Shown piece after piece: positions 1 to 64,000 of a stretch of 64,000 bases of DNA; the first letter of the stretch is position 1, and each line of letters opens with the position of its first letter. The translations under genes were made by a program, and so were the position numbers. The notes beneath the pieces are model-generated. The model saw only the letters and a list, made by a program, of their open reading frames with translations, was not told the origin of the DNA and made no database searches. The stretch is taken from the NCBI GenBank assembly GCA_965217775.1, contig CBDCJH010000002.1, positions 1,856,001 to 1,920,000 on the forward strand, read 5' to 3'. This DNA is from Acidobacteriota bacterium (lineage in GTDB: Bacteria > Acidobacteriota > UBA6911 > RPQK01 > JAJDTT01).

Positions 1-413
1 TCGTAGTTGGGCGCGAAATGTCCCATATGGGTCACCAGGGGCCAGCAGTTGATGGAGACGGTGGGCTGCACGCCCTTGGGGAATGCGCTCCGGTAGAGAG
101 ACAGTGGCCCGCGCGACACGTCGTGCATGATCTGCCAGTCCATGTCGGGCGGCTCGGTGGGGAAATTCCGGTCCAATGTCTCCAAGGTCAGATCGAACAT
201 CTCCGGTGCCGTCATGCCGGGATCGATCTCCAGCAAACGGAGCGATGCATAGAGACGATCCAGGTGGTGTTCCAAGCGAAACGGTTCCCCCCCGAACGTC
301 CGGGCCACCTCGAATGCCATGTCTCCGAACATGAGGGACGAGTCGAATATGGAGACCCGAGCCTCGGACTCGGGCACGAACTCACCGTTGAAATAGACGA
401 TTCTTCCTGACAT
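1..413 (-). CDS. Aminotransferase class IV (branched-chain/D-amino acid aminotransferase family), runs off the window edge
   Basis: Not in the ORF track. The reverse strand reads MSGRIVYFNGEFVPESEARVSIFDSSLMFGDMAFEVARTFGGEPFRLEHHLDRLYASL, the typical class IV N-terminus; GGAGG RBS just upstream of the ATG at 413. Confidence 0.85.
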   Translation of the reverse strand, partial: MSGRIVYFNGEFVPESEARVSIFDSSLMFGDMAFEVARTFGGEPFRLEHHLDRLYASLRLLEIDPGMTAPEMFDLTLETLDRNFPTEPPDMDWQIMHDVSRGPLSLYRSAFPKGVQPTVSINCWPLVTHMGHFAPNY

Positions 414-540
414 CAGCGCTCCTCCAAGAGAGCGATTGTACCCGTTTGGCTCGTCTTTCTCACGCCGGGCACATCTGCGATGCCCTGCGGACGGCGTTCG
501 GTGAGTGAGTCGACAAATATGGTGTTGACGAAATGCGCCG

Positions 541-1872
541 CTACCGAAGTATCCCCTGAATATAGGTGCTCACGCCCTGGGTAAAATCGTCCTCGACCTG
601 ATCGGTGAAGGGCGTGACACTGCCGGGTTCGTAGCCTCCTTCCGCGAAGGCCTGCCGGGTGGGCAGATACCCTAGAAAACCATTCGTGTAGCCTACGAAG
701 AATGTGAAGGGAAAGGGAGAATGGTTGCGTACGTTGATGGCGATCTCGCAGAAGAGCTCGACCGGCGCCGTCCATAGGACGAGATCCTGGTTGAGCTTCA
801 GGAAGCGTACCGGGACGCGAATCAGGCTCACTCCGGTTTCCGTCACCCGAAGGTAATGCGCCAGCTCCTCGACCCAGCCGAAGCCGGCCTTGCGGGGAGT
901 CTCGATGACCGTTTCTCCAGTCCACAAAACGACCTTTGAAGTGCCGCTCTTCAGTGAGCGATTCGCCTGCAGGATTCGATCCCCCAGCATCACGTTGAAC
1001 TGGGTGATGTGACCTCTCTTGAAATTCGGACGAGTGCTGTAGATGGGGGCGATATTCCCGGCCGCACCGTTGATATACAGCATCGGCGCACCCAGCTTTT
1101 CCTCCACGTACTCGGCCACGATCCCCTGAGCATCTCCGCTGATCAGGAGATTCTCGGACCCGAGAACGGTCCCGTGCATGGCATATTTGGCAATCAGAGC
1201 CAGCGGCGACCCGTCCAACCGGTCCAGCCGAATCAGCCCGATCTGACGGTCCACCGGTCCGTCCGGATTCATTCCCAGGGAGGCGCTTCCATCGACATCG
1301 ATGGCGCGCCGGTTGATATTCGCCATCGAATGACCGGTCGTCACTCCCAGACGCGCCGGTTCCAGTTTCGATCGAGCCTCCCGAATGCCTGCGATCAGTC
1401 GGGCTTTCACCATCTCGGAATATTCAGGGTTGGGCTCGTGCAAGTATCTGCTGGCCAGCATGATCTTGATGATTCCCGGCGAGCCCACCTCGGGAGCCGA
1501 GTGGGTGTGCGTCAGGGTCCACCACACCTGCTCGGACTTGATCCCCGTCTCCGTCTCCAATTCTCTGGAAAACTGTTCGTAGAAGGCAGGAGAAATGGCG
1601 GCCAGATCCGAGGAGACGAGAAAGAACTGCATCTTCCCATCATCCATTGCGGCGATTCGATGATAGAGGCGGTCGTGGACCCCCTCGGACTTTCTGGGGC
1701 CGTAACCCAATAGCCACAGAGATTCTTCCGGGGTGATATCCACCTTTACGCAGGAAGCCCGAAAATCCCCGGAGGCTGCTCCAAGGAGCGATACCGCAAC
1801 GGCCATGACCAGAATCGGTACGAAGATTATTGAGCTGTGAAATCGTTTCATTGTCGGATTCTGTTTCGTCAT
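541..1872 (-). CDS. Neutral/alkaline ceramidase-family secreted hydrolase
   Basis: Signal peptide; motifs KVDITP, THTHSAP, NINRR, YAMHGTV, GAAGNIAP, GYLPT..AF.EGGYE. Confidence 0.8.
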   Translation of the reverse strand: MTKQNPTMKRFHSSIIFVPILVMAVAVSLLGAASGDFRASCVKVDITPEESLWLLGYGPRKSEGVHDRLYHRIAAMDDGKMQFFLVSSDLAAISPAFYEQFSRELETETGIKSEQVWWTLTHTHSAPEVGSPGIIKIMLASRYLHEPNPEYSEMVKARLIAGIREARSKLEPARLGVTTGHSMANINRRAIDVDGSASLGMNPDGPVDRQIGLIRLDRLDGSPLALIAKYAMHGTVLGSENLLISGDAQGIVAEYVEEKLGAPMLYINGAAGNIAPIYSTRPNFKRGHITQFNVMLGDRILQANRSLKSGTSKVVLWTGETVIETPRKAGFGWVEELAHYLRVTETGVSLIRVPVRFLKLNQDLVLWTAPVELFCEIAINVRNHSPFPFTFFVGYTNGFLGYLPTRQAFAEGGYEPGSVTPFTDQVEDDFTQGVSTYIQGILR

Positions 1873-1962
1873 TACAAACTCCCACGTTAGAGGACGTTGG
1901 ATCGGAATCCATTCTCAGGTCTCATTGAATACGTCTGACGAACAGGACAGGGCGTCGCATTC

Positions 1963-3879
1963 TCACTCAGCCCTGACCTGAATCTTGATCCGGCGCCGGT
2001 CCACTCCGCCACGGGTGGAGTGGATGGAGACCTCCGCGTCCACCGACTCGACGTCCTTGAGCCGTACCCTCCAGGCCACGGTCCGATTCTGCGCCGGGTC
2101 CAACCAACCTGCCTCAATATCCTTGCTTCGCAGCGACGGCTCCAAGATCTTTACTTTCCCGCTCTCCACAAGCTCTTCGTCGAATTTGATCCGGGCCGTG
2201 TCCGGCTTCACGATCTTGACCCGCCGGGCCTGGACCAGGGCCGTGGGGAGATGGCCCACATTACGGTAGGTGAGCTCGATGGAATAGTCCCCGGGGGCCA
2301 GAGACCTCACCCGGATCCGTGAAATCCGGACCTGAGGGAGTTGCCTGGCCAGGAACAGATTGAACCGGGTGCTCTTGAGCGCCCACTCCTCAAGCAGGTC
2401 CACGGGCGGATTCCAGAAGGCGAACTTGGGCGTGAATCCCCCGATCTCCACTTCTCCCAACTGGGGATGTGCGATCTTCTTCCAGGGAATGAACTCCTTG
2501 CCGCCGCGCTCCCGGTCGTTCCAGACCATGGCGTCGTAGTCGTCCAGTCTGCCGTCCCCGTCAAAATCCTCCTTGCGTCCAATGTTCCAGAGCTCGTCGT
2601 TGTACCAGATGGAGCCGAAGTAGAAGTATCCGAAGTCGGGCCCGTGGCCGAACAGCGGGATGGGCCGGCTCGGCTCCCCGGTGATGACATGGAAGGGATG
2701 GACGTTCCGGTAGTCCTCGTAGACGTCGCCGGCCCACGGATACCCCGAAATCGCCTTCCCCTGTTTGTCCAGGTAGACGTACCACTTGAGGTCCTCAGGG
2801 GCCATGCTCTCCTGGCTGCGGCTGGTGGAGGGCGGACGCAGGTGCATGGCCATGGGCGTGTCCATGGACTGGCCGATGGCCACGTTGGGATGGGTCAGCA
2901 GGAAGAGGACCACGGCCCGCGTCTCCGGCTCGGACAGGGGGTATTCGCCCGCGCCCACCTGGGTGAACCCCCGGCCGGTGGCGTCCCGGCCCGGTTCCGG
3001 CCGCCAGTTCTCCGGATAGTTGCGGTGCAGGTCGAGTCCGCCGATCCCGTCCTCGTTGAACTTGCCGTCCCCGTCGTTGTCCACGCCCTCCGGGTCGACC
3101 TGCCAGTCCCCCTCCCCCTCGGGCACCATCTTCATGAGCCGCTCCGGGTCTCTCGGGTCCCGGATGGCGTTTCCCTTCCCCTCTCCCACATGGTGGCGCA
3201 TCTGCAGCAGGAGGCCGTCGCCGTCCAGATCCTCGCCCGGGTCCTCGTCCAGGAGGCCGTCCCGGTCCGTGTCGTGGGGACGGACCGAGCTGCGATTGGT
3301 CTGGGCCGTCAGCAGGAAGAGCTCGGCGCCGTCGGGATTGTTCACCGGGCGCAGGTAGAAGGCCTTGGTATCCACCAAGTGGGTGATCTCGGGGTCCTTT
3401 CCGTACCCGGTCACCAGCAGATGAATGAGCTGGACGATGGAGACGGAACTGGCGATCTCGCCCGAATGACGGCCGCCCTCGGCGAACATGGCCGGCTTGT
3501 CGGTGTCCTTGCCCGTCTCCCGGTTGGTCACGGTCACCTGCCAGATCTCGCGCCCCTCGAAGGTCCGGCCCACCGAGTAGAGCTCCAATATCTGCGGATA
3601 CTCCCGCGCCCACCCCTGGAGGAACCCGTGGATCTCGCCATAGGTGGGATAGTGCTCGAAGTCCAGTTCTCCTTCCTTCAGAGGCTTCACTTCCGGGTAA
3701 TGGACCCGGGGAAAGAAACTTGGACCGTCCCGTTTTCCCCCGACCCGGTAGGTCTCCGCTGCCTTTTCTTCGCCAGCTCCAGGTTCGGATTGAGGTTGTG
3801 CCCCAAAACCGACTTCGGCATAAACCCCTGCCAGAACCGCAGCGGCGATCCAGGTCAGACTCTTCCTTCTCATATCCAT
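1963..3879 (-). CDS. M14 family zinc carboxypeptidase, secreted
   Basis: HSGE zinc motif, NPDG, DLHRNY, SEPETRA; Ca-binding DxDGDG repeats; start chosen at MDMRRK with GGAGGT RBS. Confidence 0.85.
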   Translation of the reverse strand: MDMRRKSLTWIAAAVLAGVYAEVGFGAQPQSEPGAGEEKAAETYRVGGKRDGPSFFPRVHYPEVKPLKEGELDFEHYPTYGEIHGFLQGWAREYPQILELYSVGRTFEGREIWQVTVTNRETGKDTDKPAMFAEGGRHSGEIASSVSIVQLIHLLVTGYGKDPEITHLVDTKAFYLRPVNNPDGAELFLLTAQTNRSSVRPHDTDRDGLLDEDPGEDLDGDGLLLQMRHHVGEGKGNAIRDPRDPERLMKMVPEGEGDWQVDPEGVDNDGDGKFNEDGIGGLDLHRNYPENWRPEPGRDATGRGFTQVGAGEYPLSEPETRAVVLFLLTHPNVAIGQSMDTPMAMHLRPPSTSRSQESMAPEDLKWYVYLDKQGKAISGYPWAGDVYEDYRNVHPFHVITGEPSRPIPLFGHGPDFGYFYFGSIWYNDELWNIGRKEDFDGDGRLDDYDAMVWNDRERGGKEFIPWKKIAHPQLGEVEIGGFTPKFAFWNPPVDLLEEWALKSTRFNLFLARQLPQVRISRIRVRSLAPGDYSIELTYRNVGHLPTALVQARRVKIVKPDTARIKFDEELVESGKVKILEPSLRSKDIEAGWLDPAQNRTVAWRVRLKDVESVDAEVSIHSTRGGVDRRRIKIQVRAE

Positions 3880-4067
3880 CCTGAGCGACCTCCGAGGCCG
3901 ATTATGGCTGCAAGTCATCATGTGCTCGTGCCCCGCTGGAACCGGATCAGTTTCCTTCGACGGCTGCGCCATTTCAAGAATCTTGCGTTCGTCCCATTTT
4001 GACCCGGAGATATCGGATGGATAGACTCGCTGTCCGTTCCTGACGGGCCACACGGAGGATCCGAACG

Positions 4068-5579
4068 ATGAGACCACTTCTGCTCGCGGCTCTGCTGTTC
4101 ACGACACCTGCATTGAACGCCGGAAGTCACCACCAGACCCAACCTCTCGAGATCGGCGACCGGCTGGAGCTCATGGTAGACGACTACTTGATCGACTCCA
4201 TGACCGGGGACGTCCGGCTGGAGCTTCAAACCCCCACCTCCGGCGGCAGAGTGCTCCATTTCGACAAGCCTTGGGAGGGCACGACCTGCTTCTACGTCTC
4301 GGTGGTTCACGGCGACGGCCTCTACCGCATGTACTACCGGGGCCACAGCCTCCCGTCCTCCGCAGCCCCGTCCCTTCTGGAACCGGGCGAGACCATGGTC
4401 CCCGAACATCCCGAGATGACCTGCTACGCCGAGAGCCGGGACGGCCGGACCTGGACCAAGCCCGCGCTGGGTCTGGTGGAGTTCGACGGATCGAAACAGA
4501 ACAACATCATCTGGGACCGCTTCGGCAACCACAACTTCATGGTCTTCCTGGACACCAATCCCAAAACGCCACGCGAGGAACGGTACAAGGCATTGGCCTC
4601 GGGGGAACCCAACCACCCGTTGAAACGGATGGTGGGGATGGTTTCGCCCGACGGGATCCACTGGAAACCCATCCGTGAGGAGGCCATCCTGACGCAGCCT
4701 CCCACGGACTGGGGAGGCGACGAGATCTTCTGGGACCAGTTCAGGAATGAGTATGTCGCTTATCTCCGGGTCTGGTTTCCACCTCGTCACGATGGTGCAG
4801 GCGAGCGCCGGATGCCCACCATCCGGGCCATCGCCCGGGCCACCTCACCCGATTTCCTGAACTGGAGCAAGCTGGAGGACATCGAGTTGGGGGAGGGTCC
4901 CCGGGACCAGTTCTACACCAACGGCATTACGCCTTACTACCGGGCGCCCCACATCTTCCTGGGCTTCCCCAAGCGTTTCGTTCCCTGGCGGACCAAGATT
5001 GCCGATGCGCCCGAGAACGGGGTCTCCGAAACGGTGTTCATGACCAGCCGCGACGGTCTGAACTGGGACCGCAGGTTCCCCCAAGCCTTCATTCGGCCCG
5101 GCCGCGAGAAGAGGAACTGGTACAACCGCACCAACATGACCTCTACCGGAGTGGTCTCCACAGGAGATGACGAGATCTCCCTCTACGTGCTCCGCCACTA
5201 CAAGTTTCCCAGCATTCACATGGAGCGGATGGTCCTGAGGACCGACGGATTCGTCTCCCTCAACGCCGGCTACGGCGGAGGAGAAGTCGTCACCAAGCCT
5301 CTGACCTTCAAGGGGAGCAACCTGGTGCTCAACTTCGCCACCTCCGCGGCGGGAAGCATCCACATCGAGATCCAGGACGAGTCGGGGCGGCCGCTTCCCG
5401 GCTTCGCGCTGGAGGAATCGCCGCTGGTCTGGGGGGACGAGATCGAGTACACCGTCAGGTGGAAGCGTTCCCACGCCGGCGCGAATTCGGATGAACCTTT
5501 GAAGCGGATTGCTGGCAAACCGGTCCGGCTGCGTCTGGTGATGAAGGACGCCGACCTCTTTTCGCTACGGTTTCGTTGA
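4068..5579 (+). CDS. Secreted beta-propeller glycoside hydrolase-like protein (GH32/GH43/BNR-like); the intact copy
   Basis: Signal peptide; Asp-box repeats YAESRDGRTW, SPDGIHW, TSPDFLNW, TSRDGLNW; C-terminal LRTDGFVS...LFSLRF domain. Confidence 0.75.
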   Translation: MRPLLLAALLFTTPALNAGSHHQTQPLEIGDRLELMVDDYLIDSMTGDVRLELQTPTSGGRVLHFDKPWEGTTCFYVSVVHGDGLYRMYYRGHSLPSSAAPSLLEPGETMVPEHPEMTCYAESRDGRTWTKPALGLVEFDGSKQNNIIWDRFGNHNFMVFLDTNPKTPREERYKALASGEPNHPLKRMVGMVSPDGIHWKPIREEAILTQPPTDWGGDEIFWDQFRNEYVAYLRVWFPPRHDGAGERRMPTIRAIARATSPDFLNWSKLEDIELGEGPRDQFYTNGITPYYRAPHIFLGFPKRFVPWRTKIADAPENGVSETVFMTSRDGLNWDRRFPQAFIRPGREKRNWYNRTNMTSTGVVSTGDDEISLYVLRHYKFPSIHMERMVLRTDGFVSLNAGYGGGEVVTKPLTFKGSNLVLNFATSAAGSIHIEIQDESGRPLPGFALEESPLVWGDEIEYTVRWKRSHAGANSDEPLKRIAGKPVRLRLVMKDADLFSLRFR

Positions 5580-6286
5580 ATTGGATGCGTCCGATCTACT
5601 GGCCGATGTGCGGCCGTAGGGACCGGACGTACCTCTGAATCGGATCACGGCGATTCTGATATTCTGAGACTCGCTGAAGTACCGCGCGTAGCCAGCCTCT
5701 CGACTAGTTTGAGCGCTGGGAAATGTAAGCACTGACCAGAGCACACACACATAGCCGCGCCGACGCAATTGAAGGGCCCAAGAACGTCGCTACCGGAGCC
5801 GTTTGCTCCGACGAATCCGGATGTCCGCAGTTGAGATCCTCGGTGCCGCCAACAGGGTACGATAATATACTTCATCGTAGTCTTACCCGCGCCCCTGACT
5901 CCCCAGATTTCTGCGACCTCCCCATCCATATGGTGGCTTCCACTATTCCAGGGCGTCCCGCCGTCAAAGCTGAGCTTGGTTTCAGAGCAGATCTCTCGGT
6001 ACGAGGGAACCGTCGAATACCGAATCACATGAACGCATGATACTGTACGTCGTAAGAAACCATCGGATCGGTGATCAGTGTGAAGTTTCGGCGTTGGGCG
6101 TTGATTCTACCTGCGACGGCCTTGTGTGCCGCCATTCTCTCATGCGAAGGCGAGACGGTATCGAGGGGAGACAAGAAGCAGTTCCTTGAAGAAGTTGATC
6201 GTCTCGATAATCCTTCCAAGAAGAGAGCTGAACTCGAAGCGTACATCAATCGAAATCCAGGCGGTCCCCACCTGTCACTCGCATAT

Positions 6287-6444
6287 CAGTCCGTGGTGAA
6301 AGTCGCGCGAGCACCGAGACTGTTCCTGCGCCCGCCGGACAAGGCGCGATTCGGGTGCATACCGGGAGTATGTGCCCGAATCGCAACTCAGTCCGCCGGG
6401 ATGCAGGGACGGTCGAATGCCGTGACGACTTTTGCCACGGGCTG
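6287..6444. mobile_element. 158-bp MITE, copy 1
   Basis: TIRs CAGTCCGTGGTGAAAGTC / GACTTTTGCCACGGGCTG; 4-bp target duplication ATAT (6283-6286, 6445-6448); near-identical copy at 31689-31846. Confidence 0.9.
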
Positions 6445-7306
6445 ATATGGCCTTTTGCTGGACATCCTGAGAACAGAGGACCCTCAGGACGCGCTCAATT
6501 TGGCAGATAGAATACTGAACGAGCACAAGACAGACACCGAACTCCACTATTACGCCTACCGCACAAAGTTCACCGCGTATGAAGATCTAGGTGACCGGAA
6601 GTCCGCCGCAGCATTAGCCCGCCAAGTCCTCATCTCTGAGAGTGATCCGAACCTCCTCCGTCTCGCCACCCCTCATGATCCCGATAAGGCGGAAGAGTAC
6701 GAGGCGCGGATTCAAAGCGCGGATATCAAATCTAATGAGATCCTAGCCGTTGCCTGGGAGTCGGAATTGTACGACTTAATGCCCAGTGACTTGGAAAACA
6801 TGTCAGATGAAGACAAAGCCCGCCGTTTGACTCAACTGATCCCGATCTACGAAGCACTCCCGGAGAGCGACCTCGCCTTCATCGACAAATTTCCTGCTCT
6901 TTACTTCGAGATTGCTCACCTATTGGCCCGTTTGGGAGACGGTGAGTCGGCCCTCTCTTATCTTGAGCGAGTCGAGGAAGTACCGGGATCAGACTGGCAT
7001 CTTGCCAGCGAACGTGGCGAAGTCTACGTAAAAATGGAAAAACCCTTATTAGCCATAGAAGCCTTTACTGAGGCGCTCGCTTTGACCATGGCTCCGTGGC
7101 TTTGGCAACGGATTCAGGAGATCTGCGAATCCGTGGGGGAATCTCCGGAGAAATGGCTGGCCCGAAGCCGCCAAATTCGCGCCGAACGACGATGGATTTT
7201 TCCCGATCTGAACCTGGAGACGCCTGACAGCGAGAAATGGAATCTGCATGATTTCCTGGGTAGTGCTGGAAGTGTCGTCGTTTTCTTTTCACCCGGCTGA
7301 GGCGCA

Positions 7307-7332
7307 TGCATTGCGGAGTTTCCGCATTTGCA
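7307..7332 (+). promoter_or_regulatory. Putative bacterial SECIS hairpin
   Basis: TGCA-T-TGCGGA-GTT-TCCGCA-TT-TGCA stem-loop; the G-led apical loop begins ~18 nt after the in-frame UGA. Confidence 0.65.
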
Positions 7333-8140
7333 ACGTTTCCATGATCGCTACGCGGACTCGGGATTCCGCGTAGTACTCCTCGAATACCGCGGTTGGGAAC
7401 ATCAGGCGATCGAGTCATGGCTTGACAAGCAGGGTAGCAGTCTTCCCGTCCTCCTCGGGGCTGATCGAGAACGGCTTGAAAAGAAATACAATATTCGAGG
7501 CACTCCGACCAAGTTCATCCTCGACGAAAACGGGCGAGTACTGTTCCGTCAAATAGGATATGGCCCAGGTGTCGAGAAGATTCTGGAAGCGCAGATTAGA
7601 GAAACGCTAGGCATGAATCCTTTCTTGGAGTGATTTGCTTGAGCCCGACAGTGGAAACTTTAGGAAGCTCGAAAAATCACGACCTCCTTGACCCTTGATC
7701 CCTTCTCTGGCCCTCGGCCCAGGAGGCCAAGAAGCTTTTCGACGATGCACGGGCCAGTGGCCGCCATCTACGTTTTTCGCTTCGCCTCACGACGGGACCG
7801 CGTGACCGACGATGTATTTCAGAAGACGTGCAGAATCGCCAGCAGGCTAGGGCTGACGAATTCTGTTAACTGAAATTAACAGACGTTCTCTGGAAAAAGG
7901 GGGGAACGCCCGGGGGGGAATCAGCCCCAAGCCGCCCGGAAACACGGGTCAGAAGAAGAGGACCAAGCCCCTCGTGGGGGGAACAGAGTACGATAATTGC
8001 ACTTGATAACAATCTAACTAAGCCCTCCTCAATCTCCCCCCTTGCAACCCCGGCGACGGTCAGTGCGCCGGGGGAAGTGCATACTGAAACCACACACGCG
8101 TATGCTTGCATATACTGCTAGCGTTGGTTGAGACTCCCAG

Positions 8141-8456
8141 ATGAAGGGCAAGCATCGCAAGACTCTTGCGGCCGTCTTCCATGAGGCCGTGGAGGACTAT
8201 ATCGAGACTTGTGCCAGGATCGGCGCAGCCGCGGAAGTCCTATTCGGGCCGGGTGATGTTTCGCGTCAGCCCCGAGGTACACGGCAAGGCCGCGCAGGCG
8301 GCGGAGCTGGCCGGCAAGAGCCTGAACCAGTGGGCCGAAGAAGTGCTGGACCGTGCTGCACAGCAAGGCGCGGCGCGACTGCGGCCCATCCAGGCTGCTG
8401 CAGAAAGCTCTCCGCAGCGCCTCGCCCGAGCCGCACCATTCCTTCCCCCAGGCTGA
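8141..8456 (+). pseudogene. hicA-hicB deletion remnant
   Basis: MKGKHRKTLAAVF (HicA-like N-terminus) is joined directly to HEAVEDYIETC...PRKSYSGRVMFRVSPEVH..AAELAGKSLNQWAEEVL (HicB C-terminal RHH), with a frameshift. Confidence 0.7.
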
Positions 8457-8554
8457 CCAGGTGAAGCAGCCCGACGGGGCCAGCGAAGCGGACCCGGAGA
8501 TGGGCTTGACGGCACAGAAGGCCCGATTCCAGTCCCAGAATCGCCCCTGACGGC

Positions 8555-8725
8555 CCGTTCCAGCTCCGGTGGCCCGGCCGCTTCCCGCGCCGCAACGAAG
8601 GCGTCGAGGCTGGCCGCCGAACCTCCGCTCGTGAAAAGCCAGCCCGCGCTCTCCGGACAGCCCAGCCCGCGCCGGAGCCGGTCGATAACGACCAACTCAA
8701 GCTGGCTCGGCCCGCTCGCACCAGC
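8555..8725 (-). pseudogene. Internal fragment of a PLP-dependent (aromatic amino acid) decarboxylase
   Basis: GPSQLELVVIDRLRRGLGCPESAGWLFTSGGSAASLDAFVAARE resembles the conserved group II decarboxylase segment. Confidence 0.6.
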
Positions 8726-8739
8726 GAGGATAGCCGGTG

Positions 8740-8836
8740 CGGTACGATCGGGTTCGACGAGTTCCGCCTGCTTCCAGAGGGTTTCGTCCAACTCAGGAAT
8801 ATCGCTGAAATCAATATCCTCGTCTTGTATCGCCAC
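8740..8836 (-). pseudogene. BrnA-like antitoxin N-terminal fragment
   Basis: DEDIDFSDIPELDETLWKQAELVEP is typical of BrnA-family N-termini. Confidence 0.55.
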
Positions 8837-8842
8837 GATCCG

Positions 8843-11263
8843 TCAAAAGAATCTCATCATATAGGTAAATCGAACGCCTCGGCCGATCTCCGGGGCAAGG
8901 TCCTTGACGAAAGACGAGTGATTGCGGTAAAGCCGGTCACCGGCGTTGAAGACATTCACCGAAAACTGGTGAGCCAAGTGCTGCTGTGCATATATGTAGG
9001 ACGCTTTGAGGTTGACGACGGCATAGCCCGGAGTGCGTGTCTCGCCCGTAAACGTTTGGTTCTGCTGGCTCGCCAGAATCAACTGTGGAGTGAATTGGAA
9101 GCCAGCGAATCTGTAGTCGAGGCCGATCCTACCTCTCAGCGGCGGGATGCGCGGTAGAGGAGTATGGGTGTCCGTTTCTTGGGCATCGACGAAGTCGATA
9201 CCGAGATTCAGCCACAGGTCGCGGTGCAGGACAAAGTTTGCATTCGCCTCCGCGCCCACGAAGCGCGCCTCAAGCTGGGTGAATTCGATCACCAGCAGTT
9301 CATCCTCTTCCTCACCGGTTGCAAAGGGAAAGATGAAGTTGCTGAAGCCGTAGTAGAAGAAGTTGATGTCGCCGCGCACGGGGCCTTCGTTGTGGCGCAG
9401 CGACAGGTCGAAGCCGTTGCTCCTTTCGGCGTCGAGGTTCGGGTTGCCGATCTCGAAGGCCAGGTTTCCCGTGTGAGGTCCGAAATTGTAGAGCTCTTCA
9501 AGCGTCGGCGCGCGGTAGCTAAGTGTGTAGTTTGCCACGAAGGCTCCACCGGGCCAGAGGCTGGCATGCAGTCCCGCCGCGGCCGAACCGCCGGTAAACG
9601 TGCGTTTGACGGCGTCGGACACTTCTTCCTCTTCGCCATGCTCTTCCCCCTCTTCCTCATGCTCGTCCTCATGGCCGGCCTCGCCTCGCTCGGCGAATGC
9701 CGGGTTGTAACGCTGCATCTCGGCACGCCCGCCGAACTGGAATTTCACGCGCTCGAATTCCAGTTCTTCCAAAGCGAAGAGCGCGAATCCGTTCTGATCC
9801 ACGGGCGGGGAGAGTGCCTCTTCGCCTGTTGCGTCATACTCGCGGTCAATGCCCCAGAAGCCAAAACGGCCGCTCAGCGGCCCTTTCCTGGCTTGCTCGA
9901 ATACGCCGCGATAGATGAACTGGTTATTGTTGAAGGCTGTTCCGATCTCCTGCTCCCCGTTCTCAAAGAACTCAACTTCGTCGTGTTCCCAATCAACGTA
10001 GCTCAACTTCAAATCAAAGTTCTCGATTGTCGAGCCGAGGTCGTTTAGGCCCCAGTTGATGCGATAGCTCTGACGGCGCGAATCGAGCGAGACCCGTTCG
10101 AGCTCCTCCTCGTCGTCATGTCCCTCTTCTTCTCCGTGATCCTCGTCTTCTTCTTCCTCGTCGTGGTCCTCGCCTTCTTCTTCGTCGTGATTTCCTTCTT
10201 CTTCCTCGCCGTGATGACCATGGAGTTCCTGGGCGAATGGCACTCCGTTGCTGCCGTCGTCCACTTTGACATCGAAGCTGAAGAAGGTTCTATTGCCGAA
10301 CCAGCCGAAGCCCCCACCGCCATTGAAGTTGTTTGCCTCTGAGTTGAAAATCTTGCCCTGTTTCGAGGCGGTGTAATCGCCCGTGCGAATGCCTGCGGTC
10401 GAACCCCATATCATCCAGTTTCCGGCTCCATACTCGAAACCGGTACTGCCACCGGCCAGCGCGTTTGCCGTACCCGCTGATCCGGAAATGTAACCGCGCA
10501 GCCCTTCGTGCGGGTGACGATGCACCTCATGATGTCGGCTGATTGCGTTGACTGTGCCGCCGATGGCGTTACCCGAGTAAAGCAACGTCGCCGGACCCCT
10601 GACGATTTCGAGCCGCTCCAGTTGTGCCGAATTGACCACCTCGCCATGGTCGCCCGACTGCGATGCCAGCGTTCCCGTGCGAATACCGTCCTCCATGATT
10701 AACACCCGGTCGCCGTCGAACCCACGAATGATCGGCCGCGACGATCCAGGACCGAAGCTGCGTTTCGAGATCCCCGTGCCCACCTGTTGGTCAAGCACCT
10801 CGCCAATCGAAACATTGTGCAAGCCGCCCAATTCGTAGGCGTGGAGGGAATGCACATTACTGAACGCTTCGAAGGGGACCTCCTCTTTCCCGCCTCCCGT
10901 GACGGTGATCTCATATCTTTGAGCTCTCAAGCCGAGCGTGAAGTTGGCTGTCGTCGTCTCTCCGGCCACAACGTCGACGGCTTGGGTCTCATCGGTGAAG
11001 ACGCTGTCCAGGTGTGCGATGACCTGATAGCGGCCTGGAGGAACGTTCTTGAATTCATACGATCCGTCAGCGCCGCTCAGCATGCTGCGGCCGAGTTCGA
11101 TGACCTGAACGTGGGCCCCATGCAGCGGGCTGTTGATCTCTTCCATAAACACTGATCCGTCGATCTGTCCCGATTCCTGGGCTTCAAGGCAAACGGATCC
11201 CCATAGGGGAAATGTGAAAACGGCAATCAATCTGCGCAAACGGCTTGCGAATCTTTTAAACAT
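8843..11263 (-). CDS. TonB-dependent receptor, ZnuD-like (His/Glu-rich loops; probable Zn/Ni/Co uptake)
   Basis: Carboxypeptidase-regulatory-like N-domain; plug SFGPGSSRPIIRGFDGDRV..SGDH; RGPATLLY; RAPTLEELY; C-terminal Phe; AGGAG RBS before the ATG at 11263. Confidence 0.9.
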   Translation of the reverse strand: MFKRFASRLRRLIAVFTFPLWGSVCLEAQESGQIDGSVFMEEINSPLHGAHVQVIELGRSMLSGADGSYEFKNVPPGRYQVIAHLDSVFTDETQAVDVVAGETTTANFTLGLRAQRYEITVTGGGKEEVPFEAFSNVHSLHAYELGGLHNVSIGEVLDQQVGTGISKRSFGPGSSRPIIRGFDGDRVLIMEDGIRTGTLASQSGDHGEVVNSAQLERLEIVRGPATLLYSGNAIGGTVNAISRHHEVHRHPHEGLRGYISGSAGTANALAGGSTGFEYGAGNWMIWGSTAGIRTGDYTASKQGKIFNSEANNFNGGGGFGWFGNRTFFSFDVKVDDGSNGVPFAQELHGHHGEEEEGNHDEEEGEDHDEEEEDEDHGEEEGHDDEEELERVSLDSRRQSYRINWGLNDLGSTIENFDLKLSYVDWEHDEVEFFENGEQEIGTAFNNNQFIYRGVFEQARKGPLSGRFGFWGIDREYDATGEEALSPPVDQNGFALFALEELEFERVKFQFGGRAEMQRYNPAFAERGEAGHEDEHEEEGEEHGEEEEVSDAVKRTFTGGSAAAGLHASLWPGGAFVANYTLSYRAPTLEELYNFGPHTGNLAFEIGNPNLDAERSNGFDLSLRHNEGPVRGDINFFYYGFSNFIFPFATGEEEDELLVIEFTQLEARFVGAEANANFVLHRDLWLNLGIDFVDAQETDTHTPLPRIPPLRGRIGLDYRFAGFQFTPQLILASQQNQTFTGETRTPGYAVVNLKASYIYAQQHLAHQFSVNVFNAGDRLYRNHSSFVKDLAPEIGRGVRFTYMMRFF

Positions 11264-11427
11264 CCGGAGTCTCCTCTCGAGAGTGAAAAGGGGTGGAAGC
11301 AAGAAGAAAGAACGAGTTCTGAAACGATTGAAGCCGGTCTCAAAATAGACGGGATGACGCAACGGCAGAGGATTGGAGGCTGCTTCAGAGGCCAAAGCCC
11401 CGATTTTCAAGGCCGTTGCGGCACGAC

Positions 11428-11443
11428 TGCAAGCCGTGCGCCG
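11428..11443 (-). promoter_or_regulatory. Possible sigma-54 -24/-12 element upstream of the TonB receptor
   Basis: CGGCGCACGGCTTGCA has GG-N10-GC spacing but is an imperfect consensus match. Confidence 0.25.
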
Positions 11444-11477
11444 ACTGCTGACAAAAAAGGGTTTTTTGAGACCGGTT

Positions 11478-11834
11478 CTAGCTCAGAGGAGGGCCGCGAA
11501 GCGGGGGTATTCCGACCTTGAACAGTCTGACGTTTTCGGTGGCGGATGGTGGGGTTCTGAAGACAGGGGATTTTCCGAAGACCAGAATCGGTTTCAGAGC
11601 GGGACTGAATTGCTGAGCGTGAAGGCAGTTATGATTACCGTGGTGGCCATCTTCAGCGCATACCAAACCTCTATCGACATCTGAGGCGGAGTGAGTATGG
11701 CTGTCGGCGGGCCAGAATTCTTCGATAGGATGGGCAATCTCCAGAGACCCGCCAAACGCAAAAGCCAGTAGCGGCAACAGGAGCAATGTGACGGTTGATT
11801 TCCTGAGAAATCCCGAACCCACCATAAGGACCAC
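11478..11834 (-). CDS. DUF2946/CruR-like His/Cys-rich leader protein ending in RGPP
   Basis: N-terminal hydrophobic helix, HTHS and C...HHGNHNCLH, C-terminal PPLRGPPLS; lies directly upstream of a TonB receptor. Confidence 0.65.
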   Translation of the reverse strand: MVLMVGSGFLRKSTVTLLLLPLLAFAFGGSLEIAHPIEEFWPADSHTHSASDVDRGLVCAEDGHHGNHNCLHAQQFSPALKPILVFGKSPVFRTPPSATENVRLFKVGIPPLRGPPLS

Positions 11835-11860
11835 TATAGCGCAAATTCGAGTGGGGCGAA

Positions 11861-12814
11861 ATCGACTCCATGACCGGGGACGTCCGGCTGGAGCTTCAAA
11901 CCCCCACCTCCGGCGGCAGAGTGCTCCATTTCGACAAGCCTTGGGAGGGCACGACCTGCTTCTACGTCTCGGTGATTCACGGCGACGGCCTCTACCGCAT
12001 GTACTACCGGGGCCACAGTCTCCCGTCCTCCGCAGCCCCGTCCCTTCTGGAACCGGGCGAGACCATGGTCCCCGAACATCCCGAGATGACCTGCTACGCC
12101 GAGAGCCGGGACGGCCGGACCTGGACCAAGCCCGCGCTGGGTCTGGTGGAGTTCGACGGATCGAAACAGAACAACATCATCTGGGACTGCTTCGGCAACC
12201 ACAACTTCATGGTCTTCCTGGACACCAATCCCGAAACGCCACCCGAGGAACGGTACAAGGCATTGGCCTCGGGGCAACCCAACCACCCGTTGAAACGGAT
12301 GGTGGGGATGGTTTCGCCCGACGGGATCCACTGGAAACCCATCCGTGAGGAGGCCATCCTGACGCAGCCTCCCACGGACTGGGGAGGCGACGAGATCTTC
12401 TGGGACCAGTTCAGGAATGAGTATGTCGCTTATCTCCGGGTCTGGTTTCCACCTCGTCACGATGATTCAGGCGAGCGCCGGATGCCCAACATCCGGGCCA
12501 TCGCCCGGGCCACCTCACCCGATTTCCTGAACTGGAGCAAGCTGGAGGACATCGAGTTGGGGGAGGGTCCCCGGGACCAGTTCTACACCAACGGCATTAC
12601 GCCGTACTACCGGGCGCCCCACATCTTCCTGGGCTTCCCCAAGCGTTTCGTTCCCTGGCGGACCAAGATTGCCGATGCGCCCGAGAACGGGGTCTCCGAA
12701 ACGGTGTTCATGACCAGCCGCGACGGTCTGAACTGGGACCGCAGATTCCCCCAAGCCTTCATTCGGCCCGGCCGCGAGAAGAGAAAATGGTACAACCGCA
12801 CCAACATGACCTCT
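11861..12814 (+). pseudogene. Near-identical internal duplicate of 4191-5144 (hydrolase gene), truncated at both ends
   Basis: Direct match with roughly a dozen scattered substitutions; lacks the signal peptide and the C-terminal domain. Confidence 0.9.
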
Positions 12815-13079
12815 AATCGAACTTACGATTAAGAAGTCGGGCGCGGATTTGCTCGAAAAGAGCTCGAAGATCGATTAGATCCTGCTCGTCGCGACGGCTG
12901 GCTAGTGCCGAGTACGTCGGGTCAAGGAGGATTTCGTTGACGGATTCAGAGGCGAGTCGCCGTCCCTCCAAGTAGAGGAACCGGGAATTCGTTGACGGAG
13001 AGCGGTTCTGACCTTCCCCGTCCGATCTCAGGGAAAGTCGTAACCTTTCGATCATTACATCAGTTTCCTTTTCCTTCAT
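12813..13079 (-). CDS. Hypothetical protein
   Basis: 88-aa ORF with a strong AGGAGGA RBS. Confidence 0.5.
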   Translation of the reverse strand: MKEKETDVMIERLRLSLRSDGEGQNRSPSTNSRFLYLEGRRLASESVNEILLDPTYSALASRRDEQDLIDLRALFEQIRARLLNRKFD

Positions 13080-13224
13080 ATGTCCTCCTGTAGCACACCA
13101 TGGTGTCTAGGTAACACCGATCGCGCGAGGCCGGCTGGATTCGGACCCGCATCCCCTGGGGCGGAACTCAGGAGTTCTGGCGTTGATTTTGCGGGCCTGT
13201 TGATTCGGTAGAGAGGGGGCAACA

Positions 13225-13971
13225 TCATTCCTCGTCGATGTTTTCTCGTTTCTCAATGAATGGCGACACAGCTGTGATCAGTTCCAGCACTTCTTTAATG
13301 GATTGCCTGGTTACCCGTTCCCGAATCCTTAATTCAAACACGACACCTCCACTGGAATCCGGTGCCAATCGCATTACCGGTTTCTCGGACGCGGCAGTAG
13401 GTATGAAGGGGCCGGCGTAAGGGAGTGTGTCCACGCCAGAGATGAGGCCCACATAGACCAGATTCTGGAGAAAAACGCTGACCAGCTTTCCCGCTCCCTT
13501 CTCGCTGTAACGAGGCTCTGCCTCGGTCGTCAGGTGGCGAAAAATTACGTTCCCGACTCTCCGAAAATCTGCTTCGGAGACGCAACGTCCCAGTCGTTTT
13601 CGATAGCGGTTCCAGATTTCCCGAAAAACGGCGGGCTTCAGCGCGGCATTTCCAGCTGCGACAATGGAGCTGTCGCTTGAGCCGTGTCGATCATACCTTA
13701 AGAATTTTGTCCCATGCATCGGCACACACCAGTAATTGCTGGTGCCAGGCATGTCGAAAGGAGAGAGTAGCCCGTAGGCATGAAGGGCTGCCACACGGCT
13801 CCGGGCACTATAGCTCGACGAGGACATCTTCCAAATGCTGTAGATTCCGTCGGCTGAGATTGGAGATGATCCGTGATTCTCGTAAAGGTCCCGGAAAGGC
13901 GTTTTCAGCGCCTCCAACGGATGCCTTGGAAACGAAGGACTGCGCATTGGGGAGTCGTGTTTCTTTTCCAC
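13225..13971 (-). CDS. Hypothetical protein (lower GC; possibly wHTH-containing)
   Basis: 248-aa ORF; segment SSSSYSARSRVAALHAYGLL followed by AALKPAVFREIW. Confidence 0.55.
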   Translation of the reverse strand: MEKKHDSPMRSPSFPRHPLEALKTPFRDLYENHGSSPISADGIYSIWKMSSSSYSARSRVAALHAYGLLSPFDMPGTSNYWCVPMHGTKFLRYDRHGSSDSSIVAAGNAALKPAVFREIWNRYRKRLGRCVSEADFRRVGNVIFRHLTTEAEPRYSEKGAGKLVSVFLQNLVYVGLISGVDTLPYAGPFIPTAASEKPVMRLAPDSSGGVVFELRIRERVTRQSIKEVLELITAVSPFIEKRENIDEE

Positions 13972-14346
13972 ACTGCGAATCTACGGCAAGCAGAGGTCGG
14001 CAGTCAAGAGGGAGAACAGAAGAACCGTAAGAAATGCCGTGACGGTTTTTACTTTGAGAGCGTCGTCTAGACAGGGTTACTGGCGTTTTTTGGAGGCAGT
14101 AGTGAGTTTACCTTGTAAAAAACGGGGTAAGGGAGAGGCAGCCGGCAGAGAATGTAACTGTCCCCCCTTCTCCCGTGCCCCATTGGAAGCATTACCACGC
14201 CGGGACCAGCCCGGCTGCAATCGCGTCAATCTCTTTCGTCTGCCTCCCCCAATTCAGGCACGCCAATAAGATCCATTTTGAGCCGAAGACCCTCGATGGA
14301 TAGGCTCGCTGCCCGTTTTCGGCAACGGAATAAAGGGAGGATCGGG

Positions 14347-14907
14347 ATGATGACATCAAGTCTGCTCGCGATTCTGGTGTTCACGACACCTGCATTGATC
14401 GCCGGAAGTCACCACCATTCGGCCCGGCCGCGAGAAGAGGAACTGGTGCAACCGCACCAACATGACGGCCACCGGAGTGGTCTCCACTGGCGATGACGAG
14501 ATATCCCTCTACGTGCTCCGCCACTACAAGTTCCCCAGCATTCACGTGGAGCGGATGGTCCTGAGGACCGACGGGTTCGTCTCCCTCAACGCCAGCTACG
14601 GCGGCGGGGAAGTCGTCACCAAGCCCCTGACCTTCGAGGGGAGCAATCTGGTGCTCAACCTCGCCACCTCCGCGGCGGGAAGCATCCACATCGAGAGCCA
14701 GGACGAGGCGGGGCGGCCGCTTCCCGGATTCGCTCTGGAGGAGTCGCCACTGGTCTGGGGGGACGAGATCGAGGACACCGTCAGGTGGAAGCGTTCCCAC
14801 TCCGGCGCCACCTCAAAGGCGCCCTTGAAGCGGATCGCGGGCAAACCGGTCCGGCTGCGTCCGGTGATGAAGGACGCCGACCTCTTTTCGCTATGATTTC
14901 GTTGATC
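14347..14907 (+). pseudogene. Internally deleted paralogue of the 4068-5579 hydrolase
   Basis: N-terminus (LLAILVFTTPALIAGSHH) joined straight to sequence matching ~5090-5579; frameshifts and a premature stop. Confidence 0.85.
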
Positions 14908-15313
14908 TGGATGCTCTTGACGTCGGCGTCAAGCCGAAGTCCTCTCCGCTCGTCCTGCGAACCGCGGAGAACGGAACTGTCCCTTTCTCTAGATTCGTAC
15001 CTCTTGCGTGGAAGTTCCGATACCAGCGGGAACGCCCGGCCTGCCGGGGGTGGCGCCGATCTCAGGTTGGAATCTCCGTTCGCCAATCAGAGGAAAGCTC
15101 CCCCACCGGCGCAGTCCGGCGGACGCGTAGGAGAAACAGGCATCGAGTTCATCCGGCCCGGCGTCCTCGACGAGACCATCTCCCCTGCCCAGCCCGCTGG
15201 GCGGAAACGACCCGCCTGTCTTCACTCTTTCCTATTTCCTCTGTTTCTTCGAAGGATCCCTCTATTACGGCCGAGCAGTTTTCCGATCTTTACAGCCCGG
15301 ACCGAGTCCATGC

Positions 15314-16678
15314 TCACCAGATACCCCATATGTGCGACGCCTGTTTGGGAAATAACGCGTTAAGCAAACCGCGCGTCTCCGGGGACCCGATATCGCAGTC
15401 GGGAAAGGCGTACTCGAGCTCATCCGCGCCACGGAACCCGAAGAGCAGTTGCAAGAAAATCAGCCCGGGGAAGAATGCGTCACACGTCCCGGAACTCAGC
15501 CAGTTACCACCCTTTCGCGGCCTGGCTAATCTCTCAACCTTTGCCACACGTCCGTTGTCGAATAAAAGGTTCACTCCGTAATCGACGAAGCCTATCGTAA
15601 GCCTGCCCCCGTAACCCGCCACCGCCGAATCTGCCACCCGCCGTTCCAAGACTGGTCTGACATGCCGCAGGAAGCCGGCAATGTCGGGCACCCGGACATA
15701 CCATCCGCGAATCCTCTTCCATCGCGGCGACCTGTCGTTCATGACCGGATACGCCGGGTGTTCCGTACCCAGTTCGAACGCCACGTTGCGAAACGAGGGT
15801 TGCATCTGTCGCGCAGCGTACGCCTCGCCCATCCTCCGGAGATGCCTCACGACGCTGGGAGTGACCTCATGCCAGGAGGCGCCGTCCTTCAGCTCGTAGA
15901 GAAGAACGCAGGGTTCACCATCCCAGAGACCCCGGACGTGCACAATGAGTCCCACCGGCTCACCAGTCGCGGCCTCCACGATGCACATCTCCAGCTCTGA
16001 ATAGGTGTTCTTGCTCCGCCCGTTCAGCTCGTACCGCCACAGCTTCCCGTCGCGGACGCAAAAGACCAGGTAGCGCCCCATTGCCTCCTCGTACAGGCGA
16101 GCTATGAATGGCAGGTCTCCGGCGGTCGCGGGTCGTACCGTGTAAGGCTCCCGGACAGCATCGTCAAGTGCGGGCCAATTGGAGACGGGGCACGAATACC
16201 CCATTCCAAACTCCAGCGCCATCTCGTAGCCGAACTGGCGATAGAACCAAGGTATGCCGCTGATGACCTGCATCTTCTCGCCGCGCCTCGCACTCATCTC
16301 GTGGACGGCGTCCATCTGAGCCCGCACCAGCCCGCGTCTTCGATAGTCGGGATGCGTGGACACAAGCTCGATACGACCTGCGCTTATTTCAATGCCGCCA
16401 TAGGACCAAGTTTGTGGGATCAGGTTCAGCATCGACACGATGGCCCCGGTACCCATGTCTTCCACCAGGGTGAAGTCACAAGGCTGGAATCTTGGGAGGG
16501 CTCCGCTCATGAGGTCCCTGGTCCAGATTCTGAATGACTCGGCAAACATGTGGGGAAGGTGGACCTTAGCCTGAAACTCCGCAGCAGCCTCAGTATCCTC
16601 CGCGGTGGCCTGTCTCAGGATCAGCCCATCGCCCAAGTCCCCCGGGAGGAACCCGGGCCCCGCGGCATCCGGAGTCAT
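15314..16678 (-). CDS. GNAT acetyltransferase, Eis-like
   Basis: VSTHPDYRRRGLVRA acetyl-CoA motif; GIPWFYRQFGYE; tandem GNAT plus SCP2-like C-terminus. Confidence 0.8.
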   Translation of the reverse strand: MTPDAAGPGFLPGDLGDGLILRQATAEDTEAAAEFQAKVHLPHMFAESFRIWTRDLMSGALPRFQPCDFTLVEDMGTGAIVSMLNLIPQTWSYGGIEISAGRIELVSTHPDYRRRGLVRAQMDAVHEMSARRGEKMQVISGIPWFYRQFGYEMALEFGMGYSCPVSNWPALDDAVREPYTVRPATAGDLPFIARLYEEAMGRYLVFCVRDGKLWRYELNGRSKNTYSELEMCIVEAATGEPVGLIVHVRGLWDGEPCVLLYELKDGASWHEVTPSVVRHLRRMGEAYAARQMQPSFRNVAFELGTEHPAYPVMNDRSPRWKRIRGWYVRVPDIAGFLRHVRPVLERRVADSAVAGYGGRLTIGFVDYGVNLLFDNGRVAKVERLARPRKGGNWLSSGTCDAFFPGLIFLQLLFGFRGADELEYAFPDCDIGSPETRGLLNALFPKQASHIWGIW

Positions 16679-16964
16679 CCCGTTGTCCCTGCGAGAACAC
16701 GTGTTGCGTACATGCCGCTCCTGACCCTCAGTACCCAGACCAAGCTGCCTTGATCCAAGCCCTGCGCTGCTCGATGTTGTTCTTGGTGAGTTCACCGTCT
16801 TTGGTGGTGTATTCGGACTTTGGTGTTGTATTCGAGGACTACGAAAACACCTTGACCACGATAGCACCTTTCATCACAAGTTTAGGACTTCCACCGGACC
16901 TACATCCGGGGCGCACCAAGCCCAAATTTGCCCCCTGAGCGTGCCTTTTTCCTCGGGATCGGGT

Positions 16965-17287
16965 GGAAGTTGACTACGTGGACTATCATTGACGGAGAAG
17001 ATCGATCATGGCCATGCACAACCCACCGCATCCGGGCGGCATCGTATAGCGGCAGTTCCTCGAACCCCTGGGTTTGACCGTGACCCGAGCCGCCGCGGGT
17101 TTGGGCGTCACTCGGCAGGCGCTTTCGGAGCTGGTGAACGGGGATCTCGGTAGAGATGGCAATACGGCTGTCGAAGGCCTTCAGCTCGACGCCCGAGACC
17201 TGGCTGGGGATGCAGATGGCCTACGATCTCTGGCAGGTGCGCGGCGGCGCCGAGGAGATCGCGGTGGAGCGCTTTGTGGCGCCGTAA
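16965..17287 (+). pseudogene. higA: higB 3' remnant + higA antitoxin pseudogene
   Basis: EVDYVDYH* then [44 protein letters not shown] / ISVEMAIRLSKAF..TPETWLGMQMAYDL; in-frame stop and frameshift. Confidence 0.85.
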
Positions 17288-18119
17288 CCGAGCCACTCGC
17301 TCTTGGGAGCATCACCGTCTCCTCAACGCTGGCGGCCATCGTGGCCGTCTCGATTCATCAGATTCTCCCTCCAAGGTCTTAATTCCCCCGCCTCCTTCGT
17401 CCGTCTCACGAACCACGAACCGAGAGAAGGTAACTGTCCCCTTCTCTTCCGGCTCCATTGGAAAGTCAACCTGTCGGCGGGTGACGGTCCCCCTGGCCGA
17501 TAAACGGTTTATGACTGGTTCAATCGTCCTGTTTTTGAGCCGATTCAGTCGAATCGACAGAGGTTCAAGAGAATCCGGACTCCGACCGCACGAAACCGCC
17601 GGTTTGGAAGCCCTTATCAACATGTCCCATGAATAATCTGGGATACAATAGGTTGGGAGTGTGAATCAGGCTCTCCGACCCCATGCCCTCTGCCATCACC
17701 CTTGTGATACCAGCCCTCAGCAGATTGAGTTGACCCCTCTCCTCCAGGCCGCATATAATTAGTTTTGTTTATCTTTAAACGTCGCCAGTCGTGAGTGCCG
17801 AGCACGTAGGGCTGGCGACCCTCAAGGTGCTACTAGCGTGCCCCAGGAAAGTGCCAAGCCGTATCCCGAAGATCCAATGCGGCCCCGGTTCAAAGACGTG
17901 GATCAGTGCTTCGGCCCTCGTGGATGCGAGGCCCCAGGTGAATTGTGGACCTGGACTTGACCGCGTTCGCTTGAGTTCCCTTCGGGGTTGAGCTCGCCAC
18001 ACGTCGTCGATTCAGTACAATCATTCGGTAAAGGGATGCTCGGGCAACCGGCGTGCCAGGGTATCCCTATGCCTACTTAAACCCTGCGGATCACCCCGTT
18101 TAGAGCTTAAGTACCCCCT

Positions 18120-18842
18120 ATGGAAGAATTCATCCTTGTAATAGCCGTAGTTTGGATTCTGATCTGGTTTTTGGGCGTCTATGGAGACAGACACCCTCTT
18201 GAACCCAAGGAAGTACATCGACTGGCAAAAGTCAGGCAGCGAAACGTTGGTCTCTCGAAATATCAATTCTCGCGACAACAGCGACGAGTCAACGCAAAGC
18301 AGAAGAAGGCGATGAGAGCCGGAGGGGAATTCGTCCAATGTGACCTGGATTACAAAACGGCGCCTGCTTGGGTCGCTGCGATGCTTAAATACAAGAAGCA
18401 TGAGTGGGTAGTGATCGGGTTCATCTGCTCCTTCCGAGTCAAGGCGCTCTGGTGGAACAAAGGCCCGAACAGAAACAAGGTTCGTCCCTTCTTGTCCGGT
18501 TATGCTTTGGATTCTGCAATCGACTCACTGAATCCGGATGCGATTGCTATTCTTCACAATCACCCGAATCCGAATCCTGGCATGTACGTGATGAATCGAC
18601 CCAGCCAACAAGACCTGCGATCGGCCGAATACTTTAAGAATCAAGTCGTGTCGAAAAATAATGTCAGTCTTCTAGAGTTCGTTTGTGAGCGTGGCGTCCC
18701 CCATCTATATTTCGCTGCGTTTCCAGACCGGGAAATTCCCATCCAACCCATCACAGAGCAGATTCAAGCCGTCAATGGCACGAGTATGCTTGCCAACAGT
18801 AGATTACGCCGGGAGCTACGCGGATCAGAAAAGTCTTTGTAG
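18120..18842 (+). CDS. Membrane-anchored JAB/MPN (RadC-like) domain protein
   Basis: N-terminal TM helix; upstream Glu (HEW) plus HNHP...PSQQD JAB metal motif; low GC. Confidence 0.65.
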   Translation: MEEFILVIAVVWILIWFLGVYGDRHPLEPKEVHRLAKVRQRNVGLSKYQFSRQQRRVNAKQKKAMRAGGEFVQCDLDYKTAPAWVAAMLKYKKHEWVVIGFICSFRVKALWWNKGPNRNKVRPFLSGYALDSAIDSLNPDAIAILHNHPNPNPGMYVMNRPSQQDLRSAEYFKNQVVSKNNVSLLEFVCERGVPHLYFAAFPDREIPIQPITEQIQAVNGTSMLANSRLRRELRGSEKSL

Positions 18843-18962
18843 ATGAGGCTTGAGGACCGCCCGCCAGCCCCAGGGTCCTGCGCCCACAAGCAATCCCCCG
18901 ATAAACGCGCATAACACGGCCCACAGTGGGCGCAGCCTGCAAAAAGGACCATAGAGCCCTAG

Positions 18963-19180
18963 CAGCCCGTGGCAAAAGTCGGGAGAAGTCACACTGCTGA
19001 CATAAAATGGTGCTCGGGTCGTATTCCAGAAAGTCTCGCACGCTCGCCGAATCCGACACCCGCCAGGCGATGGCCCGCTCCAAGTTCAGCCCCTCGAAGT
19101 ACCCCACCAGCAGCAGCCGAAAGTACCGTCCGGGCCGTAGACTCGGGCGACCCAACCGTTCGCATAAAAGCGCGCGTGAA
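18963..19180 (-). mobile_element. IS1182/IS5-like transposase remnant with intact right end
   Basis: GRPSLRPGRYFRLLLVGYFEGLNLERAIAWRVSDS (DUF772-like) fused to the terminus GACTTTTGCCACGGGCTG|CTAG, identical to the MITE end. Confidence 0.8.
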
Positions 19181-19537
19181 AAGAACGTGACTGTCCTCTT
19201 CTCGATACGCGGCATCTGAGAGAAGGTGACCGTCCCCCTTCTCATCTTTTGGGAGGCCTCTTCTCGAAAGAATCTCTGAAATCAAGTCTGTGAAGGTGTT
19301 CCGTCTTCGTGGACGGATTAGTAATACGGTTTCAACTGGTAGTTGTTGCAATACCCCTTCTATCGGTGGGGGTCAAGACTTCTATCTGTCAATGGACATC
19401 GAATATGTCACGGAAAGAACGTGGCTGCCCCCTTCTCGATACGTGTGTAATACGAGGGCCATTGTGTCTTTCCTATTTCGTGACTCCAGCGCTTTCCGAA
19501 TATGCGCTGCAAAGGTGGGGCCTCTCAACCATCAATT

Positions 19538-19828
19538 CTATACTTGCCCCGAAGACAGCAATGCGCGCTTGACGGCCTCTGGTTCCTTTGCGATCACACG
19601 TAGAAGAGTTGCAGCCGGTCCGCTGATCTGGCGCGTCCCTTGCTCCCATTTGCGGTAGCCGGAAAGACTCATGCCCATCAATGGCGCCATCTGCGCCTGT
19701 GTGAGCTTCGCCTGCTCCCGAACCTCGCGTGGAGTCACGGGAGAGTGGAGGACAGCGTAGCCATCTCCCTTTGCGTGAGCAACAGCTTCCTTGAGAGACT
19801 GGATCAGGTCGTCGCCAAATGTGCTCAT
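19538..19828 (-). CDS. HigA-type HTH (Xre) antitoxin
   Basis: FGDDLIQSLKEA...LTQAQMA..MGMSLSGYRKWEQG.RQISGPAATLL; ATGA overlap with the toxin gene. Confidence 0.9.
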   Translation of the reverse strand: MSTFGDDLIQSLKEAVAHAKGDGYAVLHSPVTPREVREQAKLTQAQMAPLMGMSLSGYRKWEQGTRQISGPAATLLRVIAKEPEAVKRALLSSGQV

Positions 19829-20163
19829 TTCATCCCCTTTCGGGCCGCCTTGAGTGCGGCTACGAGTTTTGAAACCGTGCGTCTTTCCTTCGGCGTCATG
19901 TCAGTTTTCGAGCTCTTCGCATAGGCAAGCAGTGCGTAAATCGGACTCGCTTTGTCCAAGTAGTAGTAGATCACTCGAGCCCCGCCTCGCTTGCCCCGTC
20001 CGGAGGCCGCGAAGCGCAGTTTCCGGACACCGCCGGTGCCCGGAATTTCATCCCCCGCCAGCGGATTCTCCGCGAGGAAGTTGATCAGTTCGTGTTTCTC
20101 ATCCTCACTGAACAGCTTGTCAGCCTGACGGGAGAACGTCGGAGTCTCGGCCACCGTTTGCAT
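19825..20163 (-). CDS. RelE/HigB family toxin
   Basis: ETPTF...NPLAGDEIPGTGGVRKLR..GRGKRGGARVIYY; TATAAT ~8 nt before the ATG suggests a leaderless transcript. Confidence 0.9.
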   Translation of the reverse strand: MQTVAETPTFSRQADKLFSEDEKHELINFLAENPLAGDEIPGTGGVRKLRFAASGRGKRGGARVIYYYLDKASPIYALLAYAKSSKTDMTPKERRTVSKLVAALKAARKGMK

Positions 20164-20432
20164 CGAACGACATTATATACCCCATTGGGTTAGTTTAGGC
20201 AGTCCCAATCCGTGCGATTGCGTGAGCTGGTCGAGAAGAAGGACGGTCAATTCAGACTTTGGTGAGGGAAAGGCGTCATCGCCCGTAATCGGGAGAAACC
20301 GGAAACGCGACTCGACTACAGAAACTCGACCACGCCGACCCAGAACGACCAGGGGCATGACTCGTGCGATCGGACTTGGCCCCGGACGTGACGCGGACGT
20401 GACCGAAAAAAAGTGACTGTCCCCTTCTCGAC

Positions 20433-20600
20433 GCTGAAGCGCATTGCGGGCAAACCGGTCCGGCTACGGCTGATGATGAAGGACGCCGACCTGTTTTCGC
20501 TGCGGTTTCGTTGATCTGGATGCGCTTGACATTGGCGTCAAGCTGAAGCCCTCTCCGCTCGTCTTGCGCGAACCGCGGAGAGCGGAACCGTCCCTTACTC
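20433..20600 (+). repeat. 3' end of the hydrolase gene plus downstream segment (matches ~14825-14989)
   Basis: LKRIAGKPVRLRLMMKDADLFSLRFR* followed by the same ~85-bp tail as at 14905-14989; bracketed by two junction motifs. Confidence 0.85.
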
Positions 20601-20605
20601 TTCCT

Positions 20606-21004
20606 TTACGTTCTCGCGTCCACACGGCGAAGGTTGCCGCCCCAGCTCAGGATGCGCTCATCGGCCGTGAGCAGACTGTGACCCCCCAGCGCAGTCGCGA
20701 CGATGATGCGGTCGGCTGGATCCGCGTGGAAGTCCTTCAGACTGTTGGCGCGGATGGCAATGTCGCCGTCTACCGGAATCTCGACGAGACCATCCTGGAG
20801 AAGCCGGGTTCGCCACGTTCTGACGTCCTCCAGCAGGCGGATGCGCCCCTTCTCGTGCAACAGAGCCACTTCCCAGAACGAAAACGCCGACGCCGCCAGT
20901 GTGGCTTCCCGTAGTCCCCGTTCCATCAGTCCTCTGGAAAGAGGCCCGATTTGCGGTCCGCCAAGTCTCGACCACAACAGTACGTGAGTGTCCACCAATA
21001 TCAC
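20606..21004 (-). CDS. vapC: VapC PIN-domain toxin
   Basis: VILVDTHVLLW..SAFSFWEVA..HADPADRIIVATA..LLTAD; GTGA overlap with the antitoxin stop. Confidence 0.9.
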   Translation of the reverse strand: MILVDTHVLLWSRLGGPQIGPLSRGLMERGLREATLAASAFSFWEVALLHEKGRIRLLEDVRTWRTRLLQDGLVEIPVDGDIAIRANSLKDFHADPADRIIVATALGGHSLLTADERILSWGGNLRRVDART

Positions 21005-21285
21005 GGATTGGCCACCCGGTCGGGGTTCACCTCGGCTTCCCACTCCAGGTCAATCGGGGAGATGATGTCGCCGATGATTTCGATCCTGTCTCGATCAGCT
21101 CCGAACCAATCCCCGAACCGCTTGCGGTAGGGCAGAAGGCGCGCGGTTGGGCGGCCATTTTTGGTGATCACGATCTCTTCTCCGCTTTCTGCCACTTCGT
21201 CCATCAGCCTGAGGCACGTGGCCTTGAACTCGGACGCCTTGATGGTACGTGATTCACTCGCTCCGTCTCGTTTGGGAACTACCAT
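21001..21285 (-). CDS. Phd/YefM antitoxin
   Basis: IKASEFKATCLRLMDEV..GEEIVITKNGRPTARL. Confidence 0.9.
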   Translation of the reverse strand: MVVPKRDGASESRTIKASEFKATCLRLMDEVAESGEEIVITKNGRPTARLLPYRKRFGDWFGADRDRIEIIGDIISPIDLEWEAEVNPDRVANP

Positions 21286-21329
21286 GGCGTCACACCCTTC
21301 CTCTTGCAGTATGGGATCTTACCATAGTC

Positions 21330-21343
21330 ATGACCATGGTCAT
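21330..21343. promoter_or_regulatory. Putative TA operator palindrome
   Basis: Perfect palindrome ATGACCATGGTCAT upstream of phd-vapC. Confidence 0.55.
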
Positions 21344-21397
21344 ATAATATACTGGTGTTCAGGTGACTCACAACTCTGAACACGGCGGTAGATTCGC

Positions 21398-21637
21398 ATG
21401 AACCGCACCCTACTTTCGCTCATCGAAGCCGAATACCTACGCTACAAGCTCCTCGGGGAACGTGCGAGCGAGGAGAACGGAACTTTCCCTTTTCTCTTCG
21501 TGAAGATCCTGAAGGGGTTCGTCGGAAAGGTAACCCATACACGGTACCAACTGACCCAAGAGGGAAAGCGAGGTCTCGCTGCCTACTGGAAACAGATTGA
21601 CGAGATTCGATCTCTTCCATCGCACATGACCCGATAG
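21398..21637 (+). pseudogene. Chimera: DinB/DUF1572-like N-terminus + junction motif + winged-HTH (HTH_34-like) C-terminus
   Basis: IEAEYLRYKLLGERA | motif 21473-21496 | KGFVGKVTHTRYQLTQEGKRGLAAYW. Confidence 0.6.
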
Positions 21638-21709
21638 GCAAGAAGACCCCTTGGCCTGGGATTGTCAATGGCTCCAGGAAGAAAGGACTGTCCCTTTCTG
21701 TTCCGCCCC

Positions 21710-22236
21710 TGGAGCTGACTCCGCAGGCGAAGTCCGAAGGTGTGAGCATCGTCGGCGGAAGTCGTGGAGCGGGCGTCGCCATGCTGGCCGGCATCCGCGA
21801 CGAGCGCATCGAGAACATCGTCGCCTTCTTCGGTCCCACCGACTTCTTCGACGACTGGGTGCGGCAAATCGTGCGCGAGGCGGTCCTGGGGCGTCCGCGC
21901 AAGCTCACGGGCGTGGCCCACATGGACTCCACTTTCGTTCAGCCCTACATGAGAGGCGAGATCGAACTGGCTGAGTTGCGCCTGGAGTTGGTGCGCCGCT
22001 CCTCCGTCCTGTTCGCCGAAGACCTGCCGGCCGTCCAGCTGCACCATGGCGATTCCGACGAGACCGTCGCCGTCAGCCAAGCGTACTCGATGATCCGTGC
22101 CATGGAGACCTTGGGACGCGAGCCTCCCGAGTTCGAGGTCTTCATCTATGAGGGTGGAGGACACGAGGTGTTCGGTCTAAGGGGTGCCATTCCGCGGGCG
22201 GTGAGGTTCCTGTGGCGTGCCCTGGGAAGGCAATAA
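21710..22236 (+). pseudogene. C-terminal part of an alpha/beta hydrolase (S9 peptidase-like), 5'-truncated
   Basis: GGSRG nucleophile elbow, HG..D, YEGGGH; no N-terminus; starts right after a junction motif. Confidence 0.7.
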
Positions 22237-22302
22237 AGTCGCTTATCGGGCTGACCTTTTGCCGGAGTTGGAGGAATCTTTCGGAGAGGGAGGTGACGTC
22301 AC

Positions 22303-22824
22303 GTGAAAACACGCCGCAAGTTCCCCGCCGGTACAGTCCTCGTCACGGCGATCCTGGGGGCAGTTTCTCTCAGCCCATCCGGAATGGCGCACGCGGGACC
22401 CGAGGACTACGAGCGCGTCTATTGGGACAAGGGAGACGCCAGGAAGGTCATCGCCCGCGCGACAGCAATTGACATGGGGAGCACCAGTGAGATGCTCCTT
22501 CGCATCACTGCAGTCGCATTCAATAACGAACCGAACAGAGACGAGACCACTTATGGCGTCTGGCTCACAGACGACGTCTGCTGGTCACTGGCTATTCTTG
22601 TGCAAGAGGAAGAACGACGGACCGATGAGGAGAAGGAGAAAATCTACGAGGCCTTCGTGGAAACGGGTGCATGCCGTGAAGCCCGACACCCCGCCCGAGC
22701 ACCGGGATTGGTATCCACAGGGGACAGACTCACCGACAACCGAAACGGAACAGCGGAAGAGTTCAAGATGATGGAGATGTATCCGGCTTGGAGATCTCCA
22801 CAGAAAAGCCTGCCGTCGCCCTAG
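22303..22824 (+). CDS. Hypothetical secreted protein (C-terminus possibly chimeric)
   Basis: GGAGGTGA RBS; signal peptide ending AHA. Confidence 0.5.
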   Translation: MKTRRKFPAGTVLVTAILGAVSLSPSGMAHAGPEDYERVYWDKGDARKVIARATAIDMGSTSEMLLRITAVAFNNEPNRDETTYGVWLTDDVCWSLAILVQEEERRTDEEKEKIYEAFVETGACREARHPARAPGLVSTGDRLTDNRNGTAEEFKMMEMYPAWRSPQKSLPSP

Positions 22825-23231
22825 GAGTTCCCCGTTCCCGCCCCTAGGAGCCTGCGCGGCAGAAATTGATCTACTGCGAAAGCGGTAGAATCGGTCCATA
22901 TTTCCTCGATTTCTCGGCGAATAGAACAACTATGCACCTCCAAATCGAGAAAATCTGGCCTCGATTCCCCACTTTCTCGCTACGATCATTTCTACCGCGC
23001 AGACTCCTAGCTTGGGCCAAAGACCAGGGGCCTATACCTGAATCCTCGTGTAGGGGAGATCTCTGCACTCTGGAGGACTTCCATTAACTGAAATTGTCAG
23101 ACGTAGACGGTTCGCACTTGATTCAGACTCTGCGCCGTCCGTGCGCTTTCCCGTCCGCTTCTGTCCCAATCCGATGAGCTCCCGCCGTTGGAAAAATCAC
23201 ATCTGTTTGTACCGTGTCGGACGATGAGCTC

Positions 23232-23321
23232 GGAGGAACCCTTGAAGCGGATCGCGGGCAAACCGGTTCAGCTGCGTCTGGTGATGAAAGACGCCAGTCT
23301 TTTTTCGTTGCGGTTCCGGTG
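23232..23321 (+). repeat. Further degenerate 3'-end copy of the hydrolase gene
   Basis: GAACCCTTGAAGCGGATCGCGGGCAAACCGGTTCAGCTGCGTCTGGTGATGAAAGACGCC matches ~5493-5579. Confidence 0.8.
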
Positions 23322-23602
23322 AAGTCGGTGGCGCTAACCCAATCAGCCTATTCGGTGTCATAGACGCCAGATGCGCGTTTGAATCCGAGTACTGCGATCC
23401 TGAATGGCCCACCAGTCGCAGCCACCGGAACTGCATCAAGCTTGGCGCACTAATCCGAAGTTTCAGAGATGAAGTCAAGTAACTCTCTCATTTGGAACGA
23501 CTTAGATATTTTCCTCCCATAGCCTGTCTGGCTACGCCAGGACGTCACTCCCAACTGTTGGAACGCCCGTCGCTGCAATTCGGCGGACCGGAGAGATCCG
23601 GG

Positions 23603-26600
23603 CTACGAGCCCTCCATCCCATCTTCTCCCTCCCGGATGCTCAAGTTGCCGTAGCGATGGTAATCACTACTGATGCTTTGCTCCCTGACGTACCAGAGCA
23701 ACTCCACCCGGCCCTGGATCAGTACCGGCGCCCGCGCCAAGTAAACCCCCGACGCGGCCGCCGCCCGGAACACGATCTCCGGCACCCGCTCCGGCGCCGC
23801 ATAGCGGACGCGGTCGGTCTCGGCTTCGCGGACCCGGCTCGCCAGCTCGTCGTCGCTTTCCTCGAAAAATTCGACACCCTCGTTCCACGATGCGGTCAAT
23901 TCCTGCAGCCAGTCGGTGGCCGGAGACCACCAGCCCCGGGGGAAACTTACCTTGGCCCGGCAGCCGACGGCCTTGGCCGCACAGACGCGTGCAAAGATCT
24001 CGAACAGTGAATCACGGGGATCCAGGCGGATTTGGAGCCGGCGGACGGGCAAATAGCGCCGCAGGTTGTCCTGGCCCACCAAACGGAAGTGGTCATGGGT
24101 ACGGCCGAATTCCTCTTGACTGTTGGTGCAGTAGCTCTCCAAGGCTGCCGCGACCCGAGGCAGTTCGTCCCCGTACGCGGCAACTCCGGGCGGACCCGGC
24201 TCTTGCAGGCGCCAACGGAGGTCGGCGAGATCGGGATCGGCGATTTCGAGAGCGCCGGCTCCAACTTCACCGTCCCGGAAGTCCATAAGCTGGGCCACGT
24301 AGTTGGGTCCTCCCGCCTTGATTCCGGGGCCAAAGGCGGACTTGCCCATGCCACCAAAGGGTTGGCGGAGCACGATGGCCCCGGTGGTCCCTCGGTTGAC
24401 GTAGAGGTTGCCCGCCTCGACGCGGTCGCACCAGTAAGATTGTTCGCGATCGTCCAGGCTCTCGAGGCCGGAGGTCAGGCCATACCCGGTCTGACGGATG
24501 AGGTCCAGGGCTTGGTCCAGGTTCTTCACCTCCATCACCCCCAGCACGGGGCCGAAGAGCTCGGTCAGGTGAGTGAAGCTCCCCGGCCGGACATCCCACT
24601 TGACCCCTGGGGAGTAGAGATATGGATTGCCTTGCAGCCGTCGGGGCATCACCGCCCAGGACTCGCCCGGCTCCAGTTCCTTGAGGCCGGTTTCCAGGGC
24701 ACCCGAGGGCGCGCGAATCAGGGGCCCCATCCTGGTCTGGAGGTCCCAGGCCGAGCCCACCTCCAGGCTCCGCACCGCGTCGCAGAGCGTCTCTTTGAAC
24801 CTCGGATCCCGGTAGACCTCCTCCTCGACCAGGAGCAGAGAGGTTGCCGAACACTTCTGTCCGCTGTGACTGAAGGCGGAGTGAACCACGTGGCTGACGG
24901 CCAACTCCCGGTCTCCAAGAGCGGTCAAGGTGGTAGCGTTCTTCCCCCCCGTCTCAGCCAGCAGATTCATATCCGGCGTGGCCCCCAGCATCCGCAGGGC
25001 GGTCTCGGTACCGCCGGTGAGGATGACGGCGTCCACCTCCGGGTGGGAGACCAGGCAGGATCCGGCAATCTCGTCGGAGCAGGAGACCATCTGCAGGGTC
25101 CGTGGGGAAACCCCGGCCCTCCAGAAGCAACGGCAAAGCTCGTGGGCCACCAGCACCGTGTCGGGGGCGGGCTTGAGGATGACCGTGTTCCCCGCCGCCA
25201 GGGCGGCGGCGATTCCGCCTCCCGGTATGGCGATGGGAAAGTTCCAGGGAGAAACGACGACCACGACACCCTTGGGCTTGACCTGCAGACCTGGAAGGTC
25301 GTGGAAGTAGCGGGCCGCCAAGTCGTAGAAAACGACGAAATCCACCACCTCACTGACCTCCGGGTCCGACTCGGACAGAGTCTTTCCGCCGTCCGCCAGG
25401 GCGGCGCCCATGAGGTCCCCGCGGCCCCGGCGCAATTCCCGCGCCACCGACGCCAGCACTCGGGAGCGCTCTTCGGCCGTCCTCGTGCGCCAGCCGTCGG
25501 TATCGTTTCGAGCGCAGGTCACTACCCGTTCGATGTCCTCCCGGTTGGCCAGTCGATAGCGGCCGACGACCAGGCCCGGCCGGGAGGGATCCCGGCAGTC
25601 ACGCAGCTCCCGATCCTGAAAGATCTCCTCCCCGTCCACGACCAGGGGAACTTCCACCTTGTGGTCGTGGTGGCGAGGTTTCCAGCGTTCGATGATCGCC
25701 CGGCCCCACTCGCGGTTGGCAGGCAGTGAGAAATCAGTATCCGGTTCGTTGACAAATCGTTTCCACGAGCTCGGGGGTGACGACACACGAGTCTCGGCCA
25801 GGCGATTCTGGACGCGTCGAGGCATCTCCGAAACCTCTTCGCGGTGACGAGAAGATTCGAGGAACCCCGCTTCCAGTCGTTTCCATTCCGGGCTGCCGGG
25901 GACCAGCTTGAAGGCGTACCTGAGGAAATTGTCGGGTCCCGTGTTCTCGTCCAGACGGCGAAAGAGGTATCCGACGGCGTTGACGAAGTCCTCTTTCCTG
26001 GTCGCCGGCGCATAGAGGAGGAGGTTTTGCGCCATTTCGAACAGGGCCCGGCGCTGGGCATTGGCCATCCCTTCCAGCATCTCGAACTGCACCCGGTCCA
26101 GGACGCCGGCCTCCGCAGCCAACAGCAGGGCGTACGAGACGTCGAAGAGGTTGTGTGAAGCCACCCCCAGCCGCACCGCCGCAATATTCTCCGGAGCCAG
26201 AGCTTCCTGCAGCATGCGCTTGTAGTTGGCGTCGGTCTCAAGCTTTGACTCGTACGGCGCTTGCTCCCAGCCCCGCAGGGACGCCTCCACACGTTCCATC
26301 TCCAGGTTGGCGCCCTTCACCAGCCGGATCGTTACCGGTGCTCCTCCGCTCTGCACCCGCTCCCTGGCCCAGGCGTTGATTCTCTTCTGGGCCAGGTATG
26401 AGTCGGGGAGGTAGGCTTGAAGAGCGATCCCCCCGCCGGCCTGCTGCAAGCCCTTGCGGTCGAGGGTCCGCAGAAAGACCTCTGTGGTCACCGCCAAGTC
26501 GCGATACTCCTCCATGTCGAGGTACACGAACTTGGGCACCACGCTGCCGTCTCGGCGTCGAAAGCGCCCTCTGGCCGCAGCCCGATAGAGCAGCTCCAGC

Positions 26601-27337
26601 CGGTCGCAAAGCACGGAGACGGTGTGCTCGAAGGCTAGAGTCGAGATCTGGGAGTAGATGGTGGAGACCTTGACCGAGATCACCTCGATCTCCGGGATCT
26701 GGAGCGCGCTCAGGTACAACTCCAAACGCCGCTGGGCGTCGGCTTCTCCCAGCAGGGCCTCTCCCAGGAAGTTGACGTTCATCCGTACCCCGCCGGTCCG
26801 GCGCGCCTCCAGGTGCCCGACCAGCAGGTCCTCCTCCGCGGGGAGGATGACGTTGGCGGTTTCTTCCCGCATCCTTTCCCGGACCAGCGGCGCCGCCACC
26901 TCCGGGAGGTAGCTGCCGAAGGAGTGAAACCCCTTGAGCAGAGTTCGATCCAGACCGCTGAAGAAGCGGGGGATTCCCTGGATGTCCAGGATGTGCAGGA
27001 TCTGGTCGACGGCGCGGCGCGGGTTGCTGGAGCGGAAGGCTTGGTCGGTGAGCTGGGTGAGGGTCGCTTTGTCGTGCGGACTCTGCACCATCCGCTCCAG
27101 TTCGGCCTGCTGCTTCTCTTCTTCGGGGGTTTGAAGCGTCGCCGCCTTTTCCTGAAGACACCGTGCCAGGAAGACGGCTTTCTGCGCCTGCTCCGAGTCG
27201 GGTGACCCGCGGTCCGGTCTGAACGATCCGAGAAGCTCGAGCAGTGACTTCTTCACGTGGGGATCCGTCGGAATATAAGATCTTGGACCAGGAGCCTCTT
27301 TTGGTGGCGCCCCCTCCACAGGATTAACAGCCCGCAT
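23603..27337 (-). CDS. putA: Bifunctional proline dehydrogenase / P5C dehydrogenase
   Basis: DMEEY, IRLVKGA, ASHN, RRLDEN (PRODH); SPWNFP, ETGGKN, GQKCSA, ELFGP (ALDH). Confidence 0.95.
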   Translation of the reverse strand: MRAVNPVEGAPPKEAPGPRSYIPTDPHVKKSLLELLGSFRPDRGSPDSEQAQKAVFLARCLQEKAATLQTPEEEKQQAELERMVQSPHDKATLTQLTDQAFRSSNPRRAVDQILHILDIQGIPRFFSGLDRTLLKGFHSFGSYLPEVAAPLVRERMREETANVILPAEEDLLVGHLEARRTGGVRMNVNFLGEALLGEADAQRRLELYLSALQIPEIEVISVKVSTIYSQISTLAFEHTVSVLCDRLELLYRAAARGRFRRRDGSVVPKFVYLDMEEYRDLAVTTEVFLRTLDRKGLQQAGGGIALQAYLPDSYLAQKRINAWARERVQSGGAPVTIRLVKGANLEMERVEASLRGWEQAPYESKLETDANYKRMLQEALAPENIAAVRLGVASHNLFDVSYALLLAAEAGVLDRVQFEMLEGMANAQRRALFEMAQNLLLYAPATRKEDFVNAVGYLFRRLDENTGPDNFLRYAFKLVPGSPEWKRLEAGFLESSRHREEVSEMPRRVQNRLAETRVSSPPSSWKRFVNEPDTDFSLPANREWGRAIIERWKPRHHDHKVEVPLVVDGEEIFQDRELRDCRDPSRPGLVVGRYRLANREDIERVVTCARNDTDGWRTRTAEERSRVLASVARELRRGRGDLMGAALADGGKTLSESDPEVSEVVDFVVFYDLAARYFHDLPGLQVKPKGVVVVVSPWNFPIAIPGGGIAAALAAGNTVILKPAPDTVLVAHELCRCFWRAGVSPRTLQMVSCSDEIAGSCLVSHPEVDAVILTGGTETALRMLGATPDMNLLAETGGKNATTLTALGDRELAVSHVVHSAFSHSGQKCSATSLLLVEEEVYRDPRFKETLCDAVRSLEVGSAWDLQTRMGPLIRAPSGALETGLKELEPGESWAVMPRRLQGNPYLYSPGVKWDVRPGSFTHLTELFGPVLGVMEVKNLDQALDLIRQTGYGLTSGLESLDDREQSYWCDRVEAGNLYVNRGTTGAIVLRQPFGGMGKSAFGPGIKAGGPNYVAQLMDFRDGEVGAGALEIADPDLADLRWRLQEPGPPGVAAYGDELPRVAAALESYCTNSQEEFGRTHDHFRLVGQDNLRRYLPVRRLQIRLDPRDSLFEIFARVCAAKAVGCRAKVSFPRGWWSPATDWLQELTASWNEGVEFFEESDDELASRVREAETDRVRYAAPERVPEIVFRAAAASGVYLARAPVLIQGRVELLWYVREQSISSDYHRYGNLSIREGEDGMEGS

Positions 27338-27556
27338 CGTCAGTTTCTCCCGCATTCCCTTCTCTAACAACCCGCAGCCGGTTGGCTCGAGTGCTCGAGG
27401 CGGTTCCTTCCAACCGTTTCTACCACCGGCCCGCATTTCTCACCGGGGCTTGCACTCTTGAGAAGAGTGTAGAGATGGCGCAGAGTTTTTCCCGTAAGCG
27501 CCAGTTCGCGTCCGCAAAACGGTGCACCGCACTGTCCCCTTCTCTTCATTCGCCGC

Positions 27557-29094
27557 CTGAAGCTCCCGACTCTGATCGACCCCAAGGGCTCGCGCCAGCG
27601 CAACTTGGTGCTGGCCCTGATCATTCAGCGTTTGTTGCATCCCGCCTCCAAGCTGGCCACCACCCGGCTCTGGCACACCACCACCCTGGCCTCCGAGCTC
27701 TCCCTGCAGGACGCCGACGAGGACGACCTGTACGGGGCCATGGACTGGTTGCTCCAACGTCAGAATCGGATCGAGAAGAAGCTGGCCCGGCGGCACCTGG
27801 CCGAAGGCGATCACGTGCTTTACGACCTCTCGAGCAGTTACTACGAAGGCCACACCTGTTCCTTGATGCGATTCGGCCACAGCCGAGACGGCAAACGCGG
27901 CCGGCCCATCGTCGTCTACGGGGTAATGGCCGATGCGGCGGGTTGTCCGGTGGCGATCCAAGCGTATCCCGGCAACACGGGGGATCCGGTCACGGTGCCG
28001 GATCAAGTCGAGAAGTTACGCCAGCGGTTCGGGTTGAAGCGGGTGGTGCTGGTGGGGGACCGGGGGCTGCTGACCGAGACTCAGATCAAGCATCTGAAGC
28101 GGCATCCGGGACTGGGGTGGATCTCGGCCCTGCGCCATGAGGCCATTCGCCAACTGGTGGACGCCCAAGAGGTTCAACCCTCGCTCTTTGACGAGCGTCA
28201 CTTGGCGGAGATCCGGACCGAGGCCTATCCGGGCGAACGGCTCGTCGTCTGTTACAACCCGATGCTGGGGGAGTATCGGCGGGGCAAACGCCAGGACCTG
28301 TTGGCGGAGACGGAGAAGAAGTTGGCCCGGATCGCCCGGGAGGTGGCGCGACGGACCAAGACACCCTTGCTGGCGACCGAGATCGCGGTGAAGGTGGGTC
28401 GGATCAAGAACCGGTACAAGGTGGCCAAGCACTTCGAGATGGTGATCGAAGACGGGCGCTTCGAATACGCCCGGCGCACCGAAGCCATCGCGCGGGAGGC
28501 GCAATTGGACGGGTTCTACATCCTGCGCACCAGCGAACCGGAAGAGCGGTTGGCGACGGCCGATGTGGTGCGCAGCTACAAGAACCTGACGAACGTGGAG
28601 CGGGCCTTCCGCTCACTCAAGACGGTGGACTTGCAGATCCGTCCCATCCGTCACCGGGCCGAGACGCGGGTGCGGTCGCACCTGTTCCTGTGCCTGCTGG
28701 CCTACTACGTCCAGTGGCATCTGCGGCGAGCCCTGGCTCCGTTGCAGTTCGATGACGAGGACTTGGAGGCGCACCGCGCTCGACGGGACCCGGTGCTGAA
28801 AGCCGAGCCGTCGGCCTCGGCCAAACGGAAAAAGACGAAGCGGGAAACCGAGGACGGACTGCCGCTTCACAGCTTCAAGACACTGATGGCGGAGATGGCG
28901 ACGCGTGCCCGTCACCAGTGCCGAACCGCCTCGGACCCGGACGGTCCGAGGCTGCAACGATTGACGGAACCGACGCCGCTGCAGCGACGGGCGCTGGAGT
29001 TGGTCAAGGTGTTCCCAGTGGACAACTAGTCCGCTTCGTGAGTTGTCCCTTTAGAATCAAGGAGTTATCTTGTCTCTGGGTCTGGAACTTCGGG
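27557..29094 (+). mobile_element. IS1634-family element, 5'-truncated; transposase reading frame ends at 29029
   Basis: LYDLSSSYYEG, GHSRDGK, VGDRG, VERAFRSLK, IRPIRH; right end ...GGAACTTCGGG; left end and N-terminus absent, replaced by a junction motif. Confidence 0.9.
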
Positions 29095-29347
29095 TTAACT
29101 GAAATTAACGGACCTTCTGCGAGAAAAGGGAGGATTTCGCAGTTTCCCACGGGTCCTTGAATCAGCTTCGAGCCACCCGGAAACTCGGTTGGGAAGACGA
29201 GTATAGAGAAGGGGCAGAAAACGGAACTGTTCCCTTATCTTTCCATCTGGATTCCTTGGAGCGGGGGGGCGCCATCCAGGAGACCCGGACACCGGCCAAT
29301 CACAGGTGACGTGGGTAGAACCTGAATCGCGCCCCATATTCAGAAGC

Positions 29348-29650
29348 CTACCAGCGGCCTCGACCGCTTTTCCGGTAACCGCCGCCACCGCCGCCGGACC
29401 GGTTCTCACGCGGACGTGCTTCGTTCACGGTCAGGGTCCTTCCGCCCAACTGAGTCCCGTTCAAGGCACTGATGGCCTTCTGGCCGTCCGCCTCGTCCAT
29501 CTCGACGAAACCGAAACCCCGAGACTGGCCGGTCATTCGATCCGTGATTACTCGAGCCGATTCCACAGGACCGTACTCGGAGAAGGTCTCCTCCAGCCGG
29601 TCATCCGTGATTGCGTAGGGCAGGCCCCCTACATAGATGTTCTTCTTCAT
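29348..29650 (-). CDS. RRM RNA-binding protein (Rbp family)
   Basis: RNP2 IYVGGL, RNP1 RGFGFVEM, Gly-rich tail. Confidence 0.95.
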   Translation of the reverse strand: MKKNIYVGGLPYAITDDRLEETFSEYGPVESARVITDRMTGQSRGFGFVEMDEADGQKAISALNGTQLGGRTLTVNEARPRENRSGGGGGGYRKSGRGRW

Positions 29651-30297
29651 TTTCTCCTCCTAATGTTGTAAGAAATGGAGTTATCCACCCTGAGACACCA
29701 ACTGTAAACAGAGCAGGGCCCGATCCTGTGTAGTTGTACGATCTGATCGGGGATTCCTTTGGGAGTCTTTCGCAGGGAAGAAACTAGCTTGGGCTCTCAA
29801 CACCTGTTCTTCGGTGCTACCTGTCGAACCCTCTGCTGAATAAACCGCCGCGAGCATAGCCCTTCTTTCCATCGCTGTCAAAAGAACTTTGTCGTTAGTA
29901 CGTGAAGTCTCCGGTCCATGAGGTGCGAGATTTTGAAGGTTGCCCGTTTTCGTGGACGGTTGGGTGGTGCGGTTTCAATCGGTCTTAGTTGTAGTCCCCC
30001 ATCTATCGGTCAATTGCCATCGACGATGTCAGAGTTGTGGCCACCGACAGAGCGTTCTTTTTCAGTGGGGGGACTGATGGAGGCGTCAGTAGAAGGGCTG
30101 AGGTTGTGGGAAATCTCTGGTTTTCCACAACGGGATACCGTGTTCAGACTCCACCAAGAGGGATCAGAGCACGACAGAAGCTTTTTTTGGACCCTGACCC
30201 GCGCCCCTGACCCCCAATTTCGCAGCCTTTTCCAGTGCTAGCTGGGCAACGAAGCCGGGACATTGCGGAACGTCCGGACGCTTCCAGCCCAAATCGG

Positions 30298-31167
30298 CTA
30301 CTGAAAGGATTCATCGCACTCAGCGATGGTGTCAGGATCGGTAGCGACCTGATCGGCCCAGTCGCGAGTCTCGAACCAATATCGGCGGTGCAGTTCGAGC
30401 CAGCCATCGGCTTGGCGAACCGCAATCCAGCCATTGAAAAAATTCAAGGCATCGAGGTCACCTTTGCGCACGGCTATCGCCAGCACGTCCGAGGCAAACG
30501 GCTCTTCGAAGGGCAGGTGCAGGGTCTGCGGGTTGGATTCAACCCATGTGGTCCGCTTCGTCGCGACAGCTGCCGCAGCATGGGCGTTACCTGCAACGAC
30601 GGCCTCGAGGACCGCGTTGTCGGTATCAAAGAGCAGTAGTCTGGCCTCGGGAAAAACATTCTCGATGGCAGAGATTGACGAGGATCCCCGGCGGGTCGCG
30701 ATCGTGACACTGGAACTGTTGAAATCTGCCAGCGTTTCCAAGTCGGCGGTCTGCCTTTTATTCGCCACCAGGTAGACACCGGCCACGTTGTATGGTGACG
30801 TGAAATTGACCTTGATGTTGCGTTCCGGAAGGATCGTCATGCCACTGATAATCACGTCAAACTCCTCAGCAATCAGGGACGGAATGATATAGCTCCAATT
30901 CGTCCGCACGAAATCAACCTCCACCCCCATGTCCTCGGCCACTTTGGTCGCCACATCGATCTCAAAGCCGATCAGTTCGCCGTTCGCATTGCAGGCCGAC
31001 CAAGGCTCGAACAGGCCCAGACCGACTCTCAGCGTCCCACGGTCCTGGACCTCCTCAATGACGCTGTCAAACGACCACCAGGGGAGAATCTGGGCCGTCA
31101 CAGGAGAGTTGACACCTCCGATCAGGGCAGCAACGATCAAGCCACACACGACGTGCTTTCTGTGCAT
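30298..31167 (-). CDS. Polar amino acid ABC transporter substrate-binding protein (orphan)
   Basis: GTLRVG, GFEIDVA, FDVIISGMTI.PER..VNFT.PY; GGAGGT RBS. Confidence 0.9.
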   Translation of the reverse strand: MHRKHVVCGLIVAALIGGVNSPVTAQILPWWSFDSVIEEVQDRGTLRVGLGLFEPWSACNANGELIGFEIDVATKVAEDMGVEVDFVRTNWSYIIPSLIAEEFDVIISGMTILPERNIKVNFTSPYNVAGVYLVANKRQTADLETLADFNSSSVTIATRRGSSSISAIENVFPEARLLLFDTDNAVLEAVVAGNAHAAAAVATKRTTWVESNPQTLHLPFEEPFASDVLAIAVRKGDLDALNFFNGWIAVRQADGWLELHRRYWFETRDWADQVATDPDTIAECDESFQ

Positions 31168-31472
31168 CAGACACCTCCGTCGAAGTAAAGATTCGCTCCG
31201 GAAGCGGGGGCCCCTTTTCTCGCGAGCTCGGATCAGCCCCAGAGTGCCCGGAGACACGAGCCAGAAGAGGATGACCAGACCCGACCGGGAGGGAACACCG
31301 TACAACAAGAGCACTTTGTTGTGTCCTGCCCGCCCTCTGGCTCTCCTGTTTTTTACGGCGGCCGCGGTCCTGCACCATCCCCTGCTGTCCTATTTCGGTG
31401 ATCTCATTCGGGTCAATAACATGGACTCTTCTCCCCGTTTTTCAGGACCTGAGAAACTTCGAGCTTAGGAAC

Positions 31473-31688
31473 ATGATCTGGAACCCGATTCTCATTGGAA
31501 TCTTGCTTTACTTGGCCGTCGCCATCCGGGGCCAGATTCGACACCTGAAACAGTTGGAGTTGTGCTTGAGTATTAGAATCGCCAGCCTGGAGACGCAGAT
31601 CAGAGATCTACAGGATTTCGTTGCCTGGATTGCAGATCGTACCCGGCGAAGGGAGATTCACCGGATTGGCATTGGAGATGGGCCCTAG
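31473..31688 (+). CDS. Small membrane/coiled-coil protein
   Basis: N-terminal TM helix; its TAG stop lies in the CTAG target of MITE copy 2. Confidence 0.45.
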   Translation: MIWNPILIGILLYLAVAIRGQIRHLKQLELCLSIRIASLETQIRDLQDFVAWIADRTRRREIHRIGIGDGP

Positions 31689-31846
31689 CAGTCCGTGGTG
31701 AAAGTCCCGCGAGCACCGAGACCGTTCCTGCGCCCGCCGGACAAGGCGCGATTCGGGTGCATACCGGGAGTATGTGCTCGAATCGCAACGCCGTCCGCCG
31801 GGATGCAGGGACGGTCGAATGCCGTGATGACTTTTGCCACGGGCTG
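31689..31846. mobile_element. 158-bp MITE, copy 2
   Basis: Same TIRs as copy 1; CTAG target duplication (31685-31688, 31847-31850). Confidence 0.9.
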
Positions 31847-31930
31847 CTAGTAACCGCATCTTCAGGAAGACCCGCGCCATCGGAACCGAATGGCATCCAG
31901 GGGAAGGAACACTCGGAGGAATTCAAGACC

Positions 31931-33661
31931 ATGATCGGACAATTTCTGGTACGGCTGGCAGTCTTACTGTTCTGCGTTTCGATTCTCATGGGCCGCTCGG
32001 ACCAAGTGTACCGTGCCGAGAATAACGTCACCTTCGTGACGCGGGTTGAGGATGGCGTACTGAGATGCGGACATGCCACGCCGGCCAATATGGATTTAAT
32101 GGAGAGAATACAAGCTCGAGTCTCCCGCGCGAGGCCTATTTCGGTACAGACGAACTTGGCCCAACCTGCTGCGGAATTCATCGTCACCTACACAGGGTTC
32201 ACTTCGGAAGCCCAGGCCGCCTTTCAGCGGGCGGTCGACATCTGGGCGTCTACACTGATCACGGCTGTGCCGATCGAAATCGACGCCAACTTCGTCACGG
32301 TTGACGATCTGGAGGATCCGGAAGATTTCGAAACAACGCTGGCGTTCGTCCGACCCTCCCAAACTTGGGCGATCGCTCGAATAAGTGATCAGCAAATCGC
32401 TGTTCCGATTGCCCTTGCCAATCAACGTTCGGACCGCGACCGAGTTCCCGACGAACCAGACTTTGCAATGACGGTCATCGACCGCAGCGACTGGTACTTG
32501 GAGCTGGACGGACGCCCTGAGAGTGATCAGTTCGATTTGGTTTCGGTCGTCCTGCACGAGATATCACACGGACTGGGAATCGTCGACAGCTTCGAATTGG
32601 ACGACGACGGAAACGGCCAGTACGGATTGCAGTTCCGCAATAGAGAGGAGCGTATCCCCACGTTGTTCGATTATTTCATCCGTCTGAGGAACGGGGACCA
32701 GTTGACTACAGACTTGTCCAGTCCCTCCGTCGAATTGGCTGACGCGATCACCGGCATCAAACTCTTCTGGGCGGGAGCACAGACGAGGAGAGCCAATGGT
32801 GGTCTAACTCACGCCCTGCTCTGGGCCCCAAGCGAGTTCGAAGCTGCCAGCAGCATCGCCCATTTGGACGAAGATGCGTATCCTTCCGGGACTTCCAACA
32901 GCCTGATGACCCCACAAATCGCCAGAGGCGAGGTGTCGCAGAGTCCGGGGCCCCTTTTACGGGCCATGCTCAAGGACATGGATTACACGGTTCGTGGCCA
33001 GGTTCTGCAGATTCCGCATTTTGGGGTCGGCGACGGCTTGAATTCGGATATCGTCGTCACGAATCGTTCTTCGTCCGAGACAGTTGCCGTGTCGGTCGAT
33101 GCCTGGGACCCGCAGGGGAGCGAGCTGGACGGTGACACCCTGTTCGGCGCGGCCGGCGCCGACCGATTCGATCTCCCCCCTTTGGGAAGCCGGACTCTGA
33201 CTTTGTCGGCCGGCGGCGGAGGCTTGCTGACCGGATCGATCACGGTATCGACGGACGACGTCCCGGTTTCGGCGGTGGTGCGTTTCGATCTCGTGGGGAC
33301 GGGAATCACCGGTGTCGGCGCCGGCCCCAGACTTCGGGCAGCCGTGGCGCCGGCGCGGCGCAGCGGAGGGCTCAGTACCGGAATCGCGGTGCGCAACACC
33401 GAGCTGGCGGAGCAGAGGGTTGACCTGACGCTCAAAGATGAAAGCGGGGAGGAGGTCACCGGCGGAACCTCCAGCAGGACAATCCCGGCCGGAGGCCAAT
33501 TCGCTGCGTTCATTCAGGAGATATTCCCCGACGCCGTGAACACTGATTTCAAAGGGGAGATCTGCATCCGGGCGCAAGCCGGCCTGGTCTCCGTCGTCGC
33601 CTTGGAACTGGAGCTCGGCAGGGCGTTCACGACGCTTCCGGTGAGTCCGATTGCGGAATGA
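31931..33661 (+). CDS. Secreted zincin metalloprotease with C-terminal beta-sandwich domains
   Basis: Signal peptide; VVLHEISHGLG; SSIAHLD...LMTP Met-turn. Confidence 0.8.
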   Translation: MIGQFLVRLAVLLFCVSILMGRSDQVYRAENNVTFVTRVEDGVLRCGHATPANMDLMERIQARVSRARPISVQTNLAQPAAEFIVTYTGFTSEAQAAFQRAVDIWASTLITAVPIEIDANFVTVDDLEDPEDFETTLAFVRPSQTWAIARISDQQIAVPIALANQRSDRDRVPDEPDFAMTVIDRSDWYLELDGRPESDQFDLVSVVLHEISHGLGIVDSFELDDDGNGQYGLQFRNREERIPTLFDYFIRLRNGDQLTTDLSSPSVELADAITGIKLFWAGAQTRRANGGLTHALLWAPSEFEAASSIAHLDEDAYPSGTSNSLMTPQIARGEVSQSPGPLLRAMLKDMDYTVRGQVLQIPHFGVGDGLNSDIVVTNRSSSETVAVSVDAWDPQGSELDGDTLFGAAGADRFDLPPLGSRTLTLSAGGGGLLTGSITVSTDDVPVSAVVRFDLVGTGITGVGAGPRLRAAVAPARRSGGLSTGIAVRNTELAEQRVDLTLKDESGEEVTGGTSSRTIPAGGQFAAFIQEIFPDAVNTDFKGEICIRAQAGLVSVVALELELGRAFTTLPVSPIAE

Positions 33662-33741
33662 CTTCGTATCCCTGAGAGTCCAGCCCGCATTCCTCACCAG
33701 GCCGTTCTCGTCCCGATCTTGGCGACCGCGGTCAGTGGGAC

Positions 33742-35574
33742 CTATTTTCGACTCGGAATAATCGGCAGGGTGACGTGTGAGGGAAATCGGCTGTCGTGAT
33801 GAATCTTCTGCCGGGCCACCACTGAACGGGTCTCCAGGCCGATATTGTCGGCGCCCGTGTTCAAATTCCTGAGATAGTAAGGGAAGTAACTGCTGGAGAT
33901 CTCGACTCGGATGCGGTGCCCTTTCTTGAACACGTTCCCGGTTCCCCTCCAGAATTCGATCGTATACTCGTAGACCTTGTCGGGTTCGATCTCGCTCAGC
34001 CGTTCCGGATTGAACGCCCCTGCCTTTAGCGGATCTCGATGCCGCGCCCGGAGCACACCGTCACACAAGAGGGCCGCATATCCGTCGGGATGGACGTCGA
34101 TCAAGCGCAACATCCAATCCGTATCTCGAGCCGAGGTTGCCGCATAAAGTTTCGCCTCAATCGGCCCCGTCACTTCCATGTCTTCGTCCAGTGGCGCCAT
34201 CGTATAGACCAGCACATCATCCCGAATCGATGGAAGTCGCGCATCCACCGCTCCATCGATGTGGCCATTCGTAAAAGGGGCGCTAGGGGTGGGATCGGCC
34301 GGGTCGTAAACATAAGCATCCCACGCTTCCTTACCCGGCGGCGTCGTGTTCAGCACCCCGTCTCCCTTCAGCGAATTGGCCTTCCCTCCACTGTGCAGGT
34401 AGTACTTCGTCCATTTGGTTTGAGGCAGCGGCCAGTCCTGCTCCGCGTACCAGCGGTTGGGGCCCATGACAAAGACATGAACGGGCGGCTCATCGGTCAC
34501 CCCGTTGTCGATCCCCTTCAAGAAATGGTCGAACCACCGGCAGATCATTCCGTTCAGATCGATCACGGCGTCGGGACCGTAGTCGAATCCCGCGACCACC
34601 CGTTGGTTGATGGCGTGTTGCCAGGGTCCGATGACGAGGGAAGGACGGCGGGATTCCGGAGTCGCTCCGTACTGCTTCATCCCCTGGTAGTTCATGGGTG
34701 AGCCGGGATAATTCGCATCGAACCAACCCGTGATGTTCAAGGCCGGCACCGTCATCTTCGAATAGTTGTCTTTGCCCTGGTAGGAGATCTTGCTCCAGTA
34801 TTCATCCGTCGAGAGGTTTTGCCGGATCCAGGTCTCGAACCAGGGCGCATCCAGCGCTCCCTTCACTTTCGGCATGTCGAGATAGGGCAGATGCATATAT
34901 TCTTCGTGACGGTTATTGGAAAACCCTCCGTAGGGCCCCTCGCCGATCACCTGTATGGTCCGGCCGGCCATCATTCCCGCTCCCCAATCCATGGCCCAGC
35001 ACACCAAAATGCCATTCTGGTACGGAGCGTTGAAGAACTGATCCGGGGGAGCCACTTCGGGGGCGATCGCTTTCAAGGATGGGGGGGCCTGGCTGGCAGT
35101 CCACCACTGTGTCCACCCCAGATAAGAGCCCCCTGTCATGCCAACATTGCCGTTGGACCAGGATTGGCGCGCCAGCCACTCGACGAGGTCGTAGCCGTCC
35201 GCCTTGTGTTTCTCGTCGAAGATATCCGTTTCCCCTTCCGAATCGTATCGGCCGCGCAAGTCGGAAACGGCGTAGACGTAACCGCGCCGCGCGAACCACT
35301 TGGCTCGATCCGTTCCAAACCCGGGTGTCCCACCGAGATTGCTGTAACCGGTGTGAGTCAGAATCACGGGATACTTTCCCGGAGTGTCGGGCCGGTAGAG
35401 GTCCACGGAAATCCTGACTCCGTCTCTCATGGGCACCATGTTTCCCAGCACGACCTTCGTTTCGTACTCCGGCTCGGAATAGCTGCCCGAATTCGGTTTC
35501 TGGGCCCCTGCCAACGCCGGAAAACCAAGGCCCACCAGGGATAGGGTCGATACAATCCTTTGCCCGCGTCCCAT
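33742..35574 (-). CDS. CocE/NonD family serine hydrolase
   Basis: VPMRDGVRI, DLRGRYDSEG, GGSYLG, GWFD, GPW.H. Confidence 0.92.
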   Translation of the reverse strand: MGRGQRIVSTLSLVGLGFPALAGAQKPNSGSYSEPEYETKVVLGNMVPMRDGVRISVDLYRPDTPGKYPVILTHTGYSNLGGTPGFGTDRAKWFARRGYVYAVSDLRGRYDSEGETDIFDEKHKADGYDLVEWLARQSWSNGNVGMTGGSYLGWTQWWTASQAPPSLKAIAPEVAPPDQFFNAPYQNGILVCWAMDWGAGMMAGRTIQVIGEGPYGGFSNNRHEEYMHLPYLDMPKVKGALDAPWFETWIRQNLSTDEYWSKISYQGKDNYSKMTVPALNITGWFDANYPGSPMNYQGMKQYGATPESRRPSLVIGPWQHAINQRVVAGFDYGPDAVIDLNGMICRWFDHFLKGIDNGVTDEPPVHVFVMGPNRWYAEQDWPLPQTKWTKYYLHSGGKANSLKGDGVLNTTPPGKEAWDAYVYDPADPTPSAPFTNGHIDGAVDARLPSIRDDVLVYTMAPLDEDMEVTGPIEAKLYAATSARDTDWMLRLIDVHPDGYAALLCDGVLRARHRDPLKAGAFNPERLSEIEPDKVYEYTIEFWRGTGNVFKKGHRIRVEISSSYFPYYLRNLNTGADNIGLETRSVVARQKIHHDSRFPSHVTLPIIPSRK

Positions 35575-35623
35575 CGCTCCTCCTTTCCGCGCCTGCTTCA
35601 TTCCCAGAAAAACCTGGGGGCTG

Positions 35624-35710
35624 GGAGGGGGGACATTCTTGTCCCCCTCGGGCCAAAGAATCGGCGGTTGGAAACCGCCGCTCCAATTCGCGGGTTTCAA
35701 ACCGCCGCCC
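35624..35710. repeat. GGAG-type REP cluster (inverted doublet)
   Basis: GGAGGGGGGACATTCTTGTCCCCC and inverted TCGGCGGTTGGAAACCGCCGCTCC. Confidence 0.8.
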
Positions 35711-35795
35711 CCACGCTCCCCCTTATTCTGCCAGTTGGTGTTGTGCTCGCTTCTATCGTTTGGAGATGAACGGCGGCAATCAGAAATGACCGGAC

Positions 35796-37022
35796 TCAAC
35801 CCAGGGACCGGATCTTCTCGATGAGGGGCCAGAAATTCAATTGGTCCACCGCGTGGCCGCGGTACATCCCCACCGAATCGGCTCCGTTGGCCAGAGCGAT
35901 CCGGGCGGCTTCCAGCATCAGCTTGGGGTCCTGGAAACTCCCGACGTGGTAGCAGGACAGCTCCACGATCAGAGGACATCGTCCCCGGATCAATTTTGAG
36001 AACTGGCTCGTGTAGCGTTCCACTCGCCTCACGTCCGAGGTGGTCCGAAACCAGAGGTAGAGTTCGTCCATCAGCGACTCTTCGAGCCAGGCGCGGAGAT
36101 CCTGGAAAGCACCCAGGTAACGATCCCCGTGAGGCCCCGCCAGATCCTGGGCGATGACGGCTATGGTGAGGGGAGCTTCGGGGTGCCGCGCCTTTAGCCG
36201 GCGGCGCAGTTCCCGAAGCGTCTCGGTGACGAATCCCGCCCGGAAGCCGAGCCAGTCCGGGTCATGGTTCGGGAGTCCTGAAGGACTTTTTCCAAAGCGC
36301 TTCCGGTACGCTTCCACCATGGGCGGTTCGTAGCCGTGGATCGCTGCACCGTGGCTGTCCCGGAGCTCGCTCACGAACTCCACCTGCACGCCGTGTCCGC
36401 CCGATTCCTCCACGATCTCCAGGTACCGGTCGACCATGTACGACCGCACCTCGGGCACGGCCAAGCTCATGGAGAGCCGGCTCCCCAGCTTGAGCTCGCG
36501 GTCGCCTTCCCGGTCCAGCGCCCACCAGTCGGGGTGCTTCTTGGCGAACGCACCAATGCTCAGGACCGCCCGGGGGCTGTTCCAGATCGGACGATGCCGA
36601 TCCAGCTTTTCCTTGAGACGGGGGGAGCCGTAGGGAAGACCGATGTAGTTGAGGGACCAGTTGGCCCGTATCCGTCTCGCGCCATGGCTGTTGAACGCCA
36701 TGTAGGGATGCATCGCGATCCCCTTCTCTCCGGCCGCCTGGGCCAGGATCCGGGATCCGCGGGTCGGAACCAGATGGGTCACGCCATGGCGGGCGCACTT
36801 TTCGACGAAGTCGATGACGGCCGCCTCATCGGAGGGCTGAGTCGGACTGATCAATCCGCCCGGAGCACACCAGAGAGAAAACCTGGGATCCCCCGAGCGT
36901 TTCGCCGCCGAAGCCGCAGCCGCCTTCGCGGTCGTGGGTGGAGCCGCGGCGACGGCTCCGTAGGCCAAGCTCCTCTCCAGGAAACGGCGGCGGCTGAGAT
37001 TGGAGGACGACGACTCGGACAT
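35796..37022 (-). CDS. Tat-exported TIM-barrel glycoside hydrolase-like protein (GHL10-like)
   Basis: SRRRFL twin-arginine signal; KHPDW, PEVR, W..FR motifs. Confidence 0.65.
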   Translation of the reverse strand: MSESSSSNLSRRRFLERSLAYGAVAAAPPTTAKAAAASAAKRSGDPRFSLWCAPGGLISPTQPSDEAAVIDFVEKCARHGVTHLVPTRGSRILAQAAGEKGIAMHPYMAFNSHGARRIRANWSLNYIGLPYGSPRLKEKLDRHRPIWNSPRAVLSIGAFAKKHPDWWALDREGDRELKLGSRLSMSLAVPEVRSYMVDRYLEIVEESGGHGVQVEFVSELRDSHGAAIHGYEPPMVEAYRKRFGKSPSGLPNHDPDWLGFRAGFVTETLRELRRRLKARHPEAPLTIAVIAQDLAGPHGDRYLGAFQDLRAWLEESLMDELYLWFRTTSDVRRVERYTSQFSKLIRGRCPLIVELSCYHVGSFQDPKLMLEAARIALANGADSVGMYRGHAVDQLNFWPLIEKIRSLG

Positions 37023-37025
37023 GAC

Positions 37026-37970
37026 CTACTTCAAGAGGGCAGCGACCTCCTCTTCGTTCCCCTCCTGGGCCAGGGTCCGGGCGGTCTTGCCGTCCTCGTT
37101 CTTGGCCTTGGCGTCGGCTCCCGCCTCCAGCAGCACCTTGATCGCTTCGGCATGCCCGTTGACCGCCGCGTACATGAGTCCGGTCCAGCCCTGATTGTCC
37201 TGCAAGTTGACGTCGGCTCCCGCCTCGACCAGGGCCTTCACGGTTTCCATGTGCCCGCCCTCGGCAGCCCAGACCACGGAGGTCTTTCCATCCGGGTCCG
37301 TTCCTTCCGCATCGACTCCCTCTTCCAGCAGGGCGTTGACGCTCTCAGTATCGCCCAGTCTGGCCGCCAGCAAAACGGACGGAGATCCGTCGCTGGTCAT
37401 GGCATAGGCGTCCGCACCGTGGCTCAGGAGGGCCCGCGCCGTCTCCCCGTGTCCGGCCCCGAGAGCCATGATCAGCGCGGTTCCGCCGCTCTGGTCCGCC
37501 ACGTCCAGGTTGGCCCCCTTCTCCGCCAGCACGCCGATCACCTCTCCGTGGCCCCGTGCCGAGGCCCAAAGCACGGCGGTCCGCTTCCGGTTGTCCTGCG
37601 CCTCCACATCGGCGCCAGCCGCCAGCAGAACTTGCACCGACCCGGCCTGACCGCTCGCCGCAGCGGCCATGAGGGGTGTCCGCTGCTCGGAATCCCGGAT
37701 CTCCATGTCGGCGCCGCCACCGATCAGGGACTGGACCACGGCGTCGTGGCCGTGACCGGCCGCCAGGATGAGGGCGAGCTGTCCCTTCTGTCCCTCTTCC
37801 TCGCTGGCGACATTGGCGTCGGCCCCCTGCACCAGGAGTTCCTTGACGGCGGCGTCATCCCCTTTCCCCGCGGCATCGATCAGGTCCTCGTTGATGTTCC
37901 CGCCACAGCTGCAGAGCAGAAGAAGAGAGGGGGCAAGCAGTGTCACGAATCCCCGAAAATTCAGCATCAT
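37026..37970 (-). CDS. Ankyrin-repeat lipoprotein
   Basis: Lipobox LCSC; about eight TxL..AA..G....V..LL..GAD repeats. Confidence 0.9.
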   Translation of the reverse strand: MMLNFRGFVTLLAPSLLLLCSCGGNINEDLIDAAGKGDDAAVKELLVQGADANVASEEEGQKGQLALILAAGHGHDAVVQSLIGGGADMEIRDSEQRTPLMAAAASGQAGSVQVLLAAGADVEAQDNRKRTAVLWASARGHGEVIGVLAEKGANLDVADQSGGTALIMALGAGHGETARALLSHGADAYAMTSDGSPSVLLAARLGDTESVNALLEEGVDAEGTDPDGKTSVVWAAEGGHMETVKALVEAGADVNLQDNQGWTGLMYAAVNGHAEAIKVLLEAGADAKAKNEDGKTARTLAQEGNEEEVAALLK

Positions 37971-38145
37971 GGATCTCCTTTCTGAGTTGCGGGACGCGGA
38001 CCGAGCAGTAAATAAATCCGCCACAGGAACGGCCCTCCACCGCCCTTCGGGGTGTTCGGGCCAACGAGCCCTCTCCGAATTGTGTCGGAGTTGCTGGCAT
38101 GATAACACAGCACTTGGGAAATTTACCGGGGAGGAGACGAAGGGG

Positions 38146-39843
38146 TTGAAGAACCGGAAAAGGCAGAATCTGCGCAGCCGCGAGTGGTTCGACACCCCCG
38201 AGCTGTACGGGTGGACTCGACAGGCGGCCTTGCAGGGACTCGGGCTGGACCCCGCGGTGTACCGGGACCGTCCCCTCATCGGAATCTGCAACACCTGGAG
38301 CGAGTTGACCCATTGCAATGCCCACCTGCGCACGTTGGCCCAGCGGGTCAAGGAGGGAGTCTGGCAGGCGGGCGGAGTGCCCTTCGAATTTCCGGTCATC
38401 TCATTGGGCGAGTTCAACATGCGCCCCACCTCCATGCTCTTCCGGAACCTCTTGAGCATGGACGTGGAGGAATGCATCCGGGCCAATCCACTGGATGGCG
38501 TCGTCCTTTTGGGAGGATGCGACAAGACCACGCCGGGACTGCTCATGGGAGCCGTGAGCGCGGACCTGCCGGCGATCCTCGTGACCGGCGGACCGCAACT
38601 CACCGCCCACTGGCGGGGCCAGGAGCTGGGATCGTGCACCGATTGCAGGCGCTTCGAGGTCGAACTTCGAGCCGGGAGGATCGGTCAGGAAGACTGGCTG
38701 GATCTCCAGGGCGCCATGATCCGGAGTCCGGGCCACTGCATGACCATGGGCACGGCCTCCACGCTGGCCACGCTGACCGAAGCCCTGGGACTGGCGCTGC
38801 CCGGGAACGCCGCCTATCCGGCGGCCGACTCCCGCCGGACTCGTCTGGCGCACCGGGCCGGACGCCAGATCGTGCGCCTGGTGGAACTGGACCTGAAACC
38901 GTCCCGGCTGCTGAGCGCCGGCTCGTTCGACAACGCCATCCGGACGCTTCACGCCATCGGCGGCTCCACCAACGCCATCGTTCACCTCCTCGCCGTGGCG
39001 GGGAGGACCAACATTCCACTGTCCCTCAAGAGGTTCGACGAACTGTCCCAGACTACGCCGATGCTGTTGGATCTGAAGCCGTCGGGCCGTTTCCTGATGG
39101 AGGACTTCGCCTACGCAGGCGGCGCCCCGGCGCTCTTGCAGGAGATGGCGTCCCTGCTGGATCTGGACCAGCCCACGGTCACCGGCCGGAGCCTGGGCGA
39201 GAACCTCCAGGGAGCCCGCAACGACAATCCGGAAGTCATCCGCACCATGGACCGCCCCCTGGAGGCCTCCGGCGGCCTTGCCGTCCTTCATGGCTCGCTG
39301 GCCCCGGACGGATGCATCATCAAGCACAGCGCCACGACTCCCGAACTCCTGCGCCATCAGGGTCGGGCGGTCGTCTTCGAAGACCACCACGAACTGATGG
39401 AGGGAATCGACGACCCGGACCTGGACGTCGGTCCCGAGGATGTGCTGGTGCTTCGAGGCGCCGGGCCTCTCGGCGGGCCGGGCATGCCCGAGTGGGGCTT
39501 GCTTCCGATCCCTCGTAAGCTGCTCCGGGCGGGCGTTCAGGACATGGTCCGGATCAGCGACTCACGCATCAGCGGCACGGCTCGCGGAACGGTCGTGGTC
39601 CACGTTTGTCCGGAAAGCGAGGCGGGAGGCCCGCTGGCCGCGGTCCGGACGGGCGATCAAATCCGGCTGAACGTCCCGGCCCGGCGATTGGACCTCCTGG
39701 TGGAGCCGCGGGAGATCCAGCGCCGACTTGAACGCGTCCGACCGAGAGTTCGACCGGCCGCAAGAGGTTACCGCCGGCTCTACTTCAAGCACGTCCTGCA
39801 GGCGGACCAGGGATGCGATTTCGACTTCCTGCGGGCGGGGTAA
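38146..39843 (+). CDS. IlvD/Edd family dehydratase (sugar-acid dehydratase, AraD/XylD-like)
   Basis: IGICNTWSELTHCN, GCDKT, GHCMTMGTAS, GGSTN, SDSRISGT. Confidence 0.92.
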   Translation: MKNRKRQNLRSREWFDTPELYGWTRQAALQGLGLDPAVYRDRPLIGICNTWSELTHCNAHLRTLAQRVKEGVWQAGGVPFEFPVISLGEFNMRPTSMLFRNLLSMDVEECIRANPLDGVVLLGGCDKTTPGLLMGAVSADLPAILVTGGPQLTAHWRGQELGSCTDCRRFEVELRAGRIGQEDWLDLQGAMIRSPGHCMTMGTASTLATLTEALGLALPGNAAYPAADSRRTRLAHRAGRQIVRLVELDLKPSRLLSAGSFDNAIRTLHAIGGSTNAIVHLLAVAGRTNIPLSLKRFDELSQTTPMLLDLKPSGRFLMEDFAYAGGAPALLQEMASLLDLDQPTVTGRSLGENLQGARNDNPEVIRTMDRPLEASGGLAVLHGSLAPDGCIIKHSATTPELLRHQGRAVVFEDHHELMEGIDDPDLDVGPEDVLVLRGAGPLGGPGMPEWGLLPIPRKLLRAGVQDMVRISDSRISGTARGTVVVHVCPESEAGGPLAAVRTGDQIRLNVPARRLDLLVEPREIQRRLERVRPRVRPAARGYRRLYFKHVLQADQGCDFDFLRAG

Positions 39844-40196
39844 CACCGCCAAATTCCGTAGAACGGCCAGGAGGGGTTGGATTGGACCTAAACTTAGGGC
39901 ATAGATTAAGGGGAAGATCCATTTCGGGAGTGGTGATGGTGGGCAAACCCATCTCCCGGGGAGTTGGGAGTCAAACAGAGCAGATCATAGCTTATGCCGT
40001 GTGCCATTGGATTGTTGCGCCTGTCGGGTCCAATTGATTTCGTACCATCCAGAAGCATACATATTCCGTATAGATGTTTGGTCGAAGCAATTCCTTTCCC
40101 GTGAGGAATAGGTGCCCGTCAATGTTAAAATCCTCTTCTCTGGTGGACTTGCGACTCAAGGGACAACAAATTGACATCCATCGGACAGGATGACAA

Positions 40197-41060
40197 ATGA
40201 CAAGCAATCAAGGACAGCTTCCGCTTCGAGAGATGACCCCAACGACCTATCACGGTCTACGCAAGGCAGTTATAAACTTGACTAAGGCTTTCCGCAAGGC
40301 AACAACCCAATTGGAGAAGCTCAAGCGGACTACGAACATGAATGAAACTCTGTTAGTGCTTGATAGGACCATTGCTGCCCTACGGGCGATTGGCCTTGAA
40401 GATGCAATCCAGAGATTTGACAGCAAGCGTACCACGTTGGTCCAAAAGAGAGATCAGGCGCTGAAATCTCGGCGTGAGGACCTCGTTCGCTCTGCGAAAG
40501 ATGCCGGGTGGAGAGTAAGGCGGTTGAAGCGCTACGACTTTGTTGGTTGCTTTCAGGTGAACTACCGTCACCAGAAAGTGATACTACGCATAGGGAGTGA
40601 GACGCTCAAAACTCTCGACGAGGTGGATGGAGTGAGCTTATTCTCGCGCCTGCAGGCAGAACTACAGGCGCTGGACACATCCCCGTTTTCGCGTAGCAGC
40701 TTCTTGGGGTCGATCAAGGGGGCTATGACACTCGCCCGAACTCAGGGTGTTGACCGAAATGGCAAAGTGCCTATTCGCAAACTCTTTCCTTTAGTCGTGC
40801 TCGTCCGGCAGAGTCAGGACCAACGCTTCCTGAAGCGGCCTGCCGTCAGGTCTTTCGTCGACTACTCGAGCGCTCAGTTCGTCTATGACTTGGCAAGATT
40901 TGGACGAAACGGGTGGCGAACGGACCAAGGCGAGCGCCTTTGCAACCAACCACCAAACATGGGGTCCATAGCCAAGGGCACGACGGTGACGCTCCCGTCG
41001 CTTAAAGGGGACGGTAGTGGCCGTATACAAATTGGCGCGGTTTGGGTCAAGAAAGGATAG
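40197..41060 (+). CDS. Hypothetical helical protein, first gene of the candidate defence operon
   Basis: 287 aa; coiled-coil N-half; YSSAQFVYDLARF segment; 6 bp from the next gene. Confidence 0.7.
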   Translation: MTSNQGQLPLREMTPTTYHGLRKAVINLTKAFRKATTQLEKLKRTTNMNETLLVLDRTIAALRAIGLEDAIQRFDSKRTTLVQKRDQALKSRREDLVRSAKDAGWRVRRLKRYDFVGCFQVNYRHQKVILRIGSETLKTLDEVDGVSLFSRLQAELQALDTSPFSRSSFLGSIKGAMTLARTQGVDRNGKVPIRKLFPLVVLVRQSQDQRFLKRPAVRSFVDYSSAQFVYDLARFGRNGWRTDQGERLCNQPPNMGSIAKGTTVTLPSLKGDGSGRIQIGAVWVKKG

Positions 41061-41066
41061 TCTGCG

Positions 41067-42257
41067 TTGAAACTCGTCGAGGTGCTGGCCCATCTTGCGG
41101 AGCAAGGTACACCGCCAAATGATGGTGAAGCCGTCTTACGCGTCTCAGCAGGTTTGAACAAGTCCTTGGAAAGGATCGCGAAAGAGACACTTCCATTCAT
41201 CGCCAGCGGGGGCGGCGAACTCCAGTTTGTCTTCGGACCTTATGGACGTGGGAAGACACATTTCCTCAAGGCGCTATCGCAATGTGCGCTGCAACGAGGT
41301 TTCGTTACGGCCTACGTAGACTGTCAAGAAAATCAGAGCCCGTTCAAATCCCTTATCGAAACGTACCGAGCGATCGCTGCCACCATGACACCATCAGGGA
41401 AGCATCAATTCCTCGGCACCTCCGGAATCGCAAAGGTTATCGAAGCGCAATTTATTGGCAGGGACGCGACAGCGCAGCAGGCGCTGGTCGATCGCCTGAA
41501 GAAGAACACAGCTTTAACACCGGATTTCAGAAATCTCGTCATAGCCTACGGTAAAGAAGTATGTCGCGGCGACGAAGATCTTGCCGAACGTCTCGATGCG
41601 CTCTTGGCAGCGAAGCGAACCTACCGCGTTACCCTTGGTTACTTGTACCGAAAGTATCCGGACTTGCCCAGGCCGTTGGGAAAACTCTTTCGGCGCAATG
41701 CAGCCGTCTGGCTACGTGCGGCCCTTTCGCTGCCACAGGCACTCGGATATTCTGGATTACTTGTTCTTTTCGATGAAACCGAAACCGCTTTGCTGCGTAG
41801 CGGACCTCGTCAGAAACAGACCCATCTGGCACATATTCGTACATTTGTCGATCATATGGCGACTGGAGCGTTTCGCGGTTGCGCAGTCTATTACGCCGTT
41901 GCAGAAGAGTTTATTGAGATCGCACATGATAACCTCGCAGCGTTGAGCCAGCGCATAGATCGAGCCAAAGTACCTGAATTGGGGAATAAGCGTAACCCAC
42001 GTGCGGTCTGGGTAGATCTTGACGAGTTGACTGTGCCGGGACCAACGAATCCTTCGTTCTTCATGGAATTGGCTGAATCTATCGTCAATATTGGCCTCGA
42101 GTCTGGCCTGAATCCCTCTGCCGTACCTCCTATCATGGGTCTCCTAAAGAGACTGGCCCACAACCACGCCAGGAGCATAAACGAAGGCAATGTGCGTGAG
42201 TACGTCAAGGAAGCTGCCTCGATAGTTGCAAATAAACTATTTATGGACACGCCGTGA
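41067..42257 (+). CDS. BrxD/DUF2791-like P-loop ATPase 1
   Basis: Walker A FVFGPYGRGKTHFL; Walker B GYSGLLVLFDETE. Confidence 0.8.
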   Translation: MKLVEVLAHLAEQGTPPNDGEAVLRVSAGLNKSLERIAKETLPFIASGGGELQFVFGPYGRGKTHFLKALSQCALQRGFVTAYVDCQENQSPFKSLIETYRAIAATMTPSGKHQFLGTSGIAKVIEAQFIGRDATAQQALVDRLKKNTALTPDFRNLVIAYGKEVCRGDEDLAERLDALLAAKRTYRVTLGYLYRKYPDLPRPLGKLFRRNAAVWLRAALSLPQALGYSGLLVLFDETETALLRSGPRQKQTHLAHIRTFVDHMATGAFRGCAVYYAVAEEFIEIAHDNLAALSQRIDRAKVPELGNKRNPRAVWVDLDELTVPGPTNPSFFMELAESIVNIGLESGLNPSAVPPIMGLLKRLAHNHARSINEGNVREYVKEAASIVANKLFMDTP

Positions 42258-42267
42258 GAGACTAGAT

Positions 42268-43554
42268 ATGAACGAGAATGAAGCAACACAACTCTGGGCG
42301 ACATTGGGAGCGGAAGGCAAATCACCAACAGAGCTTTCGCGTGCGTCACAGGTTCTACCAAGCTACACCGTTGGGATTGATCCGTGGATTGATCGACTTT
42401 CAGGACGGTACCTAAAAAACCTTTGTCGAGAAGCCGCTCACTTCAAGCTTATCTTGGCACCTTATGGCGGAGGAAAGACACACTTCCTTCTAAGTCTTGG
42501 CGGACGGGCACTCTCGGAGAATTTTGCCGTCTCTTACGTCCCTTGTAGCGAGGGCGTAGGGTTGGACAATTCGCTTGCCGTCTACAAGGAAGTTGTCAAA
42601 AACCTACAACTGCCTGACCGACGACGTGGTGTGCGAGTACTCTTGGAAGAAGTCGTCCGCTCAAAACGAGAAGAAATTCGGCGCCTTGGTGTTCCAGAGG
42701 TGGAAGTTGCCTTTCGACGTTGGATGTACACAATTCGCCGAGGCGACTATCCGGAGAACGCCTTTGGACGTGTGATGAAGGCAGCTTTGGAGGCGGCAGA
42801 TTCGGGCGACGACTCGCCTATAGGCGAAGCTGCTTTACGCTGGTTACAGGGGGATCCAGACACTCTCACGAAAACCGAATTGCAGGAGCTGCGCTTGGCT
42901 AGGGTTCCTGCGGCGAGCCGAAAACAATTTGGGCGGGATCTACTACTATCTGCCGTCAAGTTCCTACCCCACGCAGGCGTGCATGGGCTTGTACTTCTAA
43001 TGGATGAAGTAGAGACCCTGTTTCAAGCACGAGGGAAAGCGTTACTCCGGATACTCGCCGCCATGCGTGTCATTCTGGACATGCCAACCGGTGTCCCCGG
43101 CGGTCTTCCATTATTTGGTGTCTTTTCAGCGACACCAGACGTGCTTGAAGAGTTTCGTCGCTACCCGGCTCTAGAGCAACGTATGGCCGTGCGCGGAGCC
43201 ACGTTCGGTGAGGGCAACGACTTGGCCACACAGCTACCCCTCGAAGAGGTTCAGAGTCAAGAAACATTCCTAGCGGAAATCGGTGAAAAGTTGATCGAAG
43301 TCGGGGCAATTGCTACCGGCCATTCATTCGACAACGAATTGCAGAAATCTAATGCTCAACTATTGGCGCATGTGGCCTCCGAGCGAAGCCTCGACGTTGA
43401 TGCTCGCCGAGTATTTATAAAGACTTGGGTTGGCCTGCTTGATTTCCAGCGGGTCGAGGGTGAGCGGGAGTTTGATTTTAACGAACTGGCAGGTCGCTAT
43501 TCAGGTTCGTTTCACTCATTCATAGAAACCGAATCCGAGAGCTATGAGCCGTGA
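42268..43554 (+). CDS. BrxD/DUF2791-like P-loop ATPase 2
   Basis: FKLILAPYGGGKTHFL; ALRWLQG; GLVLLMDEVE; YPALEQR. Confidence 0.85.
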   Translation: MNENEATQLWATLGAEGKSPTELSRASQVLPSYTVGIDPWIDRLSGRYLKNLCREAAHFKLILAPYGGGKTHFLLSLGGRALSENFAVSYVPCSEGVGLDNSLAVYKEVVKNLQLPDRRRGVRVLLEEVVRSKREEIRRLGVPEVEVAFRRWMYTIRRGDYPENAFGRVMKAALEAADSGDDSPIGEAALRWLQGDPDTLTKTELQELRLARVPAASRKQFGRDLLLSAVKFLPHAGVHGLVLLMDEVETLFQARGKALLRILAAMRVILDMPTGVPGGLPLFGVFSATPDVLEEFRRYPALEQRMAVRGATFGEGNDLATQLPLEEVQSQETFLAEIGEKLIEVGAIATGHSFDNELQKSNAQLLAHVASERSLDVDARRVFIKTWVGLLDFQRVEGEREFDFNELAGRYSGSFHSFIETESESYEP

Positions 43555-44912
43555 GATCAGGCGAGAGGATTCAGCACCCAGAACTGGGCGACGGAACAGT
43601 GAAATTCGTTATCTCGCGCGGCGGCAAGGCCGGTGCACAGGTGGACTTTGGCTACATGTCCGCGTGGATATCGCGGGAGGAACTGGGTTTTCGCGAGCAG
43701 CATGACCGATTGCCGGGCCCCATATCAAGCCCGTCAGAAACTGCGGCCACAGAAATCCACCTACCGACATTATCCAATGATGTTGTGGAGGCAAGGCGCG
43801 CAATCCTAGCGCTCAAGCTCGGTCAGGTTCTTGAGGAGAACGTCCTCGATTTGAGTATTGGAACGGACGACATCCGAACCTCATTAGAGCGGGCTGTTGG
43901 CGGTGTCGCCCGTAGGCGACCGGCCAGTATCCTGTTTAAGGGTTCCTGGGGTAGCGGTAAGACCCATCTGCTCACGATGCTGAACAAATTAGCCGCCGAC
44001 GGGGACCTTGCGACGGCGTCGGTAATACTGGATGGCGAAGGTGTCAGATTTTCGGAGCCGATGGGCTTAATGGAGACACTTCTTGGCTCCCTTAGGTATC
44101 CAGGCGAAGCCGTACCGCGGGGCATCAGCGAACCGGTGGTTTCCCTGCGGCGCAAGTTCACCTACAAATATGAGGTGGAGCGGCGTTTGGGTTGGCGGAT
44201 TGCGAATGCGATCTTTCAGGTACCGATGCGTTGTCTGGATGAACCCGACACAATAGACGTGTTAGAAGATTACTTCAGGATGACGTTGCCTGCTACGCAC
44301 GCAAACGTGAAGCTTTGGCGCCTCGGCAATCGGGGAATTGCCCTTCCTCCACTGAAGGCATGGAGGGTCGCAGAAAGGCCTAATCGATTTTGTAATCTCT
44401 TGAAGGGGTGGGCGGAGTTTTGTGCATTAACCGGAGCCAAGGGGCTGGCCGTCGCATTCGACGAAGTAGACGTAGAATACGCGAGCACAATTTCTAACGG
44501 CCATCGGCGCTGGCTACGAAGAAACTTGCTGAAGGCGTTTCGAACAATTCTAAAAAAAAACGTTCCGCTTCTGCTCGCGTTTGGGAGCGCCCCGGCCAGC
44601 GATGTCGATGACGAGAACGACGCCGTCATAGACTTGGTCCGAAGCGTTGGCAGGATGGATCTTGAGATAGAGGTGCCGCAGCCCGATCTTGAGCAAACGC
44701 GGGAACTAGGCCAACGAATAATCGGCTTGTATGCAAAAGCATACCCGGATCGGATGTCCAACGTCGACGTTCAGAAGCTGAAGCTCCTGATCGACCGATT
44801 CGCAGAACATCACCAACGAGGACTTAATCCTGCACCCCGCAACTTCGTGCGCGGGGCGCTTGAACGGCTCGACGTGGCTCCCGGTCTGGAGAGCTATATC
44901 AAAATTGGTTGA
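43551..44912 (+). CDS. BrxD/DUF2791-like P-loop ATPase 3 with N-terminal Tudor-like domain
   Basis: GERIQHPELGDGTV; AILALKLG; GSWGSGKTHLL; GLAVAFDEVD; GTGA overlap with the previous gene. Confidence 0.8.
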   Translation: MRSGERIQHPELGDGTVKFVISRGGKAGAQVDFGYMSAWISREELGFREQHDRLPGPISSPSETAATEIHLPTLSNDVVEARRAILALKLGQVLEENVLDLSIGTDDIRTSLERAVGGVARRRPASILFKGSWGSGKTHLLTMLNKLAADGDLATASVILDGEGVRFSEPMGLMETLLGSLRYPGEAVPRGISEPVVSLRRKFTYKYEVERRLGWRIANAIFQVPMRCLDEPDTIDVLEDYFRMTLPATHANVKLWRLGNRGIALPPLKAWRVAERPNRFCNLLKGWAEFCALTGAKGLAVAFDEVDVEYASTISNGHRRWLRRNLLKAFRTILKKNVPLLLAFGSAPASDVDDENDAVIDLVRSVGRMDLEIEVPQPDLEQTRELGQRIIGLYAKAYPDRMSNVDVQKLKLLIDRFAEHHQRGLNPAPRNFVRGALERLDVAPGLESYIKIG

Positions 44913-44936
44913 GCGCCATATGCGACCGATATAACC

Positions 44937-47123
44937 ATGGCTAATGATAAATATATCGTCAAATCCTTAGGTACGATTGGAAGTGCGTTTTTCGGATCTT
45001 TTCGGACGCTTCGCGAAGTTCAGAGAAGGACGATTCCACCGATCCGTTCAGGGAAAGATGTCCTTGTAGCCTCGGCGACTGCGTCTGGCAAGACCGAAGC
45101 CATAGTGGCACCACTCATTTCAAGGACGCTGGATGGGACGGCAAGAGGCCTGCCCCGGATTCGCGTGCTTTTGACCGCACCAACCCGCGCCCTCGTCAAC
45201 GACTTGGCAGCAAGGATCGAGCCGCCGCTAACGCGGCTCGGATTGAGCTGCGGGCGCCAGACCAGCGATCACCGGGACAAAGGTAAGGAACCGTTCGTAC
45301 TTATCACTACTCCAGAATCGTTCGATTCGATGTTAGTGCGCGATGCGCGGTTGGAGGCTGGGAGGGTGACTGACCATCTACTTGCCGGCGTGTCGGCAGT
45401 ATTCATCGACGAGGCGCACCTCTTCGACGGAACTGCTCGTGGTGACCAAATGTCCTGGCTCCTAGGTCGTCTTCGTCGTCTGCGCCAACTAAATGCGGAC
45501 GGCGGCTCAAGCGACGCAAAGCGTTTACAGGTGTGCGCAGCCAGTGCCACCATCAGCGATCCGGGGGGTCTCGCGTATCGGCTCTTGGGAACCGATGCAG
45601 TCGCGGTCCAAGTTCCAGGCTTGAGGCAGATCGATGTATTCGGAAACTCGGCTGCACCTGACTGGTTTCCACTTGAATCGTCGATAACGATTGAGAACTT
45701 GCGCGATCGTCTGGGAATCGTGACATTCACAAATTTCCTCGAACAGGCGGAGAGACGAATCTGGCAGGCTTTGTCCAGCGGAGACGATGATCGCATGCGA
45801 AAAGCGCTTGTGTTCGTTCCAAGCCGCAAACTATCCGATGAACTCTCCACCCATCTCAATAGCACATTACCCTTGCACCGCGATCTGAAGGTGCTGCCGC
45901 ACCACGGTAGCTTGGCACAGGGTGTCCGGGAAAACTCTGAGCGGACGTTCTCCTCGACGCGCGACGCTGTGCTAGTAGCGACAACTACCTTGGAAGTAGG
46001 TGTCGACATTGGGGATGTGGACTTGGTCGTTCTTGTCGGTTCGCCACCCGGTACGCGCTCATTGTTGCAGCGGATTGGTCGGGCGGGCCGCAGAATCGGC
46101 CGCACTCGAGTCTTGGCTCTTCCTCGGACCGGGATCGAGCTCGCAGCCATCGCAAGCATGCTGATTTCCGCGCGGGACGGGATTCTGGAGCCCGAGGGAT
46201 ACGCTCGCAGGTGGTCCGTGTTCGTCCAACAAGCAGCCAGCTTCGTCGCTCAAGGTAGACCTCGCGGTCGGAGACGATCCGATTTGCTCGATTTAGCGCA
46301 GGATGTCTGGCCAGAGAAAGGGAGGGGAACGCCAGACGAGATCGTGGACCGACTACTCGACGCCGAGTATCTCGTCGAGGGTCGAGGCCGACTTGCGATA
46401 GGTGAGCATTGGGCAGATTTCTTCGACGTTGGTGGTCCGGGTATGCACGCAAATTTCGGATCGTCCAGTGGAGGCATTCCGGTGGTGGACGCCAACACTG
46501 GCGAGGTCGTCGCACACGTTGCTCAGAGGCCTTCCGAAGATAGAGAGATTGCTCTAGGAGGGCAACGATGGGACTTGCAAGCCATCGATGGCGAACTCCT
46601 ACTAAAACCCAAGGGAGCTGGACCTGTTCGCGATAGTTTTCAATACGCGGCGCGGCGTGGTCCGACTGATCTCGAATACGCTGTGCATGTAAGGCGTGGC
46701 TTAGGACTTGGAGAGGACGATGCACCGCTCATAAATTCGCCTCGTGGCTGGATCTGGCTTCATTTTGGTGGCAGCGCATATCAGACATTATTGTGCCATC
46801 TCTTGCCGGGCCTTAGTCCGACCGCTGGGTTGGCTGGAGTGGCGGTTAAGGGAATTCCTAGTGATGGTGAACTAAACCAACTAGCTACTGACCGTGACGA
46901 ATTGCGTGTTGCGGTAGAGGAACATTTTGAGGAACTTGAACGACTACTCGCGGTGGGTCCATATCAGCGTTACCTCACCAAGCATTGTCGTCAACGAGTT
47001 GTGACGGGGCTGTTTGACCTGCCGTCATTCCAAGACTGGCTGAAGACTCGCCGTGTGCGAGAAATAGCACCCGACGATCCGTGCTCGAAATACATATGTA
47101 CAGCACTCGTGGAAAGACGGTAG
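44937..47123 (+). CDS. Lhr-like DEAH-box helicase
   Basis: Q motif LREVQ, TASGKT, PTRAL, TPES, DEAH, SAT, HHGSL, TLEVGVDIG, QRIGRAGR. Confidence 0.9.
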   Translation: MANDKYIVKSLGTIGSAFFGSFRTLREVQRRTIPPIRSGKDVLVASATASGKTEAIVAPLISRTLDGTARGLPRIRVLLTAPTRALVNDLAARIEPPLTRLGLSCGRQTSDHRDKGKEPFVLITTPESFDSMLVRDARLEAGRVTDHLLAGVSAVFIDEAHLFDGTARGDQMSWLLGRLRRLRQLNADGGSSDAKRLQVCAASATISDPGGLAYRLLGTDAVAVQVPGLRQIDVFGNSAAPDWFPLESSITIENLRDRLGIVTFTNFLEQAERRIWQALSSGDDDRMRKALVFVPSRKLSDELSTHLNSTLPLHRDLKVLPHHGSLAQGVRENSERTFSSTRDAVLVATTTLEVGVDIGDVDLVVLVGSPPGTRSLLQRIGRAGRRIGRTRVLALPRTGIELAAIASMLISARDGILEPEGYARRWSVFVQQAASFVAQGRPRGRRRSDLLDLAQDVWPEKGRGTPDEIVDRLLDAEYLVEGRGRLAIGEHWADFFDVGGPGMHANFGSSSGGIPVVDANTGEVVAHVAQRPSEDREIALGGQRWDLQAIDGELLLKPKGAGPVRDSFQYAARRGPTDLEYAVHVRRGLGLGEDDAPLINSPRGWIWLHFGGSAYQTLLCHLLPGLSPTAGLAGVAVKGIPSDGELNQLATDRDELRVAVEEHFEELERLLAVGPYQRYLTKHCRQRVVTGLFDLPSFQDWLKTRRVREIAPDDPCSKYICTALVERR

Positions 47124-47426
47124 CTTAATGGGCACCGTGACGGAACACGAGAGGACAACCTCATCGGGTCAGTCAGGTCAGGGTCCGAGCCACAAACCCA
47201 AGTTGATAGTCATCTACTCTGAGGTGCCAACGCCGCGGCGCGGTTCCACGAAGCTTCGAGGAATTGATCGAGTAAGATAGCGGCCGGTCCGGTCATTGCC
47301 CAACCTAGCTTATGTACCGCAAAGTGGAAAGAACCGCTCCGCAGCCACTCAGACAACCATGGATCGGCTGGGGCCTTACTCCTCGGCTCGTTTTTGAACC
47401 GCATTGATAGAATCGCGATCACCACG

Positions 47427-47684
47427 TCAGGCGCCGAGATCCTGGAACAGTTCCTCGGCGCTGTTGAATCGTTTGCCCCTGCCTTGGTCCAATTCCTCCA
47501 TTGCCTTGGCGGTAGCAGCATTCGGCACCCGGACAGCGAACGGCAGCCGCTTCTCATCTGCAACCCGCAGCAGCAACAAACGAATGGCGTCTGACACCGA
47601 CAAGCCCATTTCATGAAGAGCTTTTGCCGCTCGTGCTTTGGTGTCGCTATCGATCCGTGCGCGTACGACAGTATCGTGACTCAT
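47427..47684 (-). CDS. dinJ: DinJ/RelB antitoxin (no intact toxin partner seen)
   Basis: VVRARID..K.RA..AL..MGLSVSDAIRLLL.RVA.EKRLPF...VPNA.T..AM; palindrome TGTAGCTACA upstream (47713-47722). Confidence 0.85.
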   Translation of the reverse strand: MSHDTVVRARIDSDTKARAAKALHEMGLSVSDAIRLLLLRVADEKRLPFAVRVPNAATAKAMEELDQGRGKRFNSAEELFQDLGA

Positions 47685-47833
47685 CCACATGCCTCCGAGT
47701 TTATAGCTCTATTGTAGCTACATTAGTCCCTCATCGCTACGCTTGGAGGATCCCGGTCAATGGCAGATATGTTCCGTCTACAACTAAGAAAACACTTCGC
47801 TCACTTCAAGGTGGGGGAGCAGGAGCGGCGGCT

Positions 47834-48588
47834 GTGCGCCAGGCTAACTGGCACAAGATAGGCGGTGAAAGTCCGCTGAAACGAAGGATTAACCATCCAC
47901 GTTTCCCCGCGAGCCGTGCGTGGGCATTAGGAGGCTGTCCGAGAACTCGGTTTTCGTCCAAATCGACATCTTTAAGTTATTGATTTATAAGAGGATAGTT
48001 TTTTCGGAGTCGTGAGTTTTCGAGTTCTCGGACAGGCTCCTAGTAAGGGTGTCGGCGAAGCGTCGGTAGCGGTGCGTATGGGCAGGCTATTGAGCACCGA
48101 AAGCTCCATGATCGGAAGCGCCGAGACTGTAGTCGCGGTCGAAGGTAACACTGGCTGGACCGACAGGGTGAGGGACAGCCGGGCTCCGCGGTGTCATAGA
48201 ACCCATGCACGTACGTAAATCTCGTGTCGGGACCTGGGAGGGCTTGCTCTCTCCCCGGCGAGAGCCGGGGCCTTGTGGGAAAGGAGAAAGCCGTAACCCA
48301 TGAGGGGAGAGAGGAAGCAATCGGATTCATCCATGGTAGTGATGAAGCGGGCGAACAAGGAGGGGGAACTCTCTGCGGAGTCCGTGAAGCGAAGGGATAG
48401 AACCAAGGGGAATTCGGCTCACCAAAGTACGGACCGGACCCAGAGCCGGGTAGCCGTGACACAGGCGGGGGTCGGATACGGCTGGCGTCGCAGCCAGCCG
48501 TCATTACCTGAGGTAGGAGCCGTGTGCCTTAACGGGCACGCACGGATCTGCGCGGGGGGCGCTGGGCAACCGGCGTCCCTACCGCGAC
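47834..48588 (+). ncRNA. ORF-less group II intron (IIB-like) inserted in a REP hairpin
   Basis: 5' GTGCG; DI GGCGGTGAAAGTCCGC and TATTGAGC.CCGAAA; GACCTGGGAG; DV GAGCCGTGTGCCTTAACGGGCACGCACGGATC; DVI ending CCCTACCGCGAC; no RT ORF in DIV. Confidence 0.92.
47931..48039. mobile_element. ~110-bp MITE inside intron domain I
   Basis: 19-bp TIRs GAGGCTGTCCGAGAACTCG / CGAGTTCTCGGACAGGCTC; flanks TTAG / CTAG; AT-rich core. Confidence 0.8.
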
Positions 48589-48604
48589 TTCCAGCCGCCG
48601 AATA

Positions 48605-48714
48605 GGAGCGGCGGAATTCTTGCCGCCGAACTCCAGTGGTGCAATGGGATAAAGAGGGAGCGGGGGAATGGAAGAATGGGCGACTGGAAAGTCGCCCCTC
48701 CCGTCGCCCCTCCC
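48605..48714. repeat. GGAG-type REP cluster
   Basis: GGAGCGGCGGAATTCTTGCCGCCG and inverted GGGCGACTGGAAAGTCGCCCCTCC. Confidence 0.8.
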
Positions 48715-48715
48715 G

Positions 48716-50599
48716 TCACTTTTGCCGCAAGCACCAGCGGACGGCGTTCTTCATCAGGCGCTGGTACATGGGATGAAACAGCGGTTCGGCCGGGTGGCCG
48801 CTGGCCAGATGGCAGACTCTTCCCTTCCCGACCTCGCGGACCCAGCCGGCGGGGACTGCGATTCCGTTGTCCATACGACTCTCCAGAATCATGTGGACCT
48901 GACTCTCGTCGTAGAGGACAGGCGTGTGCTGCTCGTCCGCCGTGGTGAAATCGCCGACCCCCTCGGTGATGGGATGGTCCGGGTCCACGACCTCGACGCG
49001 GAAACGCTCGTAGGGTCCGTGGCCGATGTACCGGCCTCCCACCAGCTTCAGGTAGGGTCCGGCGGGAGGATAGAGACCCAGGGAGTTGTGGAGATTCAGG
49101 AAGGAGCCTCCCTTCTCGACGAAATCCGCCACGGCCCGCTCCTGATCCAGGGTCATCCAGGTCTTGATCTCCCCATGAAGGGGATCCACCAGAGTTCTCA
49201 AGAGTTCCCGGCCCTCGCCCACGCGTTCCACTTGACGGCCGTCCCGCAGAATGACCAGCAACTGGACCCGGGACAGGTTCTTCGCGGACAGGGCGTTCAC
49301 GTCCACGGTGAAGTGGGGAGTGACGCCGGAGGCCTGGAACACCAGACTCAGCGCTTTCCGGATCGGAGCGGGTGGATGGGGACTGTCCCCGATCAGGACC
49401 AGCGCATGGGCACTGGAGTCGCCGGGTTGGGGCGGACGGCCGTGGAAGGGAGCGTTGGGGACCGTGAGCTCCCGATAGACATGGGCAACCTGTGGGTCTC
49501 TGGGGCGCGTATGGGTGGTCCAGTACTGCAGTCCGTCGGGAATCCGGACATATTTCTGGACCTCGGGCAGGGAGAATCCGATGGCGATCCCATAGGCGAC
49601 CTCGTCGCGGAGCTCCACCAGGAGGTCCCGCAGCCGTTCCACCATGCCCGAACCGGTCCAGGAACCGAATCCGGGAACTACCTCCCGGGCGCCAAGTTCC
49701 TGGAGGCGCTCCAGAACCTCGATCCAGGCTGCGGTGTCCTTGCCCGCAGGATTGAATCGGATCCCGTTCATGACCAAAGGACCACCGAAAAGGACTTTCT
49801 CTTTCTGGAGATAGAGGGCCCCGGCTCCCTCGTCCCAGACCTCGTCCAGGGGCAAAAACTGGATGGACCGGGCCGAATCTCCCACGAATCCAGGACTCGA
49901 CAGGGCCGTCACCATCGACGGGTCCAGATCCGGCATCCCGGCCAAGAGACGCTCGCGGATCCTGGAGGAAGTGAGGATTTGGGTCACGCCCCCCTTGACC
50001 AGCGCGCCGACCAGAGGAGCGATGGGATCCAACCCCATCGGTTCGGCGGAGCGATACCAGCGCTTCTCCACTGGCTCGTAGGCCGAGGAGGTCCCCCAGG
50101 ATGGATCTTCCCAGATGTGGGTCAAGACCAGACGCCGGGCGGGCCGGATACCCTTGCCCGTGACCCGGTCCAGATAGGCCTCGACCGATCGGCCTCGGGG
50201 CAGGTCGATCAACAATGTCTCCCCATCCAACTCCACCCACCCGCAGTTGGCACTGGCAAATTGGTGGGAGAAGCCGGCGGCGTGAACTCCGGGACCCAGT
50301 TCCGCGTGGTGAGGGAGAAGTTGCGGTTGCGACTCGGCAGTCATCAGTCCTGTGGAGAGTACCAGAATCAACAACAAGCCAAACGGTCCGAGCCTCTTAC
50401 CAGGAGGGGCGATTTCCAGTCGCCTCTTTCTCCGTTCCGCCCTGCGCTCGTTCTCGTCTGTTTCGGCCGGAGTTCGGCGGTTGGAAACCGCCGCTCCCAG
50501 CGACTGACCATCGGGTCCGAGCCTTGAAGAATGCGGGATGGCTCCCAATACACTCGATCCCCCGAAACAAGCTGTCGAATTGGCCCCGTGAAATGACAT
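48716..50599 (-). CDS. MBL-fold + ThuA-like domain protein
   Basis: ANCGWV..ETLLID, LTH, VVPGFG (degenerate MBL); FVEKGGSFLNLH, HPITEG, DEQ, GKGRV..GH (ThuA); AGGAGG RBS at 50599; start uncertain. Confidence 0.75.
   Translation of the reverse strand: MSFHGANSTACFGGSSVLGAIPHSSRLGPDGQSLGAAVSNRRTPAETDENERRAERRKRRLEIAPPGKRLGPFGLLLILVLSTGLMTAESQPQLLPHHAELGPGVHAAGFSHQFASANCGWVELDGETLLIDLPRGRSVEAYLDRVTGKGIRPARRLVLTHIWEDPSWGTSSAYEPVEKRWYRSAEPMGLDPIAPLVGALVKGGVTQILTSSRIRERLLAGMPDLDPSMVTALSSPGFVGDSARSIQFLPLDEVWDEGAGALYLQKEKVLFGGPLVMNGIRFNPAGKDTAAWIEVLERLQELGAREVVPGFGSWTGSGMVERLRDLLVELRDEVAYGIAIGFSLPEVQKYVRIPDGLQYWTTHTRPRDPQVAHVYRELTVPNAPFHGRPPQPGDSSAHALVLIGDSPHPPAPIRKALSLVFQASGVTPHFTVDVNALSAKNLSRVQLLVILRDGRQVERVGEGRELLRTLVDPLHGEIKTWMTLDQERAVADFVEKGGSFLNLHNSLGLYPPAGPYLKLVGGRYIGHGPYERFRVEVVDPDHPITEGVGDFTTADEQHTPVLYDESQVHMILESRMDNGIAVPAGWVREVGKGRVCHLASGHPAEPLFHPMYQRLMKNAVRWCLRQK
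50403..50497. repeat. GGAG-type REP doublet
   Basis: GGAGGGGCGATTTCCAGTCGCC and inverted CGGCGGTTGGAAACCGCCGCTCC. Confidence 0.8.
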
Positions 50600-50726
50600 G
50601 TCGATCCTCCTAATGAACAGGAAGCGGTCTCAGGACGGCCCCAAAGGCCGATCCGGCGTCAGTCTACTATGAGTCCGTGCCTGCCGCGAAAGCCGTCCCG
50701 GTACGCGACGAACCCTGCTTCCCGCG

Positions 50727-51710
50727 TCAAGGGACCAGGACCGCGGCCCCATCGAGTTCGCCCTGCTTCAACCGCCGGAGGGCTTCGTTGGCTTGATCCA
50801 GAGGAAACTCCTCGGTTTCGGTGCGCACCGGCACCCGCGGCGCCACGTCCAGAAACTCGACCGCGTCTTTCCGGGTCAGGTTGGCCACCGAACAGAGCCG
50901 GCGCTCCTCCCAGAGCAGGCGGTAGGGAAACGACGGGATGTCGCTCATGTGGATTCCGCCCAGGACCACCGTTCCTCCCTTGTCCACGGCTTCGAGCGCC
51001 AGCGGCACGAGAGGACCCACCGGAGCGAAGATGATGGCGGCATCCAGCGGTTGCGGCGGTTTCCCATCCGAGCCCCCGGCCCAGACCGCTCCCAGCGAAC
51101 GGGCGAACTCCTGCGCCGTCCGATCGCCGGGACGGGTGAAGGCGTAGACGCTTCTGCCCTGGTGACGGGCCACCTGGGCGACGATATGGGCGGCCGCTCC
51201 GAACCCGTAGAGGCCCAGGCGGCGACCCGGACCGGCCATGACCAGCGACCGATAGCCGATGAGGCCGGCGCACAGGAGTGGGGCCGCCTCCACGTCCGAG
51301 TATTCCTGGGGCATGGGAAAACAGTAGCGCTCGTGGGCCACGACCTCCTCGGCGTAGCCTCCGTTCAACGTATACCCGGTGAACCGGGCCCGCGTACAGA
51401 GATTCTCCCGGTCCGACCGGCAGTAGCCGCACTGCCCGCAGGTCCATCCCAACCAGGGGATTCCGACCCGGTCACCGATGCCGTGCCGCCGCACGCCGGG
51501 ACCCAACTGGGTCACGACACCCACGATTTCATGCCCGGGGATGATGGGTAGCTTGGGGTCGGTCAGATCTCCGTCCACCACGTGGAGGTCGGTCCGGCAC
51601 ACGGCGCAGGCCCGTACCTGAACCCGCACCTGACCCGGCCCCGGCTGCAACGGCGGCAGATCCACCTCCTCCAGGCTCGTCCCCGGCCGCCTCAGGATCA
51701 TGGCCCGCAT
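50727..51710 (-). CDS. Zinc-dependent alcohol dehydrogenase
   Basis: CRTDLH, GHEIVG, CGQCGYC..ENLC, GLYGFGAA. Confidence 0.95.
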   Translation of the reverse strand: MRAMILRRPGTSLEEVDLPPLQPGPGQVRVQVRACAVCRTDLHVVDGDLTDPKLPIIPGHEIVGVVTQLGPGVRRHGIGDRVGIPWLGWTCGQCGYCRSDRENLCTRARFTGYTLNGGYAEEVVAHERYCFPMPQEYSDVEAAPLLCAGLIGYRSLVMAGPGRRLGLYGFGAAAHIVAQVARHQGRSVYAFTRPGDRTAQEFARSLGAVWAGGSDGKPPQPLDAAIIFAPVGPLVPLALEAVDKGGTVVLGGIHMSDIPSFPYRLLWEERRLCSVANLTRKDAVEFLDVAPRVPVRTETEEFPLDQANEALRRLKQGELDGAAVLVP

Positions 51711-51711
51711 T

Positions 51712-52536
51712 TCAATGCTCCCGCCCGGGCACGCCTGCGTTCCCTCGAAGATGGTCCAACAGAAGATAGAGGAAGGATTCCAATTCGCCCGGATGTTGAA
51801 GCTGGTAGTGGGCTTCGGTGGCCGAATCGACCCCGCCCACCACGACGGTCAGTCCCTTCCCGCTCAGCGCCTGAAAGGCCGTCTCGTCGGCCGGGCACGT
51901 CCCCGCGTAGAGGGGGATTCGTCCGGTTCCCGGCGGCGCCAATTCAGCCGCGATCCGTCTCGCCGCTCTTCCCCGATCCCATTCCAACCGGGGCCGCACC
52001 TGCAGTCCGTCCCGGTCGCGGATCTTCCGGAGCCGAGGATATCCCCTCAGAACCGAATCGAGAATTCGCTCCACGTCATCCGCGCGGGTACGGGCGGCCG
52101 GATCCAGATGGAGGCGCAGGGTGATGTTCCTGGGATCGACCAGTACTCCGCTCGTTCCCAGGAACGCCTGGACCAGATCGGCCGCAAGGGAGCGAATCCG
52201 CACCACCCACTCCGCCTTGGTTCGCGCCCCGCTGCCCAGTCCCGGTCCCGAGAAATCCAACCCGTCGCTGCCGGCGTGAAAGAGGCCGTCGATATCCACC
52301 ATGGAGGCCAGGTCCTGCCGTCCGCGCCGACTCACGATCACCGTGGGACATCGACCGGCCAGTTGGCGGAGGACCTCTTTCATTCCCCGGGACAGTACCG
52401 CCATGTCTTCTCGTGAGACCAGAGGCGCCAGCGCGCCGTCGTAGGACAGAAAAAGCAACGGCTGCCGGCCCTGAAGGCGATGCCTGATCCGCGGCCAGTG
52501 GGCCAGGGCGGCAGGCAACCGGCGATCCACTACCAT
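51712..52536 (-). CDS. Trehalose-6-phosphate phosphatase (OtsB)-like HAD protein with degenerate active site
   Basis: LFLSYDGALAP, IVSRR, HAGSDGL, QVRP..WDRG.A, YAGTCPADETAF. Confidence 0.75.
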   Translation of the reverse strand: MVVDRRLPAALAHWPRIRHRLQGRQPLLFLSYDGALAPLVSREDMAVLSRGMKEVLRQLAGRCPTVIVSRRGRQDLASMVDIDGLFHAGSDGLDFSGPGLGSGARTKAEWVVRIRSLAADLVQAFLGTSGVLVDPRNITLRLHLDPAARTRADDVERILDSVLRGYPRLRKIRDRDGLQVRPRLEWDRGRAARRIAAELAPPGTGRIPLYAGTCPADETAFQALSGKGLTVVVGGVDSATEAHYQLQHPGELESFLYLLLDHLRGNAGVPGREH

Positions 52537-52663
52537 CCAAGCCTCCAGTCATTCCAGTGTCAGCGTCGTCGGGTCCGCATTGTTTCTGCCCCTTCCCACC
52601 GAGTCAATTGAACCCGCCGCGCCTTGACTCACCCCGGTGTGGAAACTACCATCCCGAACCATC

Positions 52664-53869
52664 ATGAACGCGCGTCAACTCGTCGGTTTCTCTTGGTGCA
52701 CCCTGCTGGCGGCCGGAAGCATGGCCCTGGCTGAATCGTCCGATCTTCCGGTGAATTGGAAGAAATTGCCCGAACCCTTCCACACCAAATCGGCCAGCAA
52801 CCGTCCGCAGGTCGTCCCTCGCCCTGAAGGTGCGAAGCTCAATCTCCCCGACGGCTTCCAGGCCGAAGTCATCGCCAGCGGTTTCGAGAAACCGCGCTTC
52901 ATGCTCCTGGGTCCGACCGGAGAGGTCCTGATCACCGACAGCGGCAAGCGCAACGAGCCGACAGGTTCGGTGGTCCGGCTCATGCACGGCAAAAAAACCG
53001 TCCTGCTGGAAGGATTGGATCGTCCTTACGGGTTGGCTCGCTACCAGGGCCACCTCTACGTGGCCGAGCCCACCTCCGTCAAACGCTACCCCTACCAAAA
53101 TCAACAGATCACGGGAGAGGGGGAGGAGGTTTTCTCCCTGGCGGGTTTCGGCAAGGGCCATTGGACGCGGACCCTCCTCTTCGACCGGCAGCGGGAGAAG
53201 CTCTACGTGACGGTGGGTTCCAGCTCCAACATCGGCAAGGGTGACCCGGCCGTTCGGGCAGCCATCAACCTGATCAATCCCGACGGCAGCGGACACGAGA
53301 TCTTCGCCACCGGTCTGCGCAACACCGTGGGCCTGCGCTGGCGCCCGGGGACGGATGAACTCTGGGGGAGCGTGCAGGAACGGGACGGCCTGGGCGACGA
53401 TCTGGTGGACGATTACCTGGTCCACATCAAGCGGGGTGGATTCTACGGTTTCCCCGACGCCTATTCCGGCCCTCACAAGGAGCCGCGCCACCAGGAGACG
53501 GACCAGGAGAAGGTCGACAGCAGCCTCTACCCGGACGTCCTGCTGGGCGCCCACGTGTCGGTCCTGGACATTCTCTTCTACAGCGGCAGCCAGTTCCCCG
53601 AGAAATATCACGGAGGCCTCTTCCTGGCCTTTCGCGGCTCCTCCAACCGATCGGTGCGAGTCGGATACTCCATCGCCTTCATCCCCTTCCTGAAGGGACG
53701 CCCCACCTCGGGCCCCACCGACTTCCTCACGGGCTGGATGTTGGCGCCGGATCGGCCGGAGGTCTGGGGACGGCCGGTAGGGCTGCTGCAGATGGTCGAC
53801 GGATCGCTGCTGATCTCCGAAGACGGGGCCGGCACGATCTGGCGGGTGTCCTACGAACCCCAGAGTTAA
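52664..53869 (+). CDS. PQQ-dependent sugar/sorbosone dehydrogenase family
   Basis: GHWTR, GLRNTVG, ERDGLGDDL, RGSSNR, GRPVG. Confidence 0.88.
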   Translation: MNARQLVGFSWCTLLAAGSMALAESSDLPVNWKKLPEPFHTKSASNRPQVVPRPEGAKLNLPDGFQAEVIASGFEKPRFMLLGPTGEVLITDSGKRNEPTGSVVRLMHGKKTVLLEGLDRPYGLARYQGHLYVAEPTSVKRYPYQNQQITGEGEEVFSLAGFGKGHWTRTLLFDRQREKLYVTVGSSSNIGKGDPAVRAAINLINPDGSGHEIFATGLRNTVGLRWRPGTDELWGSVQERDGLGDDLVDDYLVHIKRGGFYGFPDAYSGPHKEPRHQETDQEKVDSSLYPDVLLGAHVSVLDILFYSGSQFPEKYHGGLFLAFRGSSNRSVRVGYSIAFIPFLKGRPTSGPTDFLTGWMLAPDRPEVWGRPVGLLQMVDGSLLISEDGAGTIWRVSYEPQS

Positions 53870-53966
53870 CGGAAAGGAGTCCGTGGCAAGCGTCGCCGCG
53901 GGCTGACGCGGTGCGACACGGCGCACAGGCCCGCTCCGGCGATGGCCCATTGCGTCCCAGACGGGA

Positions 53967-54626
53967 ATGGACCTCATGTCCGGGAAGAGCCTGAGCCAAG
54001 CCGGCTTCGCCCTCAGCGTACCGCTTCTGTTCGGCTTGACCCTCTTCCCTTCCCCGGATTTCTCCCACCCGGTTCATCTCGATCTGGGTCTGGCCTGCAC
54101 CCGGTGTCACGCCGGAGCCGAAACCGGCCGTCTCGCCGCCGACCAGATGTTCCCGCAACCCGCGGTCTGCCTGTCGTGCCACTCCGGCGGCAAGACCACC
54201 CCTCTCGACCCGGACCGTCTCCGCTGGACCGCTCCGGAGCGCACCTACCGGTTCGACCACGCCTTCCACGTCCGCCTGGGCGACCTCGCCCCGCTCCTGG
54301 CGGCCGCCATCGACGGCGGGAAGTATTTTGGTTCACCTCAGATCCGGCCCCTGCTGGATCGGGCCAGCGGCTGCACAGCCTGCCACCGGGGACTCGAAAC
54401 CAGCGAGGCCACTCCCCTTCCCGTCATGTCGGACTGCCTGGTCTGTCACTCGGAGATCGACAACCCCTTCAGTTGCAGCTACTGCCACCTGGAGGGGGTG
54501 AACCTGCGCCCCGCGGATCACACACCGGAATTCGCCGACCTTCACTCCACAGGCAAGATCAAGCTGGACAAGGCCAGTTGCCTGCCCTGCCATGGAACCA
54601 ACTTCGAGTGCCGAGGCTGCCATTGA
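53967..54626 (+). CDS. Small multiheme cytochrome c (7 CxxCH)
   Basis: CTRCH, CLSCH, CTACH, CLVCH, CSYCH, CLPCH, CRGCH; FSH..H and FDH..H c3/c7-like ligands. Confidence 0.88.
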   Translation: MDLMSGKSLSQAGFALSVPLLFGLTLFPSPDFSHPVHLDLGLACTRCHAGAETGRLAADQMFPQPAVCLSCHSGGKTTPLDPDRLRWTAPERTYRFDHAFHVRLGDLAPLLAAAIDGGKYFGSPQIRPLLDRASGCTACHRGLETSEATPLPVMSDCLVCHSEIDNPFSCSYCHLEGVNLRPADHTPEFADLHSTGKIKLDKASCLPCHGTNFECRGCH

Positions 54627-54655
54627 GACTGATTCTGCCCAACGAACCGGGTGGG

Positions 54656-55924
54656 ATGTATGCCCCCTTCCTCCCCACTGCCGAGATGAGCCGCCACAAC
54701 GGCCTCCTCTACGTCGTGTCCATGTGCATCTTCATGTTCGCGGCGCCGGTGGTCTACGTGGGAGTGGTCCAGGCCGGGCTGCTGGACAAGCTGGGGGCCA
54801 GCGCCATGGTGGCCAACCTCCCGGCCTCCACCTATCTCCTGGGCGCCTTTGCACCGCCCCTCCTGTCGTGGCTGGTCCCCCACCGGTTCGTCCGAACCAC
54901 CGCCGTGGTCGCCTGCGCCGTGACCACCACCATGATCTCGGTGGTCTGTATCTGTCTCTTCGCCCCGGTCAGCGATATGGCCCGCTTGACCGCCGTCATC
55001 GGCCAGGGCCTGATCCAGGGTTTTTCCGCCTACACCTTCCAGGTGTACAAGTACCAGTGCCTGAAACGCGGCACCACACCCGAAGGGCGGGCCTGGGCCT
55101 TCAAATGGACGTTCGCCCTGGGTCCCATCTTCGCCGTGGCCGGCTCCCTCTGGGCCCAATACGTGCTGGGGGGCGGGATCGAGTGGCTCCCCTATCCCTA
55201 CGACTTCGGCCTGCTCTACCTGATCGGGGCGCCCTGCATGGGCATGGCCTGCTACCTGACGAGCCGATACCATCTGGCGCGGGTCCCGGAGACCCCGCGT
55301 CAACCCTTCGTCCAATACTATGCGGACAGCTTCAGATCCTTCGTTCGCCAGCCCACCCTGGTCTACCTGTGGCTGGGCTTCTTCATGTGGTTCATGGTCT
55401 TCACCGCCATGCCCACCCTCTCCCTCTACAGCCGGGAGGTCCTGGGCGGAGATCCCAAGGACTACTCGGGTTGGGTGATGGCCCTGCGCTTCGGCTTCAA
55501 GGCCGTGGCCGGGTACGCCCTGGGCGTCATCACGGTGCGGTACGGCCTTCGAGCCTCCCTCTTCGTCTGCATGGTGCTGTTGGGGACCTCCATCATCTGG
55601 GGCTGGACGGTTCCCGGCTACTTCTACCTGATCGCCTTCGGATTGATGGGAGCCGGCGAGCTGGGGGGCGCCTACTTCCCCAACTACATCGTCGGGATCT
55701 CACCACCCGCGCTCTCCACCATGAACATGTCGATTCTGATGATGACCAGTTGCGCCAGCTTCTTCGCTCCCAGCACCCACGGGGCCCTGGCGGACCACTT
55801 CGGTTTCCACGCCAGCTTCATCTTCGCCCTGGTGGCGGCGGTGGTATCCCTGTTTCTGATCGCCAAGCTTCCGAGAGTCCAGGCCAAGGACGAGGCGACG
55901 AGCTCGACATCCGGGGAGGCGTAG
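54656..55924 (+). CDS. MFS transporter
   Basis: About 12 hydrophobic helices in two halves. Confidence 0.75.
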   Translation: MYAPFLPTAEMSRHNGLLYVVSMCIFMFAAPVVYVGVVQAGLLDKLGASAMVANLPASTYLLGAFAPPLLSWLVPHRFVRTTAVVACAVTTTMISVVCICLFAPVSDMARLTAVIGQGLIQGFSAYTFQVYKYQCLKRGTTPEGRAWAFKWTFALGPIFAVAGSLWAQYVLGGGIEWLPYPYDFGLLYLIGAPCMGMACYLTSRYHLARVPETPRQPFVQYYADSFRSFVRQPTLVYLWLGFFMWFMVFTAMPTLSLYSREVLGGDPKDYSGWVMALRFGFKAVAGYALGVITVRYGLRASLFVCMVLLGTSIIWGWTVPGYFYLIAFGLMGAGELGGAYFPNYIVGISPPALSTMNMSILMMTSCASFFAPSTHGALADHFGFHASFIFALVAAVVSLFLIAKLPRVQAKDEATSSTSGEA

Positions 55925-56019
55925 CGTCGAATGCCGCTACGGCGTTGCCACGGTCCATCTGCAAGTACATGCTTGCGGAACGTGAACGTGACCCGCACGG
56001 ACCCGCCCTCCGGTGAAGA

Positions 56020-58536
56020 ATGAGAGCAAGCGGACAGACCCGGAAGTGGACCTACCCTCTGCGCATCGGGGCACTCGCCAGCTTGTCGGTGGCCCAGCCG
56101 ATCCTGGATCTGCTCTCCCAGCAACCGGAGTATCTGGTCGCGCGCCAGGCCGGGCTCGTGGAAGTGTGGTTCCTGATCTTCTTCCTGATCCTGGCTGTTC
56201 CAGGTTTGGTCGTCGCCGGCGCATATCTACTGGGATGGGCCGTAGGCGTGAAGAGTTGGTTTCAGAGCGCCGGCATCGGCCTGTTTGGTTTTCTCCTCGG
56301 TCTGCTGGTCGTGAAAACTCTCAAGCAGGACCCGGGAATAGTTCTCATCAGCCTCGTAGGACTGCTCGCTTGTTTGACCGCTCTCGCCTACCATCGCTTC
56401 ACAGCCACTCGCCTGTATCTGACACTCCTGTCGCCGGCCATTCTCATCGTTCCGGCGCTTTTTCTGGCTGATCCCTCGGTTCAACGAATCCTCAATCCAG
56501 CCACGTCGCAAGGCGCTGCATTGGAACGCGGCAAGACGGATACGCCGATCGTCATGGTCGTCTTCGATGAACTCCCCCTTAAATCCCTCCTGGATTGCCA
56601 GGGCGGGATCGACTCCCTACGCTTCCCCAATTTCGCCGAACTGGCCGATGAAGCCACCTGGTTCCGGAACACGGCGACCGTTTCACCCTCCACCCGATAC
56701 TCGGTCGCGGCCATGTTGACCGGGAAACTCCCGCAGCCGGACCGGACGGTTCTGCCCGCTCTGGCCAACTATCCGGACAATCTCTTCACCTGGCTCCGAA
56801 ACTCCCATCGGCTCAACGTCTCGGAATCGACGACGCACCTCAGACCAGACGGTCCGGGACACAACGGCTTTCACTGGCAGAGTCTGCGCCAGTTTCTGGT
56901 GGACGTCTCGGTGATCTATCTCCATCTCGTCCTGCCGGAGCGCCTGACGTACCGGTTGCCCGACATCCGCTACGGCTGGTCCTGGCGTTTGGATCACCCC
57001 GTCGGGCAGTTCGACGTGTTCCTGCAATCCATCCCGGCACAGAGAGAGCCCGGGCTGCATTTCATCCATATTCAGATTCCCCATCTGCCCTGGGTCTATC
57101 TCCCGTCGGGCAAGCGCTATCTGCCTGGCGGGGACATGGCCTTGTTCTCCAAGAGGGGTATCTGGACCCGGCATGAAACTCTGGTGACTCTGGCATACCA
57201 ACGCCACCTGCTCCAGGTCGGTTTCGCCGACCGGCTCCTGGGCCGCCTGCTCCGGAAACTGAAGACTCACGATCTCTACGACCGGAGCCTGATCGTCGTC
57301 GCATCGGACCATGGAGTCAGCTTCCGCCCCGGCGGAAGCAGGAGGCATCTGACAGACGCCAACTTCAAAGACATTTTGGCCGTGCCGCTTCTGATCAAGG
57401 CTCCCCATCAGAAACAGGGCCGGGTGTCGGATCGTCCGACACGAACCACGGATATTCTCCCCAGCATCGCCGACATCCTGGGCGTTCCCCCTCCCTGGCC
57501 CACCGATGGAATATCGGTGACGGAAACCGGGACTCAGGAGAACAGAGACCTGGCATCCACGGCCCTGAGCATCGTTCGCCCTCTCGCGTTTCTGCGTTGG
57601 CGAACGACGGTCTGTCTGGAAGGCCGGGCTTTCGAAGTGACCCAAACGGAAACCCGTGCCCATCTGGATGTAGTGAGCGAGAGTGGTAACCGCGTTGTGT
57701 TCTTCGGCTGGACGGCAGACATGGAAACCCTGGAACCGGCCGATTCCATCCTCGTTTTCGTCAATGGCGAGTTGGCCTACCGGGGAATGCCTCGGCACCC
57801 GCGCCCGGATGTGGGCGAGCATTTCAAGGCCGCAGAATTGGAGAATTCCGGGTTTCTGCTCGAACTGGACCGGGAACTCTTCGAAGGGGGCCCACAGGTT
57901 CGATGCTTTGCCTCATTCGGGGACCGAATCCGGGAAGTCAAATACCCGGCGGGTTTCCCCTGGCCTGCCGAATCGGAAGACTTTTGGGAAGAGGCCGGGT
58001 CCCCCGATGCCGGCCGGATCTGTTCCCTCGATCAGAACGCGCAGCGTTCCTTTCTGATCACACGATCACTCACCCCGGCGACCCTCAGGAAGGCTTTTGA
58101 ACCCAGTGAATTCGAGATCCGTCTTCAGCAGTTGGCGTGGGATGCCGGCGAGGATGGCTTGTTCCAGCCCGTTCCCTTTCGTGCACTGATCGGGAAGCGG
58201 CTGGATCAACTATCCATACGGCCGACCCCGGGCCTCCAAATCGAGTTGGACAAGCCAGGCCTTCTTTCGAGGATGAGGCGGAGACTGGATCCCGACTTCA
58301 TTCCGGCCGCCGTCGAAGGACGAGTCTCGACGAAGTACGCGGAGATTTTGGCAGTGGCCGTGAACGGAATCGTCCGGGCGGTTGCTTCCACATTCGTCGG
58401 ACCGAGGGGCGGCCGGCGTTTCCAGGCGATCGTCCCCGAATCGTCGTTGCTGGAGGGGACGAACCGGATTCAGGTGTTCGCGGTGGGGCAAACGAACGGC
58501 GACATGATCTTGTTTTCCTCAGCCGAGGGCGACTGA
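56020..58536 (+). CDS. Membrane-anchored sulfatase-like hydrolase/phosphotransferase
   Basis: Five N-terminal TM helices; VVFDE, Thr nucleophile (PSTRYS), PHLPW, SDHG, VPLLIK. Confidence 0.8.
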   Translation: MRASGQTRKWTYPLRIGALASLSVAQPILDLLSQQPEYLVARQAGLVEVWFLIFFLILAVPGLVVAGAYLLGWAVGVKSWFQSAGIGLFGFLLGLLVVKTLKQDPGIVLISLVGLLACLTALAYHRFTATRLYLTLLSPAILIVPALFLADPSVQRILNPATSQGAALERGKTDTPIVMVVFDELPLKSLLDCQGGIDSLRFPNFAELADEATWFRNTATVSPSTRYSVAAMLTGKLPQPDRTVLPALANYPDNLFTWLRNSHRLNVSESTTHLRPDGPGHNGFHWQSLRQFLVDVSVIYLHLVLPERLTYRLPDIRYGWSWRLDHPVGQFDVFLQSIPAQREPGLHFIHIQIPHLPWVYLPSGKRYLPGGDMALFSKRGIWTRHETLVTLAYQRHLLQVGFADRLLGRLLRKLKTHDLYDRSLIVVASDHGVSFRPGGSRRHLTDANFKDILAVPLLIKAPHQKQGRVSDRPTRTTDILPSIADILGVPPPWPTDGISVTETGTQENRDLASTALSIVRPLAFLRWRTTVCLEGRAFEVTQTETRAHLDVVSESGNRVVFFGWTADMETLEPADSILVFVNGELAYRGMPRHPRPDVGEHFKAAELENSGFLLELDRELFEGGPQVRCFASFGDRIREVKYPAGFPWPAESEDFWEEAGSPDAGRICSLDQNAQRSFLITRSLTPATLRKAFEPSEFEIRLQQLAWDAGEDGLFQPVPFRALIGKRLDQLSIRPTPGLQIELDKPGLLSRMRRRLDPDFIPAAVEGRVSTKYAEILAVAVNGIVRAVASTFVGPRGGRRFQAIVPESSLLEGTNRIQVFAVGQTNGDMILFSSAEGD

Positions 58537-58556
58537 TTTCCACCGGCCCCCAATTG

Positions 58557-58673
58557 GGAGCGGCGGCTTTCTTGCCGCCGATTCGGGGGGTCTAGGGGGG
58601 ACGGAGTCCCCACTCCGCGTAGCGTCTTCCAACCGGGCGAAATGAAGAATGGGGGACAAGAATGCCCCCTCCC
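58557..58673. repeat. GGAG-type REP cluster
   Basis: GGAGCGGCGGCTTTCTTGCCGCCG and inverted GGGGGACAAGAATGCCCCCTCCC. Confidence 0.8.
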
Positions 58674-58753
58674 AATTGTGAGACCGCCGTGGACCCAGAT
58701 ATAGTTATGTTCCACCGGCCGGATACGAGGGCCAAGCGACTCAGATCCCCACC

Positions 58754-60166
58754 ATGACGACAGACCTGCAAATCTTCGACATCTCGGTCGGATCCATCCT
58801 GGTTTTCAACGGCCTCGCGGTGTTCCTTCTCTGGGGGTCCGTACGCTCCAGGAGCAGCATCGAACTACCCACCTTCGCCGTCTGTTGGCTTCTGTACGGC
58901 ATCCGGATTCTGGGCCCGGTCGAGGCGGTCCGTACCGCAACACCAATCCCCCCCATTGGTTGGGACTACATCACCTTCGGGGCCTAATACACCCAAGGAA
59001 TCGCCGCCTGGTTCTTCGTCGAAGTCTTCTGGAGGACCAAAGCCGTATTTCGTTGCTTCCGCCGAATCTGGCAGTTCCACATCATCTTCGTGATCGTCGC
59101 GATGACGGTCGACCTCTACAACGGCACGCCGGGCTCGATGCTCCCGTACCACGTCAATCTGCTCCTGATCTACATCCTGGCCACCATCGCAAACTACTTC
59201 ACCGGACACATCCGGTACGAACGGGAAACCGCCCCCGCGTACATCGCCATGGTCATCGCCTCCGTCATCATCCTGCACGATGTGTTCGCGCGTCTCGGGT
59301 GGCTCCCATGGACCGTACTGCTGGGTGCAATCGGCAATTTCGTGCTCGCCGCCGCCATCTGCTACGCCTTGTTGCACCGCGCGCTGAACAACGAGAAGCG
59401 GCTCGCCACCATCAACGCCGAGCTGAACGCAGCCCGGCAGATTCAACATTCCCTCCTTCCCCGGCAGGGCCCAAGCATCGAAGAGGAATTGTTGAGCGTC
59501 CGGTATATCCCCATGGACGCCGTCGGCGGCGACTTCTACGACTTCATCCCCATCGACGATCACCGGTTCGGCATCATGGTCGCCGACGTCACCGGCCACG
59601 GCATTCCGGCCGCGCTGATCGCCACCATGGTCAAGACGGCCTCCGCATCCCAATCCCATGCCGTGGCGGAACCCTCCCGCGTCCTGGCCGGGATGAACGA
59701 TGCCCTCTACGACCAGACGGACCTCCACTTCGTGACCGTCACCTACGCCTATATCGACCTGGAAGCACACGAACTGCGTGTCGCGAGCGCCGGCCACCCG
59801 CCACCGCTGATCTATTCGCCGACGCGGAAGGCCGGCAACGAGATCGACATCAACGGTGTCGCGCTGGGCGTCCTTCCCCTCCAGAGTTACGAGACCGTAA
59901 CGGTCCCTCTGGCTCCCGGCGATCGCATCGTCATCTACAGCGACGGCGTGACGGAAGCCTCCGCGCCCGACGGCGAGGAATTCACAACAGAACGCCTGCT
60001 CAAGATGCTGGTGGAGCGTTCCAACACCACCACCGATGAATTCGCCGACTACACCCTCCGGCAACTGATCGATTGGACCCGAAAGCCCAGGCTCGCGCTG
60101 GACGACGACCTGACTCTCCTCGTCATCGACGTGCCTGAGAACGGGGAACGCACAACCCGCACGTGA
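58754..60166 (+). pseudogene. 7TM + SpoIIE/PP2C phosphatase split by one in-frame TAA (58985-58987)
   Basis: ORFs 58754 and 59090 share a frame; GGDFYD, ADVTGHG, YSDGV.E, DDLT motifs. Confidence 0.8.
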
Positions 60167-60199
60167 ATGTACAATGGTGCCTGATTGGAGAACACGAGC

Positions 60200-60433
60200 A
60201 TGGCAAATTTCGAGTTGTTGTCCCGCATCACATCGCGTTCAGATGTCTTTGGGGGAAAGCCCATCGTTCGCGATATGAGAATCTCGGTGGAACTGGTCCT
60301 GAGCCTGTTGGCCCAAGGCGTTACCGCCGAGGCCATCTTGGAGGATTATCCTGGATTGGAGCCGGACGACATTCGCGCTTGCACTGCATACGCCCACGCG
60401 GTGATCAGACCGACGACATCGATTGGAGCATAA
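60200..60433 (+). CDS. DUF433 antitoxin-like protein (orphan)
   Basis: RIT...VFGGKPIVR.MRISVE.VL..LA.G....ILEDYP.L..DDIRAC..YA. Confidence 0.85.
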   Translation: MANFELLSRITSRSDVFGGKPIVRDMRISVELVLSLLAQGVTAEAILEDYPGLEPDDIRACTAYAHAVIRPTTSIGA

Positions 60434-60443
60434 ATCGATCCTA

Positions 60444-60680
60444 ATGCGAAAATCACAGTTCGTAGGATTTCTGCTGACACTCTGTTTCGGACCATTTGGA
60501 TTACTCTATTCGAGTGTCCCAGCAGCGTTGATATTGATCTTCATCGGACTCTTCATCGGACTTTTTACTGCGGGGATAGGAGCCATTGTCATTTGGCCTA
60601 TCTCAATTCTCGTCGGCTTTGTCACAGTCGCTCGTTGGAATGAGCGTTTGAGAAGACATACAACTGCACCACCGTTTTGA
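60444..60680 (+). CDS. Small membrane protein (TM2-like)
   Basis: KS..GFLLTLCFGPFGLLY; low GC. Confidence 0.65.
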   Translation: MRKSQFVGFLLTLCFGPFGLLYSSVPAALILIFIGLFIGLFTAGIGAIVIWPISILVGFVTVARWNERLRRHTTAPPF

Positions 60681-60929
60681 CGCAGTCGCTTTAGAATCGT
60701 ATTCGTTTCTAGAATCGCGTGCAGAAGAAGTTGCTTATGTGAATGCTCACCGGAACATGTTGGTCCACAGGACTACCGGATCATTAGGCCTCGCTATCCT
60801 TACACTTACCGGACAATCGGACGTACTTGGAAATATCCTTTGACATATTTCTAAACACACCTGTAGTTGTAGGCTTTATGGTGAAAACATGCCCTCACAC
60901 GGACACGGTACAGAGCTCCTTGCATCCGC

Positions 60930-62333
60930 CTACCAGATCCCCAACACCTTCCACCACAACCCACCGGCGACGAAGTAGATAAGGATATTCACCACGCTCA
61001 GGAGGCCGCCCAGCTTCCACCAGTCGCTCATCTCCACGTATCCCGTCCCGAAGAAAACGGGTGCCGGTCCGGTGCCGTAGTGGGTCATGCCGCTGAACAG
61101 GTTGCTGAAGTAGCCCAATACCAGCGCCGCCAGCAGGGGCGGGGTTCCCACAGCGATGGCCACCGCCAGGAAGGGACCGTACATGGAGCTGATGTGCGTC
61201 GTATTCCCGGCGAACAGGTAGTGGCTGTAGAAATAGAGCAAGCTCAGGAGGAGAAACGACCTCATCCAGTGCCCTTCCCCCAGGACGGCGGCCAGTTGGT
61301 CTCCGAACCAGGGGATCAGACCCATCGAGTTGAGGTGGCTGGCCAGGTTGATGAGGACCCCGAACCAGATGAGCGCGTCCCAGGCTCCCCTTTCCCCCAG
61401 GATGTCCTTCCATCTCAGCGTCCCGGTCAGGAGCAGGATGGCAAGCCCGGTCAGCGCCGCCACGGCGCTGCTGATTCCCAACTTGCCGCCGAAGATCCAC
61501 AGGATCAAGAGGAGGACAAAGGTGCCGAGCATGACCCGCTCCGATGCCTTGAGCGGCCCCATCTCTTCCAGCTTTCGCTTTGCCATCCGGGCGGCTCCGG
61601 CCGTCTCGGTGATCTCGGGAGGATAGATCCGGTAGAGGATCCAGGGGCCCACGGCGAGACACACTAGTCCGGGAACCAGAGCGGCCAGGAACCAGGTGGT
61701 CCAGTCGATCTCGATTCCCATCCCTGCAGCCAGCCCGGCCGCCATGGGATTGCCCGCCATGGAGGTGAGGAACATGCCGCTCACCACGACGCCGCCCTGA
61801 TAGGACGCCTTGATCAGAAACGCTCCCAGCCGGCGGGCGGTGGCGCCGTCCGGCCGGCTCCCGAAGGAGACGGCCACGGATTGCAGGATGGGGCAGATGA
61901 CGCCGCCGCAACGGGCCGTGTTGCTGGGGATGGCCGGGGCCAGGACGAGATCGACTCCGATCATGCTGTAGGCCAGCCCCAGACTCTTTTTCCCCACCGC
62001 CGCCATGAACAGGTACGCGATTCGCAGGCCCAGGCCGGTGACCAGGAATCCCCGGGAGATGAAGAAGGCGGACACGATGAGCCAGACCACCGGGTAACCG
62101 AAGCCGGCCAACGCCTCGTCCGGCTTCAGGACTCCGCTGAGCATGGAGACGATGACCCCCAGCATCGCCATGGCGCCCAAGGGCAGGGTCTTGGCCAAGA
62201 TCCCCACGATGGTGGCCAGGAAGATAGCCAGGAGTCGCCAGGCCTGGAGCTGCACCTCGTCCGGAGGCGGCACGAACCAGACCAGGAGGCCGATCAGGAT
62301 CGGGGGGAGGAATCGCAGCGGCAGACCGTTCAT
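60930..62333 (-). CDS. DASS family anion transporter (2-oxoglutarate/malate translocator-like)
   Basis: TGLGLRIAY, PSNTARCGG, FLTSMAGNP, HYLFA..T.H, THYGTGPAP. Confidence 0.92.
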   Translation of the reverse strand: MNGLPLRFLPPILIGLLVWFVPPPDEVQLQAWRLLAIFLATIVGILAKTLPLGAMAMLGVIVSMLSGVLKPDEALAGFGYPVVWLIVSAFFISRGFLVTGLGLRIAYLFMAAVGKKSLGLAYSMIGVDLVLAPAIPSNTARCGGVICPILQSVAVSFGSRPDGATARRLGAFLIKASYQGGVVVSGMFLTSMAGNPMAAGLAAGMGIEIDWTTWFLAALVPGLVCLAVGPWILYRIYPPEITETAGAARMAKRKLEEMGPLKASERVMLGTFVLLLILWIFGGKLGISSAVAALTGLAILLLTGTLRWKDILGERGAWDALIWFGVLINLASHLNSMGLIPWFGDQLAAVLGEGHWMRSFLLLSLLYFYSHYLFAGNTTHISSMYGPFLAVAIAVGTPPLLAALVLGYFSNLFSGMTHYGTGPAPVFFGTGYVEMSDWWKLGGLLSVVNILIYFVAGGLWWKVLGIW

Positions 62334-64000
62334 TGCTCGGACGATGGGTAGGTCACCCAGACGGGAGAGCCCCAAGCCACCATGCCGTCCTGCTGCAGGA
62401 CCCGCACGTAGTAGTAACGCTCGCCCGCCCCGGCGTCGGCGTCCACGTACTCGAAGGAGATCTCTTCCTCGTCGTCGGGGGACACCTGGTAGACGATGGC
62501 CTCATCCCGGATGACGTCCACGCGGTGGAGCGGATCGGTCCCCACCACTCTCGCCTTCAGGCGCAACGGTCCGGACACGGTGAACTCCTCACCCATGAGA
62601 TGCTCGCCCCCGTCGTGGACGAAACGCACGTCCAGGATGATGTTGTCGGTGGAAGCGTAGGCGCGGCGGCTCCGGATCGCCTCCATCAGGCTCTCCAGGG
62701 TCAGGTCCTCGGCCAGTAGGCAGGCGTAGCTCATGTGGGTGGAATGGTGGTCCGAGGAGGCGATGAATCCCAACCGGTACCCCTTGGCCAGAGCGTTCCA
62801 AACATAGCCGGGACGTTCCTCGGAGTCCCGGGGCTTCAAGGTTCCCGGCTGGGGCGCCCCGGCGTGCTCGTAGGTGTCCCGGAGACCCTGGTAGATCTCC
62901 ACCAGGGTCTCCACCTCGGGATCGTTGTCACGCCAGTCGTTGGACCTGCCGGTGGTGTGGGGGATGGAGGTGCCCCCGTGCCGCCGGAGGTACCAGAAGA
63001 GCCGCTCGGCGCCCTCCTGTCCCCGCTCCTCAGGCCCCAGGATGGGATGGATGGGCTTCCCCCGTTCGGTGAAGAAGATGTTCCGGTGGCCGCTGGGGAA
63101 ACTGAGCGATCGCTCGTAGCCGTAGAAGGCCACGAAATTCTTCAGTTGGAAGAGGTCGGCGGTTTTCTGGCTCCGCCACCAGGTGTAGGGCTCGTCAACA
63201 TGGTGAGTGTGATCGCTCACTCCCAGGAAATCCAACCCACCCGCATCCACGGCATACCGGTAGGCATCCAGGAGGGTGCCGTCCGCCGCACCGTCCACCG
63301 AGATTTCCGTATGGCGGTGCAGATCTCCCCGGTAGATGGAGTAGGTCTTCCCCCGATGCTCCACCCGGAAAGCGCGGATTCGGTCCAACTCTTCCTCTTC
63401 GTCGGGATGGATGGGCGGGACCGGAGGATCCTCTGCCGGCGGAGGGGCGGGAACCAGGGATACGCCTTGTTCCAACTCCGGCGGCTGCAGCTTGGCCAGG
63501 AAGACCTGATTGTGTTGCTGCATGTAGCTCTTGGCGTTTCGGTGATCCGTGGCCCACGTGAGCCAGAACGCGCCGTCCGGGGTCCTGGCACCGGAGGGCA
63601 TCAGGGCGTTGCGGCCGCTGGTGCGGGCCAGACGTATCGGTGCACTCCATTGGCCGCCCCGGTATTGGGTGAGGTGAATATCCCAGCGCGGATAGTAGGC
63701 GGGTCCCAGCCTGCCCCTCACTTCCCGGATGTCGGGCTGGCGCAGGTACAGTTTTCGGACCAGCAGCCAGGGTTCGCCGGAGGGCCCCATCTCCAAGTGG
63801 GGCATCTCCCAAAGGTCTCCGATGAAGATCGTCGAGAGAGACCCCTCCGTGTCCAACCGCTGCTCTCCGTCCAGACAGACGATCCGGATTTCCCTGGACT
63901 CGCGAAGCTGTGTCCCTTGCACCCGGGACAGCCGGCCCGAGTCCTTGCCCCACTCGACGCCCGACTCCTGCCAAGCCACCCAGATGCGGCCTCCCGGGTC
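62330..64000 (-). CDS. PHP-fold metallohydrolase (DUF3604/CehA-like), 5' end outside the window
   Basis: GDLHRHT, LDF.GVSDH, GHRN, IPH, ASSDHH, YASTD. Confidence 0.75.
   Translation of the reverse strand, partial: DPGGRIWVAWQESGVEWGKDSGRLSRVQGTQLRESREIRIVCLDGEQRLDTEGSLSTIFIGDLWEMPHLEMGPSGEPWLLVRKLYLRQPDIREVRGRLGPAYYPRWDIHLTQYRGGQWSAPIRLARTSGRNALMPSGARTPDGAFWLTWATDHRNAKSYMQQHNQVFLAKLQPPELEQGVSLVPAPPPAEDPPVPPIHPDEEEELDRIRAFRVEHRGKTYSIYRGDLHRHTEISVDGAADGTLLDAYRYAVDAGGLDFLGVSDHTHHVDEPYTWWRSQKTADLFQLKNFVAFYGYERSLSFPSGHRNIFFTERGKPIHPILGPEERGQEGAERLFWYLRRHGGTSIPHTTGRSNDWRDNDPEVETLVEIYQGLRDTYEHAGAPQPGTLKPRDSEERPGYVWNALAKGYRLGFIASSDHHSTHMSYACLLAEDLTLESLMEAIRSRRAYASTDNIILDVRFVHDGGEHLMGEEFTVSGPLRLKARVVGTDPLHRVDVIRDEAIVYQVSPDDEEEISFEYVDADAGAGERYYYVRVLQQDGMVAWGSPVWVTYPSSEQ

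Follow-up and report, generated by a model that had tools for sequence, protein, structure and literature searches.

Co-oriented 24-bp sites in a mosaic region of an Acidobacteriota genome are probably solo copies of the terminal repeat of a TIRYT-type unit with a RAYT-like Y1 HUH gene

Within the 64,000-nucleotide stretch of an Acidobacteriota genome analyzed here (the window), a ~24-bp site with the consensus AGAGAAGGTGAC-T-GTCCCCTTCTC is present in 12 copies, all on the + strand and spanning 14147-29239, in agreement with the initial annotation, which had counted about 12 co-oriented sites. A position weight matrix derived from copies across the genome recovered 11 of them in 14147-29239, all on the + strand, and the twelfth is a half-site (27521..27544). 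The 14-nt core ACTGTCCCCTTCTC, allowing at most 2 mismatches, gave nine matches in the window compared with a mean of 0.61 (maximum, 3) in 100 shuffles of the window; eight of the nine lie on the + strand, and the ninth, at 19220-19233, is near-palindromic and scores on the - strand too. A weak copy proposed at 17481 fell under both the core and the matrix thresholds, and the rest of the window, whose housekeeping parts were said to show no sites, has one weak matrix hit (3714; score, 17.8) inside a long ORF.

The array opens with a weak copy, AGAGAATGTAACTGTCCCCCCTTC (14147..14170, +; matrix score, 19.3), followed by the copy GGAGAACGGAACTGTCCCTTTCTC (14966..14989, +), whose last base is also the end of a paralog block (14826-14990) and of the alignment to the closest relative, G007; 3' of it lies a 288-bp stretch found only in the present genome (G000), with a 160-bp MITE inside. 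The copy with the strongest hairpin in the window (AGAGAAGGTAACTGTCCCCTTCTC; 17423..17446, +) is followed after 13 bp by the start of a 183-bp MITE. Homology to an IS fragment (19015-19175) ends 4 bp 5' of the copy at 19180..19203 (+), the near-palindromic copy at 19219..19242 (+; GAGAAGGTGACCGTCCCCCTTCTC) scores on both strands, and the copy at 19414..19437 (+) stands to the left of a relE-higA module (19538-20163, minus strand). Both G007 homology (98.8%) and paralog homology begin 5 bp 3' of the copy at 20406..20429 (+; AAAAAAAGTGACTGTCCCCTTCTC), and the gene truncated there is intact and continuous in G007. A degenerate copy (20577..20600, +) closes a 3' gene-fragment block (20435-20601) and is adjoined by vapC-phd (20606-21285, minus strand). 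Another degenerate copy (21472..21495, +) lies within a 292-bp stretch (21348-21639) that is absent from G007; at the same end of the phd-vapC block, four other genomes of the genus have a site directly there or within 23 bp, and a fifth has one 187 bp away. Starting 8 bp 3' of the copy at 21677..21700 (+) is a 1,045-bp duplicate (97.7%) of C2 1815763-1816807, where the other copy continues leftwards without a site. The half-site at 27521..27544 (+), in which only the right half (ACTGTCCCCTTCTC) is present, lies upstream of putA (23603-27436, minus strand), and an IS copy (27547-29098) begins 2-3 bp 3' of it; synteny with G002, G003, G006, and G007 begins 6-11 bp 3' of the last copy (29216..29239, +).

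The genome holds ~250-270 copies in total, strongly clustered and mostly intergenic: a pattern scan found 267 sites versus 39 with the reversed pattern, and 181 of the 267 are intergenic (coding fraction of the genome, 86%). Clustering and strand polarity, which had been put forward for checking, were both evident, neighboring sites 0.1-10 kb apart being co-oriented in 71 cases versus 8; for neighbors more than 10 kb apart, the counts were 19 to 27. Genes between sites point in both directions. A link to gene strand was considered and rejected (flanking genes, 63 same/same, 53 anti/anti, and 33 and 32 mixed), as was a replication-strand bias (on one replichore, nine runs of sites were '+' and nine '-'; on the second, the split was 20 to 15).

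The short inverted arms described in the initial annotation are borne out in some copies and not in others: when the 11 full window copies were folded as single-stranded DNA, arm pairing gave z values below -2 in two and of -1.4 to -1.6 in two more, while six paired no better than shuffles. Given this weak folding, a stable hairpin was rejected as the recognized form. Only three positions showed more arm covariation than shuffles did, for which subfamily relatedness could account, and the left arm in G023 (AAATGAT) has no complementarity to the right arm. No T-run was seen 3' of the sites, and the GTAG tag is absent from the 24 informative positions. The missing tag and the weak hairpins, both unlike classic REPs, count against the TIRYT-type unit proposed below. 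Among the genome copies, no flank conservation extends past the 24 positions, as would be expected if the site capped a longer IS or MITE. No Rfam family reached its gathering score in 13000-30500, and no viral contigs carrying GTGACTGTCCCCTTCTC were found.

An enzyme encoded elsewhere had been postulated, with a motif-flanked Y1_Tnp or tyrosine recombinase gene as the thing to look for, and a gene of the first kind was found. It encodes a 313-aa Y1 HUH transposase-like protein (P0001) with 10 intact paralogs in the genome (80-99% identity) and one broken copy; all 10 lie outside the window, the intact gene nearest to the window array being 61 kb away. In a Pfam scan at E values up to 10, Y1_Tnp alone was matched (27-28 bits; cutoff, 23), with no C-terminal HTH (Bac_DnaA_C, HTH_23, or HTH_28). 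The best NCBIfam model is REP_Tyr_transpos (NF047646), covered over model positions 3-145 of 146 with a score of 50.2 bits, under the curated cutoff of 80; transpos_IS200 gave no match. In an alignment of 23 sequences (A1), H65, H67, Y164, and N168 are invariant, and the Y motif is Y-x-E-L-N-A, compared with the Y---NP given for class 2 in the published description (PMC6006769). A sequence search of the PDB at E values up to 1 found no match; together with the sub-cutoff REP_Tyr_transpos score and the divergent Y motif, this speaks against a TIRYT-type unit. The predicted structure (pLDDT, 81.8) has as its top Foldseek match in the PDB the E. coli REP-associated transposase 4ER8 (E value, 1e-6; TM score on the target, 0.68), followed by the IS200, IS608, and ISDra2 transposases. 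An insertion follows the HUH strand, and the protein has a tail of ~130 aa (~residues 185-300), modeled as short helices (pLDDT, 55-87). As judged from sequence models and predicted fold, the site-linked enzyme is a RAYT-like Y1 HUH protein.

Enzyme genes and sites occur together in a fixed layout. All 10 genes have the inverted motif (GGGGACAGT) 160-270 bp upstream, and 8 of the 10 have the direct motif downstream, two copies carrying an inverted motif downstream as well. At six loci from six genomes, every upstream core is on the - strand (15/15) and every downstream core on the + strand (12/12). The same inverted-upstream, direct-downstream layout is found at the enzyme locus of G023, which belongs to another family and has an enzyme 80% identical, and in the sister genus, where the homologs are 53-55% identical and the site is the variant AAACAGTCTGTCCC. 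On the reverse strand the site core reads GGGGACAG, which is also contained in the upstream repeat of G011 (840-847). More than one exact motif 15-mer was found in 10 of 41 genomes, the nine of the genus plus G023, and enzyme matches at least 73% identical are confined to the same 10 genomes.

In our judgment, the sites are probably stand-alone copies of the short repeat that ends a TIRYT-type unit and brackets its RAYT-like Y1 HUH gene. The inverted repeats of this putative unit contain GGGGACAG(T), and ~230 repeat copies occur on their own within the intergenic DNA of variable regions. By sequence, and as far as the published description of the class extends, sites and enzyme match the TIRYT/TIRtron class with its GGGGWSAS inverted repeats (PMC3733652). 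The resemblance between GGGGACAG and repeats next to Y1 nucleases, pointed out in the initial annotation, is in print in the form of GGGGWSAS at TIRYT genes (PMC3733652; PMC6006769). Being simply the end of a known IS or MITE was named in that annotation as grounds for refutation; the motif appears to be the repeat that ends a transposase unit of known kind, yet 229 of the 251 sites are solo copies.

The junctions beside the sites are consistent with an active role of such an enzyme. A homology or synteny breakpoint lies within 11 bp of the site edge at 7 of the 12 window sites (14989/90, 19175, 20434/5, 20601, 21709, 27547, and 29246-29251), and breakpoints are enriched at site edges genome-wide, with a concentration at the 3' edge, so that the reported proximity of sites to truncation points was confirmed. 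Counted as BLAST ends within one genome, which are not independent events, alignment starts number 4.2 per position from +2 to +21 downstream of the site versus 0.7 ahead of it, and alignment ends number 5.6 per position over the final bases of the site versus 0.5 beyond it. Nineteen of 40 downstream half-site duplications start exactly at the G of GTCCCC (ACT^GTCCCC), 13 of these 19 stop 0-11 nt beyond the site, and some upstream half-site copies terminate at GAC. Because these tandem duplications start so exactly at ACT^GTCCCC, they suggest cuts that may be made by the enzyme. The enzyme would recognize chiefly the conserved half, GACTGTCCCCTTCTC, and might cut one strand centrally (ACT^GTCC), a few bases beyond the 3' edge, or at both positions; recurrent cutting and rejoining could spread sites locally and, beside them, generate duplications, deletions, and new junctions. 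Repeated cutting and rejoining at sites would account for the gene fragments and modules that border them.

Comparison with relatives gave mixed evidence for cassette-like movement. The genomes of the genus are 94-99% identical within aligned stretches. A search for filled versus empty site pairs within the genome returned three candidates from 251 queries, none of them convincing. Many indels separate G007 from the present genome in the window array, part of them away from sites, and in one of them (292 bp) the site lies in the middle rather than at the ends. A 3.3-kb stretch found only in the present genome (17131-20433) has a right end formed by a site plus 4 bp and a left end without a site, and no site lies within 1.5 kb of the relE-higA homologs in G006, G002, and G008. 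In another array (C2 2108000-2126000), a block shared with G006 (q2370-3722) begins 6 bp past one site and stops 2 bp short of the following one, a second block (q7810-8609) begins 5 bp past a site and stops 2 bp beyond the end of the following one, and block order varies between genomes. The lack of clean empty sites, the site within an indel, the noncomplementary G023 arms, and the weak arm covariation are observations at odds with a TIRYT-type unit. Metagenome contigs from four runs in three studies were compared with 13500-30500: in all four runs, position 14989, the last base of a site, is joined to 15275 with 32 other letters inserted, which open with a right-half copy, and several contigs end or switch at 20568 and 21707/8; these joints are a weak hint only, because their sides are shorter than 30 letters and paralogs exist.

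That the sites are terminus and target at once, for a Y1 HUH enzyme able to move or join any piece of DNA one-endedly, with head-to-tail growth of arrays, seems doubtful to us; if true, it would be an HUH-nuclease counterpart of integron arrays, gathering toxin-antitoxin pairs, gene fragments, and enzymes into islands. Cassette stacking driven by an HUH enzyme, a Y1 version of the idea in the initial annotation in which blocks of cargo plus site enter the DNA a few bases beyond the 3' edge of a resident site, the site being the right-end terminus and preferred target of one-ended or circle-based mobilization, is unlikely. It would account for the co-oriented arrays (71 to 8 locally), for blocks that tend to finish with a site and new homology that opens 2-11 bp 3' of one, for the site-to-site blocks of C2 2108000-2126000 with their differing order, and for the site plus 4 bp that finishes 17131-20433, the left end being off-site. 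The same block pattern could, however, result from recombination or deletion between similar sites or from breakage beside them; genes lie in both orientations, relE-higA homologs are siteless in three genomes, a site sits in the middle of the 292-bp indel, circles or identical blocks at two different sites were not seen, and gain versus loss is unpolarized in a comparison without an outgroup. The integron-like capture proposed in the initial annotation is unsupported on several of the same points, and the arrays have no accompanying tyrosine recombinase: no IntI-type enzyme was found at them, and the genome's 24 Phage_integrase matches all fall outside the window, with only two, both partial, near any array.

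It is improbable that the transposase merely spreads sites that persist in dispensable intergenic DNA of variable islands rich in IS, MITEs, and deletions, while other processes make the mosaic junctions. The window array does lie amid IS copies, toxin-antitoxin pairs, gene fragments, and MITEs (14 and 54 near-full copies), and not all of the many G007 indels are at sites, but the breakpoint peak is sharp, covering a few bases around the 3' edge of the site and not intergenic DNA at large, and the half-site duplications have a fixed start. The window's site-adjacent MITE and IS families are beside sites elsewhere in only 1/14, 0/6, 0/54, and 1/2 near-full copies, so that targeting of the site by these elements is also unsupported. 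A regulator binding site, or a terminator or RNA motif, unrelated to transposition would suit sites that are short, intergenic, and partly palindromic, but is very improbable indeed, given the unlinked strands of flanking genes (63, 53, 33, and 32), the weak hairpins without a T-run, the absence of Rfam families in 13000-30500, and the presence of the site on either side of every copy of one transposase gene.

The literature that we searched on TIRYT-type Y1 enzymes is sparse and reports no biochemistry on them. The genus offers a rich natural record, with ~10 enzyme genes and ~250 sites per genome and differences between genomes, in which the half-site duplications point to the position of a DNA cut. 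If the enzyme makes the junctions, island mosaicism in Acidobacteriota would count short HUH sites among its drivers; if it makes none, the system would still be a clear, bounded annotation example that guards against calling such repeats regulatory motifs.

Among known systems, the IS200/IS605 elements (IS608 and ISDra2) resemble ours in the Y1 HUH transposase fold and in an IS-like, multicopy enzyme. A further parallel is that in this family, as in IS608, cutting falls at fixed short distances from a recognized DNA element and insertion 3' of a short target. They differ in having a Y...Q motif, a short TnpA (~150 aa), and same-strand subterminal hairpins; the end repeats here are inverted, and the enzyme has 313 aa and a RAYT-type Y...N motif (Y164-x3-N168). 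Incidentally, tnpB was not noticed beside the enzyme copies. Integrons share co-oriented, recombination-site-like repeats that part gene-sized modules, several of them toxin-antitoxin pairs, but our sites have 24 bp without attC-like arms, the genes point both ways, and the associated enzyme is an HUH nuclease. REP/RAYT systems (REPtron, REPIN) share the Y1 HUH fold (E. coli TnpA-REP, 4ER8, is the best structural match) and a gene between inverted copies of a short repeat dispersed in intergenic DNA. REP repeats are, however, 20- to 40-bp palindromes with a GTAG-type tag and stable hairpins, organized in inverted pairs (REPINs), and their enzymes are single copy and vertically inherited; the present system has neither a GTAG nor a GT[AG]G tag, its hairpins are weak or absent, its sites are co-oriented and not arranged in inverted pairs, and its enzyme is multicopy and present in another family (G023). 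In typical RAYT groups, the copy number per replicon is 1.3-1.8 (PMC5581495).

TnpAY1 subclass 2.3, rooted within subclass 2.1 and found mainly in Chromatiales and Alteromonadales, has a median length of 325 aa, a conserved beta3-alphaC insertion, wide HUH-Y spacing, and a long C-terminal tail (PMC6006769), and going by this published description it is like our enzyme in length, insertion, spacing, and tail; Quentin et al. 2018 found no REP-like sequences alongside its genes (PMC6006769), whereas the flanking repeat is clear here. The present system matches the TIR-associated tyrosine transposases (TIRtrons/TIRYT; Di Nocera et al. 2013, PMC3733652), which Quentin et al. 2018 equate with subclass 2.1 (PMC6006769) and report to have a C-terminal HTH domain (Bac_DnaA_C, HTH_23, or HTH_28). 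GGGGWSAS recurs in the inverted repeats on both sides of TIRYT genes, and one of the TIRYT groups is that of the Acidobacteria (PMC3733652). As in those accounts, a RAYT-like Y1 HUH gene lies here between inverted repeats with GGGGWSAS (in the form GGGGACAG), and the repeats are also a dispersed, often clustered family. Set against the same accounts, our system differs in an enzyme that is multicopy (10 intact genes, 80-99% identity) and has 313 aa, with a post-HUH insertion and a ~130-aa tail matching no Pfam HTH, and in ~250 mostly solo sites that form co-oriented arrays with kilobase spacing.

The 14-nt core ACTGTCCCCTTCTC occurs nine times in the window at up to two mismatches, against a mean of 0.61 and a maximum of 3 in 100 dinucleotide-preserving shuffles, and a scan with a weight matrix trained on copies from the genome identified eleven 24-mers at 14147-29239, every one on the + strand; a twelfth site, at 27521-27544, retains only the right half. 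The co-oriented repeat reported in the initial annotation is thus real and striking, but the additional weak copy placed at 17481 fails both the core-mismatch and the weight-matrix thresholds. Outside 14147-29239, the window contains one weak match, at 3714, within a long ORF. The consensus is AGAGAAGGTGAC-T-GTCCCCTTCTC, with an almost invariant centre and right half and a variable, purine-rich left arm. The information is confined to 24 positions and the flanks carry none, so the site does not form the end of a larger conserved element. Hairpin formation is weak for most window copies, and the arms are noncomplementary in G023, a genome from another family; this makes the conserved right half the likelier recognition element.

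The source genome assembly (G000; 6.43 Mb, two contigs), in which the window occupies C2:1856001-1920000, contains 59 exact copies of the core, 140 at up to one mismatch, and 267 at up to two, whereas a reversed control pattern gave 39 matches. Our crude gene calls assign 86% of the genome to genes and place 181 of the 267 sites in intergenic DNA, compared with 3 of the 39 control matches. The clustering and shared polarity seen in the window extend to the whole genome: the median spacing between neighbors is 2.4 kb (about 32 kb would be expected under a uniform spread), 26 arrays contain at least three sites, and orientation is identical in 71 of 79 neighbor pairs lying 0.1 to 10 kb apart, while more distant pairs comprise 19 in the same and 27 in opposite orientation. 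Site orientation showed no link to the strand of the flanking genes (63 same/same, 53 anti/anti, 33 and 32 mixed) or to the replichore. The left-arm variant tends to be array specific. Contig C1 (144 kb, possibly a plasmid) carries two arrays, at 66086-68347 and 122730-128584, one of which is similar to a chromosomal array at C2 5225271-5227569. Two loci of G023 (L027, C1:1455000-1464000, and L028, C1:1484000-1493000) hold dense arrays, with 13 to 20 copies per 1.5 to 2.2 kb, that resemble irregular tandem repeats (unit length, about 130 to 200 bp) and include many half-site copies.

It had been supposed that the responsible enzyme is encoded elsewhere, and a suitable family was found. ORFs in and around the arrays were clustered and representatives were scanned against Pfam; a single recurrent family matched Y1_Tnp. 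This 313-aa protein, represented by P0001, is encoded in the genome by ten intact genes, including one at C2:1808106-1809047, and a broken one (80 to 99% identity), the closest lying 61 kb from the window array. P0001 scores 27 bits against Y1_Tnp (cutoff, 23), and its sole NCBIfam match is REP_Tyr_transpos, with near-full model coverage at 50 bits, under the cutoff of 80. Residues H65, H67, Y164, and N168 are invariant in an alignment of P0001, 20 homologs from databases, and two short RAYT-like proteins of the same genome. The AlphaFold model (pLDDT, 81.8; pTM, 0.85) has as its best structural match 4ER8, the Escherichia coli REP-associated transposase with a bound REP hairpin, followed by the IS200, IS608, and ISDra2 transposases, and some JGI records annotate homologs as "REP element-mobilizing transposase RayT." The two short RAYT-like proteins (233 and 223 aa) are encoded by single-copy genes (L052 245-946 and L053 198-869) and score 70 to 78 bits against REP_Tyr_transpos; these two other Y1_Tnp genes have no site within 10 kb.

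The site and P0001 are closely linked. A search for a motif-flanked Y1_Tnp gene, as the initial annotation had proposed, revealed the inverted site (GGGGACAGT) 160 to 270 bp upstream from all ten copies of the P0001 gene and a direct site 160 to 250 bp downstream from eight of them, and mutual homology among the ten loci fades beyond these flanking repeats. Six enzyme loci, taken from six genomes within the genus, have 15 upstream cores, all on the - strand, and 12 downstream cores, all on the + strand. The same pattern is found in G023 and in the sister genus, where homologs 53 to 55% identical are flanked by a variant of the repeat, AAACAGTCTGTCCC. GACTGTCCCCTTCTC is present in two or more exact copies in 10 of 41 related genomes (a tally in which the unpublished genome G016 enters as one row only), namely, nine of the genus and G023, and P0001 matches of at least 73% identity occur in exactly those ten. 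The G023 enzyme is 80% identical to P0001, which suggests horizontal transfer. In a species-level genome collection, a 20-mer of the site matched only records titled as Acidobacteriota metagenome-assembled genomes. Few copies of the site sit close to an enzyme gene: 22 of 251 are no more than 600 bp away, and such a gene is found within 3 kb of 5 of the 26 arrays. The repeat is best explained as the terminal repeat belonging to a Y1 HUH transposase unit of the TIRYT type, present mostly as solo copies.

The proposed association of sites with truncation points was borne out in the window, where a break in homology or synteny lies no more than 11 bp from an edge of 7 of the 12 sites. Homology to an IS fragment ends 4 bp before the site at 19180; homology to G007 and a paralog begins 5 bp after the site ending at 20429; a 97.7% duplicate, whose other copy continues without a site, begins 8 bp after the site ending at 21700; an IS copy begins 2 to 3 bp after the site ending at 27544; and synteny with four relatives begins 6 to 11 bp after the site ending at 29239. 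Two blocks stop at a site's final base (14989/90 and 20600/1). G007, the closest relative (94 to 99% identity over aligned stretches), has three sites and one half-site copy in the syntenic stretch, compared with 12 in the source genome, and many indels.

Other repeats populate this region. A 168-bp MITE-like repeat (22844-23011) has 54 near-full genome copies at 94 to 100% identity and is covered very deeply in four metagenome runs. In two other families, of 183 bp (17460-17642; 14 near-full copies) and 160 bp (15089-15248; 6 near-full copies), the window copy follows shortly 3' of a site, unlike the copies elsewhere. An ORF family with products of about 145 aa (14416-14914; ORF 14462-14896), with no Pfam match, has about 20 genome paralogs at 66 to 92% DNA identity and leaves 3' fragments at 14826-14990, 20435-20601, and 23230-23323. 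A PutA-like gene (23603-27436; proline dehydrogenase plus aldehyde dehydrogenase), flanked by the mosaic region and the IS copy, has a partial paralog at C2 5041377-5044089 (83 to 86% identity).

Genome-wide, the ends of BLAST alignments of 251 site-centered 1.2-kb queries against the genome itself, which are approximate, mutually nonindependent, and profiled at sites, showed 4.2 alignment starts per position in the interval +2 to +21 beyond the site versus 0.7 from -30 to the site end, and 5.6 alignment ends per position at the last bases of the site versus 0.5 after it. In the array at C2 2108000-2126000, blocks common to G006, G007, and G003 start 5 to 6 bp after a site and terminate at or just before the next, and their order is not constant between genomes. 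A partial Phage_integrase match there (L080 7580-7774, G000:C2:2115579-2115773; model positions 102-166) is a further gene fragment adjoining a site, ending a few bases before it; an RVT_1 reverse transcriptase ORF family (L045, G000:C2:5166230-5167789) recurs near four arrays.

An integron-like cassette system is retained only as a minority hypothesis. Several observations argue against simple cassettes: no site lies near the relE-higA homologs of three genomes, and one site lies in the middle of a 292-bp indel. The site beside phd-vapC also looks inherited rather than newly inserted, since four other genomes have a site directly at the same end of the block or no more than 23 bp from it, and a fifth has one 187 bp away. 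Half-site duplications may indicate where the DNA is cut: 40 of the 251 sites have a second copy of the right half within 80 nt downstream, starting in 19 cases exactly at the G of GTCCCC, directly after ACT, and in 13 of these 19 the repeated unit ends 0 to 11 nt past the site. Periods in examples are 13 to 22 nt, and some runs comprise three or four units. On the upstream side there are 21 left-half duplications, a few of which terminate at GAC. Because the duplications start at a fixed point in the center and end where homology breakpoints pile up, we infer that they fit two cutting positions of an HUH enzyme, which would lie at the site center and a few bases past the site.

Our explanation of the repeat is ordinary in kind, and the new points are descriptive: a multicopy enzyme, co-oriented site arrays with kilobase spacing, a sharp breakpoint peak at the 3' edge of the site, and the half-site duplications. 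Typical RAYT groups are described as having 1.3 to 1.8 copies per replicon (PMC5581495). Among the records listed in a literature search on TIRYTs, TIRtrons, or GGGGWSAS, the works were those of Di Nocera et al. (2013, PMC3733652) and Quentin et al. (2018, PMC6006769), and the exact repeat may already be printed in figures or supplements of this literature. Quentin et al. equate TIRYTs with TnpAY1 subclass 2.1. They describe the proteins of subclass 2.3 as long and multicopy, with a long tail and with extra residues inserted behind the HUH strand, and report no REP-like sequences for them; P0001, with 313 aa and 97 residues separating H67 from Y164, resembles this description. Di Nocera et al. 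describe TIRYTs as RAYT-like genes between inverted repeats, forming units termed TIRtrons, with some repeats making up families arranged as dimers or clusters and with the most sharply defined group in Acidobacteria. Since GGGGACAG of our site matches the GGGGWSAS that they report as common to many TIRYT repeats, the likeness to repeats beside Y1 nucleases proposed in the initial annotation is verified.

Follow-up and report, generated by a model that had tools for sequence, protein, structure and literature searches.

A conserved five-gene cassette, not yet catalogued and apparently related to the anti-phage motors of Shango and BREX type 2

Layout of the cassette and its surroundings

The window analysed here, a stretch of 64 kb from the genome of an Acidobacteriota bacterium, carries between positions 40197 and 47123 five genes, designated A to E, which the list of open reading frames places on the same, plus, strand (Table 1). 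The gaps between them measure 6, 10, -4 and 24 bp with gene C starting at the ATG at 42268, the start found in orthologue alignments; the program that listed the open reading frames began gene C at a TTG at 42226. With the ATG start the spacing matches exactly that of an earlier note on this DNA, whose description of five co-oriented, tightly packed genes thus agrees with the coordinates. The setting is likewise as the note had described it, with a cassette lower in GC than its flanks (0.51-0.58 over 39.5-48 kb vs 0.63-0.68 on either side), a dehydratase gene (ILVD_EDD) upstream, and a toxin-antitoxin remnant, i.e. a RelB antitoxin gene at 47427-47690 on the minus strand (PF04221, 4.7e-23) after which no toxin open reading frame was recognisable in the window. 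Besides this orphan antitoxin, the window contains a fragment of a group II intron.

Table 1. Genes of the cassette and predicted parts of the gene D product, in window coordinates
Feature	Position	Strand	Description
Gene A	40197-41060	+	287 aa; basic, of an unnamed family; heads the cassette in every case
Gene B	41067-42257	+	396 aa; first PF10923 (BrxD-like, ORC/Cdc6-type AAA+) ATPase
Gene C	42268-43554	+	428 aa; second PF10923 ATPase
Gene D	43551-44912	+	453 aa; third PF10923 ATPase, most divergent
Gene D, Tudor-like barrel	residues 1-47, 43551-43691	+	predicted with AlphaFold2 and Foldseek
Gene D, linker	residues 48-79	+	variable, rich in Pro, Glu and Ser
Gene D, ATPase part	residues 80-453	+	PF10923
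Gene E	44937-47123	+	728 aa; Lhr/BrxHI-like SF2 (DEAH) helicase

Three paralogous ATPases

Judged by profile scores well above the gathering score of 22.2 bits (95.4, 103 and 60.7 bits for B, C and D, respectively) and by intact Walker A and B motifs, the three central genes encode ATPases of the PF10923 BrxC_BrxD (DUF2791) family. The Walker A strings GPYGRGKT, APYGGGKT and GSWGSGKT occur in the window as they had been read before, and the view of three divergent ATPases with intact motifs is upheld. Good PADLOC matches were limited to two models, BrxD (B 92.4 and C 78.6 bits, with a range of 41-92 over the three proteins) and SngB (33.6, 42.8 and 18.3 bits for B, C and D), the latter always scoring below the BrxD model for the same protein. 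With the NCBIfam model BREX_BrxD (NF033438) the three reached 92.3, 79.4 and 40.3 bits, against a cut-off of 350.

Residues of both Walker motifs do not vary among orthologues. They comprise P58, G60, R61, G62 and K63 of Walker A and D236/E237 of Walker B in gene B (19 sequences), Y66-G67-G68-G69-K70-T71 and D246/E247 in gene C (15 sequences), and G134, G136, K137 and D304/E305 in gene D (17 sequences). Also invariant are R296 and R299 of B, in the motif ALSQRIER, and R305 of C, whereas D has no fixed arginine where B and C carry theirs. A basic residue does often lie close to that position in D, and the description 'no arginine finger' is therefore a soft one. The profiles of D and C align over 323 columns (hhalign, probability 98.5%, E 1.5e-15), and the 4-bp overlap between the two genes is retained in 13 of the 15 loci in which both starts were called.

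Did the three ATPases arise by a local duplication? In an IQ-TREE phylogeny of 53 rows B, C and D form one group each, with support of 100/100, 99/99 and 100/100, which argues that they are ancient fixed paralogues instead; the triplication seen earlier corresponds to three separate, well-supported clades.

The N-terminus of gene D

Ahead of its ATPase part, and joined to it by a linker of 22-87 aa among 17 orthologues, the product of gene D is modelled with a small barrel of four strands and a short helix (AlphaFold2, pLDDT 76.8). Its best Foldseek matches in the PDB are the Tudor domains of UvrD, PcrA, CarD and Mfd (E 0.02-0.1, TM 0.55-0.66), none of the PDB matches reaching E<=0.001; they include 7egs_B, in which UvrD sits on the RNA polymerase lobe, and 4xax_B, in which CarD sits on the beta1 domain. 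The named neighbours in the ESM Atlas are of the same kind (PcrA_UvrD_tudor, CarD/TRCF RID and the RapA Tudor domain, 0.78-0.81), and Pfam, PF21196 included, is blank for this region at E<=5. Tudor domains of the PcrA/UvrD type (PF21196) are small barrels of five strands that bind the beta subunit of RNA polymerase. The predicted likeness between residues 1-47 and the domains of UvrD/PcrA, CarD and Mfd is a weak lead towards an RNA-polymerase-binding Tudor domain. In UvrD and PcrA this domain belongs to an SF1 helicase, whereas in gene D the barrel would be fused to an AAA+ ATPase.

Helicase E

By its DEAD domain (99.4 bits), its Helicase_C domain (71.4 bits) and its closest solved relatives, Lhr structures 5v9x (4.6e-21) and 7lhl, gene E encodes an Lhr-type SF2 helicase with a DEAD/DEAH core, as the earlier note had proposed. 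Its PADLOC matches are headed by BrxHI (236.9 bits, 1e-70) and SngC (183.9 bits, 1.6e-54, spanning residues 22-396 only), followed by DpdJ, DrmA and DruE. In a published phylogeny, SngC, BrxHI, DruE and DpdJ are placed in a clade 'defined by antiphage immune functions' (PMC12278908). Identity to canonical BrxHI is 30% over residues 22-490, and BLASTP detected no similarity to that protein in the roughly 240 C-terminal residues beyond; the helicase core is strongly conserved among the loci and residues 600-728 poorly so. The best NCBIfam rows, a ligase-associated DNA-damage-response helicase and models of the Lhr type, all fall far short of their cut-offs (75.5 vs 1496 bits for the Lhr equivalog NF007284), and no Lhr-type C-terminal domain was detected by sequence.

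Gene A

The first gene has no match in Pfam or PADLOC at E<=0.1, nor in NCBIfam or PHROGs. Its family comprises 151 clusters at 90% identity (E<=0.001) and 89 representatives at 50% identity; when 30 members were scanned at E<=5, the Pfam families obtained were inconsistent and TerB was not among them, in line with the earlier remark that the first gene lacks a recognisable TerB domain. The earlier note had called the protein helical, which holds for only part of the AlphaFold2 model (pLDDT 81.7, pTM 0.73): three long N-terminal helices lead into a beta meander of five strands and a part of mixed alpha/beta structure. Foldseek returned nothing for this model at E<=0.001 against the PDB and BFVD. 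The orthologues have a median pI of 9.8 (n=17) and a conserved core at residues ~92-280.

Conservation, spread and decay

With a gene A profile, 24 related loci were found in six phyla. The five genes are complete and in identical order in 18 of them, so that the conserved synteny set beforehand as a check was indeed found; of the remainder, four are broken by transposases and two truncated at contig ends, and one more locus (L012) is the fifth with insertion-sequence disruption. Gene junctions are tight or overlapping across the loci, and the boundaries of the five-gene unit stay constant while the flanks vary. Trees built for A, for E and for the ATPases have their major groupings in common, and these cut across taxonomy: the window copy, from Acidobacteriota, falls together with those of a gammaproteobacterium and a Binatia MAG, and one genome has two copies of different lineages (L012 and L014). 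Of 21 loci, 20 have a cassette with a lower GC content than its flanks. Taken at the level of sequence, the cassette is a discrete conserved unit that moves horizontally between bacterial phyla. Within it A and D are the fastest-evolving genes, with median pairwise identities of 0.43 and 0.45, while over the same 66 pairs B, C and E reach 0.53-0.58. A search of 72,556 plasmids with gene A found no copy, and matches of the cassette in PHROGs were limited to generic helicase families.

What surrounds these units? Up to three open reading frames per side were scanned at 21 loci, 106 in all (PADLOC, E<=1e-8), and gave 16 matches in eight loci; without ClpB-like and MutY-like look-alikes 14 remain, in seven of the 21 loci, these being raw counts from the cassette loci alone and from crude gene calls in the high-GC flanks, which at least one methyltransferase escaped. 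They comprise HEC-01, PDC-S02, PDC-S01, PtuB-like, type I and type III restriction enzyme, type III-E gRAMP and MADS genes. At the other 14 loci the three genes on either side include no credible PADLOC match, and the window, like most loci, adjoins housekeeping genes. Toxin-antitoxin genes flank three further loci besides the window, and transposases or integrases lie beside six.

Two loci deserve separate mention. In L024 the cassette stands head-to-head with mad2, mad5, mad6 (a PglW-like NERD-kinase, seen at this locus only) and mad7, and in L016 the gene immediately preceding A, in the same orientation, encodes a mad2-like N6 methyltransferase. Searches with tblastn for PglX, PglZ, mad2, mad5, mad6 and mad7 (E<=1e-4) gave no further hit, either in the window or at the remaining loci, and Pfam revealed no further methyltransferases in the three genes on each side; 19 of the 21 loci are thus without one in the stretch examined (~10 kb per side). 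The proposal of a stand-alone module agrees with these 19 loci and is qualified by the two in which a mad2-like gene lies directly upstream of A.

Comparison with known systems

Does the cassette belong to a system already described? PADLOC-DB 2.0.0 has no model for gene A and treats B-E as distant BrxD/SngB and BrxHI/SngC relatives only, and a literature search did not find such a five-gene system. Shango, whose anti-phage activity has been shown experimentally (10.1101/2022.11.11.516204, 10.1101/2022.05.11.491447), resembles the cassette in having a small first gene, a PF10923-type ATPase and a helicase of the Lhr/BrxHI clade, all co-oriented. It differs in that SngA has a TerB domain whereas gene A has none, in its single SngB ATPase as opposed to three fixed paralogues, and in the Tudor-like domain predicted on D, which sets the cassette apart. 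Even the canonical BREX type 2 pair scores higher with the SngB and SngC models (127/463 bits) than the cassette does (18-43/184). On account of the missing TerB, the three ATPases and the low SngB scores, membership in Shango was rejected.

BREX type 2 supplies the best models for B, C and D (BrxD) and for E (BrxHI), and its ATPase, as in the cassette, lies directly upstream of its helicase. A published account places BrxD, to which B, C and D are likened here, among the ORC/Cdc6 AAA+ ATPases and has it tightly paired with BrxHI, with a proposed role as its loader or activator, both being accessory parts of the system (PMC12839542). Canonical BrxD, however, scores 522.5 bits in PADLOC vs 41-92 for B, C and D, and canonical BrxHI 850-904 bits vs 236.9 for E. 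PglX and PglZ were found neither in the 64 kb window nor in the 24 loci (tblastn with the canonical L025 pair, E<=1e-4), and a Pfam scan of 50 open reading frames of the window found no PglX, PglZ or PglW and no PglY/BrxC, which bears out the earlier statement on PglX and PglZ. Lacking these three Pgl genes and missing the BrxD equivalog cut-off of 350, the cassette was ruled out as a BREX type 2 (Pgl) member.

In MADS (mad1-mad8) ATPase modules occur together with a PglW-like kinase (PMC13662399), and A-E match none of its models except for a P-loop-only match of B to mad8 (E 0.004); tblastn found no mad2, mad5, mad6 or mad7 in the window, and membership was ruled out on the strength of that lone weak match and the absence of mad genes there. 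Hachiman pairs the Ski2-like defence helicase HamB with HamA, which looked domainless until its structure was solved (PMC12278908). Unlike the cassette it has no AAA+ ATPases, and PADLOC detected no similarity between gene A and HamA.

Proposed function and rival explanations

A role in defence is suggested jointly by the helicase matches, the patchy horizontal spread, the decay by insertion sequences and the defence neighbours in seven of 21 loci. We give about even credence to the reading that the cassette is a self-contained mobile module, most likely directed against phages or plasmids, that is remotely related to, and more elaborate than, the ATPase-helicase pairs SngB-SngC of Shango and BrxD-BrxHI of BREX type 2. 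Points against a defence role are that none of the five proteins has a recognisable nuclease, protease, NADase or membrane effector domain (Pfam, PADLOC and NCBIfam, with Foldseek for A), that most loci adjoin housekeeping genes, that gene A was found on none of the 72,556 plasmids, and that PHROGs gave generic helicase families only.

Since Lhr is a repair helicase, and Tudor domains of the UvrD/Mfd type occur in factors for repair and transcription, the same components would also suit a housekeeping role. The Tudor-like domain of D would then bring an AAA+-regulated helicase E to stalled RNA polymerase, where R-loops or lesions would be cleared in the manner of UvrD, Mfd and Lhr. Such a DNA-repair or transcription-conflict module would fit the solved relatives and best NCBIfam rows of E, the likeness of the D N-terminus to the UvrD, PcrA, CarD and Mfd domains, and the housekeeping genes around most loci. 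It is nonetheless unlikely, since it sits poorly with a patchy distribution and trees that cross taxonomy, low GC in 20 of 21 loci, four of 24 loci destroyed by insertion sequences and L012 disrupted, two divergent copies in one genome, the fast evolution of A and D, and top ATPase and helicase models that come from immune systems, not repair. Alternatively, the cassette might be the motor branch of a methylation-based system of the BREX type 2 or MADS kind, dependent on a methyltransferase and partners encoded elsewhere. The mad genes beside the cassette in L024, the mad2-like gene upstream of A in L016 and the accessory status of BrxD and BrxHI in BREX type 2 (PMC12839542) all point this way, but with 19 of 21 loci lacking a methyltransferase within ~10 kb per side (tblastn; Pfam for three genes per side) this seems quite improbable. 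Very improbable indeed is a module for the replication or maintenance of some mobile element not yet recognised, for although ORC/Cdc6-type ATPases (PMC12839542) serving as ORC-like initiators with a helicase, low GC, nearby transposases, KfrA/IrrE in the context of L018, and the intron fragment and orphan antitoxin of the window would suit it, the cassette is not accompanied by an integrase, relaxase or replication origin, its five-gene boundaries are fixed while flanks differ by locus, and neither the 72,556 plasmids (gene A) nor PHROGs contain it.

How might a defence module of this composition work? In ORC/Cdc6 loaders, several paralogous AAA+ subunits of the initiator clade, in fixed composition, serve a helicase, and there too one subunit, as D here, is without a fixed trans-acting arginine. 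By this family relationship and by their co-conservation, B, C and D may form a hetero-oligomeric ATPase ring, i.e. one asymmetric assembly in which the arginines of B and C would reach neighbouring ATP sites and D, without a fixed arginine, would cap one end. On sensing a DNA or nucleoprotein cue the assembly would load or activate helicase E, much as ORC/Cdc6 does with the replicative helicase, while the Tudor-like barrel of D, on its flexible linker, could anchor the machine to a partner, for which RNA polymerase is the leading candidate. The analogy has bounds: ORC/Cdc6 loads a ring hexamer whereas E is a monomer-type SF2 relative of Lhr, no origin-binding winged-helix domain was identified, and the assembly here is a predicted one. 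Basic protein A may be a nucleic-acid-binding sensor or the effector, and HamA of Hachiman offers a model for how it could be a hidden effector. On its sequence features, the cassette seems akin to the anti-phage motors of Shango and BREX type 2 yet is not catalogued, and is a credible candidate for a defence system of the ATPase-helicase kind.

Layout and surroundings of the cassette

The five plus-strand ORFs, gene A of an unnamed family, the PF10923 ATPases B, C and D and the Lhr-like helicase E, lie where the earlier note had placed them, and the gaps that it had listed (6, 10, -4 and 24 bp) are reproduced when the start of gene C is taken as the ATG at 42268, where the orthologue alignments open, rather than as the TTG at 42226 offered by the ORF lister. 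The drop in GC that it had noticed is equally clear (0.51-0.58 across 39.5-48 kb versus 0.63-0.68 on either side), the dehydratase upstream is an ILVD_EDD gene, and the toxin-antitoxin remnant beside the cassette is an intact, orphan RelB antitoxin gene, for whose toxin partner a three-frame reading of the minus strand of 47100-47440 returned no intact, nameable ORF. Apart from this gene and a group II intron fragment, the neighbours of the cassette in the window are housekeeping genes. The fragment covers the full length of its Rfam model, and no other group II intron family (e.g. domains 5-6) reached its gathering score in 39000-51000; it looks like a remnant that adds mobile-DNA character to the stretch after the cassette.

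Positions of the cassette genes, of nearby features in the window and of selected features at other loci
Feature	Sequence	Position	Strand	Remarks
Gene A	window	40197-41060	+	287 aa ORF
Gene B	window	41067-42257	+	396 aa ORF
Gene C	window	42268-43554	+	428 aa, ATG start set by orthologue alignments
Gene D	window	43551-44912	+	453 aa ORF
Gene E	window	44937-47123	+	728 aa ORF
RelB antitoxin gene	window	47427-47690	-	PF04221, 4.7e-23; intact, downstream of cassette
Group II intron fragment	window	47973-48203	+	RF02005 group-II-D1D4-6, 85.4 bits, E 3.7e-23
ORFs just past intron fragment	window	48012-48215; 48300-48602		no Pfam match
ORF call with ThuA domain	window	48719-50599	-	ThuA at residues 411-623
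tRNA-Ser (GGA)	window	50447-50536	+	within the preceding ORF call
RelE-like toxin, PIN toxin with Phd/YefM antitoxin, DDE transposase	window	19828-21285 (-); 27605-29029 (+)		~11-20 kb upstream of cassette
Gene B	L019	1609-2808		MAG labelled Methylobacillus
Gene B	L020	1608-2798		MAG labelled Syntrophobacteraceae
Type III-E CRISPR gRAMP	L019	7884-11528	-	824 bits (PADLOC); cut by locus end, immediately downstream of cassette
mad2, mad5, mad6, mad7	L024	360-9644	-	mad6 is a PglW-like NERD-kinase
Cassette	L024	~9770-16660		head-to-head with the mad genes
N6_Mtase/Eco57I-type methyltransferase	L016	7394-9607	+	directly upstream of gene A, same strand

The tRNA-Ser gene is not adjacent to the island: it stands about 3.3 kb past the end of gene E and about 2 kb past the end of the low-GC stretch, and a search for island-flanking repeats gave no convincing att-like direct repeats. 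The start of the ORF call that contains it is probably over-extended. Promoter and terminator scans of 39700-47800 returned fewer sites than shuffled sequences and were uninformative.

The three ATPases and the helicase

That B, C and D are DUF2791-type ATPases and E an Lhr-type helicase, as had been read from the sequence, is borne out by profile searches. The three ATPases score 95.4, 103 and 60.7 bits, respectively, on PF10923 (BrxC_BrxD; gathering score 22.2), and E carries DEAD and Helicase_C domains, its nearest solved relatives being the Lhr helicases 5v9x and 7lhl; a PDB sequence search with C found no match. How close do these proteins come to their catalogued relatives? On the PADLOC-DB 2.0.0 models, B, C and D reach 92.4, 78.6 and 40.8 bits as BrxD and 33.6, 42.8 and 18.3 bits as SngB (the Shango ATPase), in each case below the BrxD score of the same protein, and none of the three comes near the 350 bits required by the NCBIfam BrxD equivalog; E ranks highest with BrxHI (236.9 bits) and SngC (183.9), followed by DpdJ, DrmA and DruE. 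The scale is set by a control, the canonical BREX type 2 locus L025 on an Azospirillum plasmid, with PglX, PglZ, BrxD and BrxHI, in which the scores of BrxD are 522.5 bits (BrxD model) and 126.9 bits (SngB), and those of BrxHI are 850-904 bits (BrxHI models) and 463 bits (SngC). Because the control pair scores so much higher on the same models, the window proteins are only distantly related to the two families and orthologous to neither. E and the control BrxHI share 30% identity over residues 22-490 and are unrelated by BLASTP beyond residue 490.

The Walker A and B motifs, which the earlier note had found kept in each ATPase, are invariant across the orthologues of each: G60-R-G-K63 and D236-E237 in B, G67-G-G-K70-T and D246-E247 in C, and G134-x-G136-K137 and D304-E305 in D. 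About 60 residues past Walker B, the motif ALSQRIER (with R296 and R299) is invariant in B, as is QR (with R305) in C, whereas D has no fixed arginine at the matching position, though a basic residue is often nearby. Judged by the usual AAA+ geometry and not by a structure, R296/R299 of B and R305 of C are candidate arginine fingers. In a careful IQ-TREE analysis that combined B (20 sequences), C (15) and D (17) with canonical BrxD, each paralogue formed one group (ultrafast bootstrap/SH-aLRT 99/99 for C and 100/100 for both B and D); canonical BrxD sat on a long branch of unsure position. D and C are homologous by hhalign (323 columns, probability 98.5%, E 1.5e-15), and this homology, together with the separate, well-supported groups, implies that the triplication predates the spread of the cassette.

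Gene A and the N-terminal domain of D

Protein A has no match in Pfam, PADLOC, NCBIfam or PHROGs, and among the 151 clusters at 90% identity (E ≤ 0.001) and 89 representatives at 50% identity that make up its family, none has a name or a Pfam domain. A relationship to TerB was ruled out, in agreement with the earlier statement that no TerB domain can be recognised: domain and profile searches of A and of 30 family members gave no TerB match. In the predicted structure (pLDDT 81.7, pTM 0.73), three long helices (18-102) are followed by a meander of five strands (107-140) and then by a mixed C-terminal part; conservation is centred on residues 92-280. Compared with PDB and BFVD, this model found nothing at E ≤ 0.001 and only generic helical-bundle look-alikes, and the ESM Atlas offered only 'hypothetical protein' clusters. 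Fused, longer forms of A were not found among longer proteins, which is weak evidence; the one apparent fusion with PF10923, P0096 (484 aa), reads through a frameshifted A-B junction into out-of-frame sequence and was thus rejected as Rosetta-stone evidence. A and E are basic (median pI 9.8 and 9.0), C and D acidic (both 5.8). A and D evolve fastest: over 66 pairs from 12 loci, their median pairwise identities are 0.43 and 0.45, while B, C and E reach 0.53, 0.56 and 0.58.

D alone among the three ATPases has an N-terminal extension, conserved over residues 1-47, where H9 and V31 never vary and G13, G15 and a D32-F33-G34-Y35 motif rarely do, followed by a Pro/Glu/Ser-rich linker of 22-87 residues with a median identity of only 0.26. 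Pfam gave no match to this domain, which AlphaFold2, applied to 16 orthologous fragments, predicts as a barrel of four strands with one short helix (pLDDT 76.8). In PDB, Foldseek matches the domain best to the UvrD C-terminal domain on the RNA polymerase lobe (7egs_B, E 0.023), the Tudor domains of UvrD1 and PcrA, beta1-bound CarD and Mfd, at TM-scores of 0.55-0.66, E ≤ 0.001 being reached by none among the 500 matches listed; named ESM Atlas neighbours (0.78-0.81) agree with the Tudor matches and serve as a lead only. Since canonical BrxD begins directly with the ATPase, the Tudor-like domain is specific to D. With such matches in view, might the cassette be a repair or transcription-conflict module? 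We regard this as unlikely.

Conservation, inheritance and spread

Profile A1 of gene A (30 members) retrieved 24 loci (L001-L024, L001 being the window's own contig, from a metagenome-assembled genome (MAG) labelled uncultured Acidobacteriota) from GTDB species genomes, and their gene content was determined by tblastn with the five window proteins. The five-gene synteny on which the proposal of a system had been made to depend is conserved: 18 of the 24 loci (L001-L010, L012, L014, L017-L019, L021, L022 and L024) keep the order A-B-C-D-E, four (L011, L013, L015, L016) break off after A-B or A-B-C, where transposases lie, and L020 and L023 are cut by contig ends. In 12 loci, all five proteins are present as single matches with at least 85% query coverage; the tight junctions persist, and 13 of the 15 loci with both genes called retain the 4-bp C-D overlap. 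Frameshift-like breaks affect B in L002, C in L007 and several genes in L021. By label, the hosts belong to Acidobacteriota, Pseudomonadota (alpha, beta, gamma), Binatota, Thermodesulfobacteriota, Planctomycetota and Verrucomicrobiota; most loci derive from MAGs, however, so that assembly or binning may account for frameshifts and for the host labels.

Trees built for each of the five genes agree in their major groupings, which argues that the cassette is inherited as a unit. L014 and L017 group together in all five; L008 and L022 are neighbours throughout and a resolved pair only for B, C and D; L004 and L006 pair in the A-D trees and share one unresolved group in the E tree; the L005/L007/L009/L010 group recurs, the window copy lies near L002 and L003, and L018, L019 and L024 are outlying wherever present. 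These groupings cut across taxonomy. Two copies, L012 and L014, occur in one Vicinamibacterales genome (OZ242003.1) and fall into separate lineages in every tree; in the former, an IS66 transposase separates A from B, and a shortened E lies beside a Mu-type transposase. At 20 of 21 loci, all but L024, the cassette is lower in GC than its flanks. Taken together, the taxonomy-crossing groupings, the genome with two lineages and the low GC indicate horizontal transfer and frequent loss. Gene B is near-identical (branch lengths of 0.01) in L019 and L020, either through very recent transfer or through a binning error. In the plasmid collection, gene A had no match, and gene C a single distant one, the control locus L025.

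Neighbouring genes

Up to three crude gene calls per side were examined at 21 loci (106 ORFs, those with GC3 < 0.6 having been dropped). PADLOC at E ≤ 1e-8 named 16 flanking ORFs in eight loci, and 14 ORFs in seven loci remained as credible after a ClpB-like protein (L003) and a MutY-like protein (L013) had been set aside as housekeeping look-alikes. As raw counts, these neighbours are suggestive context and not demonstrated enrichment.

Credible PADLOC neighbours of the cassette
Locus	Neighbours
L002	HEC-01 A and B
L003	PDC-S02 (YhcG-type nuclease), PDC-S01
L005	PtuB-like protein
L011	PDC-S02, type III restriction enzyme
L018	type I restriction enzyme, Mrr-type PDC-S02
L019	type III-E CRISPR gRAMP
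L024	mad2, mad5, mad6, mad7

A mad2-like methyltransferase lies beside gene A in two of the 21 loci. In L024 (Verrucomicrobiae), which also carries mad5, mad6 and mad7, no mad3/mad4 pair showed up in the locus DNA examined, and the cassette might stand in for a missing module of this methylation-linked defence system (MADS). In L016, the methyltransferase is 31% identical to that of L024, and the cassette is already truncated by a transposase. In the window and in the DNA around the other loci (about 10 kb per side), PglX, PglZ, mad5, mad6 and mad7 were nowhere found, and it seems quite unlikely to us that the cassette is the motor branch of a methylation-based system on which it would depend. 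The Pfam scans further identified PIN or RES-Xre toxin-antitoxin genes beside the cassette in L003, L007 and L008, transposases or integrases flanking it in six loci, and KfrA and IrrE/HTH genes, typical of mobile elements, in the flank of L018; a replication module of a mobile element is a very improbable reading.

Proposed function and significance

The cassette shares the ATPase-helicase core of Shango and BREX type 2 and yet falls outside what defines either system, which makes it a variant of the ATPase-helicase kind and a candidate defence system. PADLOC-DB 2.0.0 (2023), checked for a catalogued match, holds neither a model for A nor a system of this composition, and in the literature (full text, supplementary tables aside) we found no paper on three tandem DUF2791/BrxD-like ATPases with an Lhr-like helicase. 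Four of the five best PADLOC matches of E (SngC, BrxHI, DruE and DpdJ) belong to a clade that a passage of PMC12278908 describes as 'defined by antiphage immune functions'.

What could such an assembly do? Beyond gene content, motif integrity and evolutionary behaviour, our account is inferred. B, C and D may form one asymmetric, initiator-type AAA+ assembly that would sense a DNA or nucleoprotein cue and then load or activate helicase E; for BrxD and BrxHI, the helicase-loader idea has already been put forward as a proposal in a part of PMC12839542. The tethered Tudor barrel of D would dock the machine on a partner, RNA polymerase being the first candidate, and the basic, fast-evolving A could act as a sensor that binds nucleic acid or as a hidden effector, a role for which HamA in Hachiman sets a precedent (PMC12278908). 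We would give about even chances to a mobile defence module working through this proposed loader mechanism. A bolder version, which we consider improbable, would be an immune machine akin to a miniature origin-recognition complex: the three AAA+ paralogues would act as an asymmetric loader riding RNA polymerase via the UvrD-type Tudor tether and loading the Lhr-like helicase onto transcribed foreign DNA, with A, of new fold, as DNA-directed effector, amounting to transcription-coupled anti-phage surveillance without a catalogued counterpart.

The role of the DUF2791 ATPase and Lhr-like helicase pair in Shango and BREX type 2 is called uncharacterised in published accounts, PMC12839542 among them. 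The cassette would offer a natural version in which the single ATPase is split into three specialised subunits, one of them having gained a tether domain, and from which the TerB, methylase and PglZ partners are gone, so that the division of labour between ATP hydrolysis, helicase binding and cue binding might become readable. If it does protect against phages, it would add a system that is typical of Acidobacteriota from soil and of other phyla that have been little studied, provide a first example of a heteromeric assembly of initiator-type AAA+ proteins in immunity, and give the new protein family A a function.

Follow-up and report, generated by a model that had tools for sequence, protein, structure and literature searches.

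What kind of element splits a REP palindrome in this acidobacterial genome, and what brought it precisely to the boundary between stem and loop? Within the window, the 64,000-nucleotide stretch of DNA analysed here, the sequence-only reading had placed a group II intron at 47834-48588 and claimed that its removal restores a REP cut at that boundary. All coordinates given in that reading agree with the sequence, and the rejoined flanks indeed form an 8-bp stem with a 4-nt loop: the 5' exon ends in GGAGC-G-GCGGCT (47822-47833), the 3' exon starts with TTCC-AGCCGCCG (48589-48600), and together they read CGGCGGCT-TTCC-AGCCGCCG. Judging from comparisons among related copies, we consider it likely, with a probability of roughly 0.85, that the element, ORF-less and non-autonomous, belongs to an IIB-type group II intron family that homes into REP palindromes. 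The features on which this interpretation draws are collected in Table 1.

Table 1. Features of the intron copy in the window and of the neighbouring REPs (window coordinates)
Feature	Position	Strand	Basis
IBS2 GGAGC, conserved 5' foot of the REP	47822-47826	+	5/5 pairs with EBS2; covaries in retargeted copies
IBS1 GCGGCT, 5' arm of the REP stem, 5' exon end	47828-47833	+	6/6 pairs with EBS1 (one of them G-U)
IIB-type group II intron lacking an ORF, 755 nt with the nested MITE	47834-48588	+	RF02005, 85.4 bits; RF00029; 5' GUGCG, 3' ...GAC
Nested MITE, ~20-bp terminal inverted repeats (GGAGGCTGTCCGAGAAC...), flanked by TA / YTAG repeat	47931-48041		In domain I hairpin loop
EBS2 GCUCC	48103-48107	+	Unpaired variable internal stretch of domain I (RF02005 alignment); covaries with IBS2
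EBS1 AGUCGC	48131-48136	+	Terminal loop of a D1 hairpin (RF02005 alignment); covaries with IBS1
EBS3 A, partner is the first 3'-exon base T48589	48196	+	D1 column covarying with the +1 base
Remnant IEP frame of 101 codons, joining ~56 N-terminal codons in frame with the final ~35	48300-48605	+	ORF list; IEP matches
Domain V, catalytic AGC 48518-48520	48517-48548	+	RF00029 alignment; compensatory pairs between ORF-less and full-length lineages
Domain VI, bulged UA (branch A48581) and 3' splice site	48550-48588	+	RF00029 alignment; consensus fold with compensatory pairs
3' half of split REP: loop TTCC (IBS3 = T48589), 3' arm AGCCGCCG	48589-48600	+	Sequence; hairpin reconstruction
Unoccupied second REP of the same cluster (GGAGCGGCGG-AATTCTT-GCCGCCGA)	48605-48629	+	Sequence
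Inverted third REP of the same cluster (minus-strand reading GGGGCGACTTTCCAGTCGCCC)	48678-48698	-	Sequence; just past the 3' end of the ThuA-domain gene
Empty REP target (GGGAGCGGCGGCT / TTCTTGCCGCCGA)	58556-58582	+	One of 131 pattern matches; an 838-aa ORF stops 20 nt before it

The identification as a group II intron is borne out by two covariance models. The domain I-IV model RF02005 (group-II-D1D4-6) scores well above its Rfam gathering score of 49 and is covered over positions 1-225 of 225, the first ~60 of which fall on the nested MITE with low posterior probability. RF00029 scores 36.9 bits on 48515-48588, slightly below its gathering score of 40 (E 2.3e-5), and the consensus fold of domains V and VI, built from nine distinct tails, is preserved by compensatory pairs. 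The intron starts with GTGCG at 47834 and ends with ...CCGCGAC at 48588. The characters expected of the group are present: the AGC triad of domain V, the bulged branch A of domain VI, the 5' GUGYG and 3' AY termini and the EBS-IBS pairing with the exons. Assignment to subgroup IIB follows from the presence of EBS2 and from an EBS3 that lies apart from EBS1 and pairs with the first base of the 3' exon. Subgroup IIC was rejected on account of EBS2, the 6-nt IBS1 and the insertion within the hairpin, and an IIA-type delta-delta' pairing was likewise rejected in favour of EBS3, because the base 5' of EBS1 is a constant U while the +1 base varies.

Exon recognition in the window copy is complete (EBS2 5/5, EBS1 6/6, EBS3 1/1). 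EBS3 is newly located here; the other two had been proposed at these positions from the sequence alone, and both their placement in the RF02005 alignment and compensatory EBS/IBS changes uphold them. In a survey of 40 copies from five genomes, EBS1 and IBS1 pair at 6/6 positions in 36 copies and EBS3 pairs with IBS3 in 39, with six EBS1, three EBS2 and three EBS3 alleles each matching their own target. The EBS1 alleles GGGUGC, AGUCCC, AACCCC, AAUCGC and GGAUGC face the IBS1 sequences GCACCC, GGGACU, GGGGUU, GCGAUU and GCAUCU, respectively, and in retargeted copies IBS2 GUAGG occurs with CCUAC and GCAUG with CAUGC. Only the alignment column of window position 48196 follows the +1 base, with A opposite T, G opposite C and U opposite A. 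One ORF-less sub-lineage has been retargeted to a second, unrelated REP family with changes in all three EBS, and rejoining the flanks restores a perfect Watson-Crick stem of at least 6 bp in 29 of the 40 copies.

Both repeat families concerned consist of short, imperfect palindromes that are highly repeated and have a conserved head at the 5' end. REP1 has 131 pattern matches in the genome (consensus GGGAGCGGCGRC-TTTCTT-GYCGCCGA), often in arrays ~28 nt apart, and dozens in each of eight genomes of the genus; REP2, with ~31 genome copies and a GTAG head, is unrelated to it. In the window, all four REPs read are intergenic, situated at gene 3' ends. One of them is the minus-strand GCGACT REP that had been noticed near 48690, adjoining a ThuA-domain gene (Pfam PF06283, 48716-50599, minus strand), and another is the empty target reported at 58557, where GGAGCGGCGGCTT does start. 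Genome-wide, the median open frame covering a REP is 352 codons as against 525 for random sites, a comparison that is powerless at 62% G+C. The genome's three matches to the Y1 transposase family (PF01797) have other G/C-rich palindromes nearby, but neither REP1 nor REP2 within 1.5 kb.

How closely is the intron tied to these repeats? The family in this genome (G000) comprises 16 copies, namely 10 full-length ones (1917 nt), four ORF-less ones and two fragments. REP or REP-like palindromes hold 13 of the 14 complete copies and both fragments adjoin a REP half; the homing into REPs postulated by the sequence-only reading thus agrees with 15 of 16 family copies and with the EBS/IBS covariation. 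That reading had also warned that copies at non-REP sites would speak against it. A few such copies were found: FL4, the only one of the 16 in G000 and located within a conserved gene, and, in G004, two full-length copies at near-identical sites, the two of three there that were read. FL4 matches its own EBS, and the G004 pair match their own EBS1, EBS2 and EBS3; these copies are therefore ordinary ectopic or retargeted events, and REP homing stands. A 12-13-nt match of the EBS type is almost confined to REPs in G000, so the repeat serves as a multi-copy, mostly intergenic landing pad.

The palindromic nature of the target raises another possibility, that the REP hairpin, extruded on the single-stranded lagging template, guides the RNP structurally, as terminators or attC sites do for IIC introns, and base pairing only fine-tunes the insertion. 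In all REP types used, REP2 and the G-rich variants among them, insertion does occur within 0-2 nt of where the 5' arm ends, and the ~7 coordinated EBS changes that separate REP1 from REP2 targeting would be easier after a structure-guided ectopic event. Among strict sequence matches, moreover, the ratio of REP to non-REP sites is 11:1 for occupied and 109:59 for empty ones (Fisher p = 0.048). However, once T is required at +1, REP hairpins make up 103 of the 112 empty GGAG..GCGRCT sites in the genome, and sequence alone explains the association. IBS1 is itself the 5' arm, so that EBS1 could pair only with a melted hairpin; the full EBS2 and the 6-nt EBS1 are unlike those of IIC introns; and sites without a hairpin are used when the EBS match, as FL4 and the two G004 copies exemplify. 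Guidance by structure thus appears decidedly unlikely, and the sequence-only reading needs correction on this point: targeting is by sequence, and a need for the hairpin is no more than a possibility.

The ORF-less state recognised from the sequence alone reflects one internal deletion of ~1.27 kb, which all ORF-less copies share together with the same architecture. Group II introns without an ORF are an accepted class, and the window copy conforms to it in lacking an RT/maturase in domain IV, of which ~56 N-terminal and ~35 C-terminal codons are left. The remnants at the ends of the IEP that had been suspected in domain IV are contained in the 101-codon frame; the orthologous copy gives matches of 73% over IEP residues ~5-56 and of 61% over residues 485-515. 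The frame was rejected as a gene in its own right, since OL_C and OL_D lack its start codon and show a frameshift. It probably retains the DIVa region to which the RT binds.

An RT-encoding sister with the same EBS, which the sequence-only reading had proposed to look for, exists in the form of the ten full-length copies of the same genome, which carry the same EBS1 and EBS2. Their IEP region spans 519 codons, and nine of the ten keep the same long open frame. The protein scores 355 bits against TIGR04416 (cut-off 300) over residues 83-455 of 519; RVT_1 is the sole Pfam family matched, with no match to an HNH/En domain after domain X, which makes it an endonuclease-less IEP, and its tail is encoded by read-through of D5-D6. 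Relatives at ~54% identity occur in Bryobacterales MAGs, and the placement of the acidobacterial intron So.us.I2 in class F, as given in PMC3552965, is a lead only for the class of the IEP described here. At the RNA level the full-length copies of G000 share only 83-87% identity with the ORF-less lineage. In support of mobilisation in trans, ORF-less copies that are 100% identical occupy different loci in G005 and G006. The recently copied ORF-less introns of G006 have no cognate IEP in that genome, where the best match is 32-36% identical, so that the sister RT is only a candidate for the role in trans.

Evidence for precise insertion comes from the orthologous sites. The REP orthologous to the FL6 site is empty in G006, and the FL4 site is empty in 5/5 relatives searched; because these sites are empty, consisting of the exactly rejoined exons with no target duplication, they confirm the boundaries of the intron family. 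At the window locus no clean empty allele was found in eight genomes of the genus, all of which conserve the ThuA-side flank; only G007 shares the upstream neighbour, and in the others the REP array is rearranged. None of the contigs from four sequencing runs, including two RNA libraries, joins 47833 to 48589, although contigs cannot show absence, transcription or strand. Family copies are contained in metagenome and metatranscriptome contigs, in which the MITE-bearing window copy is thinly covered and no empty site is seen, the contigs being uninformative either way.

The family also displays a marked orientation with respect to replication. With dnaA located at the GC-skew minimum, the copies on the lagging-strand template number 15/16 in G000, 10/10 in G002, 4/4 in G004, 13/14 in G005 and 8/8 in G006, which amounts to 50/52 in the pooled count, a figure that overstates the significance because some copies in related genomes stem from shared events. 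Empty REP targets show no such bias (54 vs 49), and the difference between the occupied and the empty sites (12/1 vs 54/49) is significant (Fisher p = 0.005). This lagging-template bias fits retrohoming at the replication fork.

Could the copies instead have spread at the DNA level, through segmental duplication, recombination between REPs or a Y1 transposase moving REP units together with the intron? OL_C and OL_D do resemble a local duplication, being 99.5% identical, arranged in tandem 1206 bp apart and sharing ~48/50 nt of 3' flank, and three genes resembling Y1_Tnp are present in the genome. Elsewhere, however, flanks differ right up to the intron ends, and even the REP arms (GGCGAC, GGCGGC, GGGGAC) and loops (TTTCTT, TTCC, TCC) are not the same from copy to copy, indicating that only the intron moved. 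Neither the replication strand bias nor the EBS/IBS covariation would be expected from such spread, the exactly rejoined empty sites lack target duplications, and the Y1 genes are not flanked by REP1 or REP2. We regard spread at the DNA level as highly improbable.

Under the preferred interpretation, homing by the intron itself, the intron RNA acts as the guide: EBS2 pairs with the REP foot GGAG(N), EBS1 with the 5' arm of the stem and the first loop base (GCGRCU), and EBS3 with the next loop base, T. The positions of these three elements place the insertion at the stem/loop boundary, which splits the REP. By analogy with RmInt1 and other endonuclease-less introns, whose pathway is established, the endonuclease-less RT/maturase of the full-length sisters probably forms an RNP that reverse-splices into the lagging-strand template at the fork, where the nascent lagging strand would prime cDNA synthesis. 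The ORF-less lineage would have had a single origin in an in-frame deletion of IEP codons ~57-484 that kept the start of the ORF, with its likely DIVa RT-binding site, and would then have been mobilised in trans. Its EBS presumably changed in pursuit of REP variants, eventually jumping to the second REP family.

The copy in the window has a history of its own. Two of its traits were absent from the sequence-only reading: a 111-bp MITE is nested in domain I, and the copy is the sole one in G000 on the other strand. The MITE has ~20-bp inverted ends and five copies in all, flanked on both sides by TA or YTAG (in one case CCAG/CCAG); the four free-standing copies elsewhere in the genome are 82-88% identical to it. 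None of the 13 other complete introns contains it, and the two fragments do not span the site. Its predicted fold is a long hairpin that prolongs the D1 stem (z = -6.1). It replaces the GNRA-capped loop kept by all other copies, which may cripple folding, and the stem has four further substitutions. The MITE-bearing locus has an ortholog in G007 (99.1% identity). The copy lies on the leading-strand template, beyond the half-length terminus by 38 kb and beyond the skew maximum by ~210 kb. To judge from its being common to a sister genome together with the MITE, and from its position near the terminus on the 'wrong' strand, this copy is old.

Is it still an active, mobile ribozyme, with the MITE tolerated in a peripheral loop where it merely lengthens a D1 stem? 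The 5' GUGCG, EBS1, EBS2, EBS3, D5 and D6 are intact, the MITE is a self-contained hairpin continuing the D1 stem, and the window copy is matched at 100% identity by a 67-nt 5' fragment located elsewhere in the genome. Against this, the only other MITE-bearing copy is the G007 ortholog, and in the absence of a second one in G000 the window copy has left no further copy since acquiring the MITE; the disrupted GNRA loop, the altered stem and the disfavoured strand point in the same direction. Continued activity seems rather unlikely to us, and the copy is probably a relic, inactive and no longer mobile.

The family shares features with several known systems without coinciding with any of them. 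RmInt1 of Sinorhizobium meliloti is reportedly an endonuclease-less intron of type IIB3 and class D that homes into the multi-copy IS element ISRm2011-2. The REP intron resembles it in its endonuclease-less RT/maturase, recognition through EBS1, EBS2 and EBS3, lagging-template bias and repeated genomic homing site, but its target is a ~25-nt palindrome rather than a transposase gene, and in two sister genomes its ORF-less members exceed the autonomous copies in number. The proliferating introns of Thermosynechococcus elongatus, a case cited in PMC8919778 as Mohr et al. 2010, are said to include ORF-less members mobilised in trans; both there and here ORF-less derivatives depend on the RT of a sister and the EBS diversify toward new sites, whereas the diversification of the REP intron tracks a single kind of host repeat through its variants and families. 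IIC introns target intrinsic terminators and attC sites, inserting after the hairpin with no EBS2 and a 3-4-nt IBS1. The REP intron is like them in its tie to DNA palindromes, its lack of an endonuclease and its lagging-template bias, but it inserts inside the hairpin, at the stem/loop junction, by means of 5 + 6 + 1 base pairs. A strand bias of IIC introns is cited in PMC8919778, and IIB introns adjoining attC sites are described in PMC7923331.

REPs are preferred landing sites of mobile DNA for IS elements as well, among them ISPpu9, ISPpu10, ISPsy8, IS1397 and ISPa11 (PMC1525189). Those are DNA transposons that rely on recognition by protein, whereas the REP intron has 15 of 16 copies in REPs and an explicit pairing code. 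Our search of the literature on group II introns and REPs returned no description of a REP-homing intron, but only a weak association, two of nine copies (22%), of a Pseudomonas putida KT2440 group II intron, which appears in a table of the same paper and is not discussed in its text. We also consider a broader view, though an unlikely one, in which the intron lineage and the REP families co-evolve and hairpin geometry on the lagging-strand template, together with sequence, fixes the insertion at the stem/loop junction. This would have allowed ORF-less introns to hop between unrelated families, from REP1 to REP2 with seven EBS changes, and in at least one genome, G006, they would employ a non-cognate RT. 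If true, it would make the intron a parasite of a parasite, a retroelement living on the products of a repeat driven by a Y1 transposase.

Bacterial group II introns are thought to survive at sites where they do little harm, such as mobile elements, terminators and attC sites. Here the landing site would be the host's own most abundant intergenic repeat, with the full recognition code readable from natural covariation. The six EBS1 alleles and two REP families make up a natural retargeting series, and the family gives a clean genomic signature of fork-coupled retrohoming together with a thriving lineage of non-autonomous introns. It offers a testable system for the change of specificity in introns and for the question of whether DNA hairpins help or hinder reverse splicing. 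For the biology of REPs, it would mean that these repeats are targeted by retroelements besides IS elements.

The intron in the window interrupts a REP palindrome, and the sequence-only reading of this copy proves right: the finding is real. The sequence runs ...GGAGC-G-GCGGCT / GTGCGCC...CCCTACCGCGAC / TTCC-AGCCGCCG, with splice points after 47833 and after 48588, and joining the two flanks rebuilds, as had been proposed, a REP hairpin with an 8-bp stem and a 4-nt loop (CGGCGGCT-TTCC-AGCCGCCG). Its identity as a group II intron is upheld by the Rfam domain I-IV model RF02005 (47973-48203; score 85.4 bits, gathering score 49) and by the domain V/VI model RF00029 (48515-48588, 36.9 bits, E 2.3e-5, slightly below the gathering score of 40), the latter match ending exactly at the last intron base. 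The positions earlier assigned to the guide segments EBS1 and EBS2, the inverted REP and the empty target all agree with the sequence (see the table).

Features of the window and members of the intron family in the source genome
Feature	Position or number	Strand	Details
DEAD/Helicase_C protein	44937-47123		upstream of RelB gene; weak Cas3-like C-terminal match
RelB antitoxin gene	47427-47690	minus	PF04221, E 5e-23
EBS2 GCTCC	48103-48107		in window copy
EBS1 AGTCGC	48131-48136		in window copy
Inverted REP	48678-48698		in window
Empty REP target	starts 58557		20 nt past stop of 838-aa ORF
Full-length copies	n=10		1917 nt each
ORF-less copies	n=4		window copy 755 nt; OL_B 642 nt; OL_C and OL_D 643 nt each
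Fragments	n=2		one 3' fragment, 92 nt; one 5' fragment, 67 nt

BLAST of the intron against the source genome (G000, in which the window spans C2:1856001-1920000), followed by flank extraction, yielded 16 family members, classified in the table. The same long open frame is retained in nine of the ten full-length copies, three of which are mutually identical. The encoded reverse transcriptase/maturase (IEP) of 519 residues matches TIGR04416 at 355 bits (cut-off 300); a Pfam domain search found RVT_1 alone and no endonuclease domain, and the relatives retrieved come from Acidobacteriota MAGs. The IEP frame in this genus reads through domains V and VI to a TGA stop placed 1 nt ahead of the 3' splice site (e.g. 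L007:138-1694, minus strand), while that of more distant relatives stops at or within domain V; the ~24 additional residues probably form a tail produced by read-through.

Homing into REP palindromes, as originally suggested, is borne out by 13 of the 14 complete copies in the source genome, which occupy REPs or REP-like palindromes built as GGGAG(N)GGCGRCT / TTCTTGYCGCC, and by both fragments, each adjoining a REP half. The main family, REP1, is a real one, with 131 matches to a tight pattern in this genome (consensus GGGAGCGGCGRC-TTTCTT-GYCGCCGA), frequent arrays spaced at ~28 nt, and, in eight genomes of the genus, dozens of matches apiece; the unrelated REP2 family numbers ~31 copies with a GTAG head. 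Three Y1_Tnp (PF01797) matches, at G000:C2:5635604, 4665981 and 2626245, are possible RAYTs for these families, and one of them has G/C-rich palindromes (GGGGAC/GTCCCC type) on its flanks. Many REPs genome-wide have a second repeat, GGGGGG(TYW)GGGGGGACGGAGTCCCC, directly 3' of them (e.g. window 58583-58615).

How are these sites recognized? Every REP1-resident copy carries EBS1 AGUCGC and EBS2 GCUCC, the full-length ones among them being the RT-encoding sisters with shared guides that had been sought. The ORF-less copy OL_B carries EBS1 GGGUGC and EBS2 CCUAC, which pair perfectly with its host palindrome of the REP2 family, GTAGG-G-GCACCC / CTTGT-GGGTGCCC. In a set of 40 copies that have both flanks, drawn from five genomes, each of six EBS1 alleles (AGUCGC, GGGUGC, AGUCCC, AACCCC, AAUCGC, GGAUGC) stands behind a complementary IBS1, with pairing at all six positions in 36 of the 40; this covariation vindicates the proposed EBS1 and EBS2. 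One alignment column (window position 48196) changes in step with the base that opens the 3' exon, with A for T, G for C and U for A; this covariation marks it as EBS3, pairing in 39/40 copies. Since covariation is seen at this column but not at the base 5' of EBS1, the intron is of the IIB type, and subgroups IIA and IIC are rejected. OL_B (G000:C2:3223516-3224157) and L065, a locus in the related genome G007, both target REP2 and start with GAGCG rather than GUGCG; their 3' flanks differ, which suggests two or more insertions of this U2A intron.

Insertion is precise. In G006, the orthologue of the REP holding the full-length copy FL6 is intact and empty (...gggagcggcggct^ttcttgccgccga...), and the site of FL4 is uninterrupted in all five relatives searched (...caggagatgcggct^gaccgaatc...); comparison with these empty sites reveals no target duplication at either. 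FL4 (locus L007, G000:C2:3929720-3931636), in a conserved coding region, is the sole exception to REP residence among the complete copies of the source genome, and its 100% identity with two REP-resident copies points to a very recent insertion. Its site matches IBS1 at 6/6 and IBS2 at 4/5 positions, with a mismatch at IBS3.

The REP hairpin structure may contribute to target choice besides sequence. In every REP type the insertion point is only 0-2 nt away from where the 5' arm ends. A genome-wide scan for GGAG..GCGRCT found 181 sites against ~63 expected from base composition; 109 of the 168 empty ones are hairpins, and occupied sites are slightly richer in them (11:1 against 109:59 hairpin to non-hairpin), with a weak Fisher p = 0.048. 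Pairing with EBS1 requires an opened hairpin, since IBS1 and the 5' arm are one and the same. With +1 = T added to the pattern, 103 of 112 empty sites are REP hairpins, hence sequence complementarity alone would place the intron in REPs about nine times out of ten. Copies at non-REP, non-hairpin sites, which the sequence-only reading had set against REP homing, do occur, namely FL4 and the two full-length copies read in G004, but their sites match the EBS, those in G004 (located where a repeated gene begins) by the copies' own EBS1/2/3. We conclude that the target is recognized by its sequence.

The family also displays a pronounced strand bias. Cumulative GC skew in the source genome is lowest at 5.01 Mb and highest at 1.69 Mb, and dnaA lies at 5,010,750; with dnaA taken as origin and the opposite chromosome point as terminus, the intron sense strand is the lagging-strand template in 15/16 copies in G000, 10/10 in G002, 4/4 in G004, 13/14 in G005 and 8/8 in G006, counts that include related, partly non-independent copies and, in OL_C and OL_D, two ORF-less copies that resemble a tandem duplication. 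The bias (binomial p = 2.6e-4 in G000 alone) is a property of the intron and not of the REPs, because empty REP targets in G000 divide 54 to 49 between the strands (Fisher p = 0.005 against introns). It is the known signature of endonuclease-less introns; like them, this intron would reverse-splice at the replication fork, with the nascent lagging strand serving as primer. RmInt1, which is endonuclease-less, follows this pathway. PMC8919778 describes how lagging-strand bias relates to IEP class.

The window copy is ORF-less, as had been noted, with IEP end remnants of ~56 N-terminal and ~35 C-terminal codons (in its orthologue, the match is 73% over residues 5-56 and 61% over residues 485-515). 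All four ORF-less copies in the source genome have a single deletion junction in common, and copies with this 643-nt architecture are found again in sister genomes (at least ten in G005, seven in G006, at least two in G007), which indicates that the deletion arose once and the ORF-less form multiplied afterwards. The 101-codon remnant frame (48300-48605) is rejected as a conserved frame: OL_C and OL_D lack its start codon and carry a frameshift. The stretch around the ORF start, almost identical to that of full-length copies, is probably the DIVa RT-binding site. Compensatory D5/D6 pairs between the two lineages (UA to GC, GC to AU, CG to GC) show that structural selection has continued to act on the RNA, and 100% identity at separate loci (three copies in G005, two pairs in G006) argues for recent mobility. 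G005 has one cognate full-length copy, with EBS1 AACCCC where its ORF-less copies carry AGUCCC; for the seven ORF-less copies of G006 (L063, L074, L082, L090, L092 and L093 among the loci), no cognate IEP was found in the single-contig assembly, the best matches being 32-36% identical. OL_C and OL_D (G000:C2:4405417-4407265), tandem, 1206 bp apart and 99.5% identical with ~48/50 nt of 3' flank in common, look like a local duplication rather than two homing events.

Retroelements usually lose their 5' ends, and 5' fragments are unusual for them. A 67-nt 5' fragment at G000:C2:3009691-3009757 shows 100% identity with the window copy and is preceded by a REP 5' half, and comparable fragments of 52-67 nt occur in G002, G006, G007 and G008. 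At G002:C1:1404000-1406597 a full-length copy is seemingly interrupted, its 5' 61 nt lying ~2 kb from the remainder, which suggests another nested insertion. Family members are present in contigs of two RNA-library runs and two other runs, one being an ORF-less copy that runs into a REP half; these contigs, uninformative on transcription, strand or absence, contain no exon-exon junction across the intron.

The window copy itself carries a 111-bp MITE (47931-48041) absent from the other 13 complete copies, and the family search found no second MITE-bearing intron in the source genome. Four free-standing copies of the MITE exist there, with ~20-bp inverted ends and a flanking TA / YTAG repeat. 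Its site is the loop of a domain I hairpin whose GNRA cap is preserved in all other copies, and as RNA the MITE is predicted to fold into a long hairpin extending that stem (-61.8 kcal/mol, z = -6.1). A MITE-bearing copy 99.1% identical to it occupies the same locus in G007, and the window copy, just past the terminus, is the only one in G000 on the leading-strand template. We consider it reasonably likely to be an old, vertically inherited and inactive copy. It lies within a three-REP cluster bounded on one side by the start of the relB antitoxin gene and on the other by the 3' end of a ThuA-domain gene, with these two genes on the opposite strand. Most sister genomes lack the RelB and DEAD/Helicase_C block at this locus.

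Searches of open-access PMC papers and bioRxiv yielded no account of a group II intron that homes into REPs. The nearest precedent is a table row of PMC1525189, in which two of nine copies of a P. putida KT2440 group II intron are REP-associated; PMC7923331 reports IIB introns beside attC-like hairpins, and PMC3552965 assigns an acidobacterial intron to class F. The present family is IIB-type and endonuclease-less, with a probably trans-mobilized ORF-less lineage, and its homing site is the REP. These genomes thereby display natural retargeting of an intron among REP variants and REP families.
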